Part shown: in pieces, positions 1 to 54,414 of the stretch
How the letters are laid out: each line of letters starts with the position of its first letter
Position numbering within the stretch: the stretch's first letter is position 1
Source of the DNA: Sphaerochaetaceae bacterium
GTDB lineage: Bacteria; Spirochaetota; Spirochaetia; Sphaerochaetales; Sphaerochaetaceae
Assembly: GCA_028691695.1 (NCBI GenBank)
Contig: JAQUYU010000001.1
Span: forward strand, 1-54,414
Length of the DNA: 54,414 nucleotides
Direction of reading: 5' to 3'
Made by a program: the position numbers and the translations under genes
Notes under the pieces: generated by a model
What the model saw: only the letters and a program-made list of their open reading frames with translations
Database searches by the model: none
Told to the model about the DNA's origin: nothing

Positions 1-182
1 TGCTCAATCTGAATAATTCGGGATAAAGCTCGAGTTACCAGCATGAATACTTCCCTAAATAAGGAAGATTAAGTTTATGCAGATACTTTGGCGAAGAATG
101 CGGGATTGACCAAAACAAATACATCTTGAGCATGCCAGAGAACAAATCATTTCAGGTTTGTACCAGATGATAATTGCACCAT

Positions 183-845
183 TTAGCCGTGGACAAAACC
201 AAGCCATGCCATTCCTATCAGATTCTTGCCAGATAAGGAAAGAGCATCCATTGCAGAGAACATGGTTGTTCCTGTAGTGCAGATATCATCAATGAGTATT
301 ATGTTCTTCTCGCAGCAGTCCGAAATTTCCTTTGAAATTGAGAACATCTTGTCCATTTCATTGATCCGGTCCTTGCGGGAAAGGCTTTTCTGCTCAATGT
401 CCGCCTTGCGTTTCAGGGCGGGTGTCCAAGGAAGCCCGATCTTCCGTGCAATGAGCTTCATCTGGTCAAACCCTCTTCGCTTCAAGCCGCTTGCGCTTGC
501 AGGTACAGGAACGATCCTGACACCTCCTTCCAGATGAAGGCTTTCAATGTGATAGCGAAAGACCTCTGCAACTGCGGGAATGCCGCGCTTGAAACCCGAG
601 AACTTTATGTCCTCAATGATTTTCCTGGAAATGCCTTCATAAGGGCTGATGATGAAGATCTTACTAAGCGGATGCGAAGAGCAGAAACGGCAACGATGAT
701 CTTCGAACGGAACAAGGCTGTAGCACTCAGGGCAGCGCTTGAAAGCCTTGTCATAGAACTGATTGCTTATCTTTTCCCAGCAGCTTGGGCACAAGGCATG
801 TCCATCGGAAAACTCATTGCATAAAACACATCGGCTCAGAAGCAT
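183..845 (-). CDS. comF: ComF family protein (double zinc-ribbon N-terminus plus phosphoribosyltransferase domain)
   Basis: 220 aa ORF. CxxC...CxxC and CxxC...CxxC pairs lie near the N-terminus (CVLCNEF..CPSCWEK; CPECYS..CRFCSS). A PRTase PRPP loop lies near the C-terminus (IILIDDICTTGTT). The start overlaps the mutS stop by 10 nt. Confidence 0.75.
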   Translation of the reverse strand: MLLSRCVLCNEFSDGHALCPSCWEKISNQFYDKAFKRCPECYSLVPFEDHRCRFCSSHPLSKIFIISPYEGISRKIIEDIKFSGFKRGIPAVAEVFRYHIESLHLEGGVRIVPVPASASGLKRRGFDQMKLIARKIGLPWTPALKRKADIEQKSLSRKDRINEMDKMFSISKEISDCCEKNIILIDDICTTGTTMFSAMDALSLSGKNLIGMAWLGFVHG

Positions 846-3421
846 CTGGCCTTTTCCTTGAGCTTCTGAAGCTCGACCATGGCCTGAAATGGAGTGGAGC
901 TGTCAATATCGAAATCAAGGATTTCATGAACAAGCTCCTCGGCCTTGATGCTGGAAAGCCTTGCCTCTTCAAGACTGTCCCTAAGCTCCGAATCCGGTGC
1001 ATCGGCAAAAAGCGAATCCTGGACTCCTGTTCCGTAATCTGCGAAATGCTTCTTCTGGAACTTCGCTGCTTCACGAATCACCGAAGCAGGTATCCCTGCC
1101 ATTCGGGCAACATGAAGAGCGTAGGAAGAACTTGCAGTGCCTGGAATAAGCTTACGCAGGAACTGAATAGTTGAAGGGGTTTCCTTCACAGAAAGGGTGT
1201 AAAGAGCCATTCCAGTGGTATCCATCATGGCTAATTCATGGAAATGGGTAGCAAATAGCGTCTTCGAGCCTCTTTCCAGAAGGAAGCGGATGATTGCATA
1301 TGCAATGGACATTCCTTCCTGCGTGCTCGTCCCTCGTCCGATCTCATCCATGATTACAAGAGACCTGCGTGTGCATGTTCTTATTATGAAAGAAGCTTCC
1401 TGCATTTCAACAAGGAAAGTCGACTCTCCCTTTGCAAGATTGTCCGAAGCCCCTACCCTGCAGAAAATCTTGTCCGTGATTCCAATAACTGCACTCTGGG
1501 CAGGAACGAAGCTGCCGATATGGGCAAGCAGAACAATCAAGGCAGTCTGTCTCAGATAGGTGGATTTTCCAGCCATGTTCGGACCGGTAATCAGGAAAAA
1601 GCGCTGATCCATTATCGTATCGTTTGGTACGAAGGCCGAAGGAGGAAGATTATTCTCTACGACAGGATGCCGTCCGCCATGAATTTCAAGGACATCATCA
1701 CTGACAATAGCAGGGCAGCAGTATGAAGCGATCACCGCTTGAGAGGCAAAGCTCTGGAAGCAGTCTATGGTGCTGAGAAAGCGACCGATGCTGTTGAGTT
1801 CGGAAGAATATGAAGCAGCAGCTTCAAGAAGCTTGTCATAAAGCTCTTTCTCCCTCTTTTCTGCTTCAGAGGCAGCCATCTGGCTTTCGATTTCCAAAGA
1901 AGAAAGCTCTTCTGTCGTATAACGTTCACAGTTCACAAGCGTCTGGCGTCTGAAGAACGAATCAGGAACCTTCGGAATCTGTGATTTCGGAACCTCGACA
2001 ACATAACCTGAAACTCTGGAATAGACAATCCGCATTATCGTGATTCCTGTCTCAGCCTTGATCTTCTGAAGATACTGATCGAAGAGCTCATCGCTTCGGC
2101 TCACCATGCTGCGATGCTTGTCAAGCTCCGGGTCATAGCCATCGATTATCACACTGCCTGTGAGAAACGGACCAGTGCACTCCTCGCTTACTGAATGCTC
2201 AAGCTCCATCATGAGATCGGCAAGCTTGCCGATCTTGTCTGAATCAAGGTTGTCAGGAAGCAATGAAGCGTACTTTTCGCTTTGCCTCTGCATCAGAGTG
2301 AAGAAAGAGCCAAGGGTCTGCTTAATTCCAACAAGATCGCGAGGAATAGCACGCTTCAGCACAACCCTGTTTGCCAGTCTCTGGAGATCCATCGTGGACG
2401 AGAGCTCCTGACGGGCAGCATCAAGTTCGGCTTTGTTTGCTACGAACCATCTCACCCAGTCCTGACGGAAATCTATCTCCTCGATCCGCACAAGCGGAAA
2501 GCTCAGCCAGCTTTCAAGCATCCTACGGCCGCCGGATGTGACTGTACGGCAGATAGTATCGAACAAAGAATACCTCTGGCTGTGATCCTGGCTGTTTTCA
2601 AACAGTTCAAGATTCTTCCTCGTCGATTCATCAATCTGAAGATACTCGGCCTCGCTTACAACTGAGCAGTTGAAATAGGCTTTGCTTGAAATCTTAGCCG
2701 TTTCCTTCACATACCTCAGAATAGCACCTGCCGGAGCTAGAAGGCGGTCGTTCTCCTTGATTCCAAAGCCTTGGAGACTTACTGCGCCAGTGGCCTGGCA
2801 GAGAAGATCGTAACCGCTTTTGACTGAGAAATACGAAGCTGGAAGCTTGTCAATCATGCATTTGCGGGAATCAAGCGCTTCCTTGAAATCAGGCTTCAGG
2901 AAATATTCATCATCGCAGACAATGATTTCAGAAGGCCGAATCTGTTCCATTACAGTAAGAATCGAATCGATCCTTCCCGTTTCTGAAAGAGCCTTGAGCC
3001 TTAGATCACCAGTGGTAATGTCGCAGTAAGCACAGGTATCGCCGAAAATTGCAAGAAGATAGTTGAAAGAACCTGATTCCAGGAACTCCTGTTCCACGAC
3101 AGTGGCAGGAGTTATGACCTGGATGACCTCGCGCTTGGCGATCTGGCTGGGTTTGTCCGAAAGCTCAAGCTGCTCGCAGATTGCTATCTTCTTTCCAAAA
3201 CCTAGAAGACGCTTGATGTAGTTCTTCGCAGCATGGAAAGGAATCCCGCACATCGGTGAAGAACTCCGATGTGTGAGAGTGAGGTTCAGAAGCCTGGAGA
3301 TCTCAATGGCGTCCTCATCGAACATCTCATAGAAATCGCCAAGCCTGAAAAACAGAACCTCATCCTTGTACTTCTCCTTGATGGAAAAGTACTGCTGCAT
3401 CAACGGTGTGTCCTCTGCCAA
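836..3421 (-). CDS. mutS: DNA mismatch repair protein MutS
   Basis: 861 aa. The N-terminal mismatch-binding domain reads TPLMQQYFSIKEKYKDEVLFFRLGDFYEMF. Walker A is GPNMAGKSTYLRQ and Walker B region is MDEIGRGTST. Confidence 0.95.
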   Translation of the reverse strand: MAEDTPLMQQYFSIKEKYKDEVLFFRLGDFYEMFDEDAIEISRLLNLTLTHRSSSPMCGIPFHAAKNYIKRLLGFGKKIAICEQLELSDKPSQIAKREVIQVITPATVVEQEFLESGSFNYLLAIFGDTCAYCDITTGDLRLKALSETGRIDSILTVMEQIRPSEIIVCDDEYFLKPDFKEALDSRKCMIDKLPASYFSVKSGYDLLCQATGAVSLQGFGIKENDRLLAPAGAILRYVKETAKISSKAYFNCSVVSEAEYLQIDESTRKNLELFENSQDHSQRYSLFDTICRTVTSGGRRMLESWLSFPLVRIEEIDFRQDWVRWFVANKAELDAARQELSSTMDLQRLANRVVLKRAIPRDLVGIKQTLGSFFTLMQRQSEKYASLLPDNLDSDKIGKLADLMMELEHSVSEECTGPFLTGSVIIDGYDPELDKHRSMVSRSDELFDQYLQKIKAETGITIMRIVYSRVSGYVVEVPKSQIPKVPDSFFRRQTLVNCERYTTEELSSLEIESQMAASEAEKREKELYDKLLEAAASYSSELNSIGRFLSTIDCFQSFASQAVIASYCCPAIVSDDVLEIHGGRHPVVENNLPPSAFVPNDTIMDQRFFLITGPNMAGKSTYLRQTALIVLLAHIGSFVPAQSAVIGITDKIFCRVGASDNLAKGESTFLVEMQEASFIIRTCTRRSLVIMDEIGRGTSTQEGMSIAYAIIRFLLERGSKTLFATHFHELAMMDTTGMALYTLSVKETPSTIQFLRKLIPGTASSSYALHVARMAGIPASVIREAAKFQKKHFADYGTGVQDSLFADAPDSELRDSLEEARLSSIKAEELVHEILDFDIDSSTPFQAMVELQKLKEKARCF

Positions 3422-3430
3422 TTTCCGCCT

Positions 3431-5971
3431 CTAGATCAAGCTGGTAGAAATTGCAAGGACAAGCTTCGTGCCTCCGAAAAGGCTGCCGTTGTCCCATGCG
3501 AATCCAGCGCTCTTATCAACATTGAAAGTCGCATCCTTTACAATGTAAAGGCCAAGCGGGAAACCTGCGATCTTGAGCTTCACGCCAGCACCGCCGGCAA
3601 AGTACCATCCAAGATTGTTCCATGTTGCATTCTCCAATGTCTTGCTTCCAGCAGTAGCAGTAGTGAACAGCTCGAAATTAAGAACATCCCGTACTATTGG
3701 GTAGGAAACCTCTACAGAGTTGTCCCATAGCATCGAGAAGCCGTAGGTAACATCAAAGCCACGTGCGATAGTCATTCCATCGATGTAGAGCATCTCGTAT
3801 TTCGTTGCACCTTCCGAAGCAGCTTTCCAGCTCCAGACGCTATCCTTTCTGGAGAACTGAGGAAGCATCATCGAGAAAGTCGATGAAACGCTCAGGACAC
3901 AATTATTGGTTACGTTCTCTTTGTTCGTGATCCCGAAGAGCTTGATGTATCCAGCAGCAGAGCTTACAGACTTGATATAGTTCGAAAGCCCGCCGAGCAG
4001 ACCTCCTGCATATGTGAATGTCTGGCTCAGAACGTAGCCCTTTGTCGTATAGTAGACGAGGTCTCGCCCATCCCACTGGAATCCAAGCGAAAGCTTGTTC
4101 GAGAACTGCCATCTCTGTCCGTATTTGAAGATAAGCTCTTCAAATGGATTGTATTTGGCTTTGTCGTAATAGGCACGGTTCAATCCGATAGAAAGGCCTG
4201 ACGAGAACCCTAGACGTCCAGGCTGGAATACAAAAGTATATCCTGTTGTATAGCCGAGGCTGAATGATAGCAGATTGTACTTCATCAGATAATTTGAATC
4301 AGGAGATGCAAAATCCGCTGCCTTGTAGGCTTCATAGCTTGAATAGCCAAGCGGATAAGCATAAGTATCGGCTTTTCCGTCATCCCTCTTGGATCCTAGA
4401 CCGACTTGATAATCATCATCTATTGATGATCTGGAAAAAGACAACGCGATCTTGTTGGACCATCTCTTATTGCCGAACCAGTCGTCACCCAAAGAAAGCT
4501 CTACAGACTGGGTGTCAGGAGAAAGCGTAGTGCTCACCGCAAGGTCACGGCCGGTGCCTGCAAGGTTGCCGTCGTTCCATTTGAGGAAGCCGGAAACAGG
4601 GAATCCTGAGACATTGCCTCCGAATGTGGCGCCGAACTGGATGTCCATCTGCTTGCCTTCGGTAAGGTCAAATTCTACAATAACATCCTTTCCGTTCGGG
4701 TCAGTATCAAGCTTGTAAGAAAGGTTTGTCAGAAGACCGGTATTGTAAAGATTCTGATAGCTGGTAATAAGATCTGCCTTGGAGAACACCTGCCCTTCCT
4801 TGAGCTGAACTTCACGCTTGAATACATACTCCTTGGTCTTTTCAAGCCCGTTGAACACGATCTTCGAAACTGAAGCCTGACCGTTCTCGACGAGCGAAAG
4901 CGTATACTTGACTTCAAGATTCTGGTCGTCACGCTGCTCGTTGAGACTCGGTGACATATAGATATATCCATCATTGTAATACAGGTCCGTGATTGACGTG
5001 ATAACTGAAGACAGTGTTTCAAGATTGTCAACAGATCCTGGTTCCATGGTAACCAAAGCATCTATCTCATCATCGGAGAATACAGCATTGCCTGTCACAT
5101 CAAGCCCGCCGAACTTCCATTGCAGCCCTTCATCTATTACGAAGACAACCTTGATTTCCTGATAGTCCTTTGGTTTCTTGCCTTCGTCCGGTTCGATGAC
5201 TTCATACCTTATGTCTGTTACAAGAGCATCGATGAACCCGTTTTTCTGGTAATAGCCGACAATGGATTTTGAATCCTGTTCTGTAGTGGATTTGTCAAGA
5301 TAGCCGGCGTTGAACAAGGATTTGACCTTTGATGAAACCTGAGCGTTGAGAACCGTAGCCTTAGCAAATGAATTGCCTTCGAAAGCAATCTCCACTACCC
5401 GCTGCTGGACACCTTCGGTTATCTCGAAGGAAAGCGAAACGGTATTTGCTGCCTGATCCTCCGTATAGGAAGGAATCACATCAACAGTCTCGAATCCTTT
5501 CTTCTTATATACGGCTGAAATCTCACTCACCGGAAGATTGAGCTTTGAAGAAATCGTCGCATCGAAGAAACTGCCTGAAGCAACGGATTTGATACCATCC
5601 TGAATATCCTTAGTCTTGACTTTCGAGTTGCCAGTGAAGGTTATTGAGGAGACCGTTGGTATTTCATGGAAAGTGAAATTCACGGAAATATTGCCCGAAT
5701 CAGCAATGAAATCCGATGCTATGTCAATGTATGAAACGCCTTCGATATCGTAGAGCTTTCCCACGAGTTCAAGGAAAAGATCGTCAGTGTACTGCTTTCC
5801 GATATACGAAAAAATCGCATCATCCACCGTTGTGCTTGAAATATGAACAAGACCGTCGTATTTGATCTCCTGAAGGATCTTTCCGGTCATATCATCAGTT
5901 GCTGCAGCTGCAGAGAACGAAGCGAATATCAAGACAATTGAAAGAATTGCCAGTATTTTTCTTTTATTCAT
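3431..5971 (-). CDS. bamA: Outer membrane protein assembly factor BamA (POTRA repeats plus C-terminal beta-barrel)
   Basis: 846 aa with a cleavable signal peptide (MNKRKILAILSIVLIFASFSAAAA). The N-terminal half has POTRA-like repeats and the C-terminal half is rich in Gly and aromatic residues, as in Omp85 barrels. It sits directly downstream of a TamB-like gene. Confidence 0.8.
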   Translation of the reverse strand: MNKRKILAILSIVLIFASFSAAAATDDMTGKILQEIKYDGLVHISSTTVDDAIFSYIGKQYTDDLFLELVGKLYDIEGVSYIDIASDFIADSGNISVNFTFHEIPTVSSITFTGNSKVKTKDIQDGIKSVASGSFFDATISSKLNLPVSEISAVYKKKGFETVDVIPSYTEDQAANTVSLSFEITEGVQQRVVEIAFEGNSFAKATVLNAQVSSKVKSLFNAGYLDKSTTEQDSKSIVGYYQKNGFIDALVTDIRYEVIEPDEGKKPKDYQEIKVVFVIDEGLQWKFGGLDVTGNAVFSDDEIDALVTMEPGSVDNLETLSSVITSITDLYYNDGYIYMSPSLNEQRDDQNLEVKYTLSLVENGQASVSKIVFNGLEKTKEYVFKREVQLKEGQVFSKADLITSYQNLYNTGLLTNLSYKLDTDPNGKDVIVEFDLTEGKQMDIQFGATFGGNVSGFPVSGFLKWNDGNLAGTGRDLAVSTTLSPDTQSVELSLGDDWFGNKRWSNKIALSFSRSSIDDDYQVGLGSKRDDGKADTYAYPLGYSSYEAYKAADFASPDSNYLMKYNLLSFSLGYTTGYTFVFQPGRLGFSSGLSIGLNRAYYDKAKYNPFEELIFKYGQRWQFSNKLSLGFQWDGRDLVYYTTKGYVLSQTFTYAGGLLGGLSNYIKSVSSAAGYIKLFGITNKENVTNNCVLSVSSTFSMMLPQFSRKDSVWSWKAASEGATKYEMLYIDGMTIARGFDVTYGFSMLWDNSVEVSYPIVRDVLNFELFTTATAGSKTLENATWNNLGWYFAGGAGVKLKIAGFPLGLYIVKDATFNVDKSAGFAWDNGSLFGGTKLVLAISTSLI

Positions 5972-5996
5972 TTGAACTCCCGTAATCTATTGATAA

Positions 5997-8900
5997 TCAA
6001 AACTGAATGCTCTTGGTTACACTGAATCCCATAGTATCGAAAAGATTGAAAACGGACAACTCTTCAGGCTGAGCGAAGATTGTGAAAGTCGCAAGCGGGT
6101 TGTCCCAGTCAACGCTTACTTCAAGATCAAGCTTCAGGTCATTTGAAATGAAGCCTCCTCCGCTTGAATCAGCAGCAAGGCTTATCGTGGTCTGGAAGAA
6201 GATATCCTGTGCAAGGTACTTTCCAGCATAGATGCTTGTTCCATTGAGGTACTTGGACATCGGCGAAAGATCAGAGTTGAAGACACTTCCTGGAAGTGCA
6301 TCAATCACAATATTCTGAAGCAAATTGGTTCTGATGGAGAAAATATCCAATCCCAGCGAGTCCCTTATGATGTTCGTAAGCCCGAGGTTCGCCGCTCCTG
6401 TCTGGATCAATCCGAGCTTTCCTACTGCTTCTGCAGCCGCAACAGTCACTGATGCAATGGATGAAAGGCTCATCGAAGCAGTGTTGAAAACCGAATCTGG
6501 AAGGATGCTTTCGCCGAGCATCTGCAGTATCTGATCTTCAGGAAGCGACGGAATACTCGTGAAATGAGGCTCGATATTCGTCAGTGAAGAATTCTGGAGA
6601 TTCAGATAGATATCGACCTTGTTGCCGCTGCTGTCATAGTCCCGCATCTTTGCCCTGAGGTCAATCGAAATGTTCAAATCTCCTGTCTGAGAGATGAGAC
6701 CCTCTCCAAAAGATATCTTTCCTTCAGTGATGAGGAAGTCCTTCTGGAAATAATAGATCTCCCCGCCTCGAAGAGAAATCGAACCTGAAGCGTCGAGCTT
6801 CAATGTTGTCGAATTGAAATCAATGGAAATCCTGTCATTCTCGTTTATCTTCAGATTCAGGATTGGATTGCTCGTATTAGGATAGCAGACTGAATTGTTT
6901 TTTAGGAAATCTATATCGAATGTGAAATCAGAAAGACCCTTGACCTTCGAGAACCATTTGGGTACATCCTTGTCAGTCAGGTCGAAGTCAATCAGCATGT
7001 TCGAAAGCGTCAAAGGACCGCTGAGATAGTCGGTGCCGTCATATCCTATATGAACCGAGCCACCTACATCCGCTGTTGCATCAAGACTTACCTCAAGAAC
7101 TGGAACCCAAAGAGGAATCGTTACAGAATCGGGAAGCTTTACATACACATCATATCCAAATGGAGCAATGTTCATCCAAGCAGAAATCGTACCATAAGAC
7201 CGCTGGAATGTCTTTTTATTGAAGATTTCCACCCTTGTATCAGCAAGGAAGCACTCTGTTCCTGCCAAGGCAATGGATGCATTGCTTGCTGTGAATACAG
7301 TATCAGGCACCCAGAAAACAGACATCGAGAACTTGTCAGCATAAAGCATTCCAGTCAGCTGAATGTCATCAATGCTGCCGGTTGCAATCAACGAACCGGT
7401 GATGACCCCGTCTTCCACAGGTTCCGTTGAAAGATCGGCAAGGTCGTTTATAATAACCATAGGAATGTTCAAGGACGAAACTTCAATGTCAAGGTTTTCC
7501 AGATCCGCAATGCCCTGTGCAGTAATTCCAAGCCCCCAGATCGGGTCGAGATCCAGACTGAACTGATTGCTGTCCAGCTCGTATGATGCATCGATGTACT
7601 GACCTTTGGCAAATGCCTTGTTCTTCTCCAGCTTGAGATCCAATTCATCAGGCTTGAAGCTGGAATCGCCAAGGCTGAATTGCTCGATTGAGAACTTTGC
7701 AGAAAGGTTATCAAGCAGCGCTGAAGAATCAAAGGAATAATCCAGCAGTGAAAGCGGTGATTTCTTCACCGAATCAAAGAAACTGCCAACTTCCTTTGCA
7801 ATGGAAGAAGCATCTGCATCCAGCACCCCTTTGAAAATGTATGTCTTGTCCCCTGGATAGAATGAAACTGAATGCGAAGCCTCAATATCAGAAATCACAT
7901 GGCCAGTTGCAGGATTGAAGCTGATGGATGAGCTTCCGAAATCAATCCCTCCGAACGAAGAATCGACATTGTGTATCAGATAAGAATCCTTTCCGAGAAT
8001 CAGATCAGCAGCTGCATAGTCATCTCCCTTGCCATAGGAGAAATGCCCATAGGCTGGCTGAGCTTTGCGTCCAAGCATCGAAGCATCGACGATTCCCGTT
8101 CCGCCGAACCGTTCCAGATTGAACTTCTTTGCCTCAACCAGATACCGTCCCTCAACAAATGAAGCCTGGATTGACTCTCCTTCTGCACTTGAAAGATCAA
8201 CAGCAGCAGATGAGGATTCATCGAAGAGCTTGTCCAGACTCTGGTAATCCGCCCATGCATTGCCGGTAAACAGATCATCAAGATCATTTCCGAACCGTAT
8301 CCCGTTCAAAGTGAAACGCTGCGTGTCGGCATGAAGATCGAATCCAAGCATCTTGAACTTGTCTCCTGACAGAGAAAAATCATTAATGTCGAGGTTGAAC
8401 AAGTCGCTGTCCGTTCTGTACAGCCCTGATAGGTTCAGGTTCAGATTCCAGTTATTACCTCCGGGAAGCCTCAGCTGGAAATCATCAAGAACGGCATCAA
8501 TGCTGAGCCTGCTGTCCTGATACTTAGCAGAAAGCTCCAGTCCTTGTGTCGAAGCACTGAACGCAAGGCTGGCAAAATCAAGAGAGGCCTTCACATCATA
8601 TGAAGCATTGCTGTACTTAAGAGCAGAATCAATCGTGAAAACAGAATCCTCACCTATTCCCAGCGTCCCTGAGAAGTCAAAATCCGGATTCTGAGCCAGC
8701 AGCAGAGTGAATCCATATGAGCGGCTTTGCAGTGAAGAAATCTGAAGAGATGCTAGCTCGGAAGCATCAATTGCTTTCTTCAATGAAAGAGTGCCATCGA
8801 TTCCGATAGCATCAGTGCTTATGCTTCCGTCGTAATCCAAGCGGTACTGATCGCTAGCCAGGATCAGCTTGTCCACAGAAAGGCGGTTCCCATCTGCTGC

Positions 8901-10763
8901 GCCATTGAAAGAAACCGAGAAGTTGAGCTTCTCCTTGCCAAGGTGGAAATTCCTTACAGCGAGATCAAAGAAAGAAGCGGCTTCAAGCGGATCCGTCCCT
9001 CTCAATTCGCCATTGAAGTACAGATCGGCTTCTGTATCATCCGAAATCATCGCCCTTGCTTCTTCTGGAAGCATCGAATAGAAACGGCTGTATCTAGATG
9101 GCTTGAAATCCTCAAGTCTTCCGGAAGCCTTTCCCGTCATGGTTCCAAGATCCAAATCTGCCTGGATCCTCACCGCATCGCCGATGCTTGCAGACACAGA
9201 AGCCTTGGCATTCTCAAGAGGATTCTTCGAGCATGAGGCACTCAGGCTTATAGCATCTGGAAGCGACTCAAGATCGAGACTGCTGATTTCGGCATTGCCC
9301 GAAAACTCCTCTTTGGAACTGAAGCTGAAGTCACAGAGAAGGTTCATCGAGAACTTTCCTGCAAACTTGCTGTCTGCCTCCCCAGAGACCGACGCAAAAG
9401 CATCTCCTCTGAGTACCTGTGGAGTAATATAATAATCAAGGGAAAGCTCTGAAACCTGAGCCAACGGTACTCCGAACCTATCAAGTCCAAGAGCTGAAAG
9501 CCCATAGAGGGAAGCATTTCCTGTGAACTTAAGGCTGTCCAGAACGGCATCACCTTTTGCTGAAACCGAAGCAAGAGTCACGGACTGCTCTTTATACCTG
9601 CCGTATACATCGGATGCAGTCACCGTATAATTCAAGCTTCCAGAAGGCATTCCATCTGATGCAATAATCAAGCTCCCTGCACTGGCATCCCATCCAGAAC
9701 CCGAAGCATTCAATGATGACGCCGAAGCACTGAGAACCGCATTGCCATCAGAAAGCCCATAGCTTCCCGAAACAGAAATCTCACCTGCTTCTGCCTTGAT
9801 GCCCTGCACTTTCCCTTGAGCTTTCTTTGCATATACCAAGCCTGAAGCAGAACCGGCATCGTCCTTCTTTAGAATGTACTTATCAATCAATGCACCGGCT
9901 TGGGCTTCGGCATAAAGACCATCTATGCTGAAAAGCCCATAAGTCAGGCGTTCTGAAGATAGAGAAAGCTTCATGCTGCTATCAAGTGCAACTTTGAGGC
10001 CCTTTGCATTCAGATCCATGCCTTCAAGCTGTCCTGCATTGATGTTGGCCGAGATGAATTCAAGCCCGGGTTTCAGAGACAGCGCGCTTTCCAGTTCCGA
10101 CGCCTTGAGATGAATTCCCTGCAAATTGACTTCTGCGCTTCCATCCACGATCCAGAGCCTGAGTCCAGTCCTGCTGATTAAAGAGGAAATGAGCTTTCCT
10201 TTCTTATCCGAACCATCGATTTCATTCCGATTCCTTTCGTCTAGTGCCATCTTATAGCTGGTCTTGAGGTCAGAGGAATACTGATCCAGGTCCATCACGT
10301 AGCTTTCATCTGACTGGCTTTCTTTGGCCAAACCCTGATTCTTCACCGCATCAAGTAGTTTCTGAAGCTGCTCATCATCGAGGGTTATCACAGGCGAATT
10401 GAGCCGGATATCGTAAACATCTTCTCCAGTGAATATGTGCTTCACGAGGCTCTGAAGAGATGCAGACAGCTCTAGGCTGCTCGCATTGAGAATGCTCTGG
10501 CCATCCACATCAAGTTCCACATCATGGAAAACAAGCTTCTGGAAGAACATCCTGTCCATTGAACCGAACTTGAATGAAAGCGGATCGGGCAGATCAATCT
10601 TTTCAAGCAATGCCTCTACGCTGTTCTGGGCAAATTGAGGGAATGGAAACACAATGACACAGGCAGCAATCAGAACTGCAAGAAGAACTGAGACTATTAC
10701 GGCAGTCGGTGTCACTCGGAATTTCATCGACTGCATTATACCAATTGAAACGATTGTCCTCAA
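5997..10763 (-). CDS. tamB: TamB-like translocation and assembly module protein (N-terminal membrane anchor, long beta-rich body, DUF490-like C-terminus)
   Basis: 1588 aa. A single N-terminal hydrophobic anchor (VIVSVLLAVLIAACVIVFPF) is followed by a very long Ser/Asp/Gly/Leu-rich region. The C-terminus ends in ...MGFSVTKSIQF. The gene lies 25 nt upstream of bamA. The true start may be an internal Met (10736 or 10727). Confidence 0.7.
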   Translation of the reverse strand: MRTIVSIGIMQSMKFRVTPTAVIVSVLLAVLIAACVIVFPFPQFAQNSVEALLEKIDLPDPLSFKFGSMDRMFFQKLVFHDVELDVDGQSILNASSLELSASLQSLVKHIFTGEDVYDIRLNSPVITLDDEQLQKLLDAVKNQGLAKESQSDESYVMDLDQYSSDLKTSYKMALDERNRNEIDGSDKKGKLISSLISRTGLRLWIVDGSAEVNLQGIHLKASELESALSLKPGLEFISANINAGQLEGMDLNAKGLKVALDSSMKLSLSSERLTYGLFSIDGLYAEAQAGALIDKYILKKDDAGSASGLVYAKKAQGKVQGIKAEAGEISVSGSYGLSDGNAVLSASASSLNASGSGWDASAGSLIIASDGMPSGSLNYTVTASDVYGRYKEQSVTLASVSAKGDAVLDSLKFTGNASLYGLSALGLDRFGVPLAQVSELSLDYYITPQVLRGDAFASVSGEADSKFAGKFSMNLLCDFSFSSKEEFSGNAEISSLDLESLPDAISLSASCSKNPLENAKASVSASIGDAVRIQADLDLGTMTGKASGRLEDFKPSRYSRFYSMLPEEARAMISDDTEADLYFNGELRGTDPLEAASFFDLAVRNFHLGKEKLNFSVSFNGAADGNRLSVDKLILASDQYRLDYDGSISTDAIGIDGTLSLKKAIDASELASLQISSLQSRSYGFTLLLAQNPDFDFSGTLGIGEDSVFTIDSALKYSNASYDVKASLDFASLAFSASTQGLELSAKYQDSRLSIDAVLDDFQLRLPGGNNWNLNLNLSGLYRTDSDLFNLDINDFSLSGDKFKMLGFDLHADTQRFTLNGIRFGNDLDDLFTGNAWADYQSLDKLFDESSSAAVDLSSAEGESIQASFVEGRYLVEAKKFNLERFGGTGIVDASMLGRKAQPAYGHFSYGKGDDYAAADLILGKDSYLIHNVDSSFGGIDFGSSSISFNPATGHVISDIEASHSVSFYPGDKTYIFKGVLDADASSIAKEVGSFFDSVKKSPLSLLDYSFDSSALLDNLSAKFSIEQFSLGDSSFKPDELDLKLEKNKAFAKGQYIDASYELDSNQFSLDLDPIWGLGITAQGIADLENLDIEVSSLNIPMVIINDLADLSTEPVEDGVITGSLIATGSIDDIQLTGMLYADKFSMSVFWVPDTVFTASNASIALAGTECFLADTRVEIFNKKTFQRSYGTISAWMNIAPFGYDVYVKLPDSVTIPLWVPVLEVSLDATADVGGSVHIGYDGTDYLSGPLTLSNMLIDFDLTDKDVPKWFSKVKGLSDFTFDIDFLKNNSVCYPNTSNPILNLKINENDRISIDFNSTTLKLDASGSISLRGGEIYYFQKDFLITEGKISFGEGLISQTGDLNISIDLRAKMRDYDSSGNKVDIYLNLQNSSLTNIEPHFTSIPSLPEDQILQMLGESILPDSVFNTASMSLSSIASVTVAAAEAVGKLGLIQTGAANLGLTNIIRDSLGLDIFSIRTNLLQNIVIDALPGSVFNSDLSPMSKYLNGTSIYAGKYLAQDIFFQTTISLAADSSGGGFISNDLKLDLEVSVDWDNPLATFTIFAQPEELSVFNLFDTMGFSVTKSIQF

Positions 10764-10861
10764 TAAAAAAGCAAGCCATGTTGGTGAAGATTAGCTGGCG
10801 TTTTCAGCAAACATTCCTAGAATGCCTGAAAAATCATGGTGCACTTAGTCAGTGACCAGAA

Positions 10862-10882
10862 GGGCCGCCAGAAAGGCGGCCC
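10862..10882 (-). terminator. GC-rich hairpin immediately after the ilvE stop (weak U-tract)
   Basis: gggccgcc-agaaa-ggcggccc forms a perfect 8 bp stem 10 nt downstream of the ilvE stop on the minus strand. The trailing sequence is only moderately T-rich. Confidence 0.4.
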
Positions 10883-10891
10883 AAATGGAAA

Positions 10892-12091
10892 TCAGCAGAT
10901 GCGGACGACCCAGTTGTGGGTATCGGCAACCTTGCCTGTCTGAGTCCCGTAGATAGTATCATAAAGACGCTGAGCAAGAGGACCGACCTGATTGTTGTTC
11001 ACAAGGAAATCCTTGTCTTTGTAGCAGAGCGTGCCGATCGGAGAAATAACAGCCGCCGTGCCTGTTGCAAAGACCTCGGCAAGAGTCCCGTTCTCAGAAG
11101 CAGCGCAGACATCATCGATGGACAGAGGACGCTCTGACACCTTGATGCCCCACTCCTTCAGAAGGGTAAGAACTGTGTTGCGTGTGATTCCTGGGAGTAT
11201 TGTACCTCCAAGGGGAGCAGTGATGACCTCATCGCCGATCTTGAAGAAAGCATTGGAAGTGCCGATCTCCTCAACAAGCTTGTGATCGCGTGCATCAAGC
11301 CACAGTACATCCTTGCAGTTGTACTTGAGAGCCTTCTGGGAAGCCTTCATTCCACCTGCGTAGTTGCCGCCGACCTTTGCAAAGCCCGTCCCGCCCTGTG
11401 CTGCACGGATGAACTCATCCTCGACATAGATCCTTGTGGCGGAAAGCTTTCCCATGTTTCCGGCATAATATGGACCGGATGGGCACAGAATAATCATGAA
11501 GCGGTAATGCTTGGCAGGAAGAACACTGAACGAAACCTCATCTGACAGGATGAAAGGCCTGATGTACAGCGAAGTGCCTGGCTTGCTCGGAACCCAGTCG
11601 ATGTCGGCAAGCACTGTTGCCTTCACAGCCGAAACAAAAAGCTCCTCGTCAATAGGAGGCATGCACATGCGCTCGTTGGTCCGGTTCAGGCGCGCAGCAT
11701 TCATGTAAGGTCTGAAAAGCTGGACGTGACCATCTGCGGTCTTGTAAGCCTTCATGCCCTCGAACATCATCTGAGCGTAATGGAGGACACAGGAGGCTGG
11801 ATCGATGCTGATGTTGCCATAAGGAATGATCCTTCCATCGTGCCATCCCTTGCCCTCGTCATACTCCATGACGAACATGTGGTCAGTGAAATTCTGACCG
11901 AATACAAGATGATCCTCATCCGGCTTCTGCTTTGGATTAGTCGTCCTTGTTGTCCTCAGCGTCCCGCTTATGCCTGTTCTCCTCAGCGTCCTCAGACTCC
12001 AGTTCCTCGTCCCCAGCGTCCTTGTTGTCCTCAGCGTCCCGCTTATGCCTGTTCTCCTCAGCGTCCCCAGATTCCAGTTCACCGTCCCCAC
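10892..12091 (-). CDS. ilvE: Branched-chain amino acid aminotransferase (class IV). The start codon is uncertain.
   Basis: Motifs present are NPKQKPDEDHLVFGQNFTDHMF, HYAQMMFEGMKAY, GGTGFAKVGGNYAGG and LPGITR. In this frame the only ATG/GTG/TTG codons upstream of the conserved N-terminus are GTG 12091 and GTG 12082. Both lie inside a 75 bp tandem repeat, which gives a roughly 50 aa repeat-encoded extension. The next ATG (11878) would delete conserved residues. Confidence 0.85.
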   Translation of the reverse strand: MGTVNWNLGTLRRTGISGTLRTTRTLGTRNWSLRTLRRTGISGTLRTTRTTNPKQKPDEDHLVFGQNFTDHMFVMEYDEGKGWHDGRIIPYGNISIDPASCVLHYAQMMFEGMKAYKTADGHVQLFRPYMNAARLNRTNERMCMPPIDEELFVSAVKATVLADIDWVPSKPGTSLYIRPFILSDEVSFSVLPAKHYRFMIILCPSGPYYAGNMGKLSATRIYVEDEFIRAAQGGTGFAKVGGNYAGGMKASQKALKYNCKDVLWLDARDHKLVEEIGTSNAFFKIGDEVITAPLGGTILPGITRNTVLTLLKEWGIKVSERPLSIDDVCAASENGTLAEVFATGTAAVISPIGTLCYKDKDFLVNNNQVGPLAQRLYDTIYGTQTGKVADTHNWVVRIC

Positions 12092-12119
12092 GCTCTTTCA
12101 AAAATGCCCGAAGAATCAT
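11937..12119 (-). CDS. Candidate 60 aa acidic repeat ORF (MILRAFLKERGDGELESGDAEENRHKRDAEDNKDAGDEELESEDAEENRHKRDAEDNKDD)
   Basis: It starts at ATG 12119 and stops at TAA 11939..11937. It reads through the 2 x 75 bp repeat in a different frame from the ilvE extension. This frame gives a natural-looking acidic sequence, whereas the ilvE frame gives GTLRRTGISGTLRTTRT. Only a weak SD (GGTGG) is present. This is the C-terminal part of the 264 aa track ORF. Confidence 0.3.
   Translation of the reverse strand: MILRAFLKERGDGELESGDAEENRHKRDAEDNKDAGDEELESEDAEENRHKRDAEDNKDD
11944..12093. repeat. Tandem direct repeat, 2 x 75 bp
   Basis: tccttgttgtcctcagcgtcccgcttatgcctgttctcctcagcgtcc... begins at 11944 and again at 12019 (offset 75). 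A few mismatches occur in the last third. An internal sub-repeat is cctcagcgtcc. The minus strand is purine-rich here. Confidence 0.9.
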
Positions 12120-12155
12120 GCAAACACCACCACTTGACGCACGCCAAGGATTCCA

Positions 12156-12665
12156 ATGACCACAAACACACCTCACTCTGAGGGCTAAGAGGACCAAGAT
12201 GACAACCGGGACGCAGAAGGCCAAACACCTCACCCTGAGGACCAAGAGGACGCCAATGACAAACAGGACGCAAAAGATCACACCCATCACCCTAAGGACT
12301 AAGAGGACCAAGAGGACGCAAATGACAACCATGACGCAGAGGACGCCAACGACAAACGGGACGCAGAAGACCACACCCCTCACCCTGAGGACCAAGAGGA
12401 CAAAGAGGACACCAACGACAAACGGGACGCAGAAGACCACACCCCTCACCCTGAGGACCAAGAGGACAAAGAGGACGCAAATGACAACCATGACGCAGAG
12501 GACGCCAACGACAAACGGGACGCAGAAGACCACACCCCTCACCCTGAGGACCAAGAGGACAAAGAGGACACCAACGACAAACGGGACGCAGAAGACCACA
12601 CCCCTCACCCTGAGGACCAAGAGGACAAAGAGGACGCCAATGACCGAGCAAGCACCTCCGCGTAA
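12156..12665 (+). pseudogene. Candidate disrupted acidic-repeat gene, (EDQEDKEDTNDKRDAEDHTPHP)n, with two in-frame TAA codons
   Basis: In plus frame 3, ATG 12156 gives MTTNTPHSEG, then TAA (12186), then 37 codons, then TAA (12300). A 120-codon open stretch follows at 12303..12662, ending at TAA 12663. Aligned to the repeat consensus, both internal TAA codons sit where the other units have CAA. Confidence 0.3.
12189..12662. repeat. T-depleted tandem repeat array (66 nt and 93 nt units forming a 159 bp higher-order repeat)
   Basis: gacgcaaatgacaacc recurs at 12315 and 12474 (offset 159). The 66 nt unit is gaggaccaagaggacaaagaggacaccaacgacaaacgggacgcagaagaccacacccctcaccct. By hand count there are 14 T in the 360 nt from 12301 to 12660 on the plus strand. 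Confidence 0.9.
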
Positions 12666-12731
12666 CAAACGCCAAGGGTTTTCATGCGTGCTTATTGAAA
12701 GAAGGCGAAGAAAAACAGTATCATCAGACAC

Positions 12732-13367
12732 ATGGAAAGAAATGAGATTCTAAAGAACTTTTATGTAATAGAAGGCCTTGACGGTGCGGGAACAACCACT
12801 CAGCTCAGGATGATAGTCCAGCAGCTGCAGGAATGCGGAAAGAAAGCATTCTTGACATTCGAACCGACAACCTCTGAAATTGGACTTCTGATCAAGAGAA
12901 TTCTGAAAGGCGAAGCCGAAGCAACCGGGCTTGCATTGGCCTATCTGTATGCAGCAGACCGGGAGAATCACGTAAACCACCCTGAGACGGGAATAAGAGC
13001 ACACCTTGAGAATGGAGAAACAGTCATCAGCGACCGATACTTCTTCTCTTCGCTTGCTTACCAGACCATGGCATCCTCGTTCGATAAGATCTGGTCGCTC
13101 AACTGCGGCTTTCCATACCCGGAAGCAGTTATATTCATCGACACTCCGGTATCGGAATGCATCAAGAGGATAGAGAACAGAGGCGAGAAGAAAGAGATCT
13201 TCGAAAAGCAGAACCTTCTTTCTGCTGTCAAGGAAAACTATGAGAAAGCCTTCAAGATGATGCCGGAAGAGGTAAAGCTGTACAGATTCGACGGCACAGC
13301 TCCCAAAGAGCAGATTCAGAATGAAATCATGGACCAGGTGTTCGGAAAAACTACTTCAGGAAAGTAG
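12732..13367 (+). CDS. tmk: Thymidylate kinase
   Basis: 211 aa. The P-loop is YVIEGLDGAGTTTQ, followed by the DRY-like segment (SDRYFFSSLAYQ) and a lid region. Confidence 0.9.
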   Translation: MERNEILKNFYVIEGLDGAGTTTQLRMIVQQLQECGKKAFLTFEPTTSEIGLLIKRILKGEAEATGLALAYLYAADRENHVNHPETGIRAHLENGETVISDRYFFSSLAYQTMASSFDKIWSLNCGFPYPEAVIFIDTPVSECIKRIENRGEKKEIFEKQNLLSAVKENYEKAFKMMPEEVKLYRFDGTAPKEQIQNEIMDQVFGKTTSGK

Positions 13368-14391
13368 CATCTCCATAGCTGAAGAAGTGATAGCGCTCCT
13401 GCACTGCATGATTGTATGCAGCAAGGATGTGCTCACGTCCGGCAAAAGCCGAAACGAGCACGAGAAGCGTTGATTCAGGAGTATGGAAGTTGGTAAGAAG
13501 CTGATCAACCTCATGGAACTGGAAGCCCGGGGTGATGAACAGATTCGTCTTTCCGTAGCCTGAGCGTACTCCGCCAAGCTGTGGATCCCAGGCGCTTTCA
13601 AGAGTGCGGACCGAAGTGGTGCCTGTGGCAACAAGCTTCTTTCCCGCCCTCTTTGCAGCATTGATGGCATCCGCCGCCTCAGCAGATATATGGTATGACT
13701 CAAAGTGCATATGATGGTCTTCGAGATTCTGAGTACGCATCGGCAGGAAGGTGCCCATCCCGACATGAAGAGTTATCTCGATGATCTGAATGCCCTTTGC
13801 ACGGATGCTGTCGAGAATCTCAGGAGTGAAATGCAGGCCGGCAGTCGGCGCTGCGACGCTTCCGCTCTCTGTGGCATAGACAGTCTGGTAGCGCTTCTCG
13901 TCCTGGAAATCATCTTCACGCTTGATGTAAGGCGGAAGCGGTACGTGACCGCACTTCTGGAAGAAATCCTCATCGATTGGCCTGTCGAAACGCACGACCT
14001 TGAGCTCATCAGAAGTCTCAGAAGCAATCTCGCCATTGCAGTAGTGGTTGCCCGAAAGATCGCAGAAGTCGAACTTCTTGCCCACCTTCTGCCTCCGGCT
14101 CTTGGTTGTCATTGCAGTGTAAGTCCCATCACCGTTGTCCTGAGTGAAAAGGAACTCAACCTTTCCGCCGTTCTCGGAAAGACCGAAAACACGGGCCTTC
14201 CTGACCCTGGTGTTGTTCACAACCACAATTGAATCCGGGTCGAGGAAATCGACGAAATGATCCATTGTGGAATCCATGTATTCACCTGTCTTCCGATCCA
14301 TGACCAGCAGACGGCACGTGCCCCTTGTTGCAGGAGGAACCTGAGCGATCAGATCCTCCGGGAGCTCAAAAGAGAAGTCCTTGACCAGCAT
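13351..14391 (-). CDS. queA: S-adenosylmethionine:tRNA ribosyltransferase-isomerase
   Basis: Motifs present are [46 protein letters not shown] and [11 protein letters not shown] placed the start at the internal ATG 14391, which matches the canonical QueA N-terminus. The track ORF extends to 14424. Confidence 0.9.
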
Positions 14392-15415
14392 TGTTGCTAT
14401 TTTCCTTGATATGAAGAAGCTCATAGGCCTTGGGTGTCACCATCCGGCCCCTTGGAGTACGCTTGAGGTATCCTTTCTGTATTAGATACGGCTCATAGAA
14501 ATCCTCAAGCGATTCGACTGCTTCTCCGACTGATATGCTCAGGGTGTCGGCCCCAACAGGCCCCCCCTGATAGAATTCGATTATTGTCCGCAGGATGTTG
14601 CGGTCCTGCTCCTCAAGCCCGTTGAGATCGACTCCGAGCTTGCAGATGCTGTCCTTCACGATTGAAGGAGTGATTACGCCAGATCCCTTGACCTCGGCGA
14701 AATCACGGATGCGCCTGAGCATCCTGTTTGCAATTCGCGGTGTGCCTCTCGAGCATTGAGCAAGAAGCCCTACCGCTTCGGGCTCGATCTTTACCTCAAG
14801 GATGCTTGCCGACCTCTTGATGATTGCCGAAAGATCCTTTTCATCATAGAACTCAAGACGGCAGTTGATGCCGAACCGTGAAAGCAGCGGAGATGAGACC
14901 ATGCCCGCCTTTGTAGTAGCGCCAATGAGTGTGAACTTAGGAATAGGAACACGCATCGTCCTTGCACTGGGACCTTGCCCAATCACCCAGTCGATCTCGT
15001 AATCCTCCATCGCTATGTAAAGCATCTCCTCAAGAGCAGGCTTGAGCCTGTGTATCTCATCGATGAAGAATATGCTGTTCTCCGTGACGTTGGTCAGAAT
15101 GCCGGCGAGGTCCTTGGGTTTGTCCAGAGCCGGTGCACTCGTCATCCTGATGTCAGCACCCATTTCATTTGCAATGATAGAGGCGAGAGTGGTCTTTCCA
15201 AGCCCCGGAGGACCGATGAGAAAAGTGTGATCGAGAGCTTCGTGACGTTCGCGCGCTGCAGTAATGAAGACTTCAAGATTGCTCTTGATCTTGTCCTGAC
15301 CCTGGAATTCACTGAGCATCTTCGGCCGCAGCGTCGCTTCCTGGACGTCGGTATCATCCTGGTAGGCCGTGGACATCAGTGAATTCATCTTGGCATCAAG
15401 CTCCTGGTCTTCCAT
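14366..15415 (-). CDS. ruvB: Holliday junction branch migration ATPase RuvB
   Basis: 349 aa. Walker A is [13 protein letters not shown] and Walker B is FIDEIHRL. Sensor and winged-helix C-terminal regions are present. Confidence 0.95.
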
Positions 15416-15425
15416 CCTCGTCCTC

Positions 15426-16058
15426 CTACAGCGAACTTATTGCAAGCCTGAACAGGAATTCCTCCTGCTCGTGGCGGTTCTTCCTGGAAAGCAATTCGGA
15501 ATTGGCCTTCTCAAGATCGGTGATCACATCGACCACCCTCTTCTTATCATAGCCCATCTCGGAAAGAGCAACAATAAGATCTTCGTATTTCCTGGCCGCC
15601 TGCGAAGGATTGGCCTCCGCCGTTCCTGTGCCCTCAATGTCCATCGTGACCAGCTTGTCGCGAAGTGCAAGTATGATCTTCTGGGCAGTCTTGACGCCAA
15701 GACCAGGAATGCGGGACAGCGATTTCACGTCATTCTGATCCAGCGCAGTCAAGAATTCATGCACAGTGGCTCCCGAGAGAATCTTCATTGCCTGTTTCGG
15801 GCCAATCCCTGATACCTTTATCAGCTCAAGAAAAAGCTGCCTCTCCTCTTCTTCGCAGAACCCGAACAGGACCATGTCGTCCTGGGTATGCTGAAGGTAG
15901 GCAAGTATCCTCACATCCTTTCGCTTTGCAGCATCAAGAGCTGAAATCCTCAGAGCGGTCTGGGAAGAGACGATGAACGAGAATTCAACCTGTCCGGCTC
16001 TAAGAACAAGATTCTGGCCGTTTGTGAACACGACATCGCCGATAATTGCATTGATCAT
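15426..16058 (-). CDS. ruvA: Holliday junction DNA helicase subunit RuvA
   Basis: 210 aa. The N-terminal OB-like domain is followed by HhH motifs ([13 protein letters not shown]; [14 protein letters not shown]) and a C-terminal domain III. Confidence 0.9.
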
Positions 16059-16549
16059 ACTCGTAGCTTTGCCTCCGTTGAACCATTGTTACCAAGGCAG
16101 ATTGCAGCAGAAAGCGCATCCGCTGCATGATCGGGCTTAGGTATCTTCTCAAGCCCGAGAAGAATCCTGACCATCTCCTGGACCTGGACTTTCTCTGCAT
16201 TACCATAGCCGGTTATGCAGCTCTTGATCTGAAGCGGCGAGAACAGCCGGCATGGAATTCCAATCCGGCCCAGCTCGCACATTATGGCTCCGATGACCTT
16301 TGATACATTGAGTGCAGAAGTAGTCGAATGCTTGGTGAAGAAGATCTCCTCAATCGATGCGCACTGGACATTATTCTCCTGAGCAACACGCTGTATCTTG
16401 TCAGTGATCAGCAGAATGCGCTTCTGCATGTCTTCGCCTGCGGGGGTCTTGATCACTCCATATGAAACAGGCTGGTAGCGCTGCGATTGAAAATCGACAA
16501 CACCCCAGCCACAATCTGCAAGACCCGGATCAATTCCGAGAATTCTCAT
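16055..16549 (-). CDS. ruvC: Crossover junction endodeoxyribonuclease RuvC
   Basis: 164 aa. MRILGIDPGLADCGWGVV is the RNase H-like N-terminus. There is a 4 nt overlap with ruvA. Confidence 0.9.
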   Translation of the reverse strand: MRILGIDPGLADCGWGVVDFQSQRYQPVSYGVIKTPAGEDMQKRILLITDKIQRVAQENNVQCASIEEIFFTKHSTTSALNVSKVIGAIMCELGRIGIPCRLFSPLQIKSCITGYGNAEKVQVQEMVRILLGLEKIPKPDHAADALSAAICLGNNGSTEAKLRV

Positions 16550-16554
16550 CAGGA

Positions 16555-17301
16555 TTACTCTTCTTCATCAACATAGTCTTCAGGAAGCTCAAGGTTGGTT
16601 GAAACCTGCTGAACATCATCCAGCTCCTCAAGCCTGTCGACGATCTTCATGACCTTGTGGGCCTTCTCGTTGTCAAGCTGAACCATCTGGTCTGCAATCT
16701 TGGAAATATCGGCGCTGTCCTGCTCGAATCCTGCTTTCTGCATTCCTTCGAGGACATTGGCGAAGCTTCCCGGATCGGTATCGACTTCAATTACTCCATC
16801 TTCATTGCTGACATCTTCTGCACCTAGCTCGAGCGCAGCATTGATGATATCGTCTTCCGAGTATTTGGAAGCATCATAGGTGATGACGCCCTTGGTGTTG
16901 AACATATAAGACACGCATCCGTTGGTCCCGAGCGAGCCGCCGAGCTTGGTGAGCGTGCTGCGGACATCTGCTGCAGTCCTGTTCTTGTTATCTGTCAGGG
17001 TATCAACAATGATGGCAACACCTCCAGGTGCATAGCCCTCGTATGTAAGTTCGTAGTAGACAGCATTGCCCATTTCTCCAGAACCTTTCTTGATGGCTCT
17101 CTCGATGTTATCCTTGGGCATATTCTCTGCTCTTGCTTTCAATACGGCGGTCCTGAGCCTAGCGTTGGATTCAATCTCTGCTCCGCCCATCTTGGCGGCG
17201 ACACTGATTTCCTTGATCAGCTTGGTGAAGGCCTGTCCCCTCTTTGCATCTGCAATTCCTTTCTTGTGCTTAATGGTTGCCCATTTGCTGTGACCTGACA
17301 T
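16555..17301 (-). CDS. YebC/PmpR family DNA-binding transcriptional regulator
   Basis: 248 aa beginning with the family-typical MSGHSKWATIKHKKG. Confidence 0.95.
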   Translation of the reverse strand: MSGHSKWATIKHKKGIADAKRGQAFTKLIKEISVAAKMGGAEIESNARLRTAVLKARAENMPKDNIERAIKKGSGEMGNAVYYELTYEGYAPGGVAIIVDTLTDNKNRTAADVRSTLTKLGGSLGTNGCVSYMFNTKGVITYDASKYSEDDIINAALELGAEDVSNEDGVIEVDTDPGSFANVLEGMQKAGFEQDSADISKIADQMVQLDNEKAHKVMKIVDRLEELDDVQQVSTNLELPEDYVDEEE

Positions 17302-17400
17302 GTGGTATTACCTCTTTCTAAAAAATAAGAACATTTAAATCTATCACGCCAGCATATCTCGGTCAAGTATCCTCAACGCATTTTGGCCAATTCCGCATTC

Positions 17401-18612
17401 TCAGTTCTGGCCAATCCTCGATTCTTCGCCATCTGCATCCGAAGAAGCTAATGCATCCAGCACATAGGAGGCTGCGCCGTCTGCAAGAAGGAAACCCTCA
17501 CGTCCCGGACGGAAGAAGCTGCCGTCATATGTGAAGCCGGGGTATTCCAGAAATGAAGGAAGCCTCACGCCGAACCGTGCAAGGCAGTCATCCGAACCCA
17601 ATCCATACCTTGTTCGGCATCCCATTATGGCCCACTCCTCCATCTGCTGGATTCTTCCAAGAGCTTCAGTGCGATAGCCGCTGAAAAGTGGAGAATTGAT
17701 GTATTGATCCACATTGCTCAGGCATTCAACCCTTGTGTAAGGGCTGTACAGAGTAGAAGCAGCCCCAGGACCGAGGCCCAGATACTGTCCCATATTCCAG
17801 TAGACCTTGTTATGAAGACATTCATGATCAGGACCTGCAGCGAAATTCGAAACCTCATAATGCTCCATTCCGCTGCTTTCAAGCAGATCCCATAGCATTT
17901 CCAGCTCATCGGCCTGGTCATCATCCCCAACTGGAGAGAATTCACCCTTCTCAGCACGGATGCCCATAACAGTCTTAGGCTCAACCATCAGGCTGTACAG
18001 GCTGAGGTGCTCGAAACGTGCCAATTCCCTTATCTTCTTCAAGTCCTGAACCGAACTCTCGCGGCAGCCCGGTACACAGCAGATGAAATCGTAATTCAAC
18101 GAAAAGCCGCAGAGCTGCTTCAGCCGCTGGCTTTCTTCAATTCCCCTAAGGGTATCCAGAGCAGACGAGTTCCTGCCAAGGATATCAAGCACCTTCTGAT
18201 CAAGACTCTGAACTCCGATGGAAAGGCGGGTTATGTATTCCAGCGGACCCTCAAGCCAGCTGCCTGCATTTTCTGGATTCATCTCAACGGTGAATTCTGA
18301 GGGCTTGCCCCAGCGGCAGCAGGCCTTTGCTATTGCAAGAAGCCGCTTTTCACCGAGAATGCCAGGGTTGCCACCGCCGATGAAGACAGTGCAGAAAGGC
18401 TTTCCAAGCGACTGTGAAATAAAATCTATCTCCGAAACCAGCTTTGAAGCGAAAGCATCAATTGCGGCCTCTGAGCACCCGGCCTTGGAAAAAAAGCCGC
18501 AGTATGAGCACTTTCTGGTGCAGAAAGGAATGTGCAAGTAAAGCGAAAGCGGGCGGGTGCGATCTATATCAAACAAGGCTCTTCCAGTGGGAGAAAGGCC
18601 AGAGCACAGCAT
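17401..18612 (-). CDS. hemW: Radical SAM family heme chaperone HemW / oxygen-independent coproporphyrinogen oxidase-like protein
   Basis: 403 aa. The radical SAM cluster motif is LYLHIPFCTRKCSYCGF and a HemN_C-like C-terminal region is present. The ATG start overlaps the lepB 3' end by 44 nt. Confidence 0.8.
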   Translation of the reverse strand: MLCSGLSPTGRALFDIDRTRPLSLYLHIPFCTRKCSYCGFFSKAGCSEAAIDAFASKLVSEIDFISQSLGKPFCTVFIGGGNPGILGEKRLLAIAKACCRWGKPSEFTVEMNPENAGSWLEGPLEYITRLSIGVQSLDQKVLDILGRNSSALDTLRGIEESQRLKQLCGFSLNYDFICCVPGCRESSVQDLKKIRELARFEHLSLYSLMVEPKTVMGIRAEKGEFSPVGDDDQADELEMLWDLLESSGMEHYEVSNFAAGPDHECLHNKVYWNMGQYLGLGPGAASTLYSPYTRVECLSNVDQYINSPLFSGYRTEALGRIQQMEEWAIMGCRTRYGLGSDDCLARFGVRLPSFLEYPGFTYDGSFFRPGREGFLLADGAASYVLDALASSDADGEESRIGQN

Positions 18613-19558
18613 TGACCTTCCCGTTGATCTTCTCAGTGCTCACCGGGCCGAAATAACGGCCGTCGGACGAATTGTCACGGTTGTCCCCAAGCGGAAGCAC
18701 ATAGCCGTAAGGAACATAGATGCCCCTGTCATACACAGCATGAGCACTCCGTCGGGAAAGATCAGAAGGCCTGTTCTGTGCAGCGGCCTGTGCATATGCG
18801 CTGTTGTGCTGGTACATGTCATAGTACTGGCTGGAATTGGCAATCTTCTCATATTCATCGATCAGATGCTGCGGGGTATTGGCCTGAGCAATGCCATCAT
18901 CCTGGTAGGACATGAGCCTTCCTCTGGCGTTGATTGAAGAATAAAGATCAGCATCCAGGCTTCGGTGCGGGTTGCTGTCAAGACCGTTGTCTGTGCGATA
19001 GGAATCCTCAGCAACGAATTCAGAAGTCCCGGAAGGCTTGATATAGACATCGCCGTTGACGAACTTCACAGTGTCGCCTCCAAGCCCAACCGCTCGCTTG
19101 ACATAGAGCTTCTCCTTCACATTGCCGTCATCATCCCTGTCGATGTTGACAAAAGACAGCGTGGCCATATAGAGGCACTGGGCGAAAACGTCGAAAACAG
19201 GTCCTTTGCTGACATAATCCGGATTGTAGAAGGTTATGATATCATCACGGTCCGGGGTTCTTCCCTTGAAGATCTTCGGCCCTGAAGGATAGACTTCGAT
19301 TCCATAGGCCTGCTTGTTCACAAGAACCCTGTCCCCCACTTCAAGAGTGCCGACCATCGAAGGTGATGGGATGACGAAGAGCTGAACGAAGAACTGGTTC
19401 AGAAGGAAGACGAATACAACTGCGAAAAGAAGAGCGTCGATCCAGCCCCAGACTTCAGAAAGAACCGTTCGGTTCTCCTTCTCCGTGGCTTTGATAGCTT
19501 TCTTCTTGGTCAGATGGGCTTCGGTGACCTTAAGTACCCAGGCATAGATTTTTTCCAT
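18569..19558 (-). CDS. lepB: Signal peptidase I
   Basis: 329 aa. An N-terminal TM segment is followed by catalytic Ser box SPSMVGTL, box D/E GDNRDNSSDGRYFGPV and a Lys-containing box YVKRAVGLGGD. Confidence 0.9.
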   Translation of the reverse strand: MEKIYAWVLKVTEAHLTKKKAIKATEKENRTVLSEVWGWIDALLFAVVFVFLLNQFFVQLFVIPSPSMVGTLEVGDRVLVNKQAYGIEVYPSGPKIFKGRTPDRDDIITFYNPDYVSKGPVFDVFAQCLYMATLSFVNIDRDDDGNVKEKLYVKRAVGLGGDTVKFVNGDVYIKPSGTSEFVAEDSYRTDNGLDSNPHRSLDADLYSSINARGRLMSYQDDGIAQANTPQHLIDEYEKIANSSQYYDMYQHNSAYAQAAAQNRPSDLSRRSAHAVYDRGIYVPYGYVLPLGDNRDNSSDGRYFGPVSTEKINGKVNAVLWPFSHWKSLV

Positions 19559-19621
19559 GAGAATAATCTAGCACTTAGAGGATTGGTTGACAAGATGGAC
19601 CGGGAAAGCTAACTTTATGCC

Positions 19622-21064
19622 ATGAGCAAGAAAGTCAATCTGGTCCAAGTGGATCCTGTCAAGATAAAGCCGTTTCTCGGCATGAAGCCCGGTCAGTGGC
19701 TTACCTATCTGTATATACTGATCATCCTCATAGTTGTGTTCCTGGTATGCTTCCTCCCTGGAATCGTCAAAGGCCAGAAGCGCGTAACATTCACCAGTCC
19801 AGCTGGCATTGCAGCCGTATACATCGACGGACAGTATGCAGGCGGAACTCCTTTCACCACATGGGTGAAAAGCGGCGAGCACACTGTTGAGTTCAAGGTC
19901 TATGGGAACACGATCGAGACTTCTACCCTCAAGGTCGGGCATCCGGTATTCCTCACCTGGCTTTTCCCGAGGAAGATGTCCTTCGCCGGGACACAGACTG
20001 TCAGTGAACAGCTATCCAAGACGATCAAGACACAATTCCTATCCGACGTAGAACAGCAGAGCGCTGTCACCGCTTACGATGACAGGCACCACTACCCTCC
20101 GCTTTATCAGACATTCGCAGGATTCGGCCTCGATGCCGGTGCTCCTTTCATGAAGCTGGCCTTCTCTTACATCAGCTCAGCAGAGATGCTCGCCGATGCA
20201 AAGGCTGCATCCCAGACAATGGGTCTTGATTATGATTTCAGCATTCAGGATGCCATTTTCACCGGCACATCCGATGGCTCGGCTTCATCCGCATTTGCAA
20301 AGTCTCAGGTTCCAGAAGCTAGCACCATAACTCTATCAAGCGACAGTCTCAAGGCTTCTTCCTTCACAATCGACGGGCAGCTAGTCAGCACCGGTTCTTT
20401 CTCAATGGGAAAGGTCCAGACAGAGCTTACCTATCAGAACTCTGTGAGCGCATTGGTCAGCACCAAGATCACCGAGCCATTCTCGATAGCTTCATCTGAG
20501 ATCACAGAATATCAGTTTGCCCTGTTCCTGAAGGACAACCCTGAATGGTCCAAGGACAATCTTGAAGCATTGATGGCCGAGGGCAAGGCAGACCAGTACT
20601 ACCTTTCCGGCATCAGCACCAGCCTTGTTTTCCCATCGAACAAAAGCGTACGGAACATAAGCTACAAGGCCGCACAGGCTTTCTGCGTCTGGCTTTCCGA
20701 GCAGACTGGACGAAATGTATTCATCCCTACCGAAAAGCAATGGTCAGCAGCCTTTTCTGCACTTCAAAGCCCTTCATACCAGAAGAGTCTCGTTCAGATC
20801 ACAAAGTCCGGCACTATTGATTCAATGCTCGGCGGAGTATGGGAATTCACAAGTACAGGCTTCGTCCCTCTTTCAAGGGCAATCTCTGTCATCGATCCAT
20901 CGCAGGCTGCGGCTGACGCAGAAGTCCAGAACCAGTACACTATTGACTCAGACATCGTGATCAAAGGCGGTTCGTACATCGACCAGCAGGATGCTGCGGC
21001 TGTCGGAGTGATGTCAACTTCCGATTGTTCTGAGACTGCCGGCTTCAGAGTGGCTTGGAATTAA
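19622..21064 (+). CDS. Membrane-anchored PEGA domain / formylglycine-generating-enzyme (SUMF1) family protein
   Basis: 480 aa. It has an N-terminal TM helix (WLTYLYILIILIVVFLVCFLP) and a PEGA-like segment (VTFTSPAGIAAVYIDGQYAGGTPF..SGEHTVEF). The C-terminal FGE-sulfatase-like segments are EITEYQFALFLKDNPEW, ISYKAAQAFCVWLSEQTG, PTEKQWSAA, GGVWEFT and IKGGSY. Confidence 0.6.
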   Translation: MSKKVNLVQVDPVKIKPFLGMKPGQWLTYLYILIILIVVFLVCFLPGIVKGQKRVTFTSPAGIAAVYIDGQYAGGTPFTTWVKSGEHTVEFKVYGNTIETSTLKVGHPVFLTWLFPRKMSFAGTQTVSEQLSKTIKTQFLSDVEQQSAVTAYDDRHHYPPLYQTFAGFGLDAGAPFMKLAFSYISSAEMLADAKAASQTMGLDYDFSIQDAIFTGTSDGSASSAFAKSQVPEASTITLSSDSLKASSFTIDGQLVSTGSFSMGKVQTELTYQNSVSALVSTKITEPFSIASSEITEYQFALFLKDNPEWSKDNLEALMAEGKADQYYLSGISTSLVFPSNKSVRNISYKAAQAFCVWLSEQTGRNVFIPTEKQWSAAFSALQSPSYQKSLVQITKSGTIDSMLGGVWEFTSTGFVPLSRAISVIDPSQAAADAEVQNQYTIDSDIVIKGGSYIDQQDAAAVGVMSTSDCSETAGFRVAWN

Positions 21065-21077
21065 AAGAGGCATTATC

Positions 21078-21557
21078 ATGGCAAAAACCGAAAAAGACAG
21101 CTACAAGCTCTGCCAATCCAACAAGAAGGCTTACTTCAACTATGAAATCCTAGAGGACATTGAATGCGGGATCAGCCTCGAAGGGACAGAAGTGAAGTCA
21201 ATCCGTGCAAACAAGTTCTCCTTCGGGGACTGCTATGCACGAATCATCGAAGGCAGCCTCTTCATCGTCGGCATGACGATTCAGCCCTACGCCACCAGCG
21301 GTGTATTCAATCACGAGCCTGACCGCAACCGCCGCCTTCTTGTCCACAAGCAGGAGATCAAGCGCCTCAAGCGCAAGGTCGAGGAAAAAGGCTTCACACT
21401 TGTGCCTACAAAGGTCTACTTCAAGGGCAACCTTATCAAAGTTCAGATATCACTCTGCCGCGGAAAGCAGCTTCACGACAAGAAGCAGGCTATCAAGGAC
21501 CGTGATCTAATCCGAGAAGCTCAGCGTGAAGTAAAGAATTACAGCAAAGGCTTTTAA
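21078..21557 (+). CDS. smpB: SsrA-binding protein SmpB
   Basis: 159 aa. Motifs are NKKAYFNYEI, LEGTEVKSIR and RRLLVHKQEI, with a basic C-terminal tail. It lies immediately upstream of the tmRNA gene. Confidence 0.9.
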   Translation: MAKTEKDSYKLCQSNKKAYFNYEILEDIECGISLEGTEVKSIRANKFSFGDCYARIIEGSLFIVGMTIQPYATSGVFNHEPDRNRRLLVHKQEIKRLKRKVEEKGFTLVPTKVYFKGNLIKVQISLCRGKQLHDKKQAIKDRDLIREAQREVKNYSKGF

Positions 21558-21652
21558 AATTTCATTTTCTGCTTTTCACCAACAATCAACCAAAATACAT
21601 CTCGTATTTCTGGTTAAATCCATGGTCTTTGCTTCGATCTTGCCCAAGATGC

Positions 21653-21681
21653 TTGACAATTGGTTTCTTATGAAGTAATTT
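21653..21681 (+). promoter_or_regulatory. Candidate sigma70-type promoter for ssrA
   Basis: The -35 TTGACA (21653-21658) is separated by a 17 nt spacer from the -10 TAATTT (21676-21681). This lies about 20 nt upstream of the mature tmRNA 5' end. Confidence 0.4.
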
Positions 21682-21700
21682 CTCTATACAACCGTGCACC

Positions 21701-22074
21701 GGGGGTGTACCGGTTTCGACTGGCGGCATGCTGTGCCTTCAGTTGCAGGCGGAGCGCCAACTCCATAAACTAGCAAAACTTTTAGTTGCCAAGAAAGAAG
21801 ACGAAATCGTCTCCGACGAAACAACTCTTGCTCTCGCTGCTTAATAACAGCCAGAACAACTTGCCCTGGGAAGTAGGATCCGTCCTTTCCTAGGCAGGTA
21901 ACGAACGGATATTACCTGACCGAAGCCTGAGGCGGCCGGGGACAATAAATCAGGCTGGGTTTTCCACTTGCGTGCCGGTATGCTGGCGGGAAACTGAGAT
22001 CCAATACATCGGCTAAGCCTGTAGACGCTGTCGGGCGGCCCGTTAGGACGGGGGTTCGAATCCCCCCACCTCCA
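21701..22074 (+). ncRNA. ssrA: tmRNA (transfer-messenger RNA), one-piece form
   Basis: The 5' end GGGGGUGUACCGGUUUCGAC pairs with the 3' end ...GGACGGGGGUUCGAAUCCCCCCACCUCCA. This gives a 7 bp acceptor stem with a G3:U pair and a T-arm GGGGGUUCGAAUCCCCC. CCA is not encoded. The internal tag reading frame ends ...ETTLALAA followed by a double stop TAA TAA (21842-21847). Confidence 0.85.
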
Positions 22075-22077
22075 TAA

Positions 22078-22115
22078 GGCTCTTGCAACTAATAATTGCA
22101 GGAGCCTTTTTCTTT
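22078..22115 (+). terminator. Rho-independent terminator of ssrA
   Basis: ggctcttgcaa-ctaataa-ttgcaggagcc forms an 11 bp stem including one G:U pair. It is followed by TTTTTCTTTC. Confidence 0.7.
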
Positions 22116-22189
22116 CATCAGTTTTCAAATTTTAGAAATACTCTTCAATACTGCAAAGCATTCCTGTCGAAGTTACTGCAACATCATCA

Positions 22190-22282
22190 AAGGTACGAAA
22201 AAGGGTCATGCCGAAGGTCACTAAACCTACGAAAAGGTAGCCAAAGGTCATGCCGAAGGTCACTAAACGTCTGAAAAGGTCG
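22190..22282 (+). promoter_or_regulatory. Cluster of AAGGT(C/A) direct repeats, including an exact 23 nt duplication
   Basis: ggtcatgccgaaggtcactaaac occurs at 22204-22226 and again at 22246-22268 (offset 42). AAGGT or AGGGT cores occur at 22190, 22202, 22214, 22234, 22244, 22256 and 22276, spaced 10-12 or 20 nt apart. The cluster lies between the ssrA terminator and the ZIP transporter gene. Confidence 0.45.
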
Positions 22283-22337
22283 TCAATAGGTTTTTCTATG
22301 GATATCCCAGCAGCGCAATCTAGCAAGATTATGAAAT

Positions 22338-23267
22338 ATGATCAAAAAGTTATTGATGTCTAACCCTTGCTTTCAGTATACTTGGCTTGAGATGAGTACA
22401 TTAGGCTGGGTAGTAATAATTACGACAATTGCAGGAGTCGGTGGAACAGGACTCGGAGGCGCTGTAGGCGCAATTCTCAAGAGAGACTCTTCCAAAGTGG
22501 TAAGCCTGCTTCTTAGCTTTGCAGGCGGAGTGATGCTTTCAGTCGTCTGCTTCGACCTTGTTCCAAGCGGCTTGATGCCTGATGGAGCAGATTCTGCTGT
22601 TTCGGTTTGGGTCGTCGTTGCTGGGATAGTGATAGGATACGGAGTCATATTCATCCTGAACTATTGGATAGACAAGACCACGAACCACGAAGTCAAGCAC
22701 ATAAGCAAGAACCATCCTAAGACAGCAGATAACCTTGATGAGCTGATCCATGAGAACCACTTCAAGGAGCATCAGCAGGAAAACAAGGCAAACGACACAC
22801 CAGTTTCTCGTTATCAGCTGTTTCTCGCTGGAATGGTAATGGCAGCGGCGATAGCCCTGCACAACCTTCCAGAAGGAATGGTCATAGGTGCTACTTACGC
22901 AAAGGATTCATCAAATCTTCTTGGCGGAAGCGGTCTTGTAATAGCAATCGTAATCGGGCTGCATAACATTCCAGAAGGAATGGCAGTTGCAGTTCCGCTT
23001 ATTGCAGGTGGAATGAAGAAGCCTAAGGCTGTCCTTCTCACAGCAATTTCCGGAGCTCCGACGATTCTCGGTGCAATCATCGGATTCCAGCTCGGACTGC
23101 TCAGCCCCGTATGGCTTTCGCTTTCGCTGAGCTTTGCAAGCGGAGCAATGCTTTATGTAGTATTCGGCGAGCTTCTGCCAGAGGCAATCTTGATGTTCCG
23201 ATCCAAGCTGCCTGCCCTATTCATTCTGATCGGCCTGCTAACAGGCTTGGTGCTGGTGAATATCTAG
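22338..23267 (+). CDS. ZIP family divalent metal transporter (ZupT-like)
   Basis: 309 aa polytopic protein with two LHN(L/I)PEGM motifs (ALHNLPEGMVIG; GLHNIPEGMAVAVP) and a His-rich cytoplasmic loop (HEVKHISKNHPK..HENHFKEH). ATG 22392 (MSTLGWVVII...) is an alternative start that better matches ZupT N-termini. Confidence 0.85.
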   Translation: MIKKLLMSNPCFQYTWLEMSTLGWVVIITTIAGVGGTGLGGAVGAILKRDSSKVVSLLLSFAGGVMLSVVCFDLVPSGLMPDGADSAVSVWVVVAGIVIGYGVIFILNYWIDKTTNHEVKHISKNHPKTADNLDELIHENHFKEHQQENKANDTPVSRYQLFLAGMVMAAAIALHNLPEGMVIGATYAKDSSNLLGGSGLVIAIVIGLHNIPEGMAVAVPLIAGGMKKPKAVLLTAISGAPTILGAIIGFQLGLLSPVWLSLSLSFASGAMLYVVFGELLPEAILMFRSKLPALFILIGLLTGLVLVNI

Positions 23268-23869
23268 AATTCCTTCCTGCGGTAGATTCTGCAGGAAATC
23301 CAGGCAGAAACAGCAAGCAAACCCAATGATCCCACGAGGATCAGTACATTGGAAACACGCCCGAAATCAAACACATAGCTCTCGTTGTCCCTTAGCAACC
23401 CAGAAGAAACCGCCAGCATTCCGATGAACAGAACCAGGAAAATCAGCTTTGCTTTCTCTGAACCGAACTTGTACAGCAAAGGGAAAAGTATCGCCATGAA
23501 CAAAGCAGAAAGAGAAAATGCAATCAGCAGTGAATCTGCAATCACGGAAGCCTGCGTCCTGAGCATGATTCCCATTATCACATGAGCAATTGCCATCACA
23601 GTAGAAATGATTAGCCCGAAAAGATACCTTGATACGACTACCCTGTCTCTTCCGCCTGGAAAAGTGCAGGCAATCCTGTCCCAGCCGCTTTTCTCATCAT
23701 ATCCGAATGCCATCATTGAAAGGACCAGAACAAGCACTGACTCCATTGAAGCGAAGAATGCAAGGTCCTTCAGGTATATGCTGTATCCAAAATACATGAC
23801 AAGCAGGATCAAAAGCAGCTTGAACTGCAGAACAGCAGTCCTCAGATCCTTGAAAATCAGTCCAATCAT
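23264..23869 (-). CDS. ABC-2 family transporter permease
   Basis: 201 aa with about 6 hydrophobic segments. It has a 4 nt overlap with the upstream ABC ATPase gene. The gene order is typical of YtrA-regulated ABC modules. Confidence 0.65.
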   Translation of the reverse strand: MIGLIFKDLRTAVLQFKLLLILLVMYFGYSIYLKDLAFFASMESVLVLVLSMMAFGYDEKSGWDRIACTFPGGRDRVVVSRYLFGLIISTVMAIAHVIMGIMLRTQASVIADSLLIAFSLSALFMAILFPLLYKFGSEKAKLIFLVLFIGMLAVSSGLLRDNESYVFDFGRVSNVLILVGSLGLLAVSAWISCRIYRRKEF

Positions 23870-24714
23870 CTTCTTGCCTCCTCTTTCTTTATCCAGTAAA
23901 GCATAATCTCCTCTATGGTGGCACGCTCGAGCGTGTATTTCTTATCATCGAAATCTTCGGTGCGAACCAGTGCCTTTGCTCCGAATTCGGTCTTTCTGAG
24001 TCCGATCATTTTCTTTTTATTGGCCAAACCCATATCCTTCGCCGACAGGCAGAGAATCCTATAGCCATCCAGCAGCTCTTCCTTCGTTTCCGAGAACACG
24101 ATTCTTCCTTCGTGGATCATCGTCACGTAATCGCTGATCTTCTCGATGTCGCTTACGATATGGCTTGAGAAGAAAATGCTGTTCCCGTTGTCCTGCATGT
24201 AGTTCTGCAATACTCCCAGCAGCTCATCCCTGAACACAGGGTCTAGCCCGCTCGTCGGTTCATCTAGAACAAGAAGCTTTGCATGATGGGAAAGAGCCGC
24301 TGCAAGCATTCCCTTCATCTTCATGCCTGTGGAAAGGGTTCCGAACTTCTGCTTGGTATCAATGCTGAACATGTCCAGGTATCTTGCAAATTCCTTGCTG
24401 TCCCAGTTCTTGTATTGATGCGACAGGATGAACTGCATGTCTTTCATCGTCAGTCCGTCAGGATAGCATGATCCGTTCAGCACTGATCCTACATCAGACA
24501 GCGCTTCTTCAGGCCTCTTTCCAAGAACTTTCACCTGTCCTGCTTCCGGACTGATGAGCGAGAGAATCGTCTTGATCGTTGTAGTCTTTCCCGCTCCGTT
24601 CTCGCCAATGAATCCCATCACGTAGCCCTCTGGGACTTTCAGATCTATGTGATCAAGGGCAAACCTTGGATATGTCTTTACAAGTCCTTCTATTTCGATT
24701 GCATAATCCATCAT
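23866..24714 (-). CDS. ABC transporter ATP-binding protein
   Basis: Walker A is GENGAGKTT, the signature motif is LSTGMKMK and Walker B is LLVLDEPTSGLD, followed by an H-loop. I placed the start at ATG 24714 (MMDYAIEIEGL...), which forms an ATGA overlap with the GntR stop. The track ORF extends to 24750. Confidence 0.9.
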   Translation of the reverse strand: MMDYAIEIEGLVKTYPRFALDHIDLKVPEGYVMGFIGENGAGKTTTIKTILSLISPEAGQVKVLGKRPEEALSDVGSVLNGSCYPDGLTMKDMQFILSHQYKNWDSKEFARYLDMFSIDTKQKFGTLSTGMKMKGMLAAALSHHAKLLVLDEPTSGLDPVFRDELLGVLQNYMQDNGNSIFFSSHIVSDIEKISDYVTMIHEGRIVFSETKEELLDGYRILCLSAKDMGLANKKKMIGLRKTEFGAKALVRTEDFDDKKYTLERATIEEIMLYWIKKEEARR

Positions 24715-25097
24715 GCTTTCTCCTTCATAATCTTCTTCAGCTTCTGGCAAATCTCGTCTTCCCCTATTCCCAGCCTGACGGCAGTATGAGCTGCACTTCT
24801 CAGAGTCTGATCCAGCTCTTCTTCAAGTTTCTTCTCAAGAACAGCAGAGCTTTCTTCCTTCACGAAACTGCCCCTTCCAATAACAGTATCAATCAGTCCT
24901 TCGCTTTCAAGGTCATCATAAGCACGCTTTGTAGTTATTACGCTGACTTCAAGCTCCATAGCAAGGAACCTTATCGACGGCAGAGCCTGACCGTATGGAA
25001 GCTGTCCGCTCAGGATAGCATCCCTGATCTGATCATGAATCTGCTTGTAGAACGGCTCACTGGAGCTGTTGATGATTTTGATTTCCAAACTGTTCAT
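24711..25097 (-). CDS. GntR family transcriptional regulator, YtrA subfamily (short effector domain)
   Basis: About 128 aa. The winged-HTH region is PFYKQIHDQIRDAILSGQLPYGQALPSIRFLAMELEVSVITTKRAYDDLESEGLI. The short C-terminal helical region is typical of the YtrA subfamily. The track ORF begins at GTG 25112. I prefer ATG 25097 because the GTG lies inside the candidate -10/operator. Confidence 0.85.
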   Translation of the reverse strand: MNSLEIKIINSSSEPFYKQIHDQIRDAILSGQLPYGQALPSIRFLAMELEVSVITTKRAYDDLESEGLIDTVIGRGSFVKEESSAVLEKKLEEELDQTLRSAAHTAVRLGIGEDEICQKLKKIMKEKA

Positions 25098-25099
25098 AA

Positions 25100-25120
25100 T
25101 GTTTATACACACTATAAACA
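25100..25120. promoter_or_regulatory. Perfect 8 bp inverted repeat (candidate YtrA/GntR operator)
   Basis: TGTTTATA-cacac-TATAAACA lies 3 nt upstream of the GntR ATG. It overlaps a minus-strand candidate promoter with -35 TTGACA (25140-25135), an 18 nt spacer and -10 TATAGT (25116-25111). Confidence 0.5.
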
Positions 25121-25319
25121 GATTGGCCTTTCATTGTCAACACACATTTTCTGAATCAATGCAAAGAAGAATCATCAAGTTTCCTTCCATCATTTAACAT
25201 ACCGAGTGGCTTGGACGACAAATTGAACCAAAGAATTATCTGTGTTCTATGGCTCTTTCTGCTAGAAGAGAAATCAATTTGAAAAAGTATTTCTTGAATT
25301 GAAGTCAGGATTATTCTGT

Positions 25320-26369
25320 TCAGTTGAAGTCAAACAGAATCAGATCATCACTTGTACCCGTAATCTTCATATGCTGATAACTGGCCAATCCAGTAGTTTC
25401 AATTGCTTCCTGTGCTTTGTCTGCAACCTGCTGCAAAGAAACTTTGCCAAGGAAGCTTGCAGGAATTTCAGAACCCAAGGACTGTGAATCCGTATCATAC
25501 CCCAGAGCATCAAGAACTCCGTAAGTGAAAAGCCCATGACCAAGAGTTCCAAATTCATATGACTGTTCATAAGTCTTTGAAGCTGAAAGGATGTAGAAAT
25601 CACTTTCCTGCTGGATCTTCGAATCAGAGAAAAGCAAATCAGAAAAGACATCAATGCTGTTATTGGAAGTGCTGTATGTAGTTGCATCAGTAGTGATGTT
25701 GTTCTCGGCAATCACAGAGCCGCTGAAGCAGAAGTCGCCAAAAATGCATTTCTTTCCTGGAAAGAGCTTCATCACATTATATAAATCAGAGGCAGGCCAG
25801 TAGTCAATAATGAAATGCACATTAAAACTTTCAAGCCCAATTCCACTCTGAGCCTGATACTGTGCTGTTTCGGAATACTGAACCTCTGATTGAAGCGGCG
25901 TGGTTTTATAAGCAAAGTTTTCGCTGTATCCATGGCTGCTGCAGAAGAAAATTAGAGTATCGTTCTCAGAAGCCATATTGGAAAATTCCCTGATTTTCGC
26001 TTCCACGTTCACCACAGATGGGAAGTTTGCAGACGAAGCTGAAAGCCTTGCACCAGAACGATTGAAATCGGAGAATTCAAACTGAACAAGCTCTCTGCCA
26101 GCCCTGGCACAGAGCTCAGAGATGCAATCGGCGAAGAATTCCGAGTCGCTGAAAGTGTAAGTCAATGCAGAAACATATGAACCATCAAGCAGTTGAGTAC
26201 CTAGAATAGTATTACCATTGATGTCTTTCTTTCCATAGCGAATTCCAATGTTTATAAGATAAACCTTTCCCGGTTCCTGCTGTGTATAGAAAAGCTCGCA
26301 GCTTGAAAGAAAAAAGATTGAAGCAAGTACTATAATTGATAACAGGAAGGTCTTGATTCTTTTCATCAT
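25320..26369 (-). CDS. Caspase-like (clan CD, peptidase C14/C13-like) lipoprotein with an intact His/Cys dyad
   Basis: 349 aa. It has a signal peptide with a lipobox (FFLSSC), a His motif LIFFCSSHGYS and a Cys motif FGDFCFSGS (D-x-C-x-S-G). The downstream caspase-domain signature is ILSAS..EQSYEFGTLGHGLFTYGVLDALGYD. Confidence 0.65.
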   Translation of the reverse strand: MMKRIKTFLLSIIVLASIFFLSSCELFYTQQEPGKVYLINIGIRYGKKDINGNTILGTQLLDGSYVSALTYTFSDSEFFADCISELCARAGRELVQFEFSDFNRSGARLSASSANFPSVVNVEAKIREFSNMASENDTLIFFCSSHGYSENFAYKTTPLQSEVQYSETAQYQAQSGIGLESFNVHFIIDYWPASDLYNVMKLFPGKKCIFGDFCFSGSVIAENNITTDATTYSTSNNSIDVFSDLLFSDSKIQQESDFYILSASKTYEQSYEFGTLGHGLFTYGVLDALGYDTDSQSLGSEIPASFLGKVSLQQVADKAQEAIETTGLASYQHMKITGTSDDLILFDFN

Positions 26370-26932
26370 AGCCCCTCCTGTATCCAGTAGCCCTTGTAAC
26401 GGACCTTAAAACCGCAGCTGACGCTTACTGCAACTATATCCTTGCGATACGAGACTTCAATGGGAGCCAGCACGGAAAAGTTTACATATGCAGTCTGGGA
26501 GAACAGGAATTCGTTGTACAGGATGCCTGATACAGAACCGAACTTCACATCGGTGCCTGAATTATTGACTGCAATCTCGGCACCAAGACCGAGGCAGTAG
26601 ACATCAGAGATGAAATAAGAGAAGTAGACTCTGGCTCCATAGCTGATGAAGCCCTTTAGCTGAGTCTGATTGAAAGCCAAAGAAGGCGTGACATAGCCCA
26701 AAAAGAATGCACCGCCTGCCTGAAATCTATTGATTGAAAAAGAAAGCGCATCAAGATAGATCTTAGCCTCACCTTGCGTTCTTATCGGGACTTCAGACTC
26801 CAGGTAGGCAGCCGTTGGAATGGCACCATAATAGCCGCCCTGGATTTCAATTGCTGGAGCCCAGCCTGAAAAACTGGCAAACGCTGCTGAGGCGCATAGA
26901 ATCATCATAAAGCAGAAAAACGCTTTCTTCAT
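26366..26932 (-). CDS. Small outer-membrane beta-barrel protein (putative)
   Basis: 188 aa with a signal peptide (MKKAFFCFMMILCASAAFA). The mature part has alternating hydrophobic and aromatic beta-strand patterns (YFSYFISDVY, GLGAEIAV, VSVSCGFKVRY). It has a 4 nt ATGA overlap with the downstream caspase-like gene. Confidence 0.5.
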   Translation of the reverse strand: MKKAFFCFMMILCASAAFASFSGWAPAIEIQGGYYGAIPTAAYLESEVPIRTQGEAKIYLDALSFSINRFQAGGAFFLGYVTPSLAFNQTQLKGFISYGARVYFSYFISDVYCLGLGAEIAVNNSGTDVKFGSVSGILYNEFLFSQTAYVNFSVLAPIEVSYRKDIVAVSVSCGFKVRYKGYWIQEGL

Positions 26933-27042
26933 GAACCAAAGATACCACAGTTTCTACTGATTTTCACAGAGACATTGCTGTTATTCAGATGAAATACCAT
27001 GTATTTCAGGGCATTCATCAGAATAACTAGTGAAATCAACTA

Positions 27043-27990
27043 CTAGAACGTGAAAAGAATAGTATCAATAAGGCTGCTTGACATCTTAGGAGTCATATCA
27101 CCGTCCTTGCAGGCCTTTGAGACAAACTCATAAAGAGAGCTCATTGTAAGCTTTCCGTTCTTCATTGCTGGTGGAACTTCTGTAACTGTTTCAGTTTCCT
27201 GGTCATAACCCAGTGCCTCAAGCAGTGCAGCAGTAAAGGCACTATGCTCGACATTGCCAAGAGCCTTGGTTCCTGCCTCTTCTTCATAACGTCTTTCGGA
27301 AGCTAGAATCTGAACCTTGGAGGAATCAACACCGTCCCCGCCGGCAGCAAGCTTGCTTTCAAGATCCTCCGACGAAACTTCAAAGTCAGTAGAATCCTCT
27401 TCAATGCTCTTGCTTCCCACCAGTGCTCCGCTATGGGCGCTGTCTGCAATCAGGACGATGTTTCCATTAACTTCATTTAGAGAAGAAACAAGGTCATCTC
27501 CATAGGCAACTATGTTGTTGTCTGCATCCAGAACTGCAAACTCAGTGCTGTAATCAACATCGGCGGAGAATCTGGCATCCTTGGCATCGTAGTAGACACC
27601 CTTGCCGTTGTAATCAACCATATCGTACTGGGAATAACCCTTCCCGCTTAGATAAACAATCGAAATATCATTTTCAGAACTTTCATCGGAAAGCTTTGCT
27701 ATCGCATTGGCTATATTCTCAGAAGTTGCTGGAACAGCATCAATACGATCTGTATCCGCCACTACAGTGACGTCCAGGCTTACACCGCTCTGGTCAGCAA
27801 GGCTCTTCATGGCTTTGGAAAAGTTCACAGCATCATTGCTGCAGGCTTCAGAGGAATCTGAGTCAACACCGATTGCTAGAATCCTCATCTCACCATTCTC
27901 AGGCTCACCCATAGTGGTTTCACAAGAACATATACCCAGAATCATCAGAAGCATTAGAACTGATGCAATTGCATAAGATAATCTTTTCAT
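27043..27990 (-). CDS. Caspase-like lipoprotein paralog with both catalytic residues substituted (predicted pseudo-protease)
   Basis: 315 aa with a lipobox (ILGICSC). It aligns with the 349 aa paralog. SENDISIVYLSGKGYS aligns with SENDTLIFFCSSHGYS (His to Lys). IADSAHSGA aligns with FGDFCFSGS (Cys to Ala). The shared downstream signature is ILASERRYEEEAG..VEHSAFTAALLEALGYD. Confidence 0.6.
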   Translation of the reverse strand: MKRLSYAIASVLMLLMILGICSCETTMGEPENGEMRILAIGVDSDSSEACSNDAVNFSKAMKSLADQSGVSLDVTVVADTDRIDAVPATSENIANAIAKLSDESSENDISIVYLSGKGYSQYDMVDYNGKGVYYDAKDARFSADVDYSTEFAVLDADNNIVAYGDDLVSSLNEVNGNIVLIADSAHSGALVGSKSIEEDSTDFEVSSEDLESKLAAGGDGVDSSKVQILASERRYEEEAGTKALGNVEHSAFTAALLEALGYDQETETVTEVPPAMKNGKLTMSSLYEFVSKACKDGDMTPKMSSSLIDTILFTF

Positions 27991-28088
27991 TAGTAACTAC
28001 CCCTGAGATTATAATAAGCAAACAGAAACCAAACGACAATAATATTGCATATACATATTGCACATTTTGTGTGTTTTCTTCAAAGCAG

Positions 28089-28118
28089 AAAAAAACATCG
28101 GCTCAAATTGAACCGATG
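28089..28118 (-). terminator. Rho-independent terminator after typA
   Basis: The minus strand reads CATCGG..(loop)..CCGATG followed by a run of 7 U (plus-strand A-run 28089-28095). It lies about 28 nt downstream of the typA stop. Confidence 0.55.
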
Positions 28119-28145
28119 CTGATTATTGAGAATCAATCGTTTTTT

Positions 28146-29984
28146 CTAAAGCAGGAAGCTTGGAATCTCACCTCGCTGGTTGAATATCTTGCGCTGCTGT
28201 CCGTTTAGAATCTTCTTGCACATGCGAACAGAAAGCGGAGTAACCTCCACAAGCTCATCATCCTTGATGAAGCGAATGCAGCGTTCAAGCGGCATCTTCG
28301 TCACAGGGGTAAGAGTAACAGCCTCGTCATGCCCAGATGCACGGAGGTTAGTAAGCTTCTTGGTGCGTGTCGGGTTGATCAGAAGGTCACCTTCCTTGTT
28401 TCGAACGCCGACGATCATGCCTTCGTAAACAGGGTCGCCTGGGACAATGAAGAAGTTCCCTCTATCCTCAAGCTCCCAGATTCCATATGCAACTGCGGAT
28501 CCGGCACGATCTGAAATCAGAGAACCTGTGCTTCTTTCCGGAAAATCTCCCTTGTAAGGCTCATAGCCCTTGAGAGAGCTGCTCATGATTCCGTATCCAT
28601 GAGTGTCTGTGAGGAATTCATCTCTGTAACCAATCAGTCCACGTGATGGAACAGTGAAATTGATCTTCACCCTGCTGTCTGAGGTGTATGTGAGGTTAAC
28701 AATGGCTCCCTTGCGTTCTGCAAGCCTCTGCATGACGATTCCGCTGTATTCTTCAGGGCAATCGACTTCGACATTCTCAACAGGCTCAAGCTTCTTTCCG
28801 TTGGAGCCTTCCTTGAAGATTATCTTTGGACGGCCAACGCATAGCTCGAATCCTTCGCGGCGCATCTGCTCGATGATGATAGCCATCTGGAATTCGCCTC
28901 TGCCTTTCACATTGAATGAATCATCAGGGTTTTTCTCAACCTGAATGGAAACATTGCGCAGCGTCTCCTTGAGAAGCCTTTCGCCGATCTTCGCGGAAGT
29001 GACGAACTTTCCTTCCTTGCCAGCAAGAGGGGAAATGTTCTTTGAAAAGAGCATCGAAACTGTAGGCTCATCGACTGTAATGCGCGGCAGAGCCTTAGGA
29101 TATGCCTTGTTGCAGATAGTATCGCCGATAGAGACATTCTCAATTCCGGACAGGACAATGATATCACCGCTTTCCACCCTGTCAGTCTCGCCATAAGTCG
29201 GCCCATTGTAAGTCTGAAGCCTTGTCACCCTGAGAGGGACATGAGCGCCAGCGGCATTGATGCACACAAGGCTGTCATTCGTTGTAACCGTGCCGTTGAT
29301 GACCTTTCCAATTGCAAGGCGGCCAAGGAAGTCCGAGTAGCCAAGATCGGAAACAAGCATCTGAAACGGCTCTTCATCATCGAAAACAGGGGCTGGAATA
29401 TAATCAACGATCTTGTCAAGCAGGATATGAAGATTGTCCACATCCCTGTGCTCAAGGCTGTCAGTGACTATTCCATCCCGTCCGATTGCATAGAATACAG
29501 GGACTTCAAGCATAGATTCATCCGACTTGAGCTCCAGAAGAAGGTCATAGACCTCGTTGAGCACCTCTGACGGCCTGGCATCGAGACGATCGATCTTGTT
29601 GATTACAACTATGACCGGAAGATCCTTCTCCAAGGCCTTTGAAAGCACGAATCTTGTCTGAGGAAGCGGTCCTTCGGCTGCATCCACAAGCAGAACGACT
29701 CCATCGACCATCGACAGTCCTCGTTCAACCTCACCTCCGAAATCCGAGTGGCCCGGAGTATCGATGATGTTTATCTTCTTGCCCTTCCAGTGAATCGCGC
29801 AGTTCTTCGATGTTATTGTGATGCCACGCTCGCGCTCAATTGCGCCGCTGTCCATTATTCTAGTCTGGTCACCTTTAGTCACCAGTCCGCTCTGCTTGAT
29901 CATAGCATCCACCAAAGTGGTCTTGCCGTGGTCGACATGTGCAATAATTGCAATGTTCCTTATGTCTTCGTTGCTTCTTTTCAT
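28146..29984 (-). CDS. typA: Translational GTPase TypA/BipA
   Basis: 612 aa. The G1 motif is [14 protein letters not shown]3 is [12 protein letters not shown] and G4 is NKIDR. The domain order is EF-G-like with a BipA-specific C-terminal domain. Confidence 0.95.
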
Positions 29985-30000
29985 GATTTCTCTATTACTA

Positions 30001-30031
30001 TTTCAAATAAATCGGTTTTGTTCAACCGATT
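30001..30031 (-). terminator. Hairpin plus U-rich tract between cobB and typA (terminator or attenuator candidate)
   Basis: The minus strand reads TGA-ATCGGTT-gaacaa-AACCGATT-TATTTGAAA. The 8 bp stem abuts the cobB stop codon. Confidence 0.4.
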
Positions 30032-30828
30032 CACTTTTCTTCTTTCCGATCAAGGTATCCATTGAGAGCTGTGCAAGTCTGCTTCAGGTCCCTGAAGCGG
30101 AATGTTGCATAACCATCAAGCGGAGTATCCTGAGCATTGACGATTGCCAGAGCGCTTCCATGTGATATCGCCATATAAGGCAGCTGGTTCACAGGACTGA
30201 CGTTAAGGCTTGACCCAAGCACGATGCACATGTCGCATCGCCGCCCGAAAATCTCTTCCGCTTTCTGAAGAGTATGGGGGTTAAGCATCTCGCCATAGAA
30301 CACTATGTCAGGCTTTATCACTCCACCGCAGCTGCAGTAAGGAACCTCTCCCTTGCTTGCAGTCGGGGCAATCTGCTCATAGGAGTAATGCTTGTTGCAT
30401 CTGGTGCAGTAATTGTGCATCGGGCTTCCATGAACTTCATAGACTTCCTTCGAACCAGCCCTTTGGTGAAGCATGTCGATGTTCTGGGTGAACACTTCAT
30501 GGATCACACCCATCTTCTCCATTCTGGCAACAGTTTCATGCACGATATTGGGCTTGTAGTTTTCAAGCTTGAACCACACATCTGCGGCCCACTTGTAGAA
30601 TATCTCAGGATGCTGGTGAAAGAAATCGATATTTAGAAGGGATTCCACATCAAGATGGTTGTACTGCTTGGTATAGATTCCTCCGGTGCCTCTGAAATCA
30701 GGAATCCCGCTCAAAGTCGATACACCAGCCCCCGTAAGGACAGCAATGTACCGTGCTTTTGAAAGAGCATTCTCGAACCGCTTGAACTTGGGTTCGAATG
30801 CGCTTGGGTCCTCGCTGTAATCAATCAT
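30031..30828 (-). CDS. cobB: NAD-dependent protein deacylase, Sir2 family
   Basis: 265 aa. Motifs are GAGVSTLSGIPDFRG and TQNIDMLHQRAG, with a catalytic His in YEVHGS. The zinc ribbon is CTRC...CSCGG. Confidence 0.9.
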   Translation of the reverse strand: MIDYSEDPSAFEPKFKRFENALSKARYIAVLTGAGVSTLSGIPDFRGTGGIYTKQYNHLDVESLLNIDFFHQHPEIFYKWAADVWFKLENYKPNIVHETVARMEKMGVIHEVFTQNIDMLHQRAGSKEVYEVHGSPMHNYCTRCNKHYSYEQIAPTASKGEVPYCSCGGVIKPDIVFYGEMLNPHTLQKAEEIFGRRCDMCIVLGSSLNVSPVNQLPYMAISHGSALAIVNAQDTPLDGYATFRFRDLKQTCTALNGYLDRKEEK

Positions 30829-32146
30829 TCACCAAAACTCCTTGGAATGTGTTGCCATTCAACGAATTGAATTTTACACTAACGACACTTCCTATTGCAA
30901 GCTCTTGAGGAGAATTGAATGCAACCATCTCACCATGTTCGTTGCGTCCGAGCATCTGGGAGCTGTCGTCACGGGAAATCTGAGTCACAAGGACCTTCTG
31001 AACCGTTCCGGTCCGGCCTTCCTTGATGCTGGCGCACCTGGCAAGCTGAAGATCTATGATCTTCTGAAGCCTTCGGATCTTCTCAGGCTCTGGAATCTGA
31101 TCAGGCATCGAGGCAGCGCGTGTCCCTTCCCTTGTATTCCAGTAGTACATGAAGGCTTCGATGAGCCCGATTTTATCCATGACATTCCAGGTCATGCTGG
31201 CCTCTTCCTCGGTTTCCGATGGGAAGCCAACCATCACATCAGTCGAGAAAGTTGCATCAGGAATCGCCTTTCGGATCTTATCGATGATCTGCATGAATCT
31301 TTCCACCGTATAACGGCGGTTCATAAGATCAAGGATCCTGTCGCTTCCACTTTGAAGAGGAATATGATAATGCCTTGCAATGCGAGGTTCTGAAGCCAGA
31401 ACCTCGATGACATCATCACCGAAATCCTTAGGATGAGGACTGTCGAAGCGGACCCACATTATGCTGTCAAGATGACGGCAGACTTCTTTCAGCAGCTTTG
31501 CGAAAGTCCAGTCTCCGTAATGGTATGAATTGACGTTCTGACCCAGAAGCTGCACTTCATGGACGCCCATGGCATCAAGCGTCTCGATTTCATGTATTAT
31601 GCTTTCAACAGGTCGTGAGACTTCACGTCCGCGCACATATGGCACAATGCAGTAGGAACAGAAGTTGTTGCAGCCGTTCATTATCGGAACAAAAGCTGTA
31701 ACATCTCCTTTCCTGTAATACAGATCAGCGAATTCATAGCTGGAAGATTCAACATCAGGCGAAGCAGATGAAGCCGGAATCACTTTCCCATCAGGTGTGA
31801 CTCTTGAACAGAGGATGCTTACGATCCGGAGCTTGTCATTGGTGCCAATGATGTAATCGATAGCCTTTGCCTTCTTCTCAAGCTCATCTGGAATCCTTTC
31901 TGCCATGCAGCCGGTGAGCACGAGCACAAGCTGCTGAACCGTTTTCAGGTGGGAGAAGAAACCGAGCCGGCCCCAGATCCTGTTTTCGGCAGTCTGCCGG
32001 ACCGAGCAGGTGTTGAGAATCACGGCCTGAGCCTCCTGAGGGCTCTGAGCCTTTTCCCACTGCTGACCTTGAAGCATTGTCTCGATTGCATCAGCTTCGG
32101 CCTTGCTCATCTGGCAGCCGTAGGCCTCCATCCAGTACTTCCTCAT
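30821..32146 (-). CDS. miaB: tRNA (N6-isopentenyl adenosine(37)-C2)-methylthiotransferase MiaB
   Basis: 441 aa. The N-terminal UPF0004 cysteines are in YGCQMS and NTCSVR. The radical SAM motif is GCNNFCSYCIVPYVRG. A C-terminal TRAM-like domain is present. Confidence 0.9.
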   Translation of the reverse strand: MRKYWMEAYGCQMSKAEADAIETMLQGQQWEKAQSPQEAQAVILNTCSVRQTAENRIWGRLGFFSHLKTVQQLVLVLTGCMAERIPDELEKKAKAIDYIIGTNDKLRIVSILCSRVTPDGKVIPASSASPDVESSSYEFADLYYRKGDVTAFVPIMNGCNNFCSYCIVPYVRGREVSRPVESIIHEIETLDAMGVHEVQLLGQNVNSYHYGDWTFAKLLKEVCRHLDSIMWVRFDSPHPKDFGDDVIEVLASEPRIARHYHIPLQSGSDRILDLMNRRYTVERFMQIIDKIRKAIPDATFSTDVMVGFPSETEEEASMTWNVMDKIGLIEAFMYYWNTREGTRAASMPDQIPEPEKIRRLQKIIDLQLARCASIKEGRTGTVQKVLVTQISRDDSSQMLGRNEHGEMVAFNSPQELAIGSVVSVKFNSLNGNTFQGVLVND

Positions 32147-33024
32147 CGCTTGATTCCCTTGCGCATGAAGGCAGCATCGACGGTATTGCTCATCAGCATG
32201 GCTATTGTCATCGGTCCTACTCCGCCGGGAACCGGCGTGATTGCACCGCAGACTCTGGAAACGGATTCATAATCCGCATCGCCCGCCCAATGATATCCTT
32301 TCGGGCTTGAAGGATCTTCAACCCTTGTGATTCCTACATCAATTACAGCAGCACCGGGCTTGACCATTGAAGCATCGATGATCCCAGGCTTCCCGACTGC
32401 TGTGATCACAATATCCGATTCGGCCACATGCGGTCTGATATTGCTTGTAAGCGAATGGCACACAGTGACCGTTGCATTGCGGTCTTTCTGAAGCAGCATC
32501 GCCGAAAGCGGCTTGCCAACGATATTGCTGCGGCCGATTATGCAGACATCCTTCGAATCAGTCGAGATGCCATAATAGTCAAGCATCTTGAGAATCCCTT
32601 TGGGTGTGCATGGTGCAAGGCACGGATTGCCAAGAAGCAGGTTGCCCATGTTTATCGGGGTGAATCCATCAACATCCTTCGAGGGAAGAATCCTGTTGAT
32701 GACCTTGCTTTCATTGATATGCTTCGGCAACGGCAGCTGAACAAGAATCCCGTCCACATCATCATCGGTGTTAAGGCCGTCGATCAGCTCAAGAAGCCCC
32801 GGCTCTGTCATCTCTGAGGGAAAGAACAGGTCTCTATGGTCAATCCCTACTAAATCGCAGGCTTTTCGCTTTCCGAAAACATAGCTTCGGCTTGATGGGT
32901 TGCTGCCTATGAGAACCACAGCAAGCAACGGCTTCCTTCCGAAACGCGAAAGGAAATCAGATGCATCTGCTGCACATTGCTTCTTGACTATGGAGGCTAG
33001 CTCCGTGCCTTCTAATGAAATCAT
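32143..33024 (-). CDS. folD: Bifunctional methylenetetrahydrofolate dehydrogenase/cyclohydrolase FolD
   Basis: 293 aa. Motifs are LAVVLIGSNPSSRSYV, GILVQLPLP, IIGRSNIVGKPL and ITPVPGGVGPMT. Confidence 0.95.
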   Translation of the reverse strand: MISLEGTELASIVKKQCAADASDFLSRFGRKPLLAVVLIGSNPSSRSYVFGKRKACDLVGIDHRDLFFPSEMTEPGLLELIDGLNTDDDVDGILVQLPLPKHINESKVINRILPSKDVDGFTPINMGNLLLGNPCLAPCTPKGILKMLDYYGISTDSKDVCIIGRSNIVGKPLSAMLLQKDRNATVTVCHSLTSNIRPHVAESDIVITAVGKPGIIDASMVKPGAAVIDVGITRVEDPSSPKGYHWAGDADYESVSRVCGAITPVPGGVGPMTIAMLMSNTVDAAFMRKGIKR

Positions 33025-33140
33025 CCAAACTCCTCAAAAATCCACCTAATCAGTGTAACTATAGCCTTTTTTATTTGATGAATATAATATACTATTTTGT
33101 TGGTTTCTGATATAGACCAAGAAAATCTTATGAGGTATTT

Positions 33141-33740
33141 ATGAAAAAAACAATAACAGCACTGGTTCTCATTGCGCTGATTGCAGTCATGTCGGCTTCA
33201 GCTGCTGAGGCATACAGCTATGAAACCGGCGATCAGGCATTCTCATTCAAGGCTGGGCTGACTATTCCTGCTTTCATATGGTTTCCAAATGACAGCACAG
33301 ACTCAGGCTTCGTAAGCGGCTCGGAAACACACATGAAGCTTGGCGGAATCGGTTCTCTTTCTTATATGTATTTTGTTTCTCCAAAGATCGCAATCGGCGG
33401 CACTCTAGGCTACAGCTTCAACTATTCACGTTCTGCAGAGCTCGTCACCGAAGTCCCGATCATGGCAAAAGCCTCATGGTATCCAGTCCAGACAGGCAGA
33501 TTCGACCTTATTGCAAGCCTTTCGCTTGGAATTGCATTCACACGTTACAGCGGCGGCTTCTATACCTCTCCGGCTGCTGAGATTGAAATCGAGCCTGTCT
33601 TCTATTTCAATGACAACTGGGGAATCGGAATTTCTTCCGGCCTTCTAGGGGTTTCCGAAATCTACTGGAAAGAAAAGAAAGAAGATACTTCCATTGCTGC
33701 GCTTGCTCCGATCAAGCTTACCTGCCATTACAGACACTGA
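33141..33740 (+). CDS. Small outer-membrane beta-barrel protein (putative)
   Basis: 199 aa with a signal peptide (MKKTITALVLIALIAVMSASAAEA). Amphipathic beta-strand patterns include AFSFKAGLTIP, IGSLSYMYFVS and IAIGGTLGYSFNY. Confidence 0.5.
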   Translation: MKKTITALVLIALIAVMSASAAEAYSYETGDQAFSFKAGLTIPAFIWFPNDSTDSGFVSGSETHMKLGGIGSLSYMYFVSPKIAIGGTLGYSFNYSRSAELVTEVPIMAKASWYPVQTGRFDLIASLSLGIAFTRYSGGFYTSPAAEIEIEPVFYFNDNWGIGISSGLLGVSEIYWKEKKEDTSIAALAPIKLTCHYRH

Positions 33741-33751
33741 GGAGACTGAAT

Positions 33752-34816
33752 ATGAAAAAATCACCAATTGCAATATCTATTTCAATCATTTTGCTATGCT
33801 GCCTGGCTTTCACCGGCTGCAATCTTGATGCAAAGGTCGGGATCTTCAGGAAAGTCTCGACTTCCACAGAGACCAAAGGTGTGCGGATCACCAGCGCTGC
33901 TGGCTATGACAGTGCTTCCACTACGGCTTATTTCATCACCGACAGCGGTCTGTGCAAGCAGGTCAAAGGCAACGATGACATAACAGTCCTCGTGGCAAAT
34001 ACTGAAACAATGCACATCAAGCAGGCTTCTTTCTACACAAACAGCGGTGTTCAGTACATCAAATACCTTTACCAGAACCCGACGCAGGACAATCAGACCA
34101 CTATCTACACATCCACTCTCACACTTTCGATGCTAACAAGCTCCACAGCCGTTTCTACGACAAGCGGAATCTATGCGGGCTTCGAAGTGACAGACGGTGG
34201 CAAGACCTTCACTTCCCTTCAGAATGGTGGGACGGCAACACTGACCAATCTTTCCAGGATGAACAAGGTCATCACCAACAGCAATGCATCAAGCTCTCCC
34301 AATGTGAATGCACTTCTGGTTTATTGGACAGATACAAGCAGTTCTGAATTCCTTACATTGATCACGGACAACGGCACCACAGTCAGCAAGTACAATATCG
34401 GCTACTCTGCAATTGATAAAGACATTGCAAGCTTTGCATGCAATTCCAATGCTGTAATACTAATAGGGAAAGAAAACTCTGATATCTACTACATAACGGA
34501 CATCACAGCAAGCACAGAGGCTGCTGATTCAAACAAGAACCTATCTGACAGCTTCTCGAATTCGCCGGCCATCGGATTCTTCGATTCTGCCAATTCCGTA
34601 TTCTATTTCAAAGGAAATGATGCCTACAATTCGGTCAAATGGAACACAGCTGAAACCAGCTTCACTGTCGATGACGTCACCGACGGCTTTGCCGAAGGAC
34701 TGCTTGAATCCACTTCGGGAGCAGTGAAGATAGCAAATGACCAGATGCTTGTCTTCACGGAGGACAGCGGACTGTTCATCCTGGATCTGACATCTAACAG
34801 CAATTCGGAATTCTGA
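33752..34816 (+). CDS. Hypothetical Ser/Thr-rich lipoprotein
   Basis: 354 aa with a lipobox (LAFTGC). I recognise no catalytic motif. It starts 11 nt downstream of the small OMP gene and is followed by a strong terminator. Confidence 0.5.
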   Translation: MKKSPIAISISIILLCCLAFTGCNLDAKVGIFRKVSTSTETKGVRITSAAGYDSASTTAYFITDSGLCKQVKGNDDITVLVANTETMHIKQASFYTNSGVQYIKYLYQNPTQDNQTTIYTSTLTLSMLTSSTAVSTTSGIYAGFEVTDGGKTFTSLQNGGTATLTNLSRMNKVITNSNASSSPNVNALLVYWTDTSSSEFLTLITDNGTTVSKYNIGYSAIDKDIASFACNSNAVILIGKENSDIYYITDITASTEAADSNKNLSDSFSNSPAIGFFDSANSVFYFKGNDAYNSVKWNTAETSFTVDDVTDGFAEGLLESTSGAVKIANDQMLVFTEDSGLFILDLTSNSNSEF

Positions 34817-34835
34817 TTTACATAGAAAGCAAATC

Positions 34836-34875
34836 GGGCTCTGCAGAGGAAAGCTTCCGCAGAGCCCATTTTTTT
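34836..34875 (+). terminator. Rho-independent terminator of the OMP-lipoprotein pair
   Basis: gggctctgc...gcagagccc forms a 9 bp GC-rich stem that can be extended through the loop. It is followed by 7 T (34869-34875). Confidence 0.8.
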
Positions 34876-34965
34876 GGTTTATGAGAATTCAAGAGCAAAA
34901 TGGGGAGAAAATTGCTGGATTTCGCCTTCCTTTGTTTGACAGCATCAACAATGCTGAAGCATTGA

Positions 34966-35043
34966 TTAAATGACAATTTCAGCAAGAAAGGCACCGAAAA
35001 TACAGATCACTCCAAACAGGTAATAAAGTTTCTGGGCTTTCAT
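34966..35043 (-). CDS. Candidate 25 aa hydrophobic small protein (MKAQKLYYLFGVICIFGAFLAEIVI)
   Basis: It runs from ATG 35043 to the TAA stop at 34968-34966. A GAGGAG sequence lies 6 nt upstream of the ATG. A single predicted TM-length hydrophobic stretch is present. The ORF lies in an otherwise non-coding AT-rich gap and is too short for the ORF track. Confidence 0.4.
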   Translation of the reverse strand: MKAQKLYYLFGVICIFGAFLAEIVI

Positions 35044-35469
35044 ATCATGCTCCTCGGCAAGATAGTTTCTCTTGCTTACATCTAACCTTACCACAGAGAA
35101 GCAACCAAGTCAAGTTTATTTTGTTATACTGTAAATAGTTATTATATGTCAAAAGACATATCTCCACCCTTTTTCTTCTGGCTTTTTATCAAATTTAGGT
35201 AATTTATATAATCCTTTTTTCCTTCAGAAGAGTGCATCGAACACCACAGCAGTTTTCTATTTATTTGAATCTTAATCAATTAGACATCAATTTACAAAAA
35301 ATAAGTCTTGACGTGATTTATTCATGTCATATGTCATTATGAAAATGAAAACCCATAACGCTCTTCCTCTGTTTTCAATTAACTCAGATCCGACGATTCA
35401 AGAAATGACCACCAACTGTCATAAGCCACAATTCTGCAATTTTATTCAGTTCTTCGTCTTAGATTTTTC

Positions 35470-35502
35470 AAAAAAAACAGCACCCTGAAACCCAGGATGC
35501 TG
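35470..35502 (-). terminator. Rho-independent terminator after the phosphoribosyltransferase gene
   Basis: The minus strand reads CAGCAUCCUG-loop-CAGGGUGCUG, a 10 bp stem with one G:U pair. It is followed by 8 U (plus-strand A-run 35470-35477). Confidence 0.7.
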
Positions 35503-35527
35503 AATATCAAAAAAAAGGATTTATAGA

Positions 35528-36148
35528 TTATTTGCAGTCACCACGGATTTCATGAAGAATGGAACGGACTTCAGGATCCTTGTACACTTCATCAATCTCC
35601 TCTGAAGTAAGACCGACGAATTCGTGACAGAGATAGTGAATCCAGACTTCCTGATCCTCGGATTCAAGGACATGCTTGCGGCAGTAGTAATCCGGCTGGA
35701 CTGGGAGAGGCGGAATCTTCTTGTAAAGTGGAACTTTGTAATCAAATACCGCAACTTTGATATCATCACGGGGAATACCCTTGTTCAGAATGATATCTGT
35801 AAGAGCATTTACTGTCTTTCCAGTATCGAAGATGTCATCAACAATCAGAACCTTGTCACCGCTTCGGAGATAGTCAGGAGAATATGTCCAGCCATCAACC
35901 ATGACCCGGGTCTGGCAACGGATATCCGAGTAGCTTCTTGCAACGACAGCAGCATAGAACACTGGCCGCTTGCACTCACGGGCTCTGACAATCTTGTAGT
36001 ACTCGCTCATCACATTGCCCATGTAGACACCGCCTCTAAGCGAAACGTAGATGACATCAGGTACGAAATGATCGACTGAATACATTCGATGACAAAGCTT
36101 CAGAGCCTCGTCCCTAATAGTTTCCGGAGATACGAATTCCTTTTTCAT
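35528..36148 (-). CDS. Purine phosphoribosyltransferase family protein (Hpt/Gpt-like)
   Basis: 206 aa. The PRPP-binding loop is VLIVDDIFDTGKTV and SLRGGVYMG lies upstream. The C-terminal extension is longer than in classical Hpt. Confidence 0.7.
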   Translation of the reverse strand: MKKEFVSPETIRDEALKLCHRMYSVDHFVPDVIYVSLRGGVYMGNVMSEYYKIVRARECKRPVFYAAVVARSYSDIRCQTRVMVDGWTYSPDYLRSGDKVLIVDDIFDTGKTVNALTDIILNKGIPRDDIKVAVFDYKVPLYKKIPPLPVQPDYYCRKHVLESEDQEVWIHYLCHEFVGLTSEEIDEVYKDPEVRSILHEIRGDCK

Positions 36149-36180
36149 GGCTGCTCCTTCGATGTAATGAGGAAATTCTA

Positions 36181-36939
36181 TTACATCTGGGTAAGAACTT
36201 CAACACCATTCTTCGTGATGCCGATGGTATGCTCGAAATGTGCTGACGGCTTGCGGTCCGCTGTGACCACTGTCCAGCCATCATGAAGCGTATTGATCTT
36301 GTGAGTACCCATGTTGATCATAGGCTCGATTGCAATGACCAGCCCTTCGCGAAGCTTGAGATTCTGGGCAAAAGGAGAAACGAAGTTAGGTACATTCGGA
36401 TCTTCATGGATCCCGAACCCTACCCCATGGCCGCAGTAATCACGGACAACTCCGAAGCCGTTCTGGTTTGCATGCTCGAATACGGCACCAGAGACATCAT
36501 TCATCCTTGCACCGGGCTTTGCGGCCGCTTCGATAGCAAGATCAAGGCATTCCTTCGTGGTCCGGACAAGAAGCCTGGTGCGGTCAGGGACTTCTCCCAT
36601 GATATAAGTCCGAGTGCTGTCAGCAAAAAAGTTGCCCTTGCGGTCGCATACGATATCGATGCTGACGATATCGCCGAGTCGTACAATCTTCTCTTTGTGC
36701 GGAATGCCGTGAATAACCTGCTCGTTGATCGAGATGCAGGTACCGGCAGGATAGCCCTCGAAGCCTTTGCAGCTTGGAAAGCATCCAGCTTTTGTTATGT
36801 AATCCTCACAGAACTGGTTTATGTCCCATGTGGACATTCCTGCCTCCATCCATGTCTCAAGTCTGTCAAACAGCGAACAAAGAACTCTGCCGTTCTCATG
36901 AATGGCATCCATGTCGCTCTGAGTCTTAAGCTCTATCAT
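36181..36939 (-). CDS. map: Type I methionine aminopeptidase
   Basis: 252 aa. The metal ligand contexts are VSIDIV, FADSTRTY, CGHGVG, AIEPM and HFEHT. Confidence 0.95.
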   Translation of the reverse strand: MIELKTQSDMDAIHENGRVLCSLFDRLETWMEAGMSTWDINQFCEDYITKAGCFPSCKGFEGYPAGTCISINEQVIHGIPHKEKIVRLGDIVSIDIVCDRKGNFFADSTRTYIMGEVPDRTRLLVRTTKECLDLAIEAAAKPGARMNDVSGAVFEHANQNGFGVVRDYCGHGVGFGIHEDPNVPNFVSPFAQNLKLREGLVIAIEPMINMGTHKINTLHDGWTVVTADRKPSAHFEHTIGITKNGVEVLTQM

Positions 36940-37393
36940 CCTTTAGTGCCTCTCTAGCATAGGAATCAAGAACTCCATTAACAAACTTATAGCTGCGGTC
37001 TGAGCTGAATTCCTGAGAGAGCTTGACTGCTTCATCGATGACAATATGAGGATGCACATCCTTGCAGTACAGCAAGGAATAGAAACTGATCCTAAGAATA
37101 TTCCGATCCACAAGAGTGATCCGATCAATGGCACGGTTGTTTGAATACTGCTCAATCAGATGGTCAATCTCTGATAGGTTCTCAATCGTGCCCTGAATGA
37201 GGAGCCCGCTGTAAACACGGATGTCCGGTTCAAGCTGGTTTTCCTCTTCGTCAGATATGCCGGCAAGGGGAATCTCCGAACCGATGAGAGTCTCATAGAC
37301 ACTGTTGCCTTCCTCATCATAAAGCTGATGAGAGAAATCCAGAGAATAGAGAGTCTGCATAGCAAGAGAACGAGCCAGATGCCGTGATTTCAT
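36926..37393 (-). CDS. nusB: Transcription antitermination factor NusB
   Basis: 155 aa. MKSRHLARSLAMQTLYSLDF is a NusB-type N-terminus. Further motifs are DRNILRISFYSLLY and INEAV-like VIDEAVKLS. It has a 1 nt overlap (TGATG) with the upstream PPIase gene. Confidence 0.85.
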   Translation of the reverse strand: MKSRHLARSLAMQTLYSLDFSHQLYDEEGNSVYETLIGSEIPLAGISDEEENQLEPDIRVYSGLLIQGTIENLSEIDHLIEQYSNNRAIDRITLVDRNILRISFYSLLYCKDVHPHIVIDEAVKLSQEFSSDRSYKFVNGVLDSYAREALKDDRA

Positions 37394-38439
37394 CAGTTGG
37401 CCTCTTTGTAAAGGATGTTGATCTTCGCCTGCTTGGTCAGATCTGCAATCATCAGATTAGAAGCCTCGGTGTAGATTTCCTGTGACTTCTGCTGCTGAAG
37501 AAGATAGACAATGTAATCTGAAACGGTAGAGGTCTCAGTCGGAGAAAGAGCATCAGTGAGGGAAAGCACCTTGAACTGTGTGTGCTGAAGAACCTTTATG
37601 ATTGCATATCCTACATTGGAATCAACGACTGAAGGGGCTATTTCGCCATCATCAAGATCGAAAGCAGCATCATAGAAAGCATCTCCGAAGAGATTCTGGT
37701 ATGTTGTGTTGTCAATTGCAATCCAGCCTACTTCGCCGCCCTTGGACTTGCTTGCAGTATCCTGGGAATAAGTGGAAACAGCTTTTTCGAAAGTCAGCTT
37801 CCCGCTCTGGATCTGTGACAATGCATCCTGAAGAGTCTTGAGGCTTGCAGCATCCTTGGTCGCATCGCCTGTCTTTGGAATCAGGACAAGAGCTATGCGC
37901 ACCGCTTCAGGGTTGACGAACTGAGAAGCGTTCTTGCGATAGAAAGTCTCGACTTCCTTGTCGGTCGGATTGATGCTTGTTGCTGTGAACATGCTAGATT
38001 TGGTCTGTGTAACATAGGCCTGGAGAATGTACTGCTGTGCGATGGAGTCACGGTACTGGGCACGTGTCATGCCAGCCTGCGACTGAAGAAGCTCATCAAA
38101 CTGGTCATCTGTGTAAGTGGCGCCGGTCTGAGACTCAATAAAAGATTTCTGTGAAGCAAGAAGCTGATCTTTCTGATCTTCGGTAAGCTTGATGCCATCA
38201 CGCTCGGCACCTTGGAGAAGAAGCTCCTGCCCTATCATGAGCTGGAGAACCTGAAGGGATGACACGTTGGTGTACCCTTGGGACTTGTATGACTGGACAG
38301 CACTATCAAGCTGCGTCGTTGAAATAAGGGTGGTCCTGATCAGATTCACAGTAGCGGCTGGTGTAGCTACAGCAGCGAAAGCCGATGCACAAGCAAGCAC
38401 CGCCAGAACCATTATTGCCAAAAAGGTCTTTCTATTCAT
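37393..38439 (-). CDS. Periplasmic peptidyl-prolyl isomerase, SurA/PrsA-like (parvulin domain)
   Basis: It has a signal peptide (MNRKTFLAIMVLAVLACASAFA), a chaperone-like N-terminal region and a parvulin segment (FEKAVSTYSQDTASKSKGGEVGWI). I chose ATG 38439 as the start because it is preceded by GGAGA at a 6 nt spacing. The track ORF begins at 38469. Confidence 0.65.
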   Translation of the reverse strand: MNRKTFLAIMVLAVLACASAFAAVATPAATVNLIRTTLISTTQLDSAVQSYKSQGYTNVSSLQVLQLMIGQELLLQGAERDGIKLTEDQKDQLLASQKSFIESQTGATYTDDQFDELLQSQAGMTRAQYRDSIAQQYILQAYVTQTKSSMFTATSINPTDKEVETFYRKNASQFVNPEAVRIALVLIPKTGDATKDAASLKTLQDALSQIQSGKLTFEKAVSTYSQDTASKSKGGEVGWIAIDNTTYQNLFGDAFYDAAFDLDDGEIAPSVVDSNVGYAIIKVLQHTQFKVLSLTDALSPTETSTVSDYIVYLLQQQKSQEIYTEASNLMIADLTKQAKINILYKEAN

Positions 38440-38465
38440 CAAAGTTCTCCTTAGATAATATTCAA

Positions 38466-38897
38466 TCAATCGTTCTTAGAAAGCCTGAGACGCTTTCCCA
38501 TGGCCTGAGCCATGCCAAGCGAATCGAGGATTTCAAAGTTGCTGATGAAGGCGCCTTCAGATTCCAGGGCCTTCATAAGCACATGAAGGGTCTTGCCTTT
38601 CCGCATTCCCTTCTTGCTTATAAAACAAAAACAACGCTTTCCGGATACATTTCCGCATCCTTTGAGAAAATCATAGACAATCTGAGGTATCTTTCCGCCG
38701 AAGAAGCCGGATGCTTCACTGGCGAACACATAGTAGTCGTAATACGAAATATTACGTCCCATCTCCTGATACATGTTGAAAACTTCAACAGTCGGGCTGC
38801 ACTCCTGAGCGGACATGCCGCGACTTAGTGCATCACAGAGGGATTTGAGCTTTCTGCTCTCCCGGTCGCTTCCGCCATACAACAAACAGACTCTCAA
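38466..38897 (-). CDS. Hypothetical flavodoxin-fold-like protein
   Basis: 143 aa. The pattern MRVCLLYGGS...YDYYVFASEASGFFGGKIP...GKRCFCFISKKG resembles the alternating beta-alpha layout of flavodoxin-like proteins. The canonical (S/T)xTGNT FMN phosphate loop is absent. Confidence 0.35.
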   Translation of the reverse strand: MRVCLLYGGSDRESRKLKSLCDALSRGMSAQECSPTVEVFNMYQEMGRNISYYDYYVFASEASGFFGGKIPQIVYDFLKGCGNVSGKRCFCFISKKGMRKGKTLHVLMKALESEGAFISNFEILDSLGMAQAMGKRLRLSKND

Positions 38898-38910
38898 ATT
38901 CCACTCCTCT

Positions 38911-38954
38911 GAAATAACAACAGCCTACCTTGGACAAAAAAGACAAGGTAGGCT
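38911..38954 (-). terminator. Rho-independent terminator after secG
   Basis: AGCCTACCTTG and CAAGGTAGGCT form a perfect 11 bp stem with an 11 nt loop. On the minus strand it is followed by GTTGTTATTTC. Confidence 0.6.
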
Positions 38955-38971
38955 CATTGAATTCCGAAAAT

Positions 38972-39283
38972 TCAGTTCTGCTGAGTCTCTTCTGTCTGAA
39001 CAGTCTCGGTCTGCTGCGAAGCAGCCTGGCTGAGAATCGAACTGTCAGGCGATTTGTTGAGAATCGCAACCAGAATGGCAAGAACGATGAAACCGGCTCC
39101 AAGCCAAGCAGTGATCTTGTTCACAACTTTATTCGAACGGCCGCCGAAAGCAGAGCTGCTGCTGTCGCCGCCGAAGATCCCGCCGAGTCCGCCATCATCC
39201 TCATTCTGAATTGCTACCATGAAAATCAAGGCAAGAGAAACGAGAACGAAAAGAACCAACAAAAAAATACTCAATACAGCCAT
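38972..39283 (-). CDS. secG: Preprotein translocase subunit SecG
   Basis: Two TM helices flank a Gly-rich loop (LIFMVAIQNEDDGGLGGIFGG...ITAWLGAGFIVLAILVAI). I chose ATG 39283 as the start because GGAG lies 8 nt upstream. The tpiA-secG adjacency is widely conserved. Confidence 0.8.
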   Translation of the reverse strand: MAVLSIFLLVLFVLVSLALIFMVAIQNEDDGGLGGIFGGDSSSSAFGGRSNKVVNKITAWLGAGFIVLAILVAILNKSPDSSILSQAASQQTETVQTEETQQN

Positions 39284-39287
39284 CTTT

Positions 39288-40043
39288 CTACTCCAAGGCA
39301 CATTTCACAATCGGAACAAACTTCTCAGCTGTAAGAGAAGCTCCTCCAATCAGTGCTCCATCAATGTTCTCGCGGGCAAGAAGCTCCTTCGCATTGGATG
39401 GTTTTACTGAACCACCATACTGTATTATGGCGTTTTCTGCAACATCTTTTCCATACAATGAACCGATTAATTTTCGGATATATGCATGTGCATTGTCTGC
39501 ATCATCTGCTGTTGCGGTCATTCCAGTGCCGATAGCCCATACAGGCTCGTATGCAAAAGTAATCCGGCTCATGTCCGAAGCAGCGACTCCTTCAAGCCCG
39601 ACCTTGATCTGCCTTGAAAGAACCTGCTCAAGCTCGCCGCTCTGGCGCTGCTTGAGAGTCTCGCCGATGCAGAGGTCAATGTTCATTCCCTGGGAAAGAG
39701 CAAAGAGGACCTTCTTGTTGATCCACTCATCAGTCTCTCCGTAGTAAGTCCTTCTCTCGCTGTGCCCGATTATGACATCATTGACGCCAATATCCTTGAG
39801 CATCTGGCATGATACCTCACCGGTGTAAGCACCGCTTTCCTTGTCACTGACATTCTGAGCCGCAACAATGATGTTCGAGCCTTTCACAGCAGCAATGACG
39901 GCTGGAAGGCAGACAAATGAAGGTGCAATCATCACCTTCACATCTACTCCCTTGAGCTCTGAAACAAGCTCCTTGGCAAGCTTTGCACCTTCGCTGGGAG
40001 TAAGATTCATCTTCCAGTTTCCGGCAATATATGGCTTTCTCAT
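39288..40043 (-). CDS. tpiA: Triose-phosphate isomerase
   Basis: Motifs are YIAGNWKMN, IIGHSERR and AYEPVWAIGTG. I chose ATG 40043 as the start because its GGAGA spacing is appropriate. The upstream ATG 40049 is too close to the SD. Confidence 0.95.
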   Translation of the reverse strand: MRKPYIAGNWKMNLTPSEGAKLAKELVSELKGVDVKVMIAPSFVCLPAVIAAVKGSNIIVAAQNVSDKESGAYTGEVSCQMLKDIGVNDVIIGHSERRTYYGETDEWINKKVLFALSQGMNIDLCIGETLKQRQSGELEQVLSRQIKVGLEGVAASDMSRITFAYEPVWAIGTGMTATADDADNAHAYIRKLIGSLYGKDVAENAIIQYGGSVKPSNAKELLARENIDGALIGGASLTAEKFVPIVKCALE

Positions 40044-40114
40044 AAACATTTATCTCCAAATAATAAAATTCAAGCAAACGGGGATGCCGACAGAGCACCC
40101 CCGCAGAGCTTTAA

Positions 40115-41299
40115 TCATTTCTTCTCAAGTGCCTTGATTCCAGGAAGCTCTTTCCCCTCGAGGAATTCAAGCGAGGCACCGCCGCCTGTTGAAACATGGT
40201 CAATCTTGGAAGCAAGATGGAACTTGTTCACAGCTGCAACGGAATCTCCTCCGCCAACCACTGTCGTTCCCTTGCAGTCCGCAACGGCCTTTGCAACTTC
40301 AAGCGTTCCGTTTGCGAAAGCATTGAATTCGAACACGCCGACCGGCCCGTTCCACACGATGCTCTTAGCATCCTTGATGGCATCCTTGATCTCTGCAACT
40401 GTCTTGGGACCAATGTCCATTCCGATAAGATCGGAAGGAATATCGATGCTGTCAACGGTGATCGGAGCAGCAGTCTCTGCAAACTCCTTTGCGCAGATAT
40501 GATCCACAGGAAGAACGACCTTCACGCCTTTGCTCTTGGCAGCGGCAAGGAAGCTCTTTGCAGTATCGATGAAATCAGCCTCAAGAAGGCTCTTTCCAAT
40601 CTCATGTCCCTCAGCCTTGAGGAAAGTATAGGCCATTCCGCCGCCGATGACGATGATATCGCATCTCTTGGCAAGGCTTTCAAGGACTGTGATCTTCGAA
40701 GAGACCTTTGATCCGCCGATGATGGCAGCGAACGGGTGCTCTGGATTCTCAAGAAGAGGAGCCATGAACTTGATCTCCTTCTCGATGAGGAATCCAGCAT
40801 AGGAAGGAAGATAATGGGCAACGCCTTCAGTGGAAGCATGCGCTCTGTGTGCGGTTCCGAATGCATCGTTGACATAGACATCGCCGAACGCAGCAAGCTG
40901 CTTTGCAAACTCAGGATCGTTCTTTTCCTCGCCAGGATAGAAGCGGACGTTCTCCAGAAGAAGGACTTCGCCGCTCTTGAGAGCCTTGACCTGCTTCTCT
41001 ACTTCCGGTCCGATTACATCAGAAGCCAGAATCACTTTCTTTCCAAGAAGCTCCTGGAATTTGGCAGCGACCGGCTTCATTGAGAATTCCGGATCCTTCT
41101 GCCCCTTCGGTCTCCCGAAATGAGACATGATCACAAGCTTTGCACCTTTCTGCGAAAGAATGTAATTGATTGTAGGAAGTGCTGCAATGATCCTGGTAGG
41201 ATCAGTGACCACTCCATCCTTGACCGGAACGTTGAAATCCACTCTGCAGAGAACTGTCTTGTTCTGAAGATCAGCTTCCTGAATAGTATTTAACTGCAT
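40115..41299 (-). CDS. pgk: Phosphoglycerate kinase
   Basis: 394 aa. Motifs are [18 protein letters not shown] and AFGTAHRAH, with C-terminal [14 protein letters not shown]. Confidence 0.95.
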
Positions 41300-41310
41300 G
41301 ATATTCTCCT

Positions 41311-41341
41311 TAGGAAAAGAAGGCCCGCCCTAAGGCAGGCC
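41311..41341 (-). terminator. Hairpin plus U-tract between gap and pgk (intra-operon terminator or attenuator candidate)
   Basis: The minus strand reads GGCCUGCC-uuag-GGCGGGCC, an 8 bp stem with one G:U pair. It is followed by UUCUUUUCC. Confidence 0.5.
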
Positions 41342-41363
41342 TTGCAATCAAGCGATATGGCAA

Positions 41364-42431
<1,068 letters not shown>

Positions 42432-42487
42432 TCAACTGATTTGGCATTTCTTTGCTGCAAAAAACTAAACCAGTTTACTAATTGCAA

Positions 42488-42517
42488 TTGACAAACAAGT
42501 TTGACAAAGGCGATAAT
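42488..42517 (+). promoter_or_regulatory. Candidate sigma70-type promoter of the GH2 gene
   Basis: The -35 TTGACA (42488-42493) is separated by an 18 nt spacer from the -10 GATAAT (42512-42517). A second TTGACA lies at 42501. A GAGGAGG SD precedes ATG 42538. Confidence 0.45.
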
Positions 42518-42537
42518 TGCCGAGGAGGATGGGAGAC

Positions 42538-44832
42538 ATGAGAAGAATCATCCCGCTCAACAGCGATTGGGCATTCAATGGAGCAAAGGTCCAGCTGCCC
42601 CACTCCCTTTCGGAGATTCCCGGAAACTGGTTCAAGGTGTCCGATGCGGCTTCAAGCGGAAGCTACCGCAAGACCATCATGCTTCAGTCCTCTGACATTG
42701 AAGGACGGAGAGCTCTGCTCAGGTTCGAAGGCATCGGATCTCAGGCACGGATAAGCTGCAACGGCGAGCCGGCTGGCCAGGTATTCGGTGCCTACACGCC
42801 GGCAGTCTTAGACATTACTGATTTCTTGTCAAGAAAGGGCGATTATGCTTCGGTGACGTTGCAGGTCGATGTTTCCGCTGACGAGGACCCGCTGATTCCG
42901 CCTTACGGATTCAAGATGGATTACCTTGTGTTCGGAGGTATCTACCGTGAGGCCTCGCTGATACTGGTTCCTGAGCACTACATCAAGCGATTCTCGGCCT
43001 TCGGAACAGCCGATGGAACCGTATTCATTGAATCCGAGCTATCGGAAAACGGTCCTTCTTCTGTGCATATACTGAACAAGGAAGGCGAAGAAGTCGGGTT
43101 TGGCCAGATATCAGAAGGTACAATTCACATAGACAATCCAGAGCTCTGGGACATATTCCATGGCGTGCTTTATACCGCCGTGATGGAATTCGGCGAGGAC
43201 ACGGTCTCTGTCCGATTCGGATTCAGGGATGCGCAATTCCGAGCGGACGGCTTCTTCATCAACGGGCGCAAGGTCAAGCTGCTCGGAGCAGACAGGCACC
43301 AAAGCTACCCGATCGAAGGCTATGCGATGCCCGAAAGCATGCAGCGCCTCGATGCGGACCTGATCAGACGCACAGGGCTGAACATCGTCAGGACCAGCCA
43401 CTACATGCAGGATCCAGCGTTCCTTGACAGATGCGACGAACTCGGAATCCTGGTATTCGAAGAGATACCGGGCTGGCAGCACATATCGCAGGACAAGCTA
43501 TGGCGGGACCGAACCGAGGAAAACGTAAGAACAATGATCCAGAGGGACAAGAGCCACCCTTCAATCGTGCTCTGGGGCGTCAGAATCAACGAAAGCGCTG
43601 ATGACGATGAACTTTACAGATCCACCAACAGCATAGCCCATGGCCTTGATCCGCACCGCCAGACCGGAGGAGTCAGATGCTTTGAGAAGAGCCATCTTCT
43701 TGAAGACGTATACACTTTCAACGATTTCAGCAATCAAGGTCTCAGGAGCCCTAAGCAGGTATGCACTCGCAAGTGCCCGTATCTTGTGACTGAATACTGC
43801 GGCCACATGTTCTCGACCAAGTCATATGACGATGAGGAGCACAGGCTTTCCTGGGCGCTGAGACATGCAAGGATAGTCAATGACATGTATGCCGACGATA
43901 GCATTTCCGGATGCATCGCATGGTGTCTCTTCGACTACAACACCCATGACAACTTCGGCTCAGGAGACATGGTCTGCTACCATGGTCTCTGCGATGCAGA
44001 CAGGATCCCGAAGCTGGCATGGTACCTGTATGCAAGCCAGAATTCCTCCGAGCCGATCCTCGGGCTCTCTTCATTCATGGATGAAGGAGACCATCCGGCC
44101 AACACGCTTGGGAAAGTCGCTGTCTTCACAAATGCCGATTTTGTTAGAATTCATCTGAATGACGAGGAAATCGGTGACTTCTATCCCGCATCGGACATCT
44201 ATCCGGCTCTTCCGCATCCGCCGGTGATCATTGAAAGCTTCATTGCAAAGCGTCTTGCCAGAATTGGAATTTCAAGCAAGAGCGACCAGACTCTTGTTCA
44301 GAAGATGATCGATGATGCAAAGAAAGAGCCTTCATCGGCTCTGCTTCGCCGGTATGCTTTGCCGATTCTACGGCTGAGCCAGATTGCCAGGATGAAGATC
44401 CCCGCCTTCATAAAGAAAATACAGGAAATCCAGGACCTGGCGCCGAAGGCGAAGGGCATCTGGCGGTTCGAGGGTGTGAAAAATGGAAAGACCGTATCGG
44501 TCCAGATCATCGATCCCAATGGGCCGATTGTCCTCCAGGCAACGCCTTCGCAGACTGAGTTCAGGCTGTCAGACTGCCCCACATACCAGGTATGCCAGGT
44601 TCAGCTCACTGCTCTGAAAGATGGCTGCTCGATGAGGCTTCCGTACTTCTTCGATAGCATCGAAGTCCACGCATCAGGGTCGATGGAACTCTATGGAACA
44701 GCAAGAGTGCTGACTATAGTCGGTGGCGGAGCTGCTGTCTATCTTCGCACCAGAGGCGTAGGAAGCGGGCAGCTTTCAATAAGCTCCAAGCGGTTCGGAG
44801 AACAGACAATTGATTTCAATGTAACGCGTTAA
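42538..44832 (+). CDS. Glycoside hydrolase family 2 protein (beta-galactosidase/beta-glucuronidase-like)
   Basis: The N-terminal sugar-binding region is LNSDWAF and the TIM barrel contains NIVRTSHY. The acid/base region is VLWGVRINES and the nucleophile region is YLVTEYCGH. A long C-terminal extension follows. No signal peptide is evident. Confidence 0.75.
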   Translation: MRRIIPLNSDWAFNGAKVQLPHSLSEIPGNWFKVSDAASSGSYRKTIMLQSSDIEGRRALLRFEGIGSQARISCNGEPAGQVFGAYTPAVLDITDFLSRKGDYASVTLQVDVSADEDPLIPPYGFKMDYLVFGGIYREASLILVPEHYIKRFSAFGTADGTVFIESELSENGPSSVHILNKEGEEVGFGQISEGTIHIDNPELWDIFHGVLYTAVMEFGEDTVSVRFGFRDAQFRADGFFINGRKVKLLGADRHQSYPIEGYAMPESMQRLDADLIRRTGLNIVRTSHYMQDPAFLDRCDELGILVFEEIPGWQHISQDKLWRDRTEENVRTMIQRDKSHPSIVLWGVRINESADDDELYRSTNSIAHGLDPHRQTGGVRCFEKSHLLEDVYTFNDFSNQGLRSPKQVCTRKCPYLVTEYCGHMFSTKSYDDEEHRLSWALRHARIVNDMYADDSISGCIAWCLFDYNTHDNFGSGDMVCYHGLCDADRIPKLAWYLYASQNSSEPILGLSSFMDEGDHPANTLGKVAVFTNADFVRIHLNDEEIGDFYPASDIYPALPHPPVIIESFIAKRLARIGISSKSDQTLVQKMIDDAKKEPSSALLRRYALPILRLSQIARMKIPAFIKKIQEIQDLAPKAKGIWRFEGVKNGKTVSVQIIDPNGPIVLQATPSQTEFRLSDCPTYQVCQVQLTALKDGCSMRLPYFFDSIEVHASGSMELYGTARVLTIVGGGAAVYLRTRGVGSGQLSISSKRFGEQTIDFNVTR

Positions 44833-45625
44833 CGCTTTGTTCAGACGACGGTTCTCCGATCTCTACCTTGATGGAATTGATCTTGTGGCCGTCGATGGAC
44901 TCAACAGTGAAGTCCGCTCCGTCGCATGAAATCCGGTCGCCCATGTTCGGTATGCAGCCGAATTTCTCGAATACATATCCTCCGATGGTCTCATAATCCT
45001 CTTCAGGTATCCCCAGCGAGAGCTCTTCGTTCAGTTCATCAATCGGTGTCCTGGCATCGCAGATATAGGTATGCTCGTCGATCTTCTGGATGTTCTCGAC
45101 TTCATCGGCATCGAACTCATCCTGGATCTCTCCGACTATAACTTCGATGATGTCTTCCATGCAGACAATCCCTGATACCCCGCCATACTCATCAACAGCG
45201 ACGGCAATATGAACCTTCTGCTGCCTGAAGTCCCTCAGAAGATCATCAAGATGCTTGCTATCGGGAACGAAGAATGGTGTGCGCATCACCTTCTTGACGG
45301 AAAAGCCGGTTGTTATATCCTTGCGGATCAGATCTTTGGCATACAGGATGCCAACGATGTTGTCGATATTCTCTTCAAAGACCGGATAACGGGAAAACCC
45401 CTGTGCCTCGATGATTTCTATCACCTCGGCATATGTGGCATCAGAGGCGATGCACTGAACGTCAATCCTTGGAACCATGACCTCCTTGACGATCTTCTCG
45501 TCAAGTTCGGATACACCCTCGATCATGTCCTTTCTTTCTTCGATTTCTTCCTCTTTCTCCCTACGCGAGAGAGGATCCTCGGATTTCTTTCCTTTTTCTC
45601 CAAACAGAGATTTCAAAAAACTCAA
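44816..45625 (-). CDS. corC: CBS-pair / CorC_HlyC domain protein (Mg/Co efflux CorC-like)
   Basis: 269 aa. Two CBS motifs (VMVPRIDV...; VMRTPFFVP...HIAVAVDEYGGVSGIVCMEDI) are followed by a C-terminal transporter-associated domain. It is part of a phoH-pgpH-ybeY-corC cluster. Confidence 0.8.
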   Translation of the reverse strand: MSFLKSLFGEKGKKSEDPLSRREKEEEIEERKDMIEGVSELDEKIVKEVMVPRIDVQCIASDATYAEVIEIIEAQGFSRYPVFEENIDNIVGILYAKDLIRKDITTGFSVKKVMRTPFFVPDSKHLDDLLRDFRQQKVHIAVAVDEYGGVSGIVCMEDIIEVIVGEIQDEFDADEVENIQKIDEHTYICDARTPIDELNEELSLGIPEEDYETIGGYVFEKFGCIPNMGDRISCDGADFTVESIDGHKINSIKVEIGEPSSEQSVNALH

Positions 45626-46092
45626 ATCAGTCCGCCCTTAAGCTTATTAAGCAAAGCCTCCTGCTTCTTAAGCATTGCTTCTTCAGGAGAATTGCTCTTG
45701 TGGTCCTCGCCGTTGAGGTGAAGACAACCATGAATCAGAACTCTGCAAAGTTCCTCACTGAATGGAATACTAAAATATTCCGCATTGTTTTTCAAGGTGT
45801 CAAGCGAGATGACAAGGTCCCCAAGTTCATTAGGCTCTCCGGAGCATCCCGGGAAAGTGACCTCCGAATCGGCATCATGCTGCACGAAGCTCAAGACATC
45901 GGTGCTTTCATCAATATTGCGATACTTCAGGTTGAGCTCATGAATTGTCTTGTCAGAGACGAACGAGCAGGATATCTCAACGTCATGAAGCGCAAGCTCG
46001 CGGCAGGTGAAGCCCAGGACCTTGCGCACAAGCGCTGCAGGAGCCTCCTGCTTCATGGCAGGCTCCTCGTATGAAATCATGAATCTGTTCAT
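45622..46092 (-). CDS. ybeY: rRNA maturation endoribonuclease YbeY
   Basis: 156 aa with the zinc motif HGCLHLNGEDH. Confidence 0.95.
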   Translation of the reverse strand: MNRFMISYEEPAMKQEAPAALVRKVLGFTCRELALHDVEISCSFVSDKTIHELNLKYRNIDESTDVLSFVQHDADSEVTFPGCSGEPNELGDLVISLDTLKNNAEYFSIPFSEELCRVLIHGCLHLNGEDHKSNSPEEAMLKKQEALLNKLKGGLI

Positions 46093-48329
46093 TTCTTTTC
46101 CTCCTCTTCAGGGTATGAAATCCTGCTGTGGTACCGTCCGGTCAAAGATTCTGAAAGCGATTTGACAACATCATTCAGGTCTGTGATGGACATTCCGCAG
46201 CTGGAAAGCTGTTTGTTCACTATCTTCTTTATCAGGATCATAGTGATCATCTTCTCGATCTTATTCGGAGTAGGCTTGGCAATGCTTCGGCACGCTGCCT
46301 CGCTGCAGTCGGCAAGCATCACAATCGCCTGCTCTGGTGTCTGCGGGGGCTGCCCGAGATAGGCATACTCCTCGATCTTAGGCTCATTGTACTGCTCTGG
46401 GTTCTCTTCATGAAGCTTCATGGCTTCATTATAGAAGTACACCACTACATCGTTTCCATGGTGGTTGCCGATTATGTCAAGCACTTCCTGGGGAAGTCCG
46501 ATCTGCTTGCCCTTCTCCACTCCGAGCTTCACATGGCTCTTGATGATTGCCACCGAAAGGTTGCGGTTGATGTTCTCATGGCTCTGGGCTGCCGGTGAAT
46601 TTCCCAGCAGCGATATGTTCTCAGTGAAATACTCGGCATGGTCGATCTTTCCGATGTCGTGGTACATCGAACCGACTCTTACCAGTGCTGCATTCGCACC
46701 TACAGCCCTTGCAGCAGTCTCGGCAATGTCAGCGACAGCCATGCTGTGGCTGTATGTTCCAGGTGCTTCCTGGCTGAGTCTCTGAAGAATCGGGCTCCGG
46801 GCATTGGCCAGCTCGCGCAGCTTGAACTGCGTCGGGATGTTGAACAGGTCCTCAAGAAGCGGCAGAAGCGCTGACACCACGACGAACGAAAGCAGAATGT
46901 TGAACAGATCATACAAAGCGCCCATCATGAATCCCGACAGGGATGATTTCCTGAGAAGGAACCAGATGAAAAGGTACAGGAAGCTCAGCGCAAGCGTTAT
47001 TGCCCACTGAATCACAAGATCCCGTCTCTTGCTGAGGAATGTAATCAGGTAGACGCATGACACCGAACCAAGTACACAGAGGAAGAAAGACGAATAATCC
47101 GCACCGGGCATTATGCAGACTGCCGATGAAAGCAGGAAGCTGCAAACTGCACCCAGGCTCTTGCGGTCAGAAAGAAGAGCCACAAGCAGCGGCACGAAGA
47201 ACACAGGCATCACCACTTCGAAAAGAGGAAGGGAAAGAGCCTTGTAAATCTTGTATCCGAAGAACGCCAGCACCGAAGTTATTATGCTTCCCACGAGGAA
47301 AACAAGGAAGAACTCGAACTTATGAAGGCTCCTCCTCGCAAAGTAATCGAACATGACAACGGCAATGCCGGTCAGAATGACCATAAGAAGAATCGAACCG
47401 ACAATCTTCACCTTGGAAACCGAGCTCTTCTGCTGGGAAAGCAGGAGCAGAACCCTGCTGCTCTCTTCAGATATTATCGTATTCTGCTCAACGATGATCT
47501 GATTTGGCACAAGCGTGTACACGACTTTTGCAGTTTCAGGATCCACCTCGCTCTGAAGAGCCTGAGTAAGAACTGCATTGTATTTCATGTTCGGAACGGC
47601 AATTGCCTCGACTACCTGCGAAATAGCCTCGATCTGGCCTTCACTAAGAGTATCATTGAGCGAAGAAAGCTGGAACGAAACGAAGCCGGAAACGCCAGTT
47701 CGGACGAGCGCCCTGTTCTTCATCATCTTCTGATACTCAGAGCTTTCCTGGTCAAACGAATACAGCAGGTTGAGCATCGAGAATGAAGATGCACTGGCTG
47801 CAAGCTCATCCGAGTCGAAAAGCCCAGTGGTGCTTACCTTCTGCGCCATGTCATAGATCAGAGCTCCGAACTTTTCCGGATCAGCGGAAAGCTCAGCATA
47901 TGCCGCCGCAGCAATTTCATAGGAAACATTAATGCCTTGAACTGTCTGGATGAACGAATCCTCATCCGATTTCAAAGCCTTTGCAACTTCAGAAGCATTC
48001 TGAAGCGACTTGAGGCAGGCTGCCATATCATTTGAGAATACAGGCGGAATCATCTGCTGAGCCTTCTTCAGGGCAATATCAGAAGCTTCCTGATCCACCA
48101 GATAGTAGGAAGCATCGGAAACGACTGATTCGGAGGCCAGATACCCAGGCTTCATTGCATCATAATAATCTCCGTACTGCTCGCTCTTGTTCTGGTAAAG
48201 AGAGAAGAACAGAACGGAAACACAGATGCAGAATGCAAGAGAGAGGCACAGCACGGTAATCACCTGGCCTTTCTTCATGCCTGAAAACAGCTTTTCCCAG
48301 AAGTCATTTGTTCTTTTCATATGCATCAA
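46089..48329 (-). CDS. 7TM-receptor / HD-domain phosphohydrolase (PgpH/YqfF-like)
   Basis: 746 aa. An extracellular N-terminal domain is followed by about 7 TM helices and a C-terminal HD domain (HSMAVADIAE...MYHDIGK...GNHHG). The start is ambiguous among 48329, 48320 and 48278. Confidence 0.8.
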   Translation of the reverse strand: MMHMKRTNDFWEKLFSGMKKGQVITVLCLSLAFCICVSVLFFSLYQNKSEQYGDYYDAMKPGYLASESVVSDASYYLVDQEASDIALKKAQQMIPPVFSNDMAACLKSLQNASEVAKALKSDEDSFIQTVQGINVSYEIAAAAYAELSADPEKFGALIYDMAQKVSTTGLFDSDELAASASSFSMLNLLYSFDQESSEYQKMMKNRALVRTGVSGFVSFQLSSLNDTLSEGQIEAISQVVEAIAVPNMKYNAVLTQALQSEVDPETAKVVYTLVPNQIIVEQNTIISEESSRVLLLLSQQKSSVSKVKIVGSILLMVILTGIAVVMFDYFARRSLHKFEFFLVFLVGSIITSVLAFFGYKIYKALSLPLFEVVMPVFFVPLLVALLSDRKSLGAVCSFLLSSAVCIMPGADYSSFFLCVLGSVSCVYLITFLSKRRDLVIQWAITLALSFLYLFIWFLLRKSSLSGFMMGALYDLFNILLSFVVVSALLPLLEDLFNIPTQFKLRELANARSPILQRLSQEAPGTYSHSMAVADIAETAARAVGANAALVRVGSMYHDIGKIDHAEYFTENISLLGNSPAAQSHENINRNLSVAIIKSHVKLGVEKGKQIGLPQEVLDIIGNHHGNDVVVYFYNEAMKLHEENPEQYNEPKIEEYAYLGQPPQTPEQAIVMLADCSEAACRSIAKPTPNKIEKMITMILIKKIVNKQLSSCGMSITDLNDVVKSLSESLTGRYHSRISYPEEEEKK

Positions 48330-49263
48330 CTATCCTTTGGACTATCCTTGATCGAACAACATCCTGAGAATGGAAATTCACGAAGCTTATTCCCTCTATT
48401 CCCTGCAGGATGGACATTGCATGAACCAGACCCGAAACCTTGTTTCTAGGAAGGTCGGTCTGGGTTATATCACCGGTGATTATTGCCGAGGAATCCTCTC
48501 CAAGCCTGGTGAGGAACATCTTCATCTGCTCCACAGTAGTGTTCTGCGCCTCATCGAGAATGATGCAGGCATGGTGAAGGCTTCGGCCCCTCATGTAGGC
48601 AAGAGGAGCAATCTCAATCATGTCGCTGTCTTCAAGACGCTTGATCATCTGAGGAGAAATCATGAATTCCATTGAATCATAAAGAGGCTTCAGATAAGGA
48701 TTGAGCTTCTGAGCAAGATCCCCTGGAAGGAATCCCAGGGACTCGCCCGCCTCTACCACGGGACGCGAAAGAATAAGCTTCTGCCGCTTTCCGCTAATGA
48801 TCTGAGCAAGGCAGTACGCAACAGCCAGGAACGTCTTGCCTGTTCCGGCAGGCCCTACTGCAAATGTGATCTGAGAATCAGAGATTGAGCGAAGATACCT
48901 TTTCTGAGTCCTGCTCTTTGGGAATACCGAGCGGTTTCCTAAATTGATGACATAAGAACCGGATTCAATCTCAGGCTCTTCCTGGCTTTTCGGAAACTGG
49001 AGATTTGAAAGGAGGCTTTGGTACTCCATGAAGATCTCAGACTCAGTGATTGGAGAATTCTCAGCTGCAAGGGCTTCAAGCTTCTTGGCCAGAGCACAGA
49101 ACATGTCGCCGACGCTTTCATTGGCTCCATCATAGATCAGGCTGTCTCCCCTAAGGTATATGGTGGTATCAAGCAGATTCTCCATATAAGGTATGTTTGC
49201 ATCGTTTGCCCCGCATACGATGCTGAGGATGCCCTGATCTTCAAAAGTTACTGTTCTGCTCAA
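48304..49263 (-). CDS. phoH: PhoH family ATPase
   Basis: 319 aa. Walker A is GPAGTGKTFLA and Walker B is ILDEAQN, followed by a GDITQTDLP segment. Confidence 0.9.
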   Translation of the reverse strand: MSRTVTFEDQGILSIVCGANDANIPYMENLLDTTIYLRGDSLIYDGANESVGDMFCALAKKLEALAAENSPITESEIFMEYQSLLSNLQFPKSQEEPEIESGSYVINLGNRSVFPKSRTQKRYLRSISDSQITFAVGPAGTGKTFLAVAYCLAQIISGKRQKLILSRPVVEAGESLGFLPGDLAQKLNPYLKPLYDSMEFMISPQMIKRLEDSDMIEIAPLAYMRGRSLHHACIILDEAQNTTVEQMKMFLTRLGEDSSAIITGDITQTDLPRNKVSGLVHAMSILQGIEGISFVNFHSQDVVRSRIVQRIVDAYEKNK

Positions 49264-49274
49264 ATGATTCTCTC

Positions 49275-52200
49275 CTAGTCATCTTCCGAACTCCAATCGT
49301 TTTCAACCTTTATATCCGGAATTGCACGCCATTGGATGTAGAAGGAAGCAGTCTGCTCCCAGACCCAGCTTCCATCAGATAATACAACGCTGGCATTGTA
49401 TTTGCAATGGAAATCCCAATCTTTCATGTAATGGACAAGCTCGAATTTCATCCCTGAAAGATTGAAGCTAGTGTTGCTGCGTCCGTCTCCGAAGAAATCA
49501 AAAGAACGGCCAAGATCCGACAGAAGGCTCGAGAAAACGAACTTTCCATTCTCATCGAAGTAATTGTAGAATCCATTGTTCTGCGAGGCTACCGAGAATG
49601 TGATGTCGGTGAATTCCGCTATTGAGAACTTCATGTCAAGAGATGCTGCGAGGCTTGAAGCATACATGTTCTGGAAGCTGTAGAGGAAGTCAAGGTTAAG
49701 CGAGATTTCTGCATTTATCCGGCTTTTCCAGAATGAGAAGCGCACCTTGGAAAGATTGACCTTAGTTTCAAGCTCGCCCGGCCTCAATGCCCAGTTTCCA
49801 GCATCGTTCTCATAGCCTTCCAGCACAAGAGAAAGAAGGCTCTTGCGGTATGAAAGCATAAGATCAAGACTCTGGATCTGAAGCTTCCCTTCCGCCTTGA
49901 GCTTATTGGACAGATTGAGCCCATCTTTCCAGAAATAAACAGAGAAGGACTGATCCAGCTCAAGCGAATCCCAGCTTTCATCCATCTTCGAGAAGTCATA
50001 CTCCCCTGAGGCAGCGAAATTCACAAGGCCTCGAGACAACCCGAAGCTCGCCGAGATCAGAGACGGCGAAAGAAATGATGAACCGCTTTCGATGAACTTC
50101 TGCGAAGCCTTGGCAGTGATCCCATCATATGAATAGGAAACTGCAGGGGTAAGCGTCTGCTGAAGCGGGGGCAGGCTCTGGGCAAGCGACAATGTCAGAC
50201 GACCGATCGGAAGACTCAGCGACAGCTTGTGGGTGCTTACATTTGTGCTGTTCCATTCAAATAGCCCGGTATCCTTGCCTTTCTGGTATTCAAATATCTT
50301 CCAGTTCATGTTATAAGTCAAGCCTAAGAAAGGAATTGAAGCCTGAAGCTTGTTTGTTATCCGTCCGCTGTCCGTACCGTTGCTGTATTCATACCATGGA
50401 ACGATGCTGTCACTCAGGGCAAACAGCCGGTCTCCGAGCGAAGTGCCTATAGCCAGTTCGCCGTCGGTCTGGTAATAGACAGTCTGCTTGTCATCCTCGT
50501 CGATCTTGTTGGAGAAATCCTGATCCCAGCCATATGATATGGAAAAGCTGTTGCTGTACGATGAACCAGACGAGCTGGAGGCCGGCGAAGTGAACAGGTT
50601 CAGATCAGAAATCGGAAAAGCAGCAGTGCCGGAAGCAGCATCAAGGCTGTCAAGAGAAAGCAGCATTGCAGCTGCATCAGAATTGCGATAGCTCTTTTTA
50701 GATGAAGTTTTCTTCTCATGCGTTTTCGAGATATCAGCAATTGTTCCAGAAACAGAAGTCGAAAGAGCCGGAAGCTTTGCCGAATCGAGGACATATTTCT
50801 TCAGATTGGAATCATATTCGAACTCAAGCAGCACATTCAGGGGATCAATCTTCGCTTTCTTGACAAGCTTGCCATTCCAGCTGGAAGGAAGAGACGCCGA
50901 TGCATTGAGTGTCCAGTCAAACTGGGAAATCGTTCCTGCCGTTGTCGGGAAAGATTGCTCGGTTCCAACAAGCGCATCCATCGTGAACGTGCTCAGCCGG
51001 TTGCCGTACTGCTTGTACACAGTCTTGTCGCTGTAGTACGGGATGCTGAACTTGACTTTGAGATAATCAAGGTTCACCTCTCCGCTTGTACGCTCGAAAT
51101 ACCTTAATGCTGGATTATCCGAAGAAGGATCCAAGGCAACGCCTGAAAATGAATCAAGTTTTATCTTCTTTGAGGCAAAGCTGTTATGAGTCTGGATGCC
51201 AGCAAAGAGCCCGCCAATCTGGTAAACATCGGCAACCAGGGCCATATAGCTTCCGGACTCGGCAGCCCATGATTCAATGCTGCTTTGCTTCTCGCCTTCC
51301 TCAAGCGAACGGTACGTCAGTCCATCGCGGACAGTCTGTCCAGACTGGTCTGTCATTAGAAGAGAAGCAAATGAAGAAGCATCATCCCCTGACGCCCCTG
51401 ATACAGGAAACGATCCATAAAGCTCTGTTGTCGTATTCAGGAACATTCCGCGGTCCGAAGCAAGCCCGATCGCCGGATTGAACACAAGCCTCGTTCCTGG
51501 GTAGAAGAAAGCCGGAACCCACATCACAGGCACCCGTCCTATCTTCAGCGTCGCATTGAAGATGAACATGTCCCCGCCGCCTAGAAGCGCAGTCTTGGCC
51601 GAATCTATGCTCCAGTATGGATCATCAGGGCTTGTAGCTATCTTTGCTTGGTCAAACACCACCACATCTTCGCCACCGAGGTATGAGATCGTTGAACCGG
51701 TGGCATAGAACTCGACTTTTTCACCTTCGTTGTTGGTACGCTGAGAGCTCACGTCGCCGCCTGACAGCTGGACATCCATCGTATCCCAGCTGTAGCTCAC
51801 GATGTCTCCGAGCAGCATCTGTCGGGAAGCATCATTCTCCTCGGCATCGTTGAATGCTGCATTGCCCATTGCAGTGAGGATCTTGCTGTTCATGTCGAGA
51901 ACGATCCTGTCCGCAGAAAGCGTCTTCGGAGTCTGTCCCTCGGATGTGAAGCCCAGCTTCACTCCCCCGTCAAGGACGATGAAGCTCTTGTCCATCGTTA
52001 TCGAAGAGCACTCCTGTATTTCCAGCGTAAATGACGAGGGCGCTTCTCCTTCAGGCTGCTGATGCTCGATGAGATTCCCATCAAGAGAGCCCTCATAGGC
52101 TTCGCTGAGGAATGACTTTACAGAAAGCCGAAGGGCTTCGGCATCTTCGGAAACTGGGAGAGAGTAAGAGCGTGCCATAGTCTGAAGCTGTGAAAGAGAG

Positions 52201-52310
52201 GCATTCTCAATCGAAGACAGAAGCAGCGAGCCTGCGCATAGGACAGCCGCGCCAAAGGCGGCGATTACGAGAATCAATAGGAATTTCTTCTCTGCTCTAG
52301 CGCACATCAA
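49275..52310 (-). CDS. Large outer membrane protein, LptD/OstA-like (putative)
   Basis: 1011 aa with an N-terminal hydrophobic signal or anchor. The OstA-like segment is LSADRIVLDMNSKILTAMGNAAFND. The LptD-like segment is DDPYWSIDSAKTALLGGGDMFIFNATLKIGRVPVMWVPAFFYPG. The long C-terminal half is rich in Ser, Tyr and Phe beta-strands. Confidence 0.5.
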   Translation of the reverse strand: MMCARAEKKFLLILVIAAFGAAVLCAGSLLLSSIENASLSQLQTMARSYSLPVSEDAEALRLSVKSFLSEAYEGSLDGNLIEHQQPEGEAPSSFTLEIQECSSITMDKSFIVLDGGVKLGFTSEGQTPKTLSADRIVLDMNSKILTAMGNAAFNDAEENDASRQMLLGDIVSYSWDTMDVQLSGGDVSSQRTNNEGEKVEFYATGSTISYLGGEDVVVFDQAKIATSPDDPYWSIDSAKTALLGGGDMFIFNATLKIGRVPVMWVPAFFYPGTRLVFNPAIGLASDRGMFLNTTTELYGSFPVSGASGDDASSFASLLMTDQSGQTVRDGLTYRSLEEGEKQSSIESWAAESGSYMALVADVYQIGGLFAGIQTHNSFASKKIKLDSFSGVALDPSSDNPALRYFERTSGEVNLDYLKVKFSIPYYSDKTVYKQYGNRLSTFTMDALVGTEQSFPTTAGTISQFDWTLNASASLPSSWNGKLVKKAKIDPLNVLLEFEYDSNLKKYVLDSAKLPALSTSVSGTIADISKTHEKKTSSKKSYRNSDAAAMLLSLDSLDAASGTAAFPISDLNLFTSPASSSSGSSYSNSFSISYGWDQDFSNKIDEDDKQTVYYQTDGELAIGTSLGDRLFALSDSIVPWYEYSNGTDSGRITNKLQASIPFLGLTYNMNWKIFEYQKGKDTGLFEWNSTNVSTHKLSLSLPIGRLTLSLAQSLPPLQQTLTPAVSYSYDGITAKASQKFIESGSSFLSPSLISASFGLSRGLVNFAASGEYDFSKMDESWDSLELDQSFSVYFWKDGLNLSNKLKAEGKLQIQSLDLMLSYRKSLLSLVLEGYENDAGNWALRPGELETKVNLSKVRFSFWKSRINAEISLNLDFLYSFQNMYASSLAASLDMKFSIAEFTDITFSVASQNNGFYNYFDENGKFVFSSLLSDLGRSFDFFGDGRSNTSFNLSGMKFELVHYMKDWDFHCKYNASVVLSDGSWVWEQTASFYIQWRAIPDIKVENDWSSEDD

Positions 52311-54414
52311 GCATTTTCTTCAGGTAGCGTCCCGTATACGAATCAGGACAGGAAGCGACCTCCTCAGGCGTTCCTGTGCATACGATCTTCCCGCCGCCGT
52401 CTCCTCCTTCTGGTCCGAGATCTATGATGTAATCGGCAAGCTTGATCACATCAAGGTTATGCTCTATCAGGATAACAGTGTTTCCGTTATCTGCAAAGCG
52501 ATTGAGGACTTCCATCAGCTTCTTCACATCTGCAAAATGCAGTCCGGTCGTCGGCTCATCAAGAAAGTACAGGGTCTTTCCTGTGCTGACCTTGGAAAGC
52601 TCAAGGCTGAGCTTCACTCTCTGAGCCTCGCCGCCTGACAGCGTCAGTGCGCTCTGTCCTAGCTTTACGTAATCAAGCCCTACCAGTGACAGCATCCCGA
52701 TCTTCTTCCGAAGCGTTGGAATCGCCGAGAAGAACTCATAGGCCTCTGCCACCGTCATGTCCAGCACATCGCTGATGCTCTTTCCCTTGTACTTGATCGA
52801 AAGAGTCTCCTGATTGTACCGCTTTCCATGGCAGACATCGCATTTGACATAGACATCCGAGAGGAACTGCATCTCGATCTTGGTAGTTCCATCGCCCTTG
52901 CAGGTCTCGCAGCGGCCGCCCGAGACATTGAACGAGAACCTTCCCGGGCCGTAGCCGCGGGCCTTGCTCTCAGGAAGCGATGCAAACAGGTCTCGGATTG
53001 CATTGAAGAACCCATCATAGGTGGCAGGATTGCTTCTTGGAGTCCTTCCGATAGGAGTCTGATCGATGCTGATGACCTTGTCGATGTTCTCAAGACCGGA
53101 TATGCTCCGGTACCCGTCAAACTCCTCGCGCCGTCGGTTGAAGTACCTTTTGAGCGCAGGAATCAGGATCTGATTCAGAAGAGTGCTCTTGCCGCTTCCC
53201 GAAACTCCAGTTACTACAATCATCTTTCCAAGAGGAAACTCTACATCTATGCCATTGATGTTGTTCTTTCTTGCACCTCGCAGCCAGATAGACTTTCCGT
53301 TTCCGGGACGTCTGAGAAGAGGAATAGGAATCTGAAGAATGCCGGAGAGGAACTGACCGGTTATGCTTGCAGGGTTTCGGGAGATTTCCTCTGGAGTGCC
53401 CTGTGCTACTACATATCCGCCGTTCTCCCCTGCTCCGGGACCCATGTCCACCACGTAGTCGGCCTGCCGGATGGTATCCTCGTCATGCTCGACGACAATA
53501 ACTGTGTTTCCAAGGTCCCGAAGGTCCTTCAGTGCATTGATCAGCTTCTGGTTGTCACGCTGATGAAGCCCGATTGAAGGTTCGTCCAGAACGTACATGA
53601 CGCCGCTCAAAGCCGATCCAAGCTGGGAAGCGAGCCTGATCCTCTGCGCTTCCCCTCCTGAAAGGGTCGCAGCGCTTCGCGAAAGAGTCAGGTAATCCAG
53701 CCCTGTATTCCTCAGAAACACAAGCCGTGAAAGGATTTCCTTCTTGATCTGGGCGGCAATCTTATTCTCGCTCTCGGAAAGATTGAGCTTCTCAAAGAAC
53801 GCAATTGAATCCTTGACGCTCATGTCGGAAAGATCCATGATGTTGATTCCTGCAACTGTGACGCCAAGCGATTCCGGCTTGAGACGCCTGCCGTGGCAGA
53901 CATCGCACTCCGACGAACTCTGGAACTGGGCAAGCCACGCCTTTATCATCATCGAATTGGTCTCTGCCATCCTGCGCTTCAGATCGCCGATGACGCCGTA
54001 CCACTTCTTCTGTCCATTGTATGAGAAGCCCTCGCTCTGGTTCACATGTACGTTCAGCTTCTCGTTGAATCCGTAGAGGATAGTATTCACGATATCAGGA
54101 TCCAGATCGCAGAAAGGAGTGTCGAGCGAGAACCCGAGCTTGTCGGCAAGCGCCTGGAATGTCGCCCGCCCGAAGTAGGCATCCGGGTTGAGGGACTTGA
54201 TTGCCCCTTGGTTGAAGCTCAGACGATAGTCAGGAATGATCTTTGCAGGGTCGAATTCAGTCTTGAATCCAAGCCCGTTGCATTCCTTGCAGGCCCCGAA
54301 CGGGCTGTTGAAGCTGAACATCCTCGGCTGAAGCTCACCGACGCTGATCCCGCACTCCGGGCAGCTGTTCATCTCTGAGAACACTGTGAACTCGGTCTCG
54401 CCATCGCCCTCGGG
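52297..54414 (-). CDS. uvrA: Excinuclease ABC subunit A (5' end lies outside the window)
   Basis: Zinc finger motifs are CPECGISV...CKECNGLG and CETCKGDG...CDVCHGKRY. Walker A is GVSGSGKSTL. ABC signatures are LSGGEAQRIRLA and LSGGEAQRVKLS. The frame stays open to the window edge, so the Met at 54384 is internal. Confidence 0.95.
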   Translation of the reverse strand, partial: PEGDGETEFTVFSEMNSCPECGISVGELQPRMFSFNSPFGACKECNGLGFKTEFDPAKIIPDYRLSFNQGAIKSLNPDAYFGRATFQALADKLGFSLDTPFCDLDPDIVNTILYGFNEKLNVHVNQSEGFSYNGQKKWYGVIGDLKRRMAETNSMMIKAWLAQFQSSSECDVCHGRRLKPESLGVTVAGINIMDLSDMSVKDSIAFFEKLNLSESENKIAAQIKKEILSRLVFLRNTGLDYLTLSRSAATLSGGEAQRIRLASQLGSALSGVMYVLDEPSIGLHQRDNQKLINALKDLRDLGNTVIVVEHDEDTIRQADYVVDMGPGAGENGGYVVAQGTPEEISRNPASITGQFLSGILQIPIPLLRRPGNGKSIWLRGARKNNINGIDVEFPLGKMIVVTGVSGSGKSTLLNQILIPALKRYFNRRREEFDGYRSISGLENIDKVISIDQTPIGRTPRSNPATYDGFFNAIRDLFASLPESKARGYGPGRFSFNVSGGRCETCKGDGTTKIEMQFLSDVYVKCDVCHGKRYNQETLSIKYKGKSISDVLDMTVAEAYEFFSAIPTLRKKIGMLSLVGLDYVKLGQSALTLSGGEAQRVKLSLELSKVSTGKTLYFLDEPTTGLHFADVKKLMEVLNRFADNGNTVILIEHNLDVIKLADYIIDLGPEGGDGGGKIVCTGTPEEVASCPDSYTGRYLKKMLDVR

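Follow-up and report, generated by a model that had tools for sequence, protein, structure and literature searches.

Caspase homologues of bacteria are for the most part treated as proteases that serve cell death or defence in the cytoplasm, and a role is known for very few of them. What such proteins might do outside the cytoplasm is the question raised by a group of three neighbouring genes, here named A, B and C, in a Sphaerochaetaceae bacterium. The genes lie in a stretch of 54,414 nucleotides of contig JAQUYU010000001.1 (the whole of which we call the window). A first-pass annotation of this DNA had proposed that two caspase-like lipoproteins, one with and one without its catalytic residues, form a single envelope protease module with a small outer-membrane barrel encoded between them. 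We have examined which of the three genes belong together and what their products may do.

Organization of the locus

All three genes are on the minus strand. Gene A (27043..27990) encodes a 315-aa lipoprotein that appears to be a catalytically dead C14 (metacaspase-like) paralogue, gene B (26366..26932) a 188-aa signal-peptide protein predicted to form an 8-stranded outer-membrane beta-barrel, and gene C (25320..26369) a 349-aa lipoprotein with the predicted features of a C14 metacaspase-like protease, including an intact catalytic dyad. The open reading frame coordinates agree with the earlier description of co-directional genes with a gap of about 110 nt between A and B and an ATGA overlap between B and C. 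The A-B spacer (26933..27042, minus strand) is 110 nt long and has no terminator-like site. The junction of B and C (26366..26379, minus strand) has the layout of translational coupling: a 4-nt overlap, ATGA at 26366-26369, contains the TGA stop of B and the ATG start of C (reading ...AGGAGGGGCTATGATG...), and a Shine-Dalgarno sequence, AGGAGG, is located within the 3' end of B at 26374-26379, 5 nt upstream of the C ATG.

The candidate boundaries of the group lie on the same strand. An intrinsic-terminator-like hairpin after typA (28094..28120; a 12 bp stem, then a T run) marks the upstream end, and a promoter-like site, TTGTCG-17-TATTAT (28011..28039), which is a consensus match only, is found 20 nt upstream of gene A. 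The downstream end is marked by a strong promoter-like site (TTGACA-18-TATAGT, 11/12; 25111..25140) that would serve the next operon, consisting of GntR/ABC-transporter genes. With a terminator after typA, none between A and B, and a separate promoter for the next operon, A, B and C constitute one apparent transcription unit. Their neighbours in the window are typA, sir2, miaB and the GntR/ABC-transporter genes, and no further copies of A/C-type proteins were found in the whole window. Genes for BamA and TamB are present in the window as well, which indicates that the organism is a diderm able to assemble barrels.

The impression that the region is AT-rich holds only in part. The GC contents of A, B and C (0.453, 0.473 and 0.415) are below that of the window (0.484), and GC3 is low in A and C (0.42 in each, as compared to 0.50-0.57 in neighbouring genes), but B has a GC3 of 0.52, and elsewhere the window has a 1-kb stretch with an equally low GC, 0.392. 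Recent horizontal acquisition as the source of the low GC was rejected, since the locus is syntenic beside typA in three other loci of our collection (L001, L005 and L006).

The caspase-like paralogues

A and C are paralogues over their full length (BLASTP E 7e-18, 24% identity). A matches Pfam Peptidase_C14 (PF00656) with 26.9 bits against a cut-off of 21.4, and it matches Arabidopsis metacaspase-4, AtMC4 (6w8r/6w8s, E 3e-6; 6w8r E 2.7e-6), in an alignment that places YLSGKG of A on HYSGHG and DSAHSG on DSCHSG. The sequence of C by itself has no significant match in Pfam, NCBIfam or the PDB, so its assignment proceeds through its paralogy to A and through a structure model. This AF2 model (pTM 0.77) retrieved metacaspase 7qp0 (E 2.6e-9), Yca1 (4f6o), GSU0716 (3bij) and MALT1 in Foldseek, and the top 50 matches are C14 structures only (metacaspase, paracaspase, caspase). 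By these sequence and model comparisons, both proteins belong to peptidase family C14 of clan CD, as had been suspected of them as paralogous clan CD proteins; the other clan CD families C11, C13 and C25 were rejected, as neither Pfam nor Foldseek points to them. At 50% identity, the family to which A and C belong falls into at least 123 clusters. It is already in the databases, under the NCBI name "caspase family protein" in Sphaerochaetaceae assemblies; the named members sampled all come from Sphaerochaetaceae or other Spirochaetales assemblies.

The catalytic residues differ between the two proteins much as the first-pass annotation had read them by eye. C retains His146 (codon at 25932-25934, minus strand) and Cys214 (25728-25730, minus strand), whereas A has Lys117 (27640-27642, minus strand) in place of the catalytic His and Ala185 (27436-27438, minus strand) in place of the Cys, and the AtMC4 and family alignments agree on both. 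Among 13 aligned sequences, all 7 active-type proteins have H at the position of the catalytic His and all 6 A-type proteins have K, Q or S; at the position of the Cys, the active-type proteins have C and the A-type proteins A or D. The substitutions of the dyad in the dead clade are K/A in A, Q/D and S/D in its orthologues, and L/S and P/E in related dead-clade proteins. We looked for a His/Cys dyad at shifted positions in A, and both the inventory of its Cys residues and the alignment of its orthologues rejected one. Mature A has only the Cys residues C50 and C293, neither of them within DSAHSG, and C50 is not conserved among the orthologues. The orthologues carry a Cys one residue before the catalytic position (DCDHSG) that A itself does not have (DSAHSG), and the His is lost in A and in all of these DCDHSG orthologues. 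Sequencing error was likewise rejected as the origin of the K/A pair, which is present also in P0005, at 99% identity and from independent contigs.

Scored by the Asp of the "xND" motif and the Asp two residues before the Cys, the S1 pocket has its two acidic residues in both proteins (Asp75 and Asp212 in C, Asp53 and Asp183 in A). Asp75 is conserved in 98% and Asp212 in 99% of 163 aligned family sequences, dead proteins included. The scaffold that flanks the catalytic positions is thus retained in A and in C, as had been claimed, with respect to both the C14 fold and the pocket. With its dyad and its two acidic S1-pocket Asp residues, C should cut after Arg or Lys, like metacaspases, a specificity that we infer from the metacaspase-type S1 pocket. 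Judged by its residues, A is a pseudo-enzyme member of the C14 fold family for which a peptidase function is excluded.

Export signals were read by rule, with [LVI][ASTVI][GAS]C as the lipobox. The lipobox Cys of A is Cys23 (27922-27924, minus strand; LGICSC followed by E, relaxed at position -2) and that of C is Cys24 (26298-26300, minus strand; FFLSSC followed by E), in keeping with the lipoprotein signal peptides first assigned to the two proteins (lipoboxes ICSC and LSSC, each before E). The column contains Cys in 154 of the 163 aligned family sequences; among these 154, position -1 is S/G/A in 152 and position -3 is L/F/I/V in 135, and the residue at +2 after the lipidated Cys is near-invariant (Glu in 128, plus Asp in 9). 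B has a type I signal peptide that ends in AFA, before S. A and C would accordingly be lipidated and located in the envelope, and the export signals on all three proteins favour the earlier view of an exported envelope module, unlike a cytoplasmic death or defence effector.

Among characterized proteins, the closest counterparts of C are the bacterial metacaspase-like proteins or orthocaspases (MEROPS C14; for example Geobacter GSU0716, 3bij, and Microcystis MaOC1), which have the same fold, the SxHG and DxCxSG dyad motifs, the S1-pocket Asp and a single domain of ~300 aa. The characterized orthocaspases are cytoplasmic, or their location has not been studied, whereas the proteins described here are predicted lipoproteins with a conserved L-x-S-C-E-L N-terminus, and each active-type gene comes right after the gene of its dedicated 8-stranded barrel, the first of them translationally coupled to it. 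A resembles the pseudo-orthocaspases (Synechocystis SyOC; YS/YN variants; PMC6426788) in its C14 scaffold, in the replacement of both catalytic residues and in the specificity pocket that is kept, but the dead proteins here are K/A, Q/D, S/D, L/S or P/E, none of them Y/S or Y/N. They form an independent, spirochaetal, lipoprotein-type clade, next to the active spirochaetal lipoproteins in the tree, and A adjoins an active paralogue and a barrel. A 2012 survey reported that ~16% of prokaryotic metacaspase homologues are without the dyad, that some homologues have possible signal peptides, and that OmpA-domain genes occur in 14 metacaspase operons; it noted neither barrel pairing nor multi-metacaspase operons in spirochaetes (PMC3501461).

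The barrel and the conserved pair

The AF2 model of B has 8 strands (pLDDT 75, pTM 0.66), and its Foldseek matches are NspA (1p4t, E 8e-6), Ail, the OmpA transmembrane domain, OmpX and PagL. B is therefore predicted to be an 8-stranded outer-membrane barrel of the NspA/Ail/OmpX/OmpA type, which accords with its first description as a small beta-barrel protein. These known barrels share the predicted fold and size of B (best structures 1p4t, 3qrc, 9fzc and 2erv), but B falls outside any Pfam or NCBIfam barrel family and differs from them in its conserved loop motifs and its obligate pairing with a protease lipoprotein gene. No match to B was found in Pfam and NCBIfam at E<=1, the curated barrel families OmpA_membrane, Ail_Lom, OMP_b-brl and OmpW included; the profile of its family has no match among PDB sequences; and a scan of the barrel alignment over 185,579 species representatives yielded no relatives. 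The same profile found one 1.1-kb contig (L007) in metagenomes, which is uninformative for context. The motifs conserved in B are YL..VP.RTQ, TPSL...LKGF and YRKD. The best-conserved residues of the barrel fall on its predicted extracellular side, where loops and upper strands average 0.63 as compared to 0.54 in the periplasmic half, a modest contrast that assumes standard outer-membrane-protein topology and the pLDDT 75 model. Outer-membrane proteins do not usually show such conservation on the extracellular side, and the pattern is in keeping with a protein partner, itself conserved, at this side.

A barrel gene adjacent to, or overlapping with, a gene for an active C14 lipoprotein occurs in 9 loci, namely the window and L001, L002, L003, L005, L006, L008, L011 and L012. 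The barrel is homologous and immediately upstream in 9/9 loci with a homology-testable upstream ORF; for L002, L003, L008, L011 and L012, the homology to B was given by hhalign with a probability of 95-98%. L014 was left out of this count, as its upstream ORF is a 68-aa fragment only (hhalign probability to the barrel 4%), and L013 is too short for gene context; overall, gene context comes from about a dozen loci, mostly metagenome contigs. The same 4-nt overlap is found in L001, L002, L006, L011 and L012 and is the usual type of junction, and the pair occurs in three genomic settings (typA-...-ABC, ABC-...-uvrB/htrA and tatD-...). Between L001 and L006, dN/dS is 0.29 for B and 0.36 for C as compared to 0.02 for typA, and thus B and C evolve faster than their housekeeping neighbours. 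The conserved translationally coupled unit is the barrel together with the active C14 lipoprotein. Searches of the literature on orthocaspases or metacaspases with lipoprotein, outer membrane, spirochaete or Sphaerochaeta found no description of such a module, in line with the initial remark that no system of this architecture had been described; the barrel-protease pair is conserved and undescribed.

Gene A has a different distribution, and the claim of one three-gene unit did not survive the comparison of gene order. Beside the barrel-C14 pair, A is found in a single subclade, and there only at the typA locus (the window, L001 and L006). At the same typA locus, L005 has the B-C pair without A and an ASCH gene in its place, and L006 has a gene for a CPBP-like membrane protein between A and B. 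Dead-clade genes stand alone in L004, L009 and L010, in unrelated neighbourhoods and without a barrel or an active neighbour, which makes the link of A to B-C a weak one. When genomes were scanned with the A-type alignment, a single Sphaerochaetaceae assembly (L006) was retrieved. The A proteins of the three A-B-C genomes share only ~50% identity, and the dN/dS of 0.20 for the L001 and L006 orthologues indicates that A is maintained under purifying selection. A decaying pseudogene was rejected on this value and on the intact ORFs in at least 6 assemblies, and a recent duplication of C was rejected because A belongs to a separate, older dead clade. A is an optional or accessory extra and not a fixed third part of the unit.

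Proposed function and its alternatives

The reading that we favour, with a probability of roughly 0.55, is a module that acts outside the cytoplasm and consists of an Arg/Lys-directed protease with a barrel partner and, as an accessory, a paralogue that binds but has no catalytic activity. The module would be specific to Sphaerochaetaceae-type spirochaetes. Translational coupling on a shared mRNA would yield about one copy of C for each B. C would act as a lipid-anchored metacaspase-like cysteine protease in the envelope (in the periplasm or at the cell surface), and B would most likely be its partner in the membrane, serving to anchor, scaffold or position it. It counts against this reading that the lumen of an 8-stranded barrel is too narrow for a folded protein to pass. 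A, which would share the promoter region with B and C, would most likely be a non-catalytic binding protein of the same envelope process, e.g., a substrate receptor, trap or regulator. The gene pairing suggests a physical interaction between B and C, an interaction of A with C or with substrate may be supposed, and the partner, decoy or heterodimer role once suggested for A is possible. Cooperation of an outer-membrane barrel with a lipoprotein is familiar from RcsF-OmpA/BamA and LptE-LptD, a lipidated protease with non-catalytic lipoprotein helpers from the dentilisin complex of T. denticola (PrtP-PrcA-PrcB), and envelope-anchored clan CD proteases specific for Arg/Lys from the gingipains of P. 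gingivalis. These are functional analogies to A-B-C only, with no homology, and we know of none among them in which a C14 lipoprotein goes with an 8-stranded barrel.

The main doubt within this reading concerns A, which might be independent of B-C: a stand-alone non-catalytic lipoprotein (e.g., Arg/Lys-peptide-binding or structural) that came to the typA locus by chance in one subclade. The three solitary dead-clade occurrences, the ASCH gene of L005 and the 110-nt spacer, as compared to the tight coupling of B and C, make this a serious, if secondary, contender. However, A has the same orientation as B-C with no terminator between, the typA terminator isolates the three genes together, and the arrangement is kept in three genomes despite the divergence of their A proteins. 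At the opposite extreme, A could pair with C through a caspase-type dimer interface and switch it on or off, A, B and C forming an obligate complex. The model for this is cFLIP, a pseudo-caspase that regulates caspase-8, and the likeness is that an active protease of the caspase fold is encoded alongside a paralogue that is dead. The co-orientation of A and C in one apparent transcription unit, the fold and pocket that A keeps under purifying selection, and the recurrence of A-B-C in L001 and L006 speak for such pairing. It nevertheless seems unlikely: dead-clade genes are often alone, B-C exists without A in L005, the CPBP-like gene parts A from B in L006, and A and C come from different old subfamilies, not from a recent co-evolving pair. 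Metacaspases, moreover, are usually monomers with a blocked dimer edge.

Where C resides is the other point of divergence. The conserved N-terminal C-E-L tether could dock onto, or thread beside, the conserved extracellular loops of the barrel in a complex of one barrel and one lipoprotein, displaying an Arg/Lys-specific protease on the spirochaete surface with the dead paralogue as a surface substrate receptor; we hold this elaboration to be speculative. It is about as doubtful that C is a periplasmic housekeeping protease anchored in the inner membrane, with the barrel as its substrate, its inhibitor or merely a co-expressed envelope protein. The tether from the lipid anchor to the first beta-strand is short (~10 residues), and Glu/Asp at +2 fits the Asp+2 rule of Lol avoidance in E. 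coli. It also resembles the negative charges close to the anchor by which a model lipoprotein of Borrelia is kept in the inner membrane (PMC2987989), so that C may not reach the outer membrane at all. Yet the +2 rules are those of other bacteria and may not apply to Sphaerochaetaceae, and it would be difficult to account for so strict and translationally coupled a pairing with a barrel in diverged lineages if the two proteins had no direct functional connection. A programmed-cell-death or anti-phage effector system is the least probable reading by far. A generic PADLOC "caspase" model matches A only (E 5e-5), and the NCBIfam model of EACC1-associated caspases gives sub-threshold matches (15-21 bits against a cut-off of 140), but no defence model of PADLOC matches B or C, all three proteins have export signals, the locus has no sensor, NTPase, gasdermin, CHAT or EACC1 partner gene, and the neighbours typA, miaB and sir2 are housekeeping genes in conserved synteny.

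For the biology of these spirochaetes, the finding describes a whole C14 family that is predicted to be exported and lipid-anchored, and whose active members are tied to a private outer-membrane barrel. Both features point to a non-death function in the envelope or at the surface, for instance the processing of proteins, the release of nutrient peptides or the remodelling of the surface, and the active and dead paralogues provide natural material for learning what a pseudo-metacaspase does. If the barrel is a docking or display partner, the pair would extend the known lipoprotein-barrel complexes by a new type, and this in a phylum with an outer-membrane biology unlike that of E. coli; the surface-display reading, if true, would amount to a surface-display and protease system that had so far gone unrecognised.

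Gene layout and protein products

Three minus-strand ORFs, all in the same direction, occupy positions 25320-27990 of the window. Gene A (27043-27990, 315 aa) encodes a catalytically dead lipoprotein of peptidase family C14 (caspases and metacaspases), gene B (26366-26932, 188 aa) a predicted barrel, and gene C (25320-26369, 349 aa) a C14 lipoprotein with an intact His-Cys dyad; the arrangement seen by the first-pass annotation is confirmed. A and B are separated by a 110-nt spacer, while B and C overlap at ATGA, with a ribosome-binding site (AGGAGG) inside the 3' end of B, an arrangement typical of translationally coupled genes. Judged by consensus scans, the three genes look like a single transcription unit, since a terminator-like hairpin (28094-28120, 12-bp stem) comes after typA on the upstream side, A is preceded by a promoter-like site, no terminator-like site was found in the A-B spacer, and the downstream GntR/ABC-transporter genes have a separate near-consensus promoter (25111-25140).

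A and C are full-length paralogues (BLASTP E 7e-18, 24% identity) and the window holds no other C14 copies. A exceeds the Pfam gathering score for Peptidase_C14, and its alignment with Arabidopsis metacaspase-4 places YLSGKG at the position of HYSGHG and DSAHSG at that of DSCHSG, so that Lys117 replaces the catalytic His and Ala185 the catalytic Cys (codons checked). C alone gave no significant profile match; its AlphaFold2 model (pTM 0.77) has structural matches that are all C14 (Candida and yeast metacaspases, Geobacter GSU0716, MALT1, plant metacaspases and caspases), and alignments place His146 and Cys214 within canonical motifs. Both Asp residues of the metacaspase S1 pocket, a pair from which a preference for Arg or Lys is expected, are present in A and in C; the pair predicts such a preference, and the dead protein may still bind Arg/Lys side chains. 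A lipobox follows the N-terminal signal peptide in each (LSSC|E in C, ICSC|E in A). The p20-p10 linker would be expected just beyond the catalytic-Cys position; there, residues 219-253 of C are modelled with low confidence, yet carry motifs conserved in the subfamily (ENN[IV][TS].D...Y and FSDLLF in C-type proteins; GSKSIE.D.TDF in A-type proteins, at about residues 190-206 of A), and no conserved Arg or Lys marks an autoprocessing site in either segment.

B starts with a type I signal peptide and models as an 8-stranded beta-barrel (pLDDT 75), the closest structures being NspA, Ail, the OmpA transmembrane domain, OmpX and PagL; sequence-family searches found no curated family that contains it. 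Its best-conserved residues (YL..VP.RT, TPSL..LKGF, YRKD) lie on the predicted extracellular side, where conservation averages 0.63, compared with 0.54 for the periplasmic half; outer-membrane proteins usually show the opposite. This excess, which is modest and hangs on the assumed topology, hints at a conserved partner on that side. The window also encodes BamA, with four POTRA domains and an Omp85 domain (3431-5971), and a TamB-like protein of 1588 aa (5997-10763), in a stretch (3431-10763) that adjoins mutS (836-3421), and the organism is thus a diderm with barrel-assembly machinery.

The suggestion that the region is AT-richer than its surroundings holds to some extent (GC 0.415-0.473 against 0.484 for the window; GC3 in A and C is 0.42, in neighbouring genes 0.50-0.57), but the lowest-GC kilobase (35001-36000, 0.392) is elsewhere, around a phosphoribosyltransferase-domain gene (35528-36148). 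Recent acquisition of the locus was considered, and conserved synteny argues against it. A tandem repeat array, A-rich and of coding type (11942-12644, AT skew 0.45), separates a class-IV aminotransferase gene from the following one. Its periods (27, 57, 66, 75, 93 and 159 nt) are all divisible by 3, with matches of up to 95%; read on the plus strand it is acidic and rich in Asp, Glu and His, and neither of its ORFs (11937-12731 minus, 12199-12753 plus) has a Pfam match.

The lipoprotein subfamily and its gene neighbourhoods

By word-based search, each of the three proteins has only a few close homologues. Many more C14 relatives emerged when 1.84 billion representatives were searched with a profile: 13,139 at E<=1e-3, 1,383 at E<=1e-10 and 123 at E<=1e-30. 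Nearly all of the best 150 matches are 300-350 aa long and match from residue 1. In the family alignment of 163 sequences, His and Cys are both kept in 148 and a Cys occupies the lipobox column in 154; among the latter, S, G or A stands at -1 in 152, Glu (128) or Asp (9) at +2, and Leu at +3 in 120. Named members are called "caspase family protein" and come from Sphaerochaeta, Sphaerochaetaceae or Spirochaetales assemblies, and GTDB species representatives gave a single match, again in an assembly of Sphaerochaetaceae. The databases thus already recognise these proteins as caspase-like, and together these results define a sizeable lipoprotein subfamily of C14 whose named members, as sampled, are all spirochaetal.

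In every locus whose upstream ORF allowed a homology test, a barrel gene lies directly upstream of the active-type C14 lipoprotein gene, and hhalign confirms even the distant barrels as homologues of B (probability 95-98%, E from 3e-8 to 5e-14). The order typA-A-B-C-ABC, with a 4-nt B/C overlap, is found in the window and in comparison loci L001 and L006; L005 reads typA-ASCH-B-C, with an 11-nt overlap and A absent. Before uvrB/htrA, L002 and L011 carry B followed by two active-type C14 genes, and L012 has B and one C14 gene before uvrB, each with a 4-nt overlap; L003 and L008 have tatD, B, C14 and a gene for a 128-aa candidate membrane protein. Dead-type genes are solitary in three loci (L004, L009 and L010), the one in L009 being truncated and adjoining a recombinase. 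The interpretation given by the first-pass annotation is partly borne out: its module is real, but as a B-C pair with an optional dead paralogue rather than as a triad.

Several of these loci have features of their own. In L006 a gene for a 332-aa multi-pass membrane protein (2728-3726), with a CPBP/CAAX-protease-like motif by eye (EELVFR ... H...N), sits between A and B. The tandem C14 genes of L002 (8001-9886) and L011 (403-2322) both encode His and Cys, and the first copy has an unusual motif variant (SGHA / DACE). The conserved 128-aa protein (L003, 2813-3199; L008, 3226-3612) has no family match and by eye abundant hydrophobic stretches; it could be an additional, lineage-specific part of the module in the tatD-linked loci.

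Possible roles in the envelope

By BLAST relationships, A-type proteins form one clade with two other dead homologues, P0022 (L/S) and P0055 (P/E), apart from C-type proteins and with P0069 as nearest active relative, which suggests a single ancient loss of catalysis followed by drift at the ex-catalytic positions. Between the closely related L001 and L006, dN/dS is 0.20 for A, 0.29 for B, 0.36 for C, 0.17 for the neighbouring ABC ATPase and 0.02 for typA. A is therefore kept by purifying selection, and a decaying pseudogene is ruled out; B and C count among the more rapidly evolving genes in this region, which is compatible with, though no proof of, outward-facing proteins.

We propose that the core is the B-C pair, made in stoichiometric amounts, in which an outer-membrane barrel would cooperate in the envelope with a lipid-anchored metacaspase-like protease, probably Arg/Lys-specific, and most likely anchors, positions or regulates it; A would take part in this process as an accessory lipoprotein that binds but does not cleave. 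Where C is located is the chief uncertainty. In E. coli, Asp at +2 is an inner-membrane retention signal. In Borrelia, anchor-proximal negative charges retain a model lipoprotein in the inner membrane (PMC2987989). The near-invariant acidic residue after the lipidated Cys resembles such signals. If this rule applies here, C would be an inner-membrane-tethered periplasmic enzyme, and the barrel more likely its substrate or regulator.

For A, a cFLIP-like heterodimer with C is possible, but two points speak against it: A is distributed independently of the B-C pair, and metacaspases are usually monomeric. A role of the three proteins in cell death or defence is very unlikely, since all carry export signals, no sensor or effector partner genes accompany them, and the genomic context is one of syntenic housekeeping genes.

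Small 8-stranded barrels are common. About 16% of prokaryotic metacaspase homologues are without the dyad (PMC3501461), detailed descriptions of pseudo-orthocaspases exist (PMC6426788), and multi-metacaspase operons and operons with OmpA-domain genes have been noted, none in spirochaetes and none as barrel pairs (PMC3501461); the separate elements are each already known. A literature search of limited coverage found no description of the barrel-C14 lipoprotein pairing, the C-E-L N-terminus or a dead clade of lipoprotein type. Three things are new: a C14 lipoprotein and its own private barrel, predicted to have 8 strands, are encoded as a fixed pair coupled in translation; these lipoproteins share a conserved C-E-L N-terminus; and they include a dead clade.
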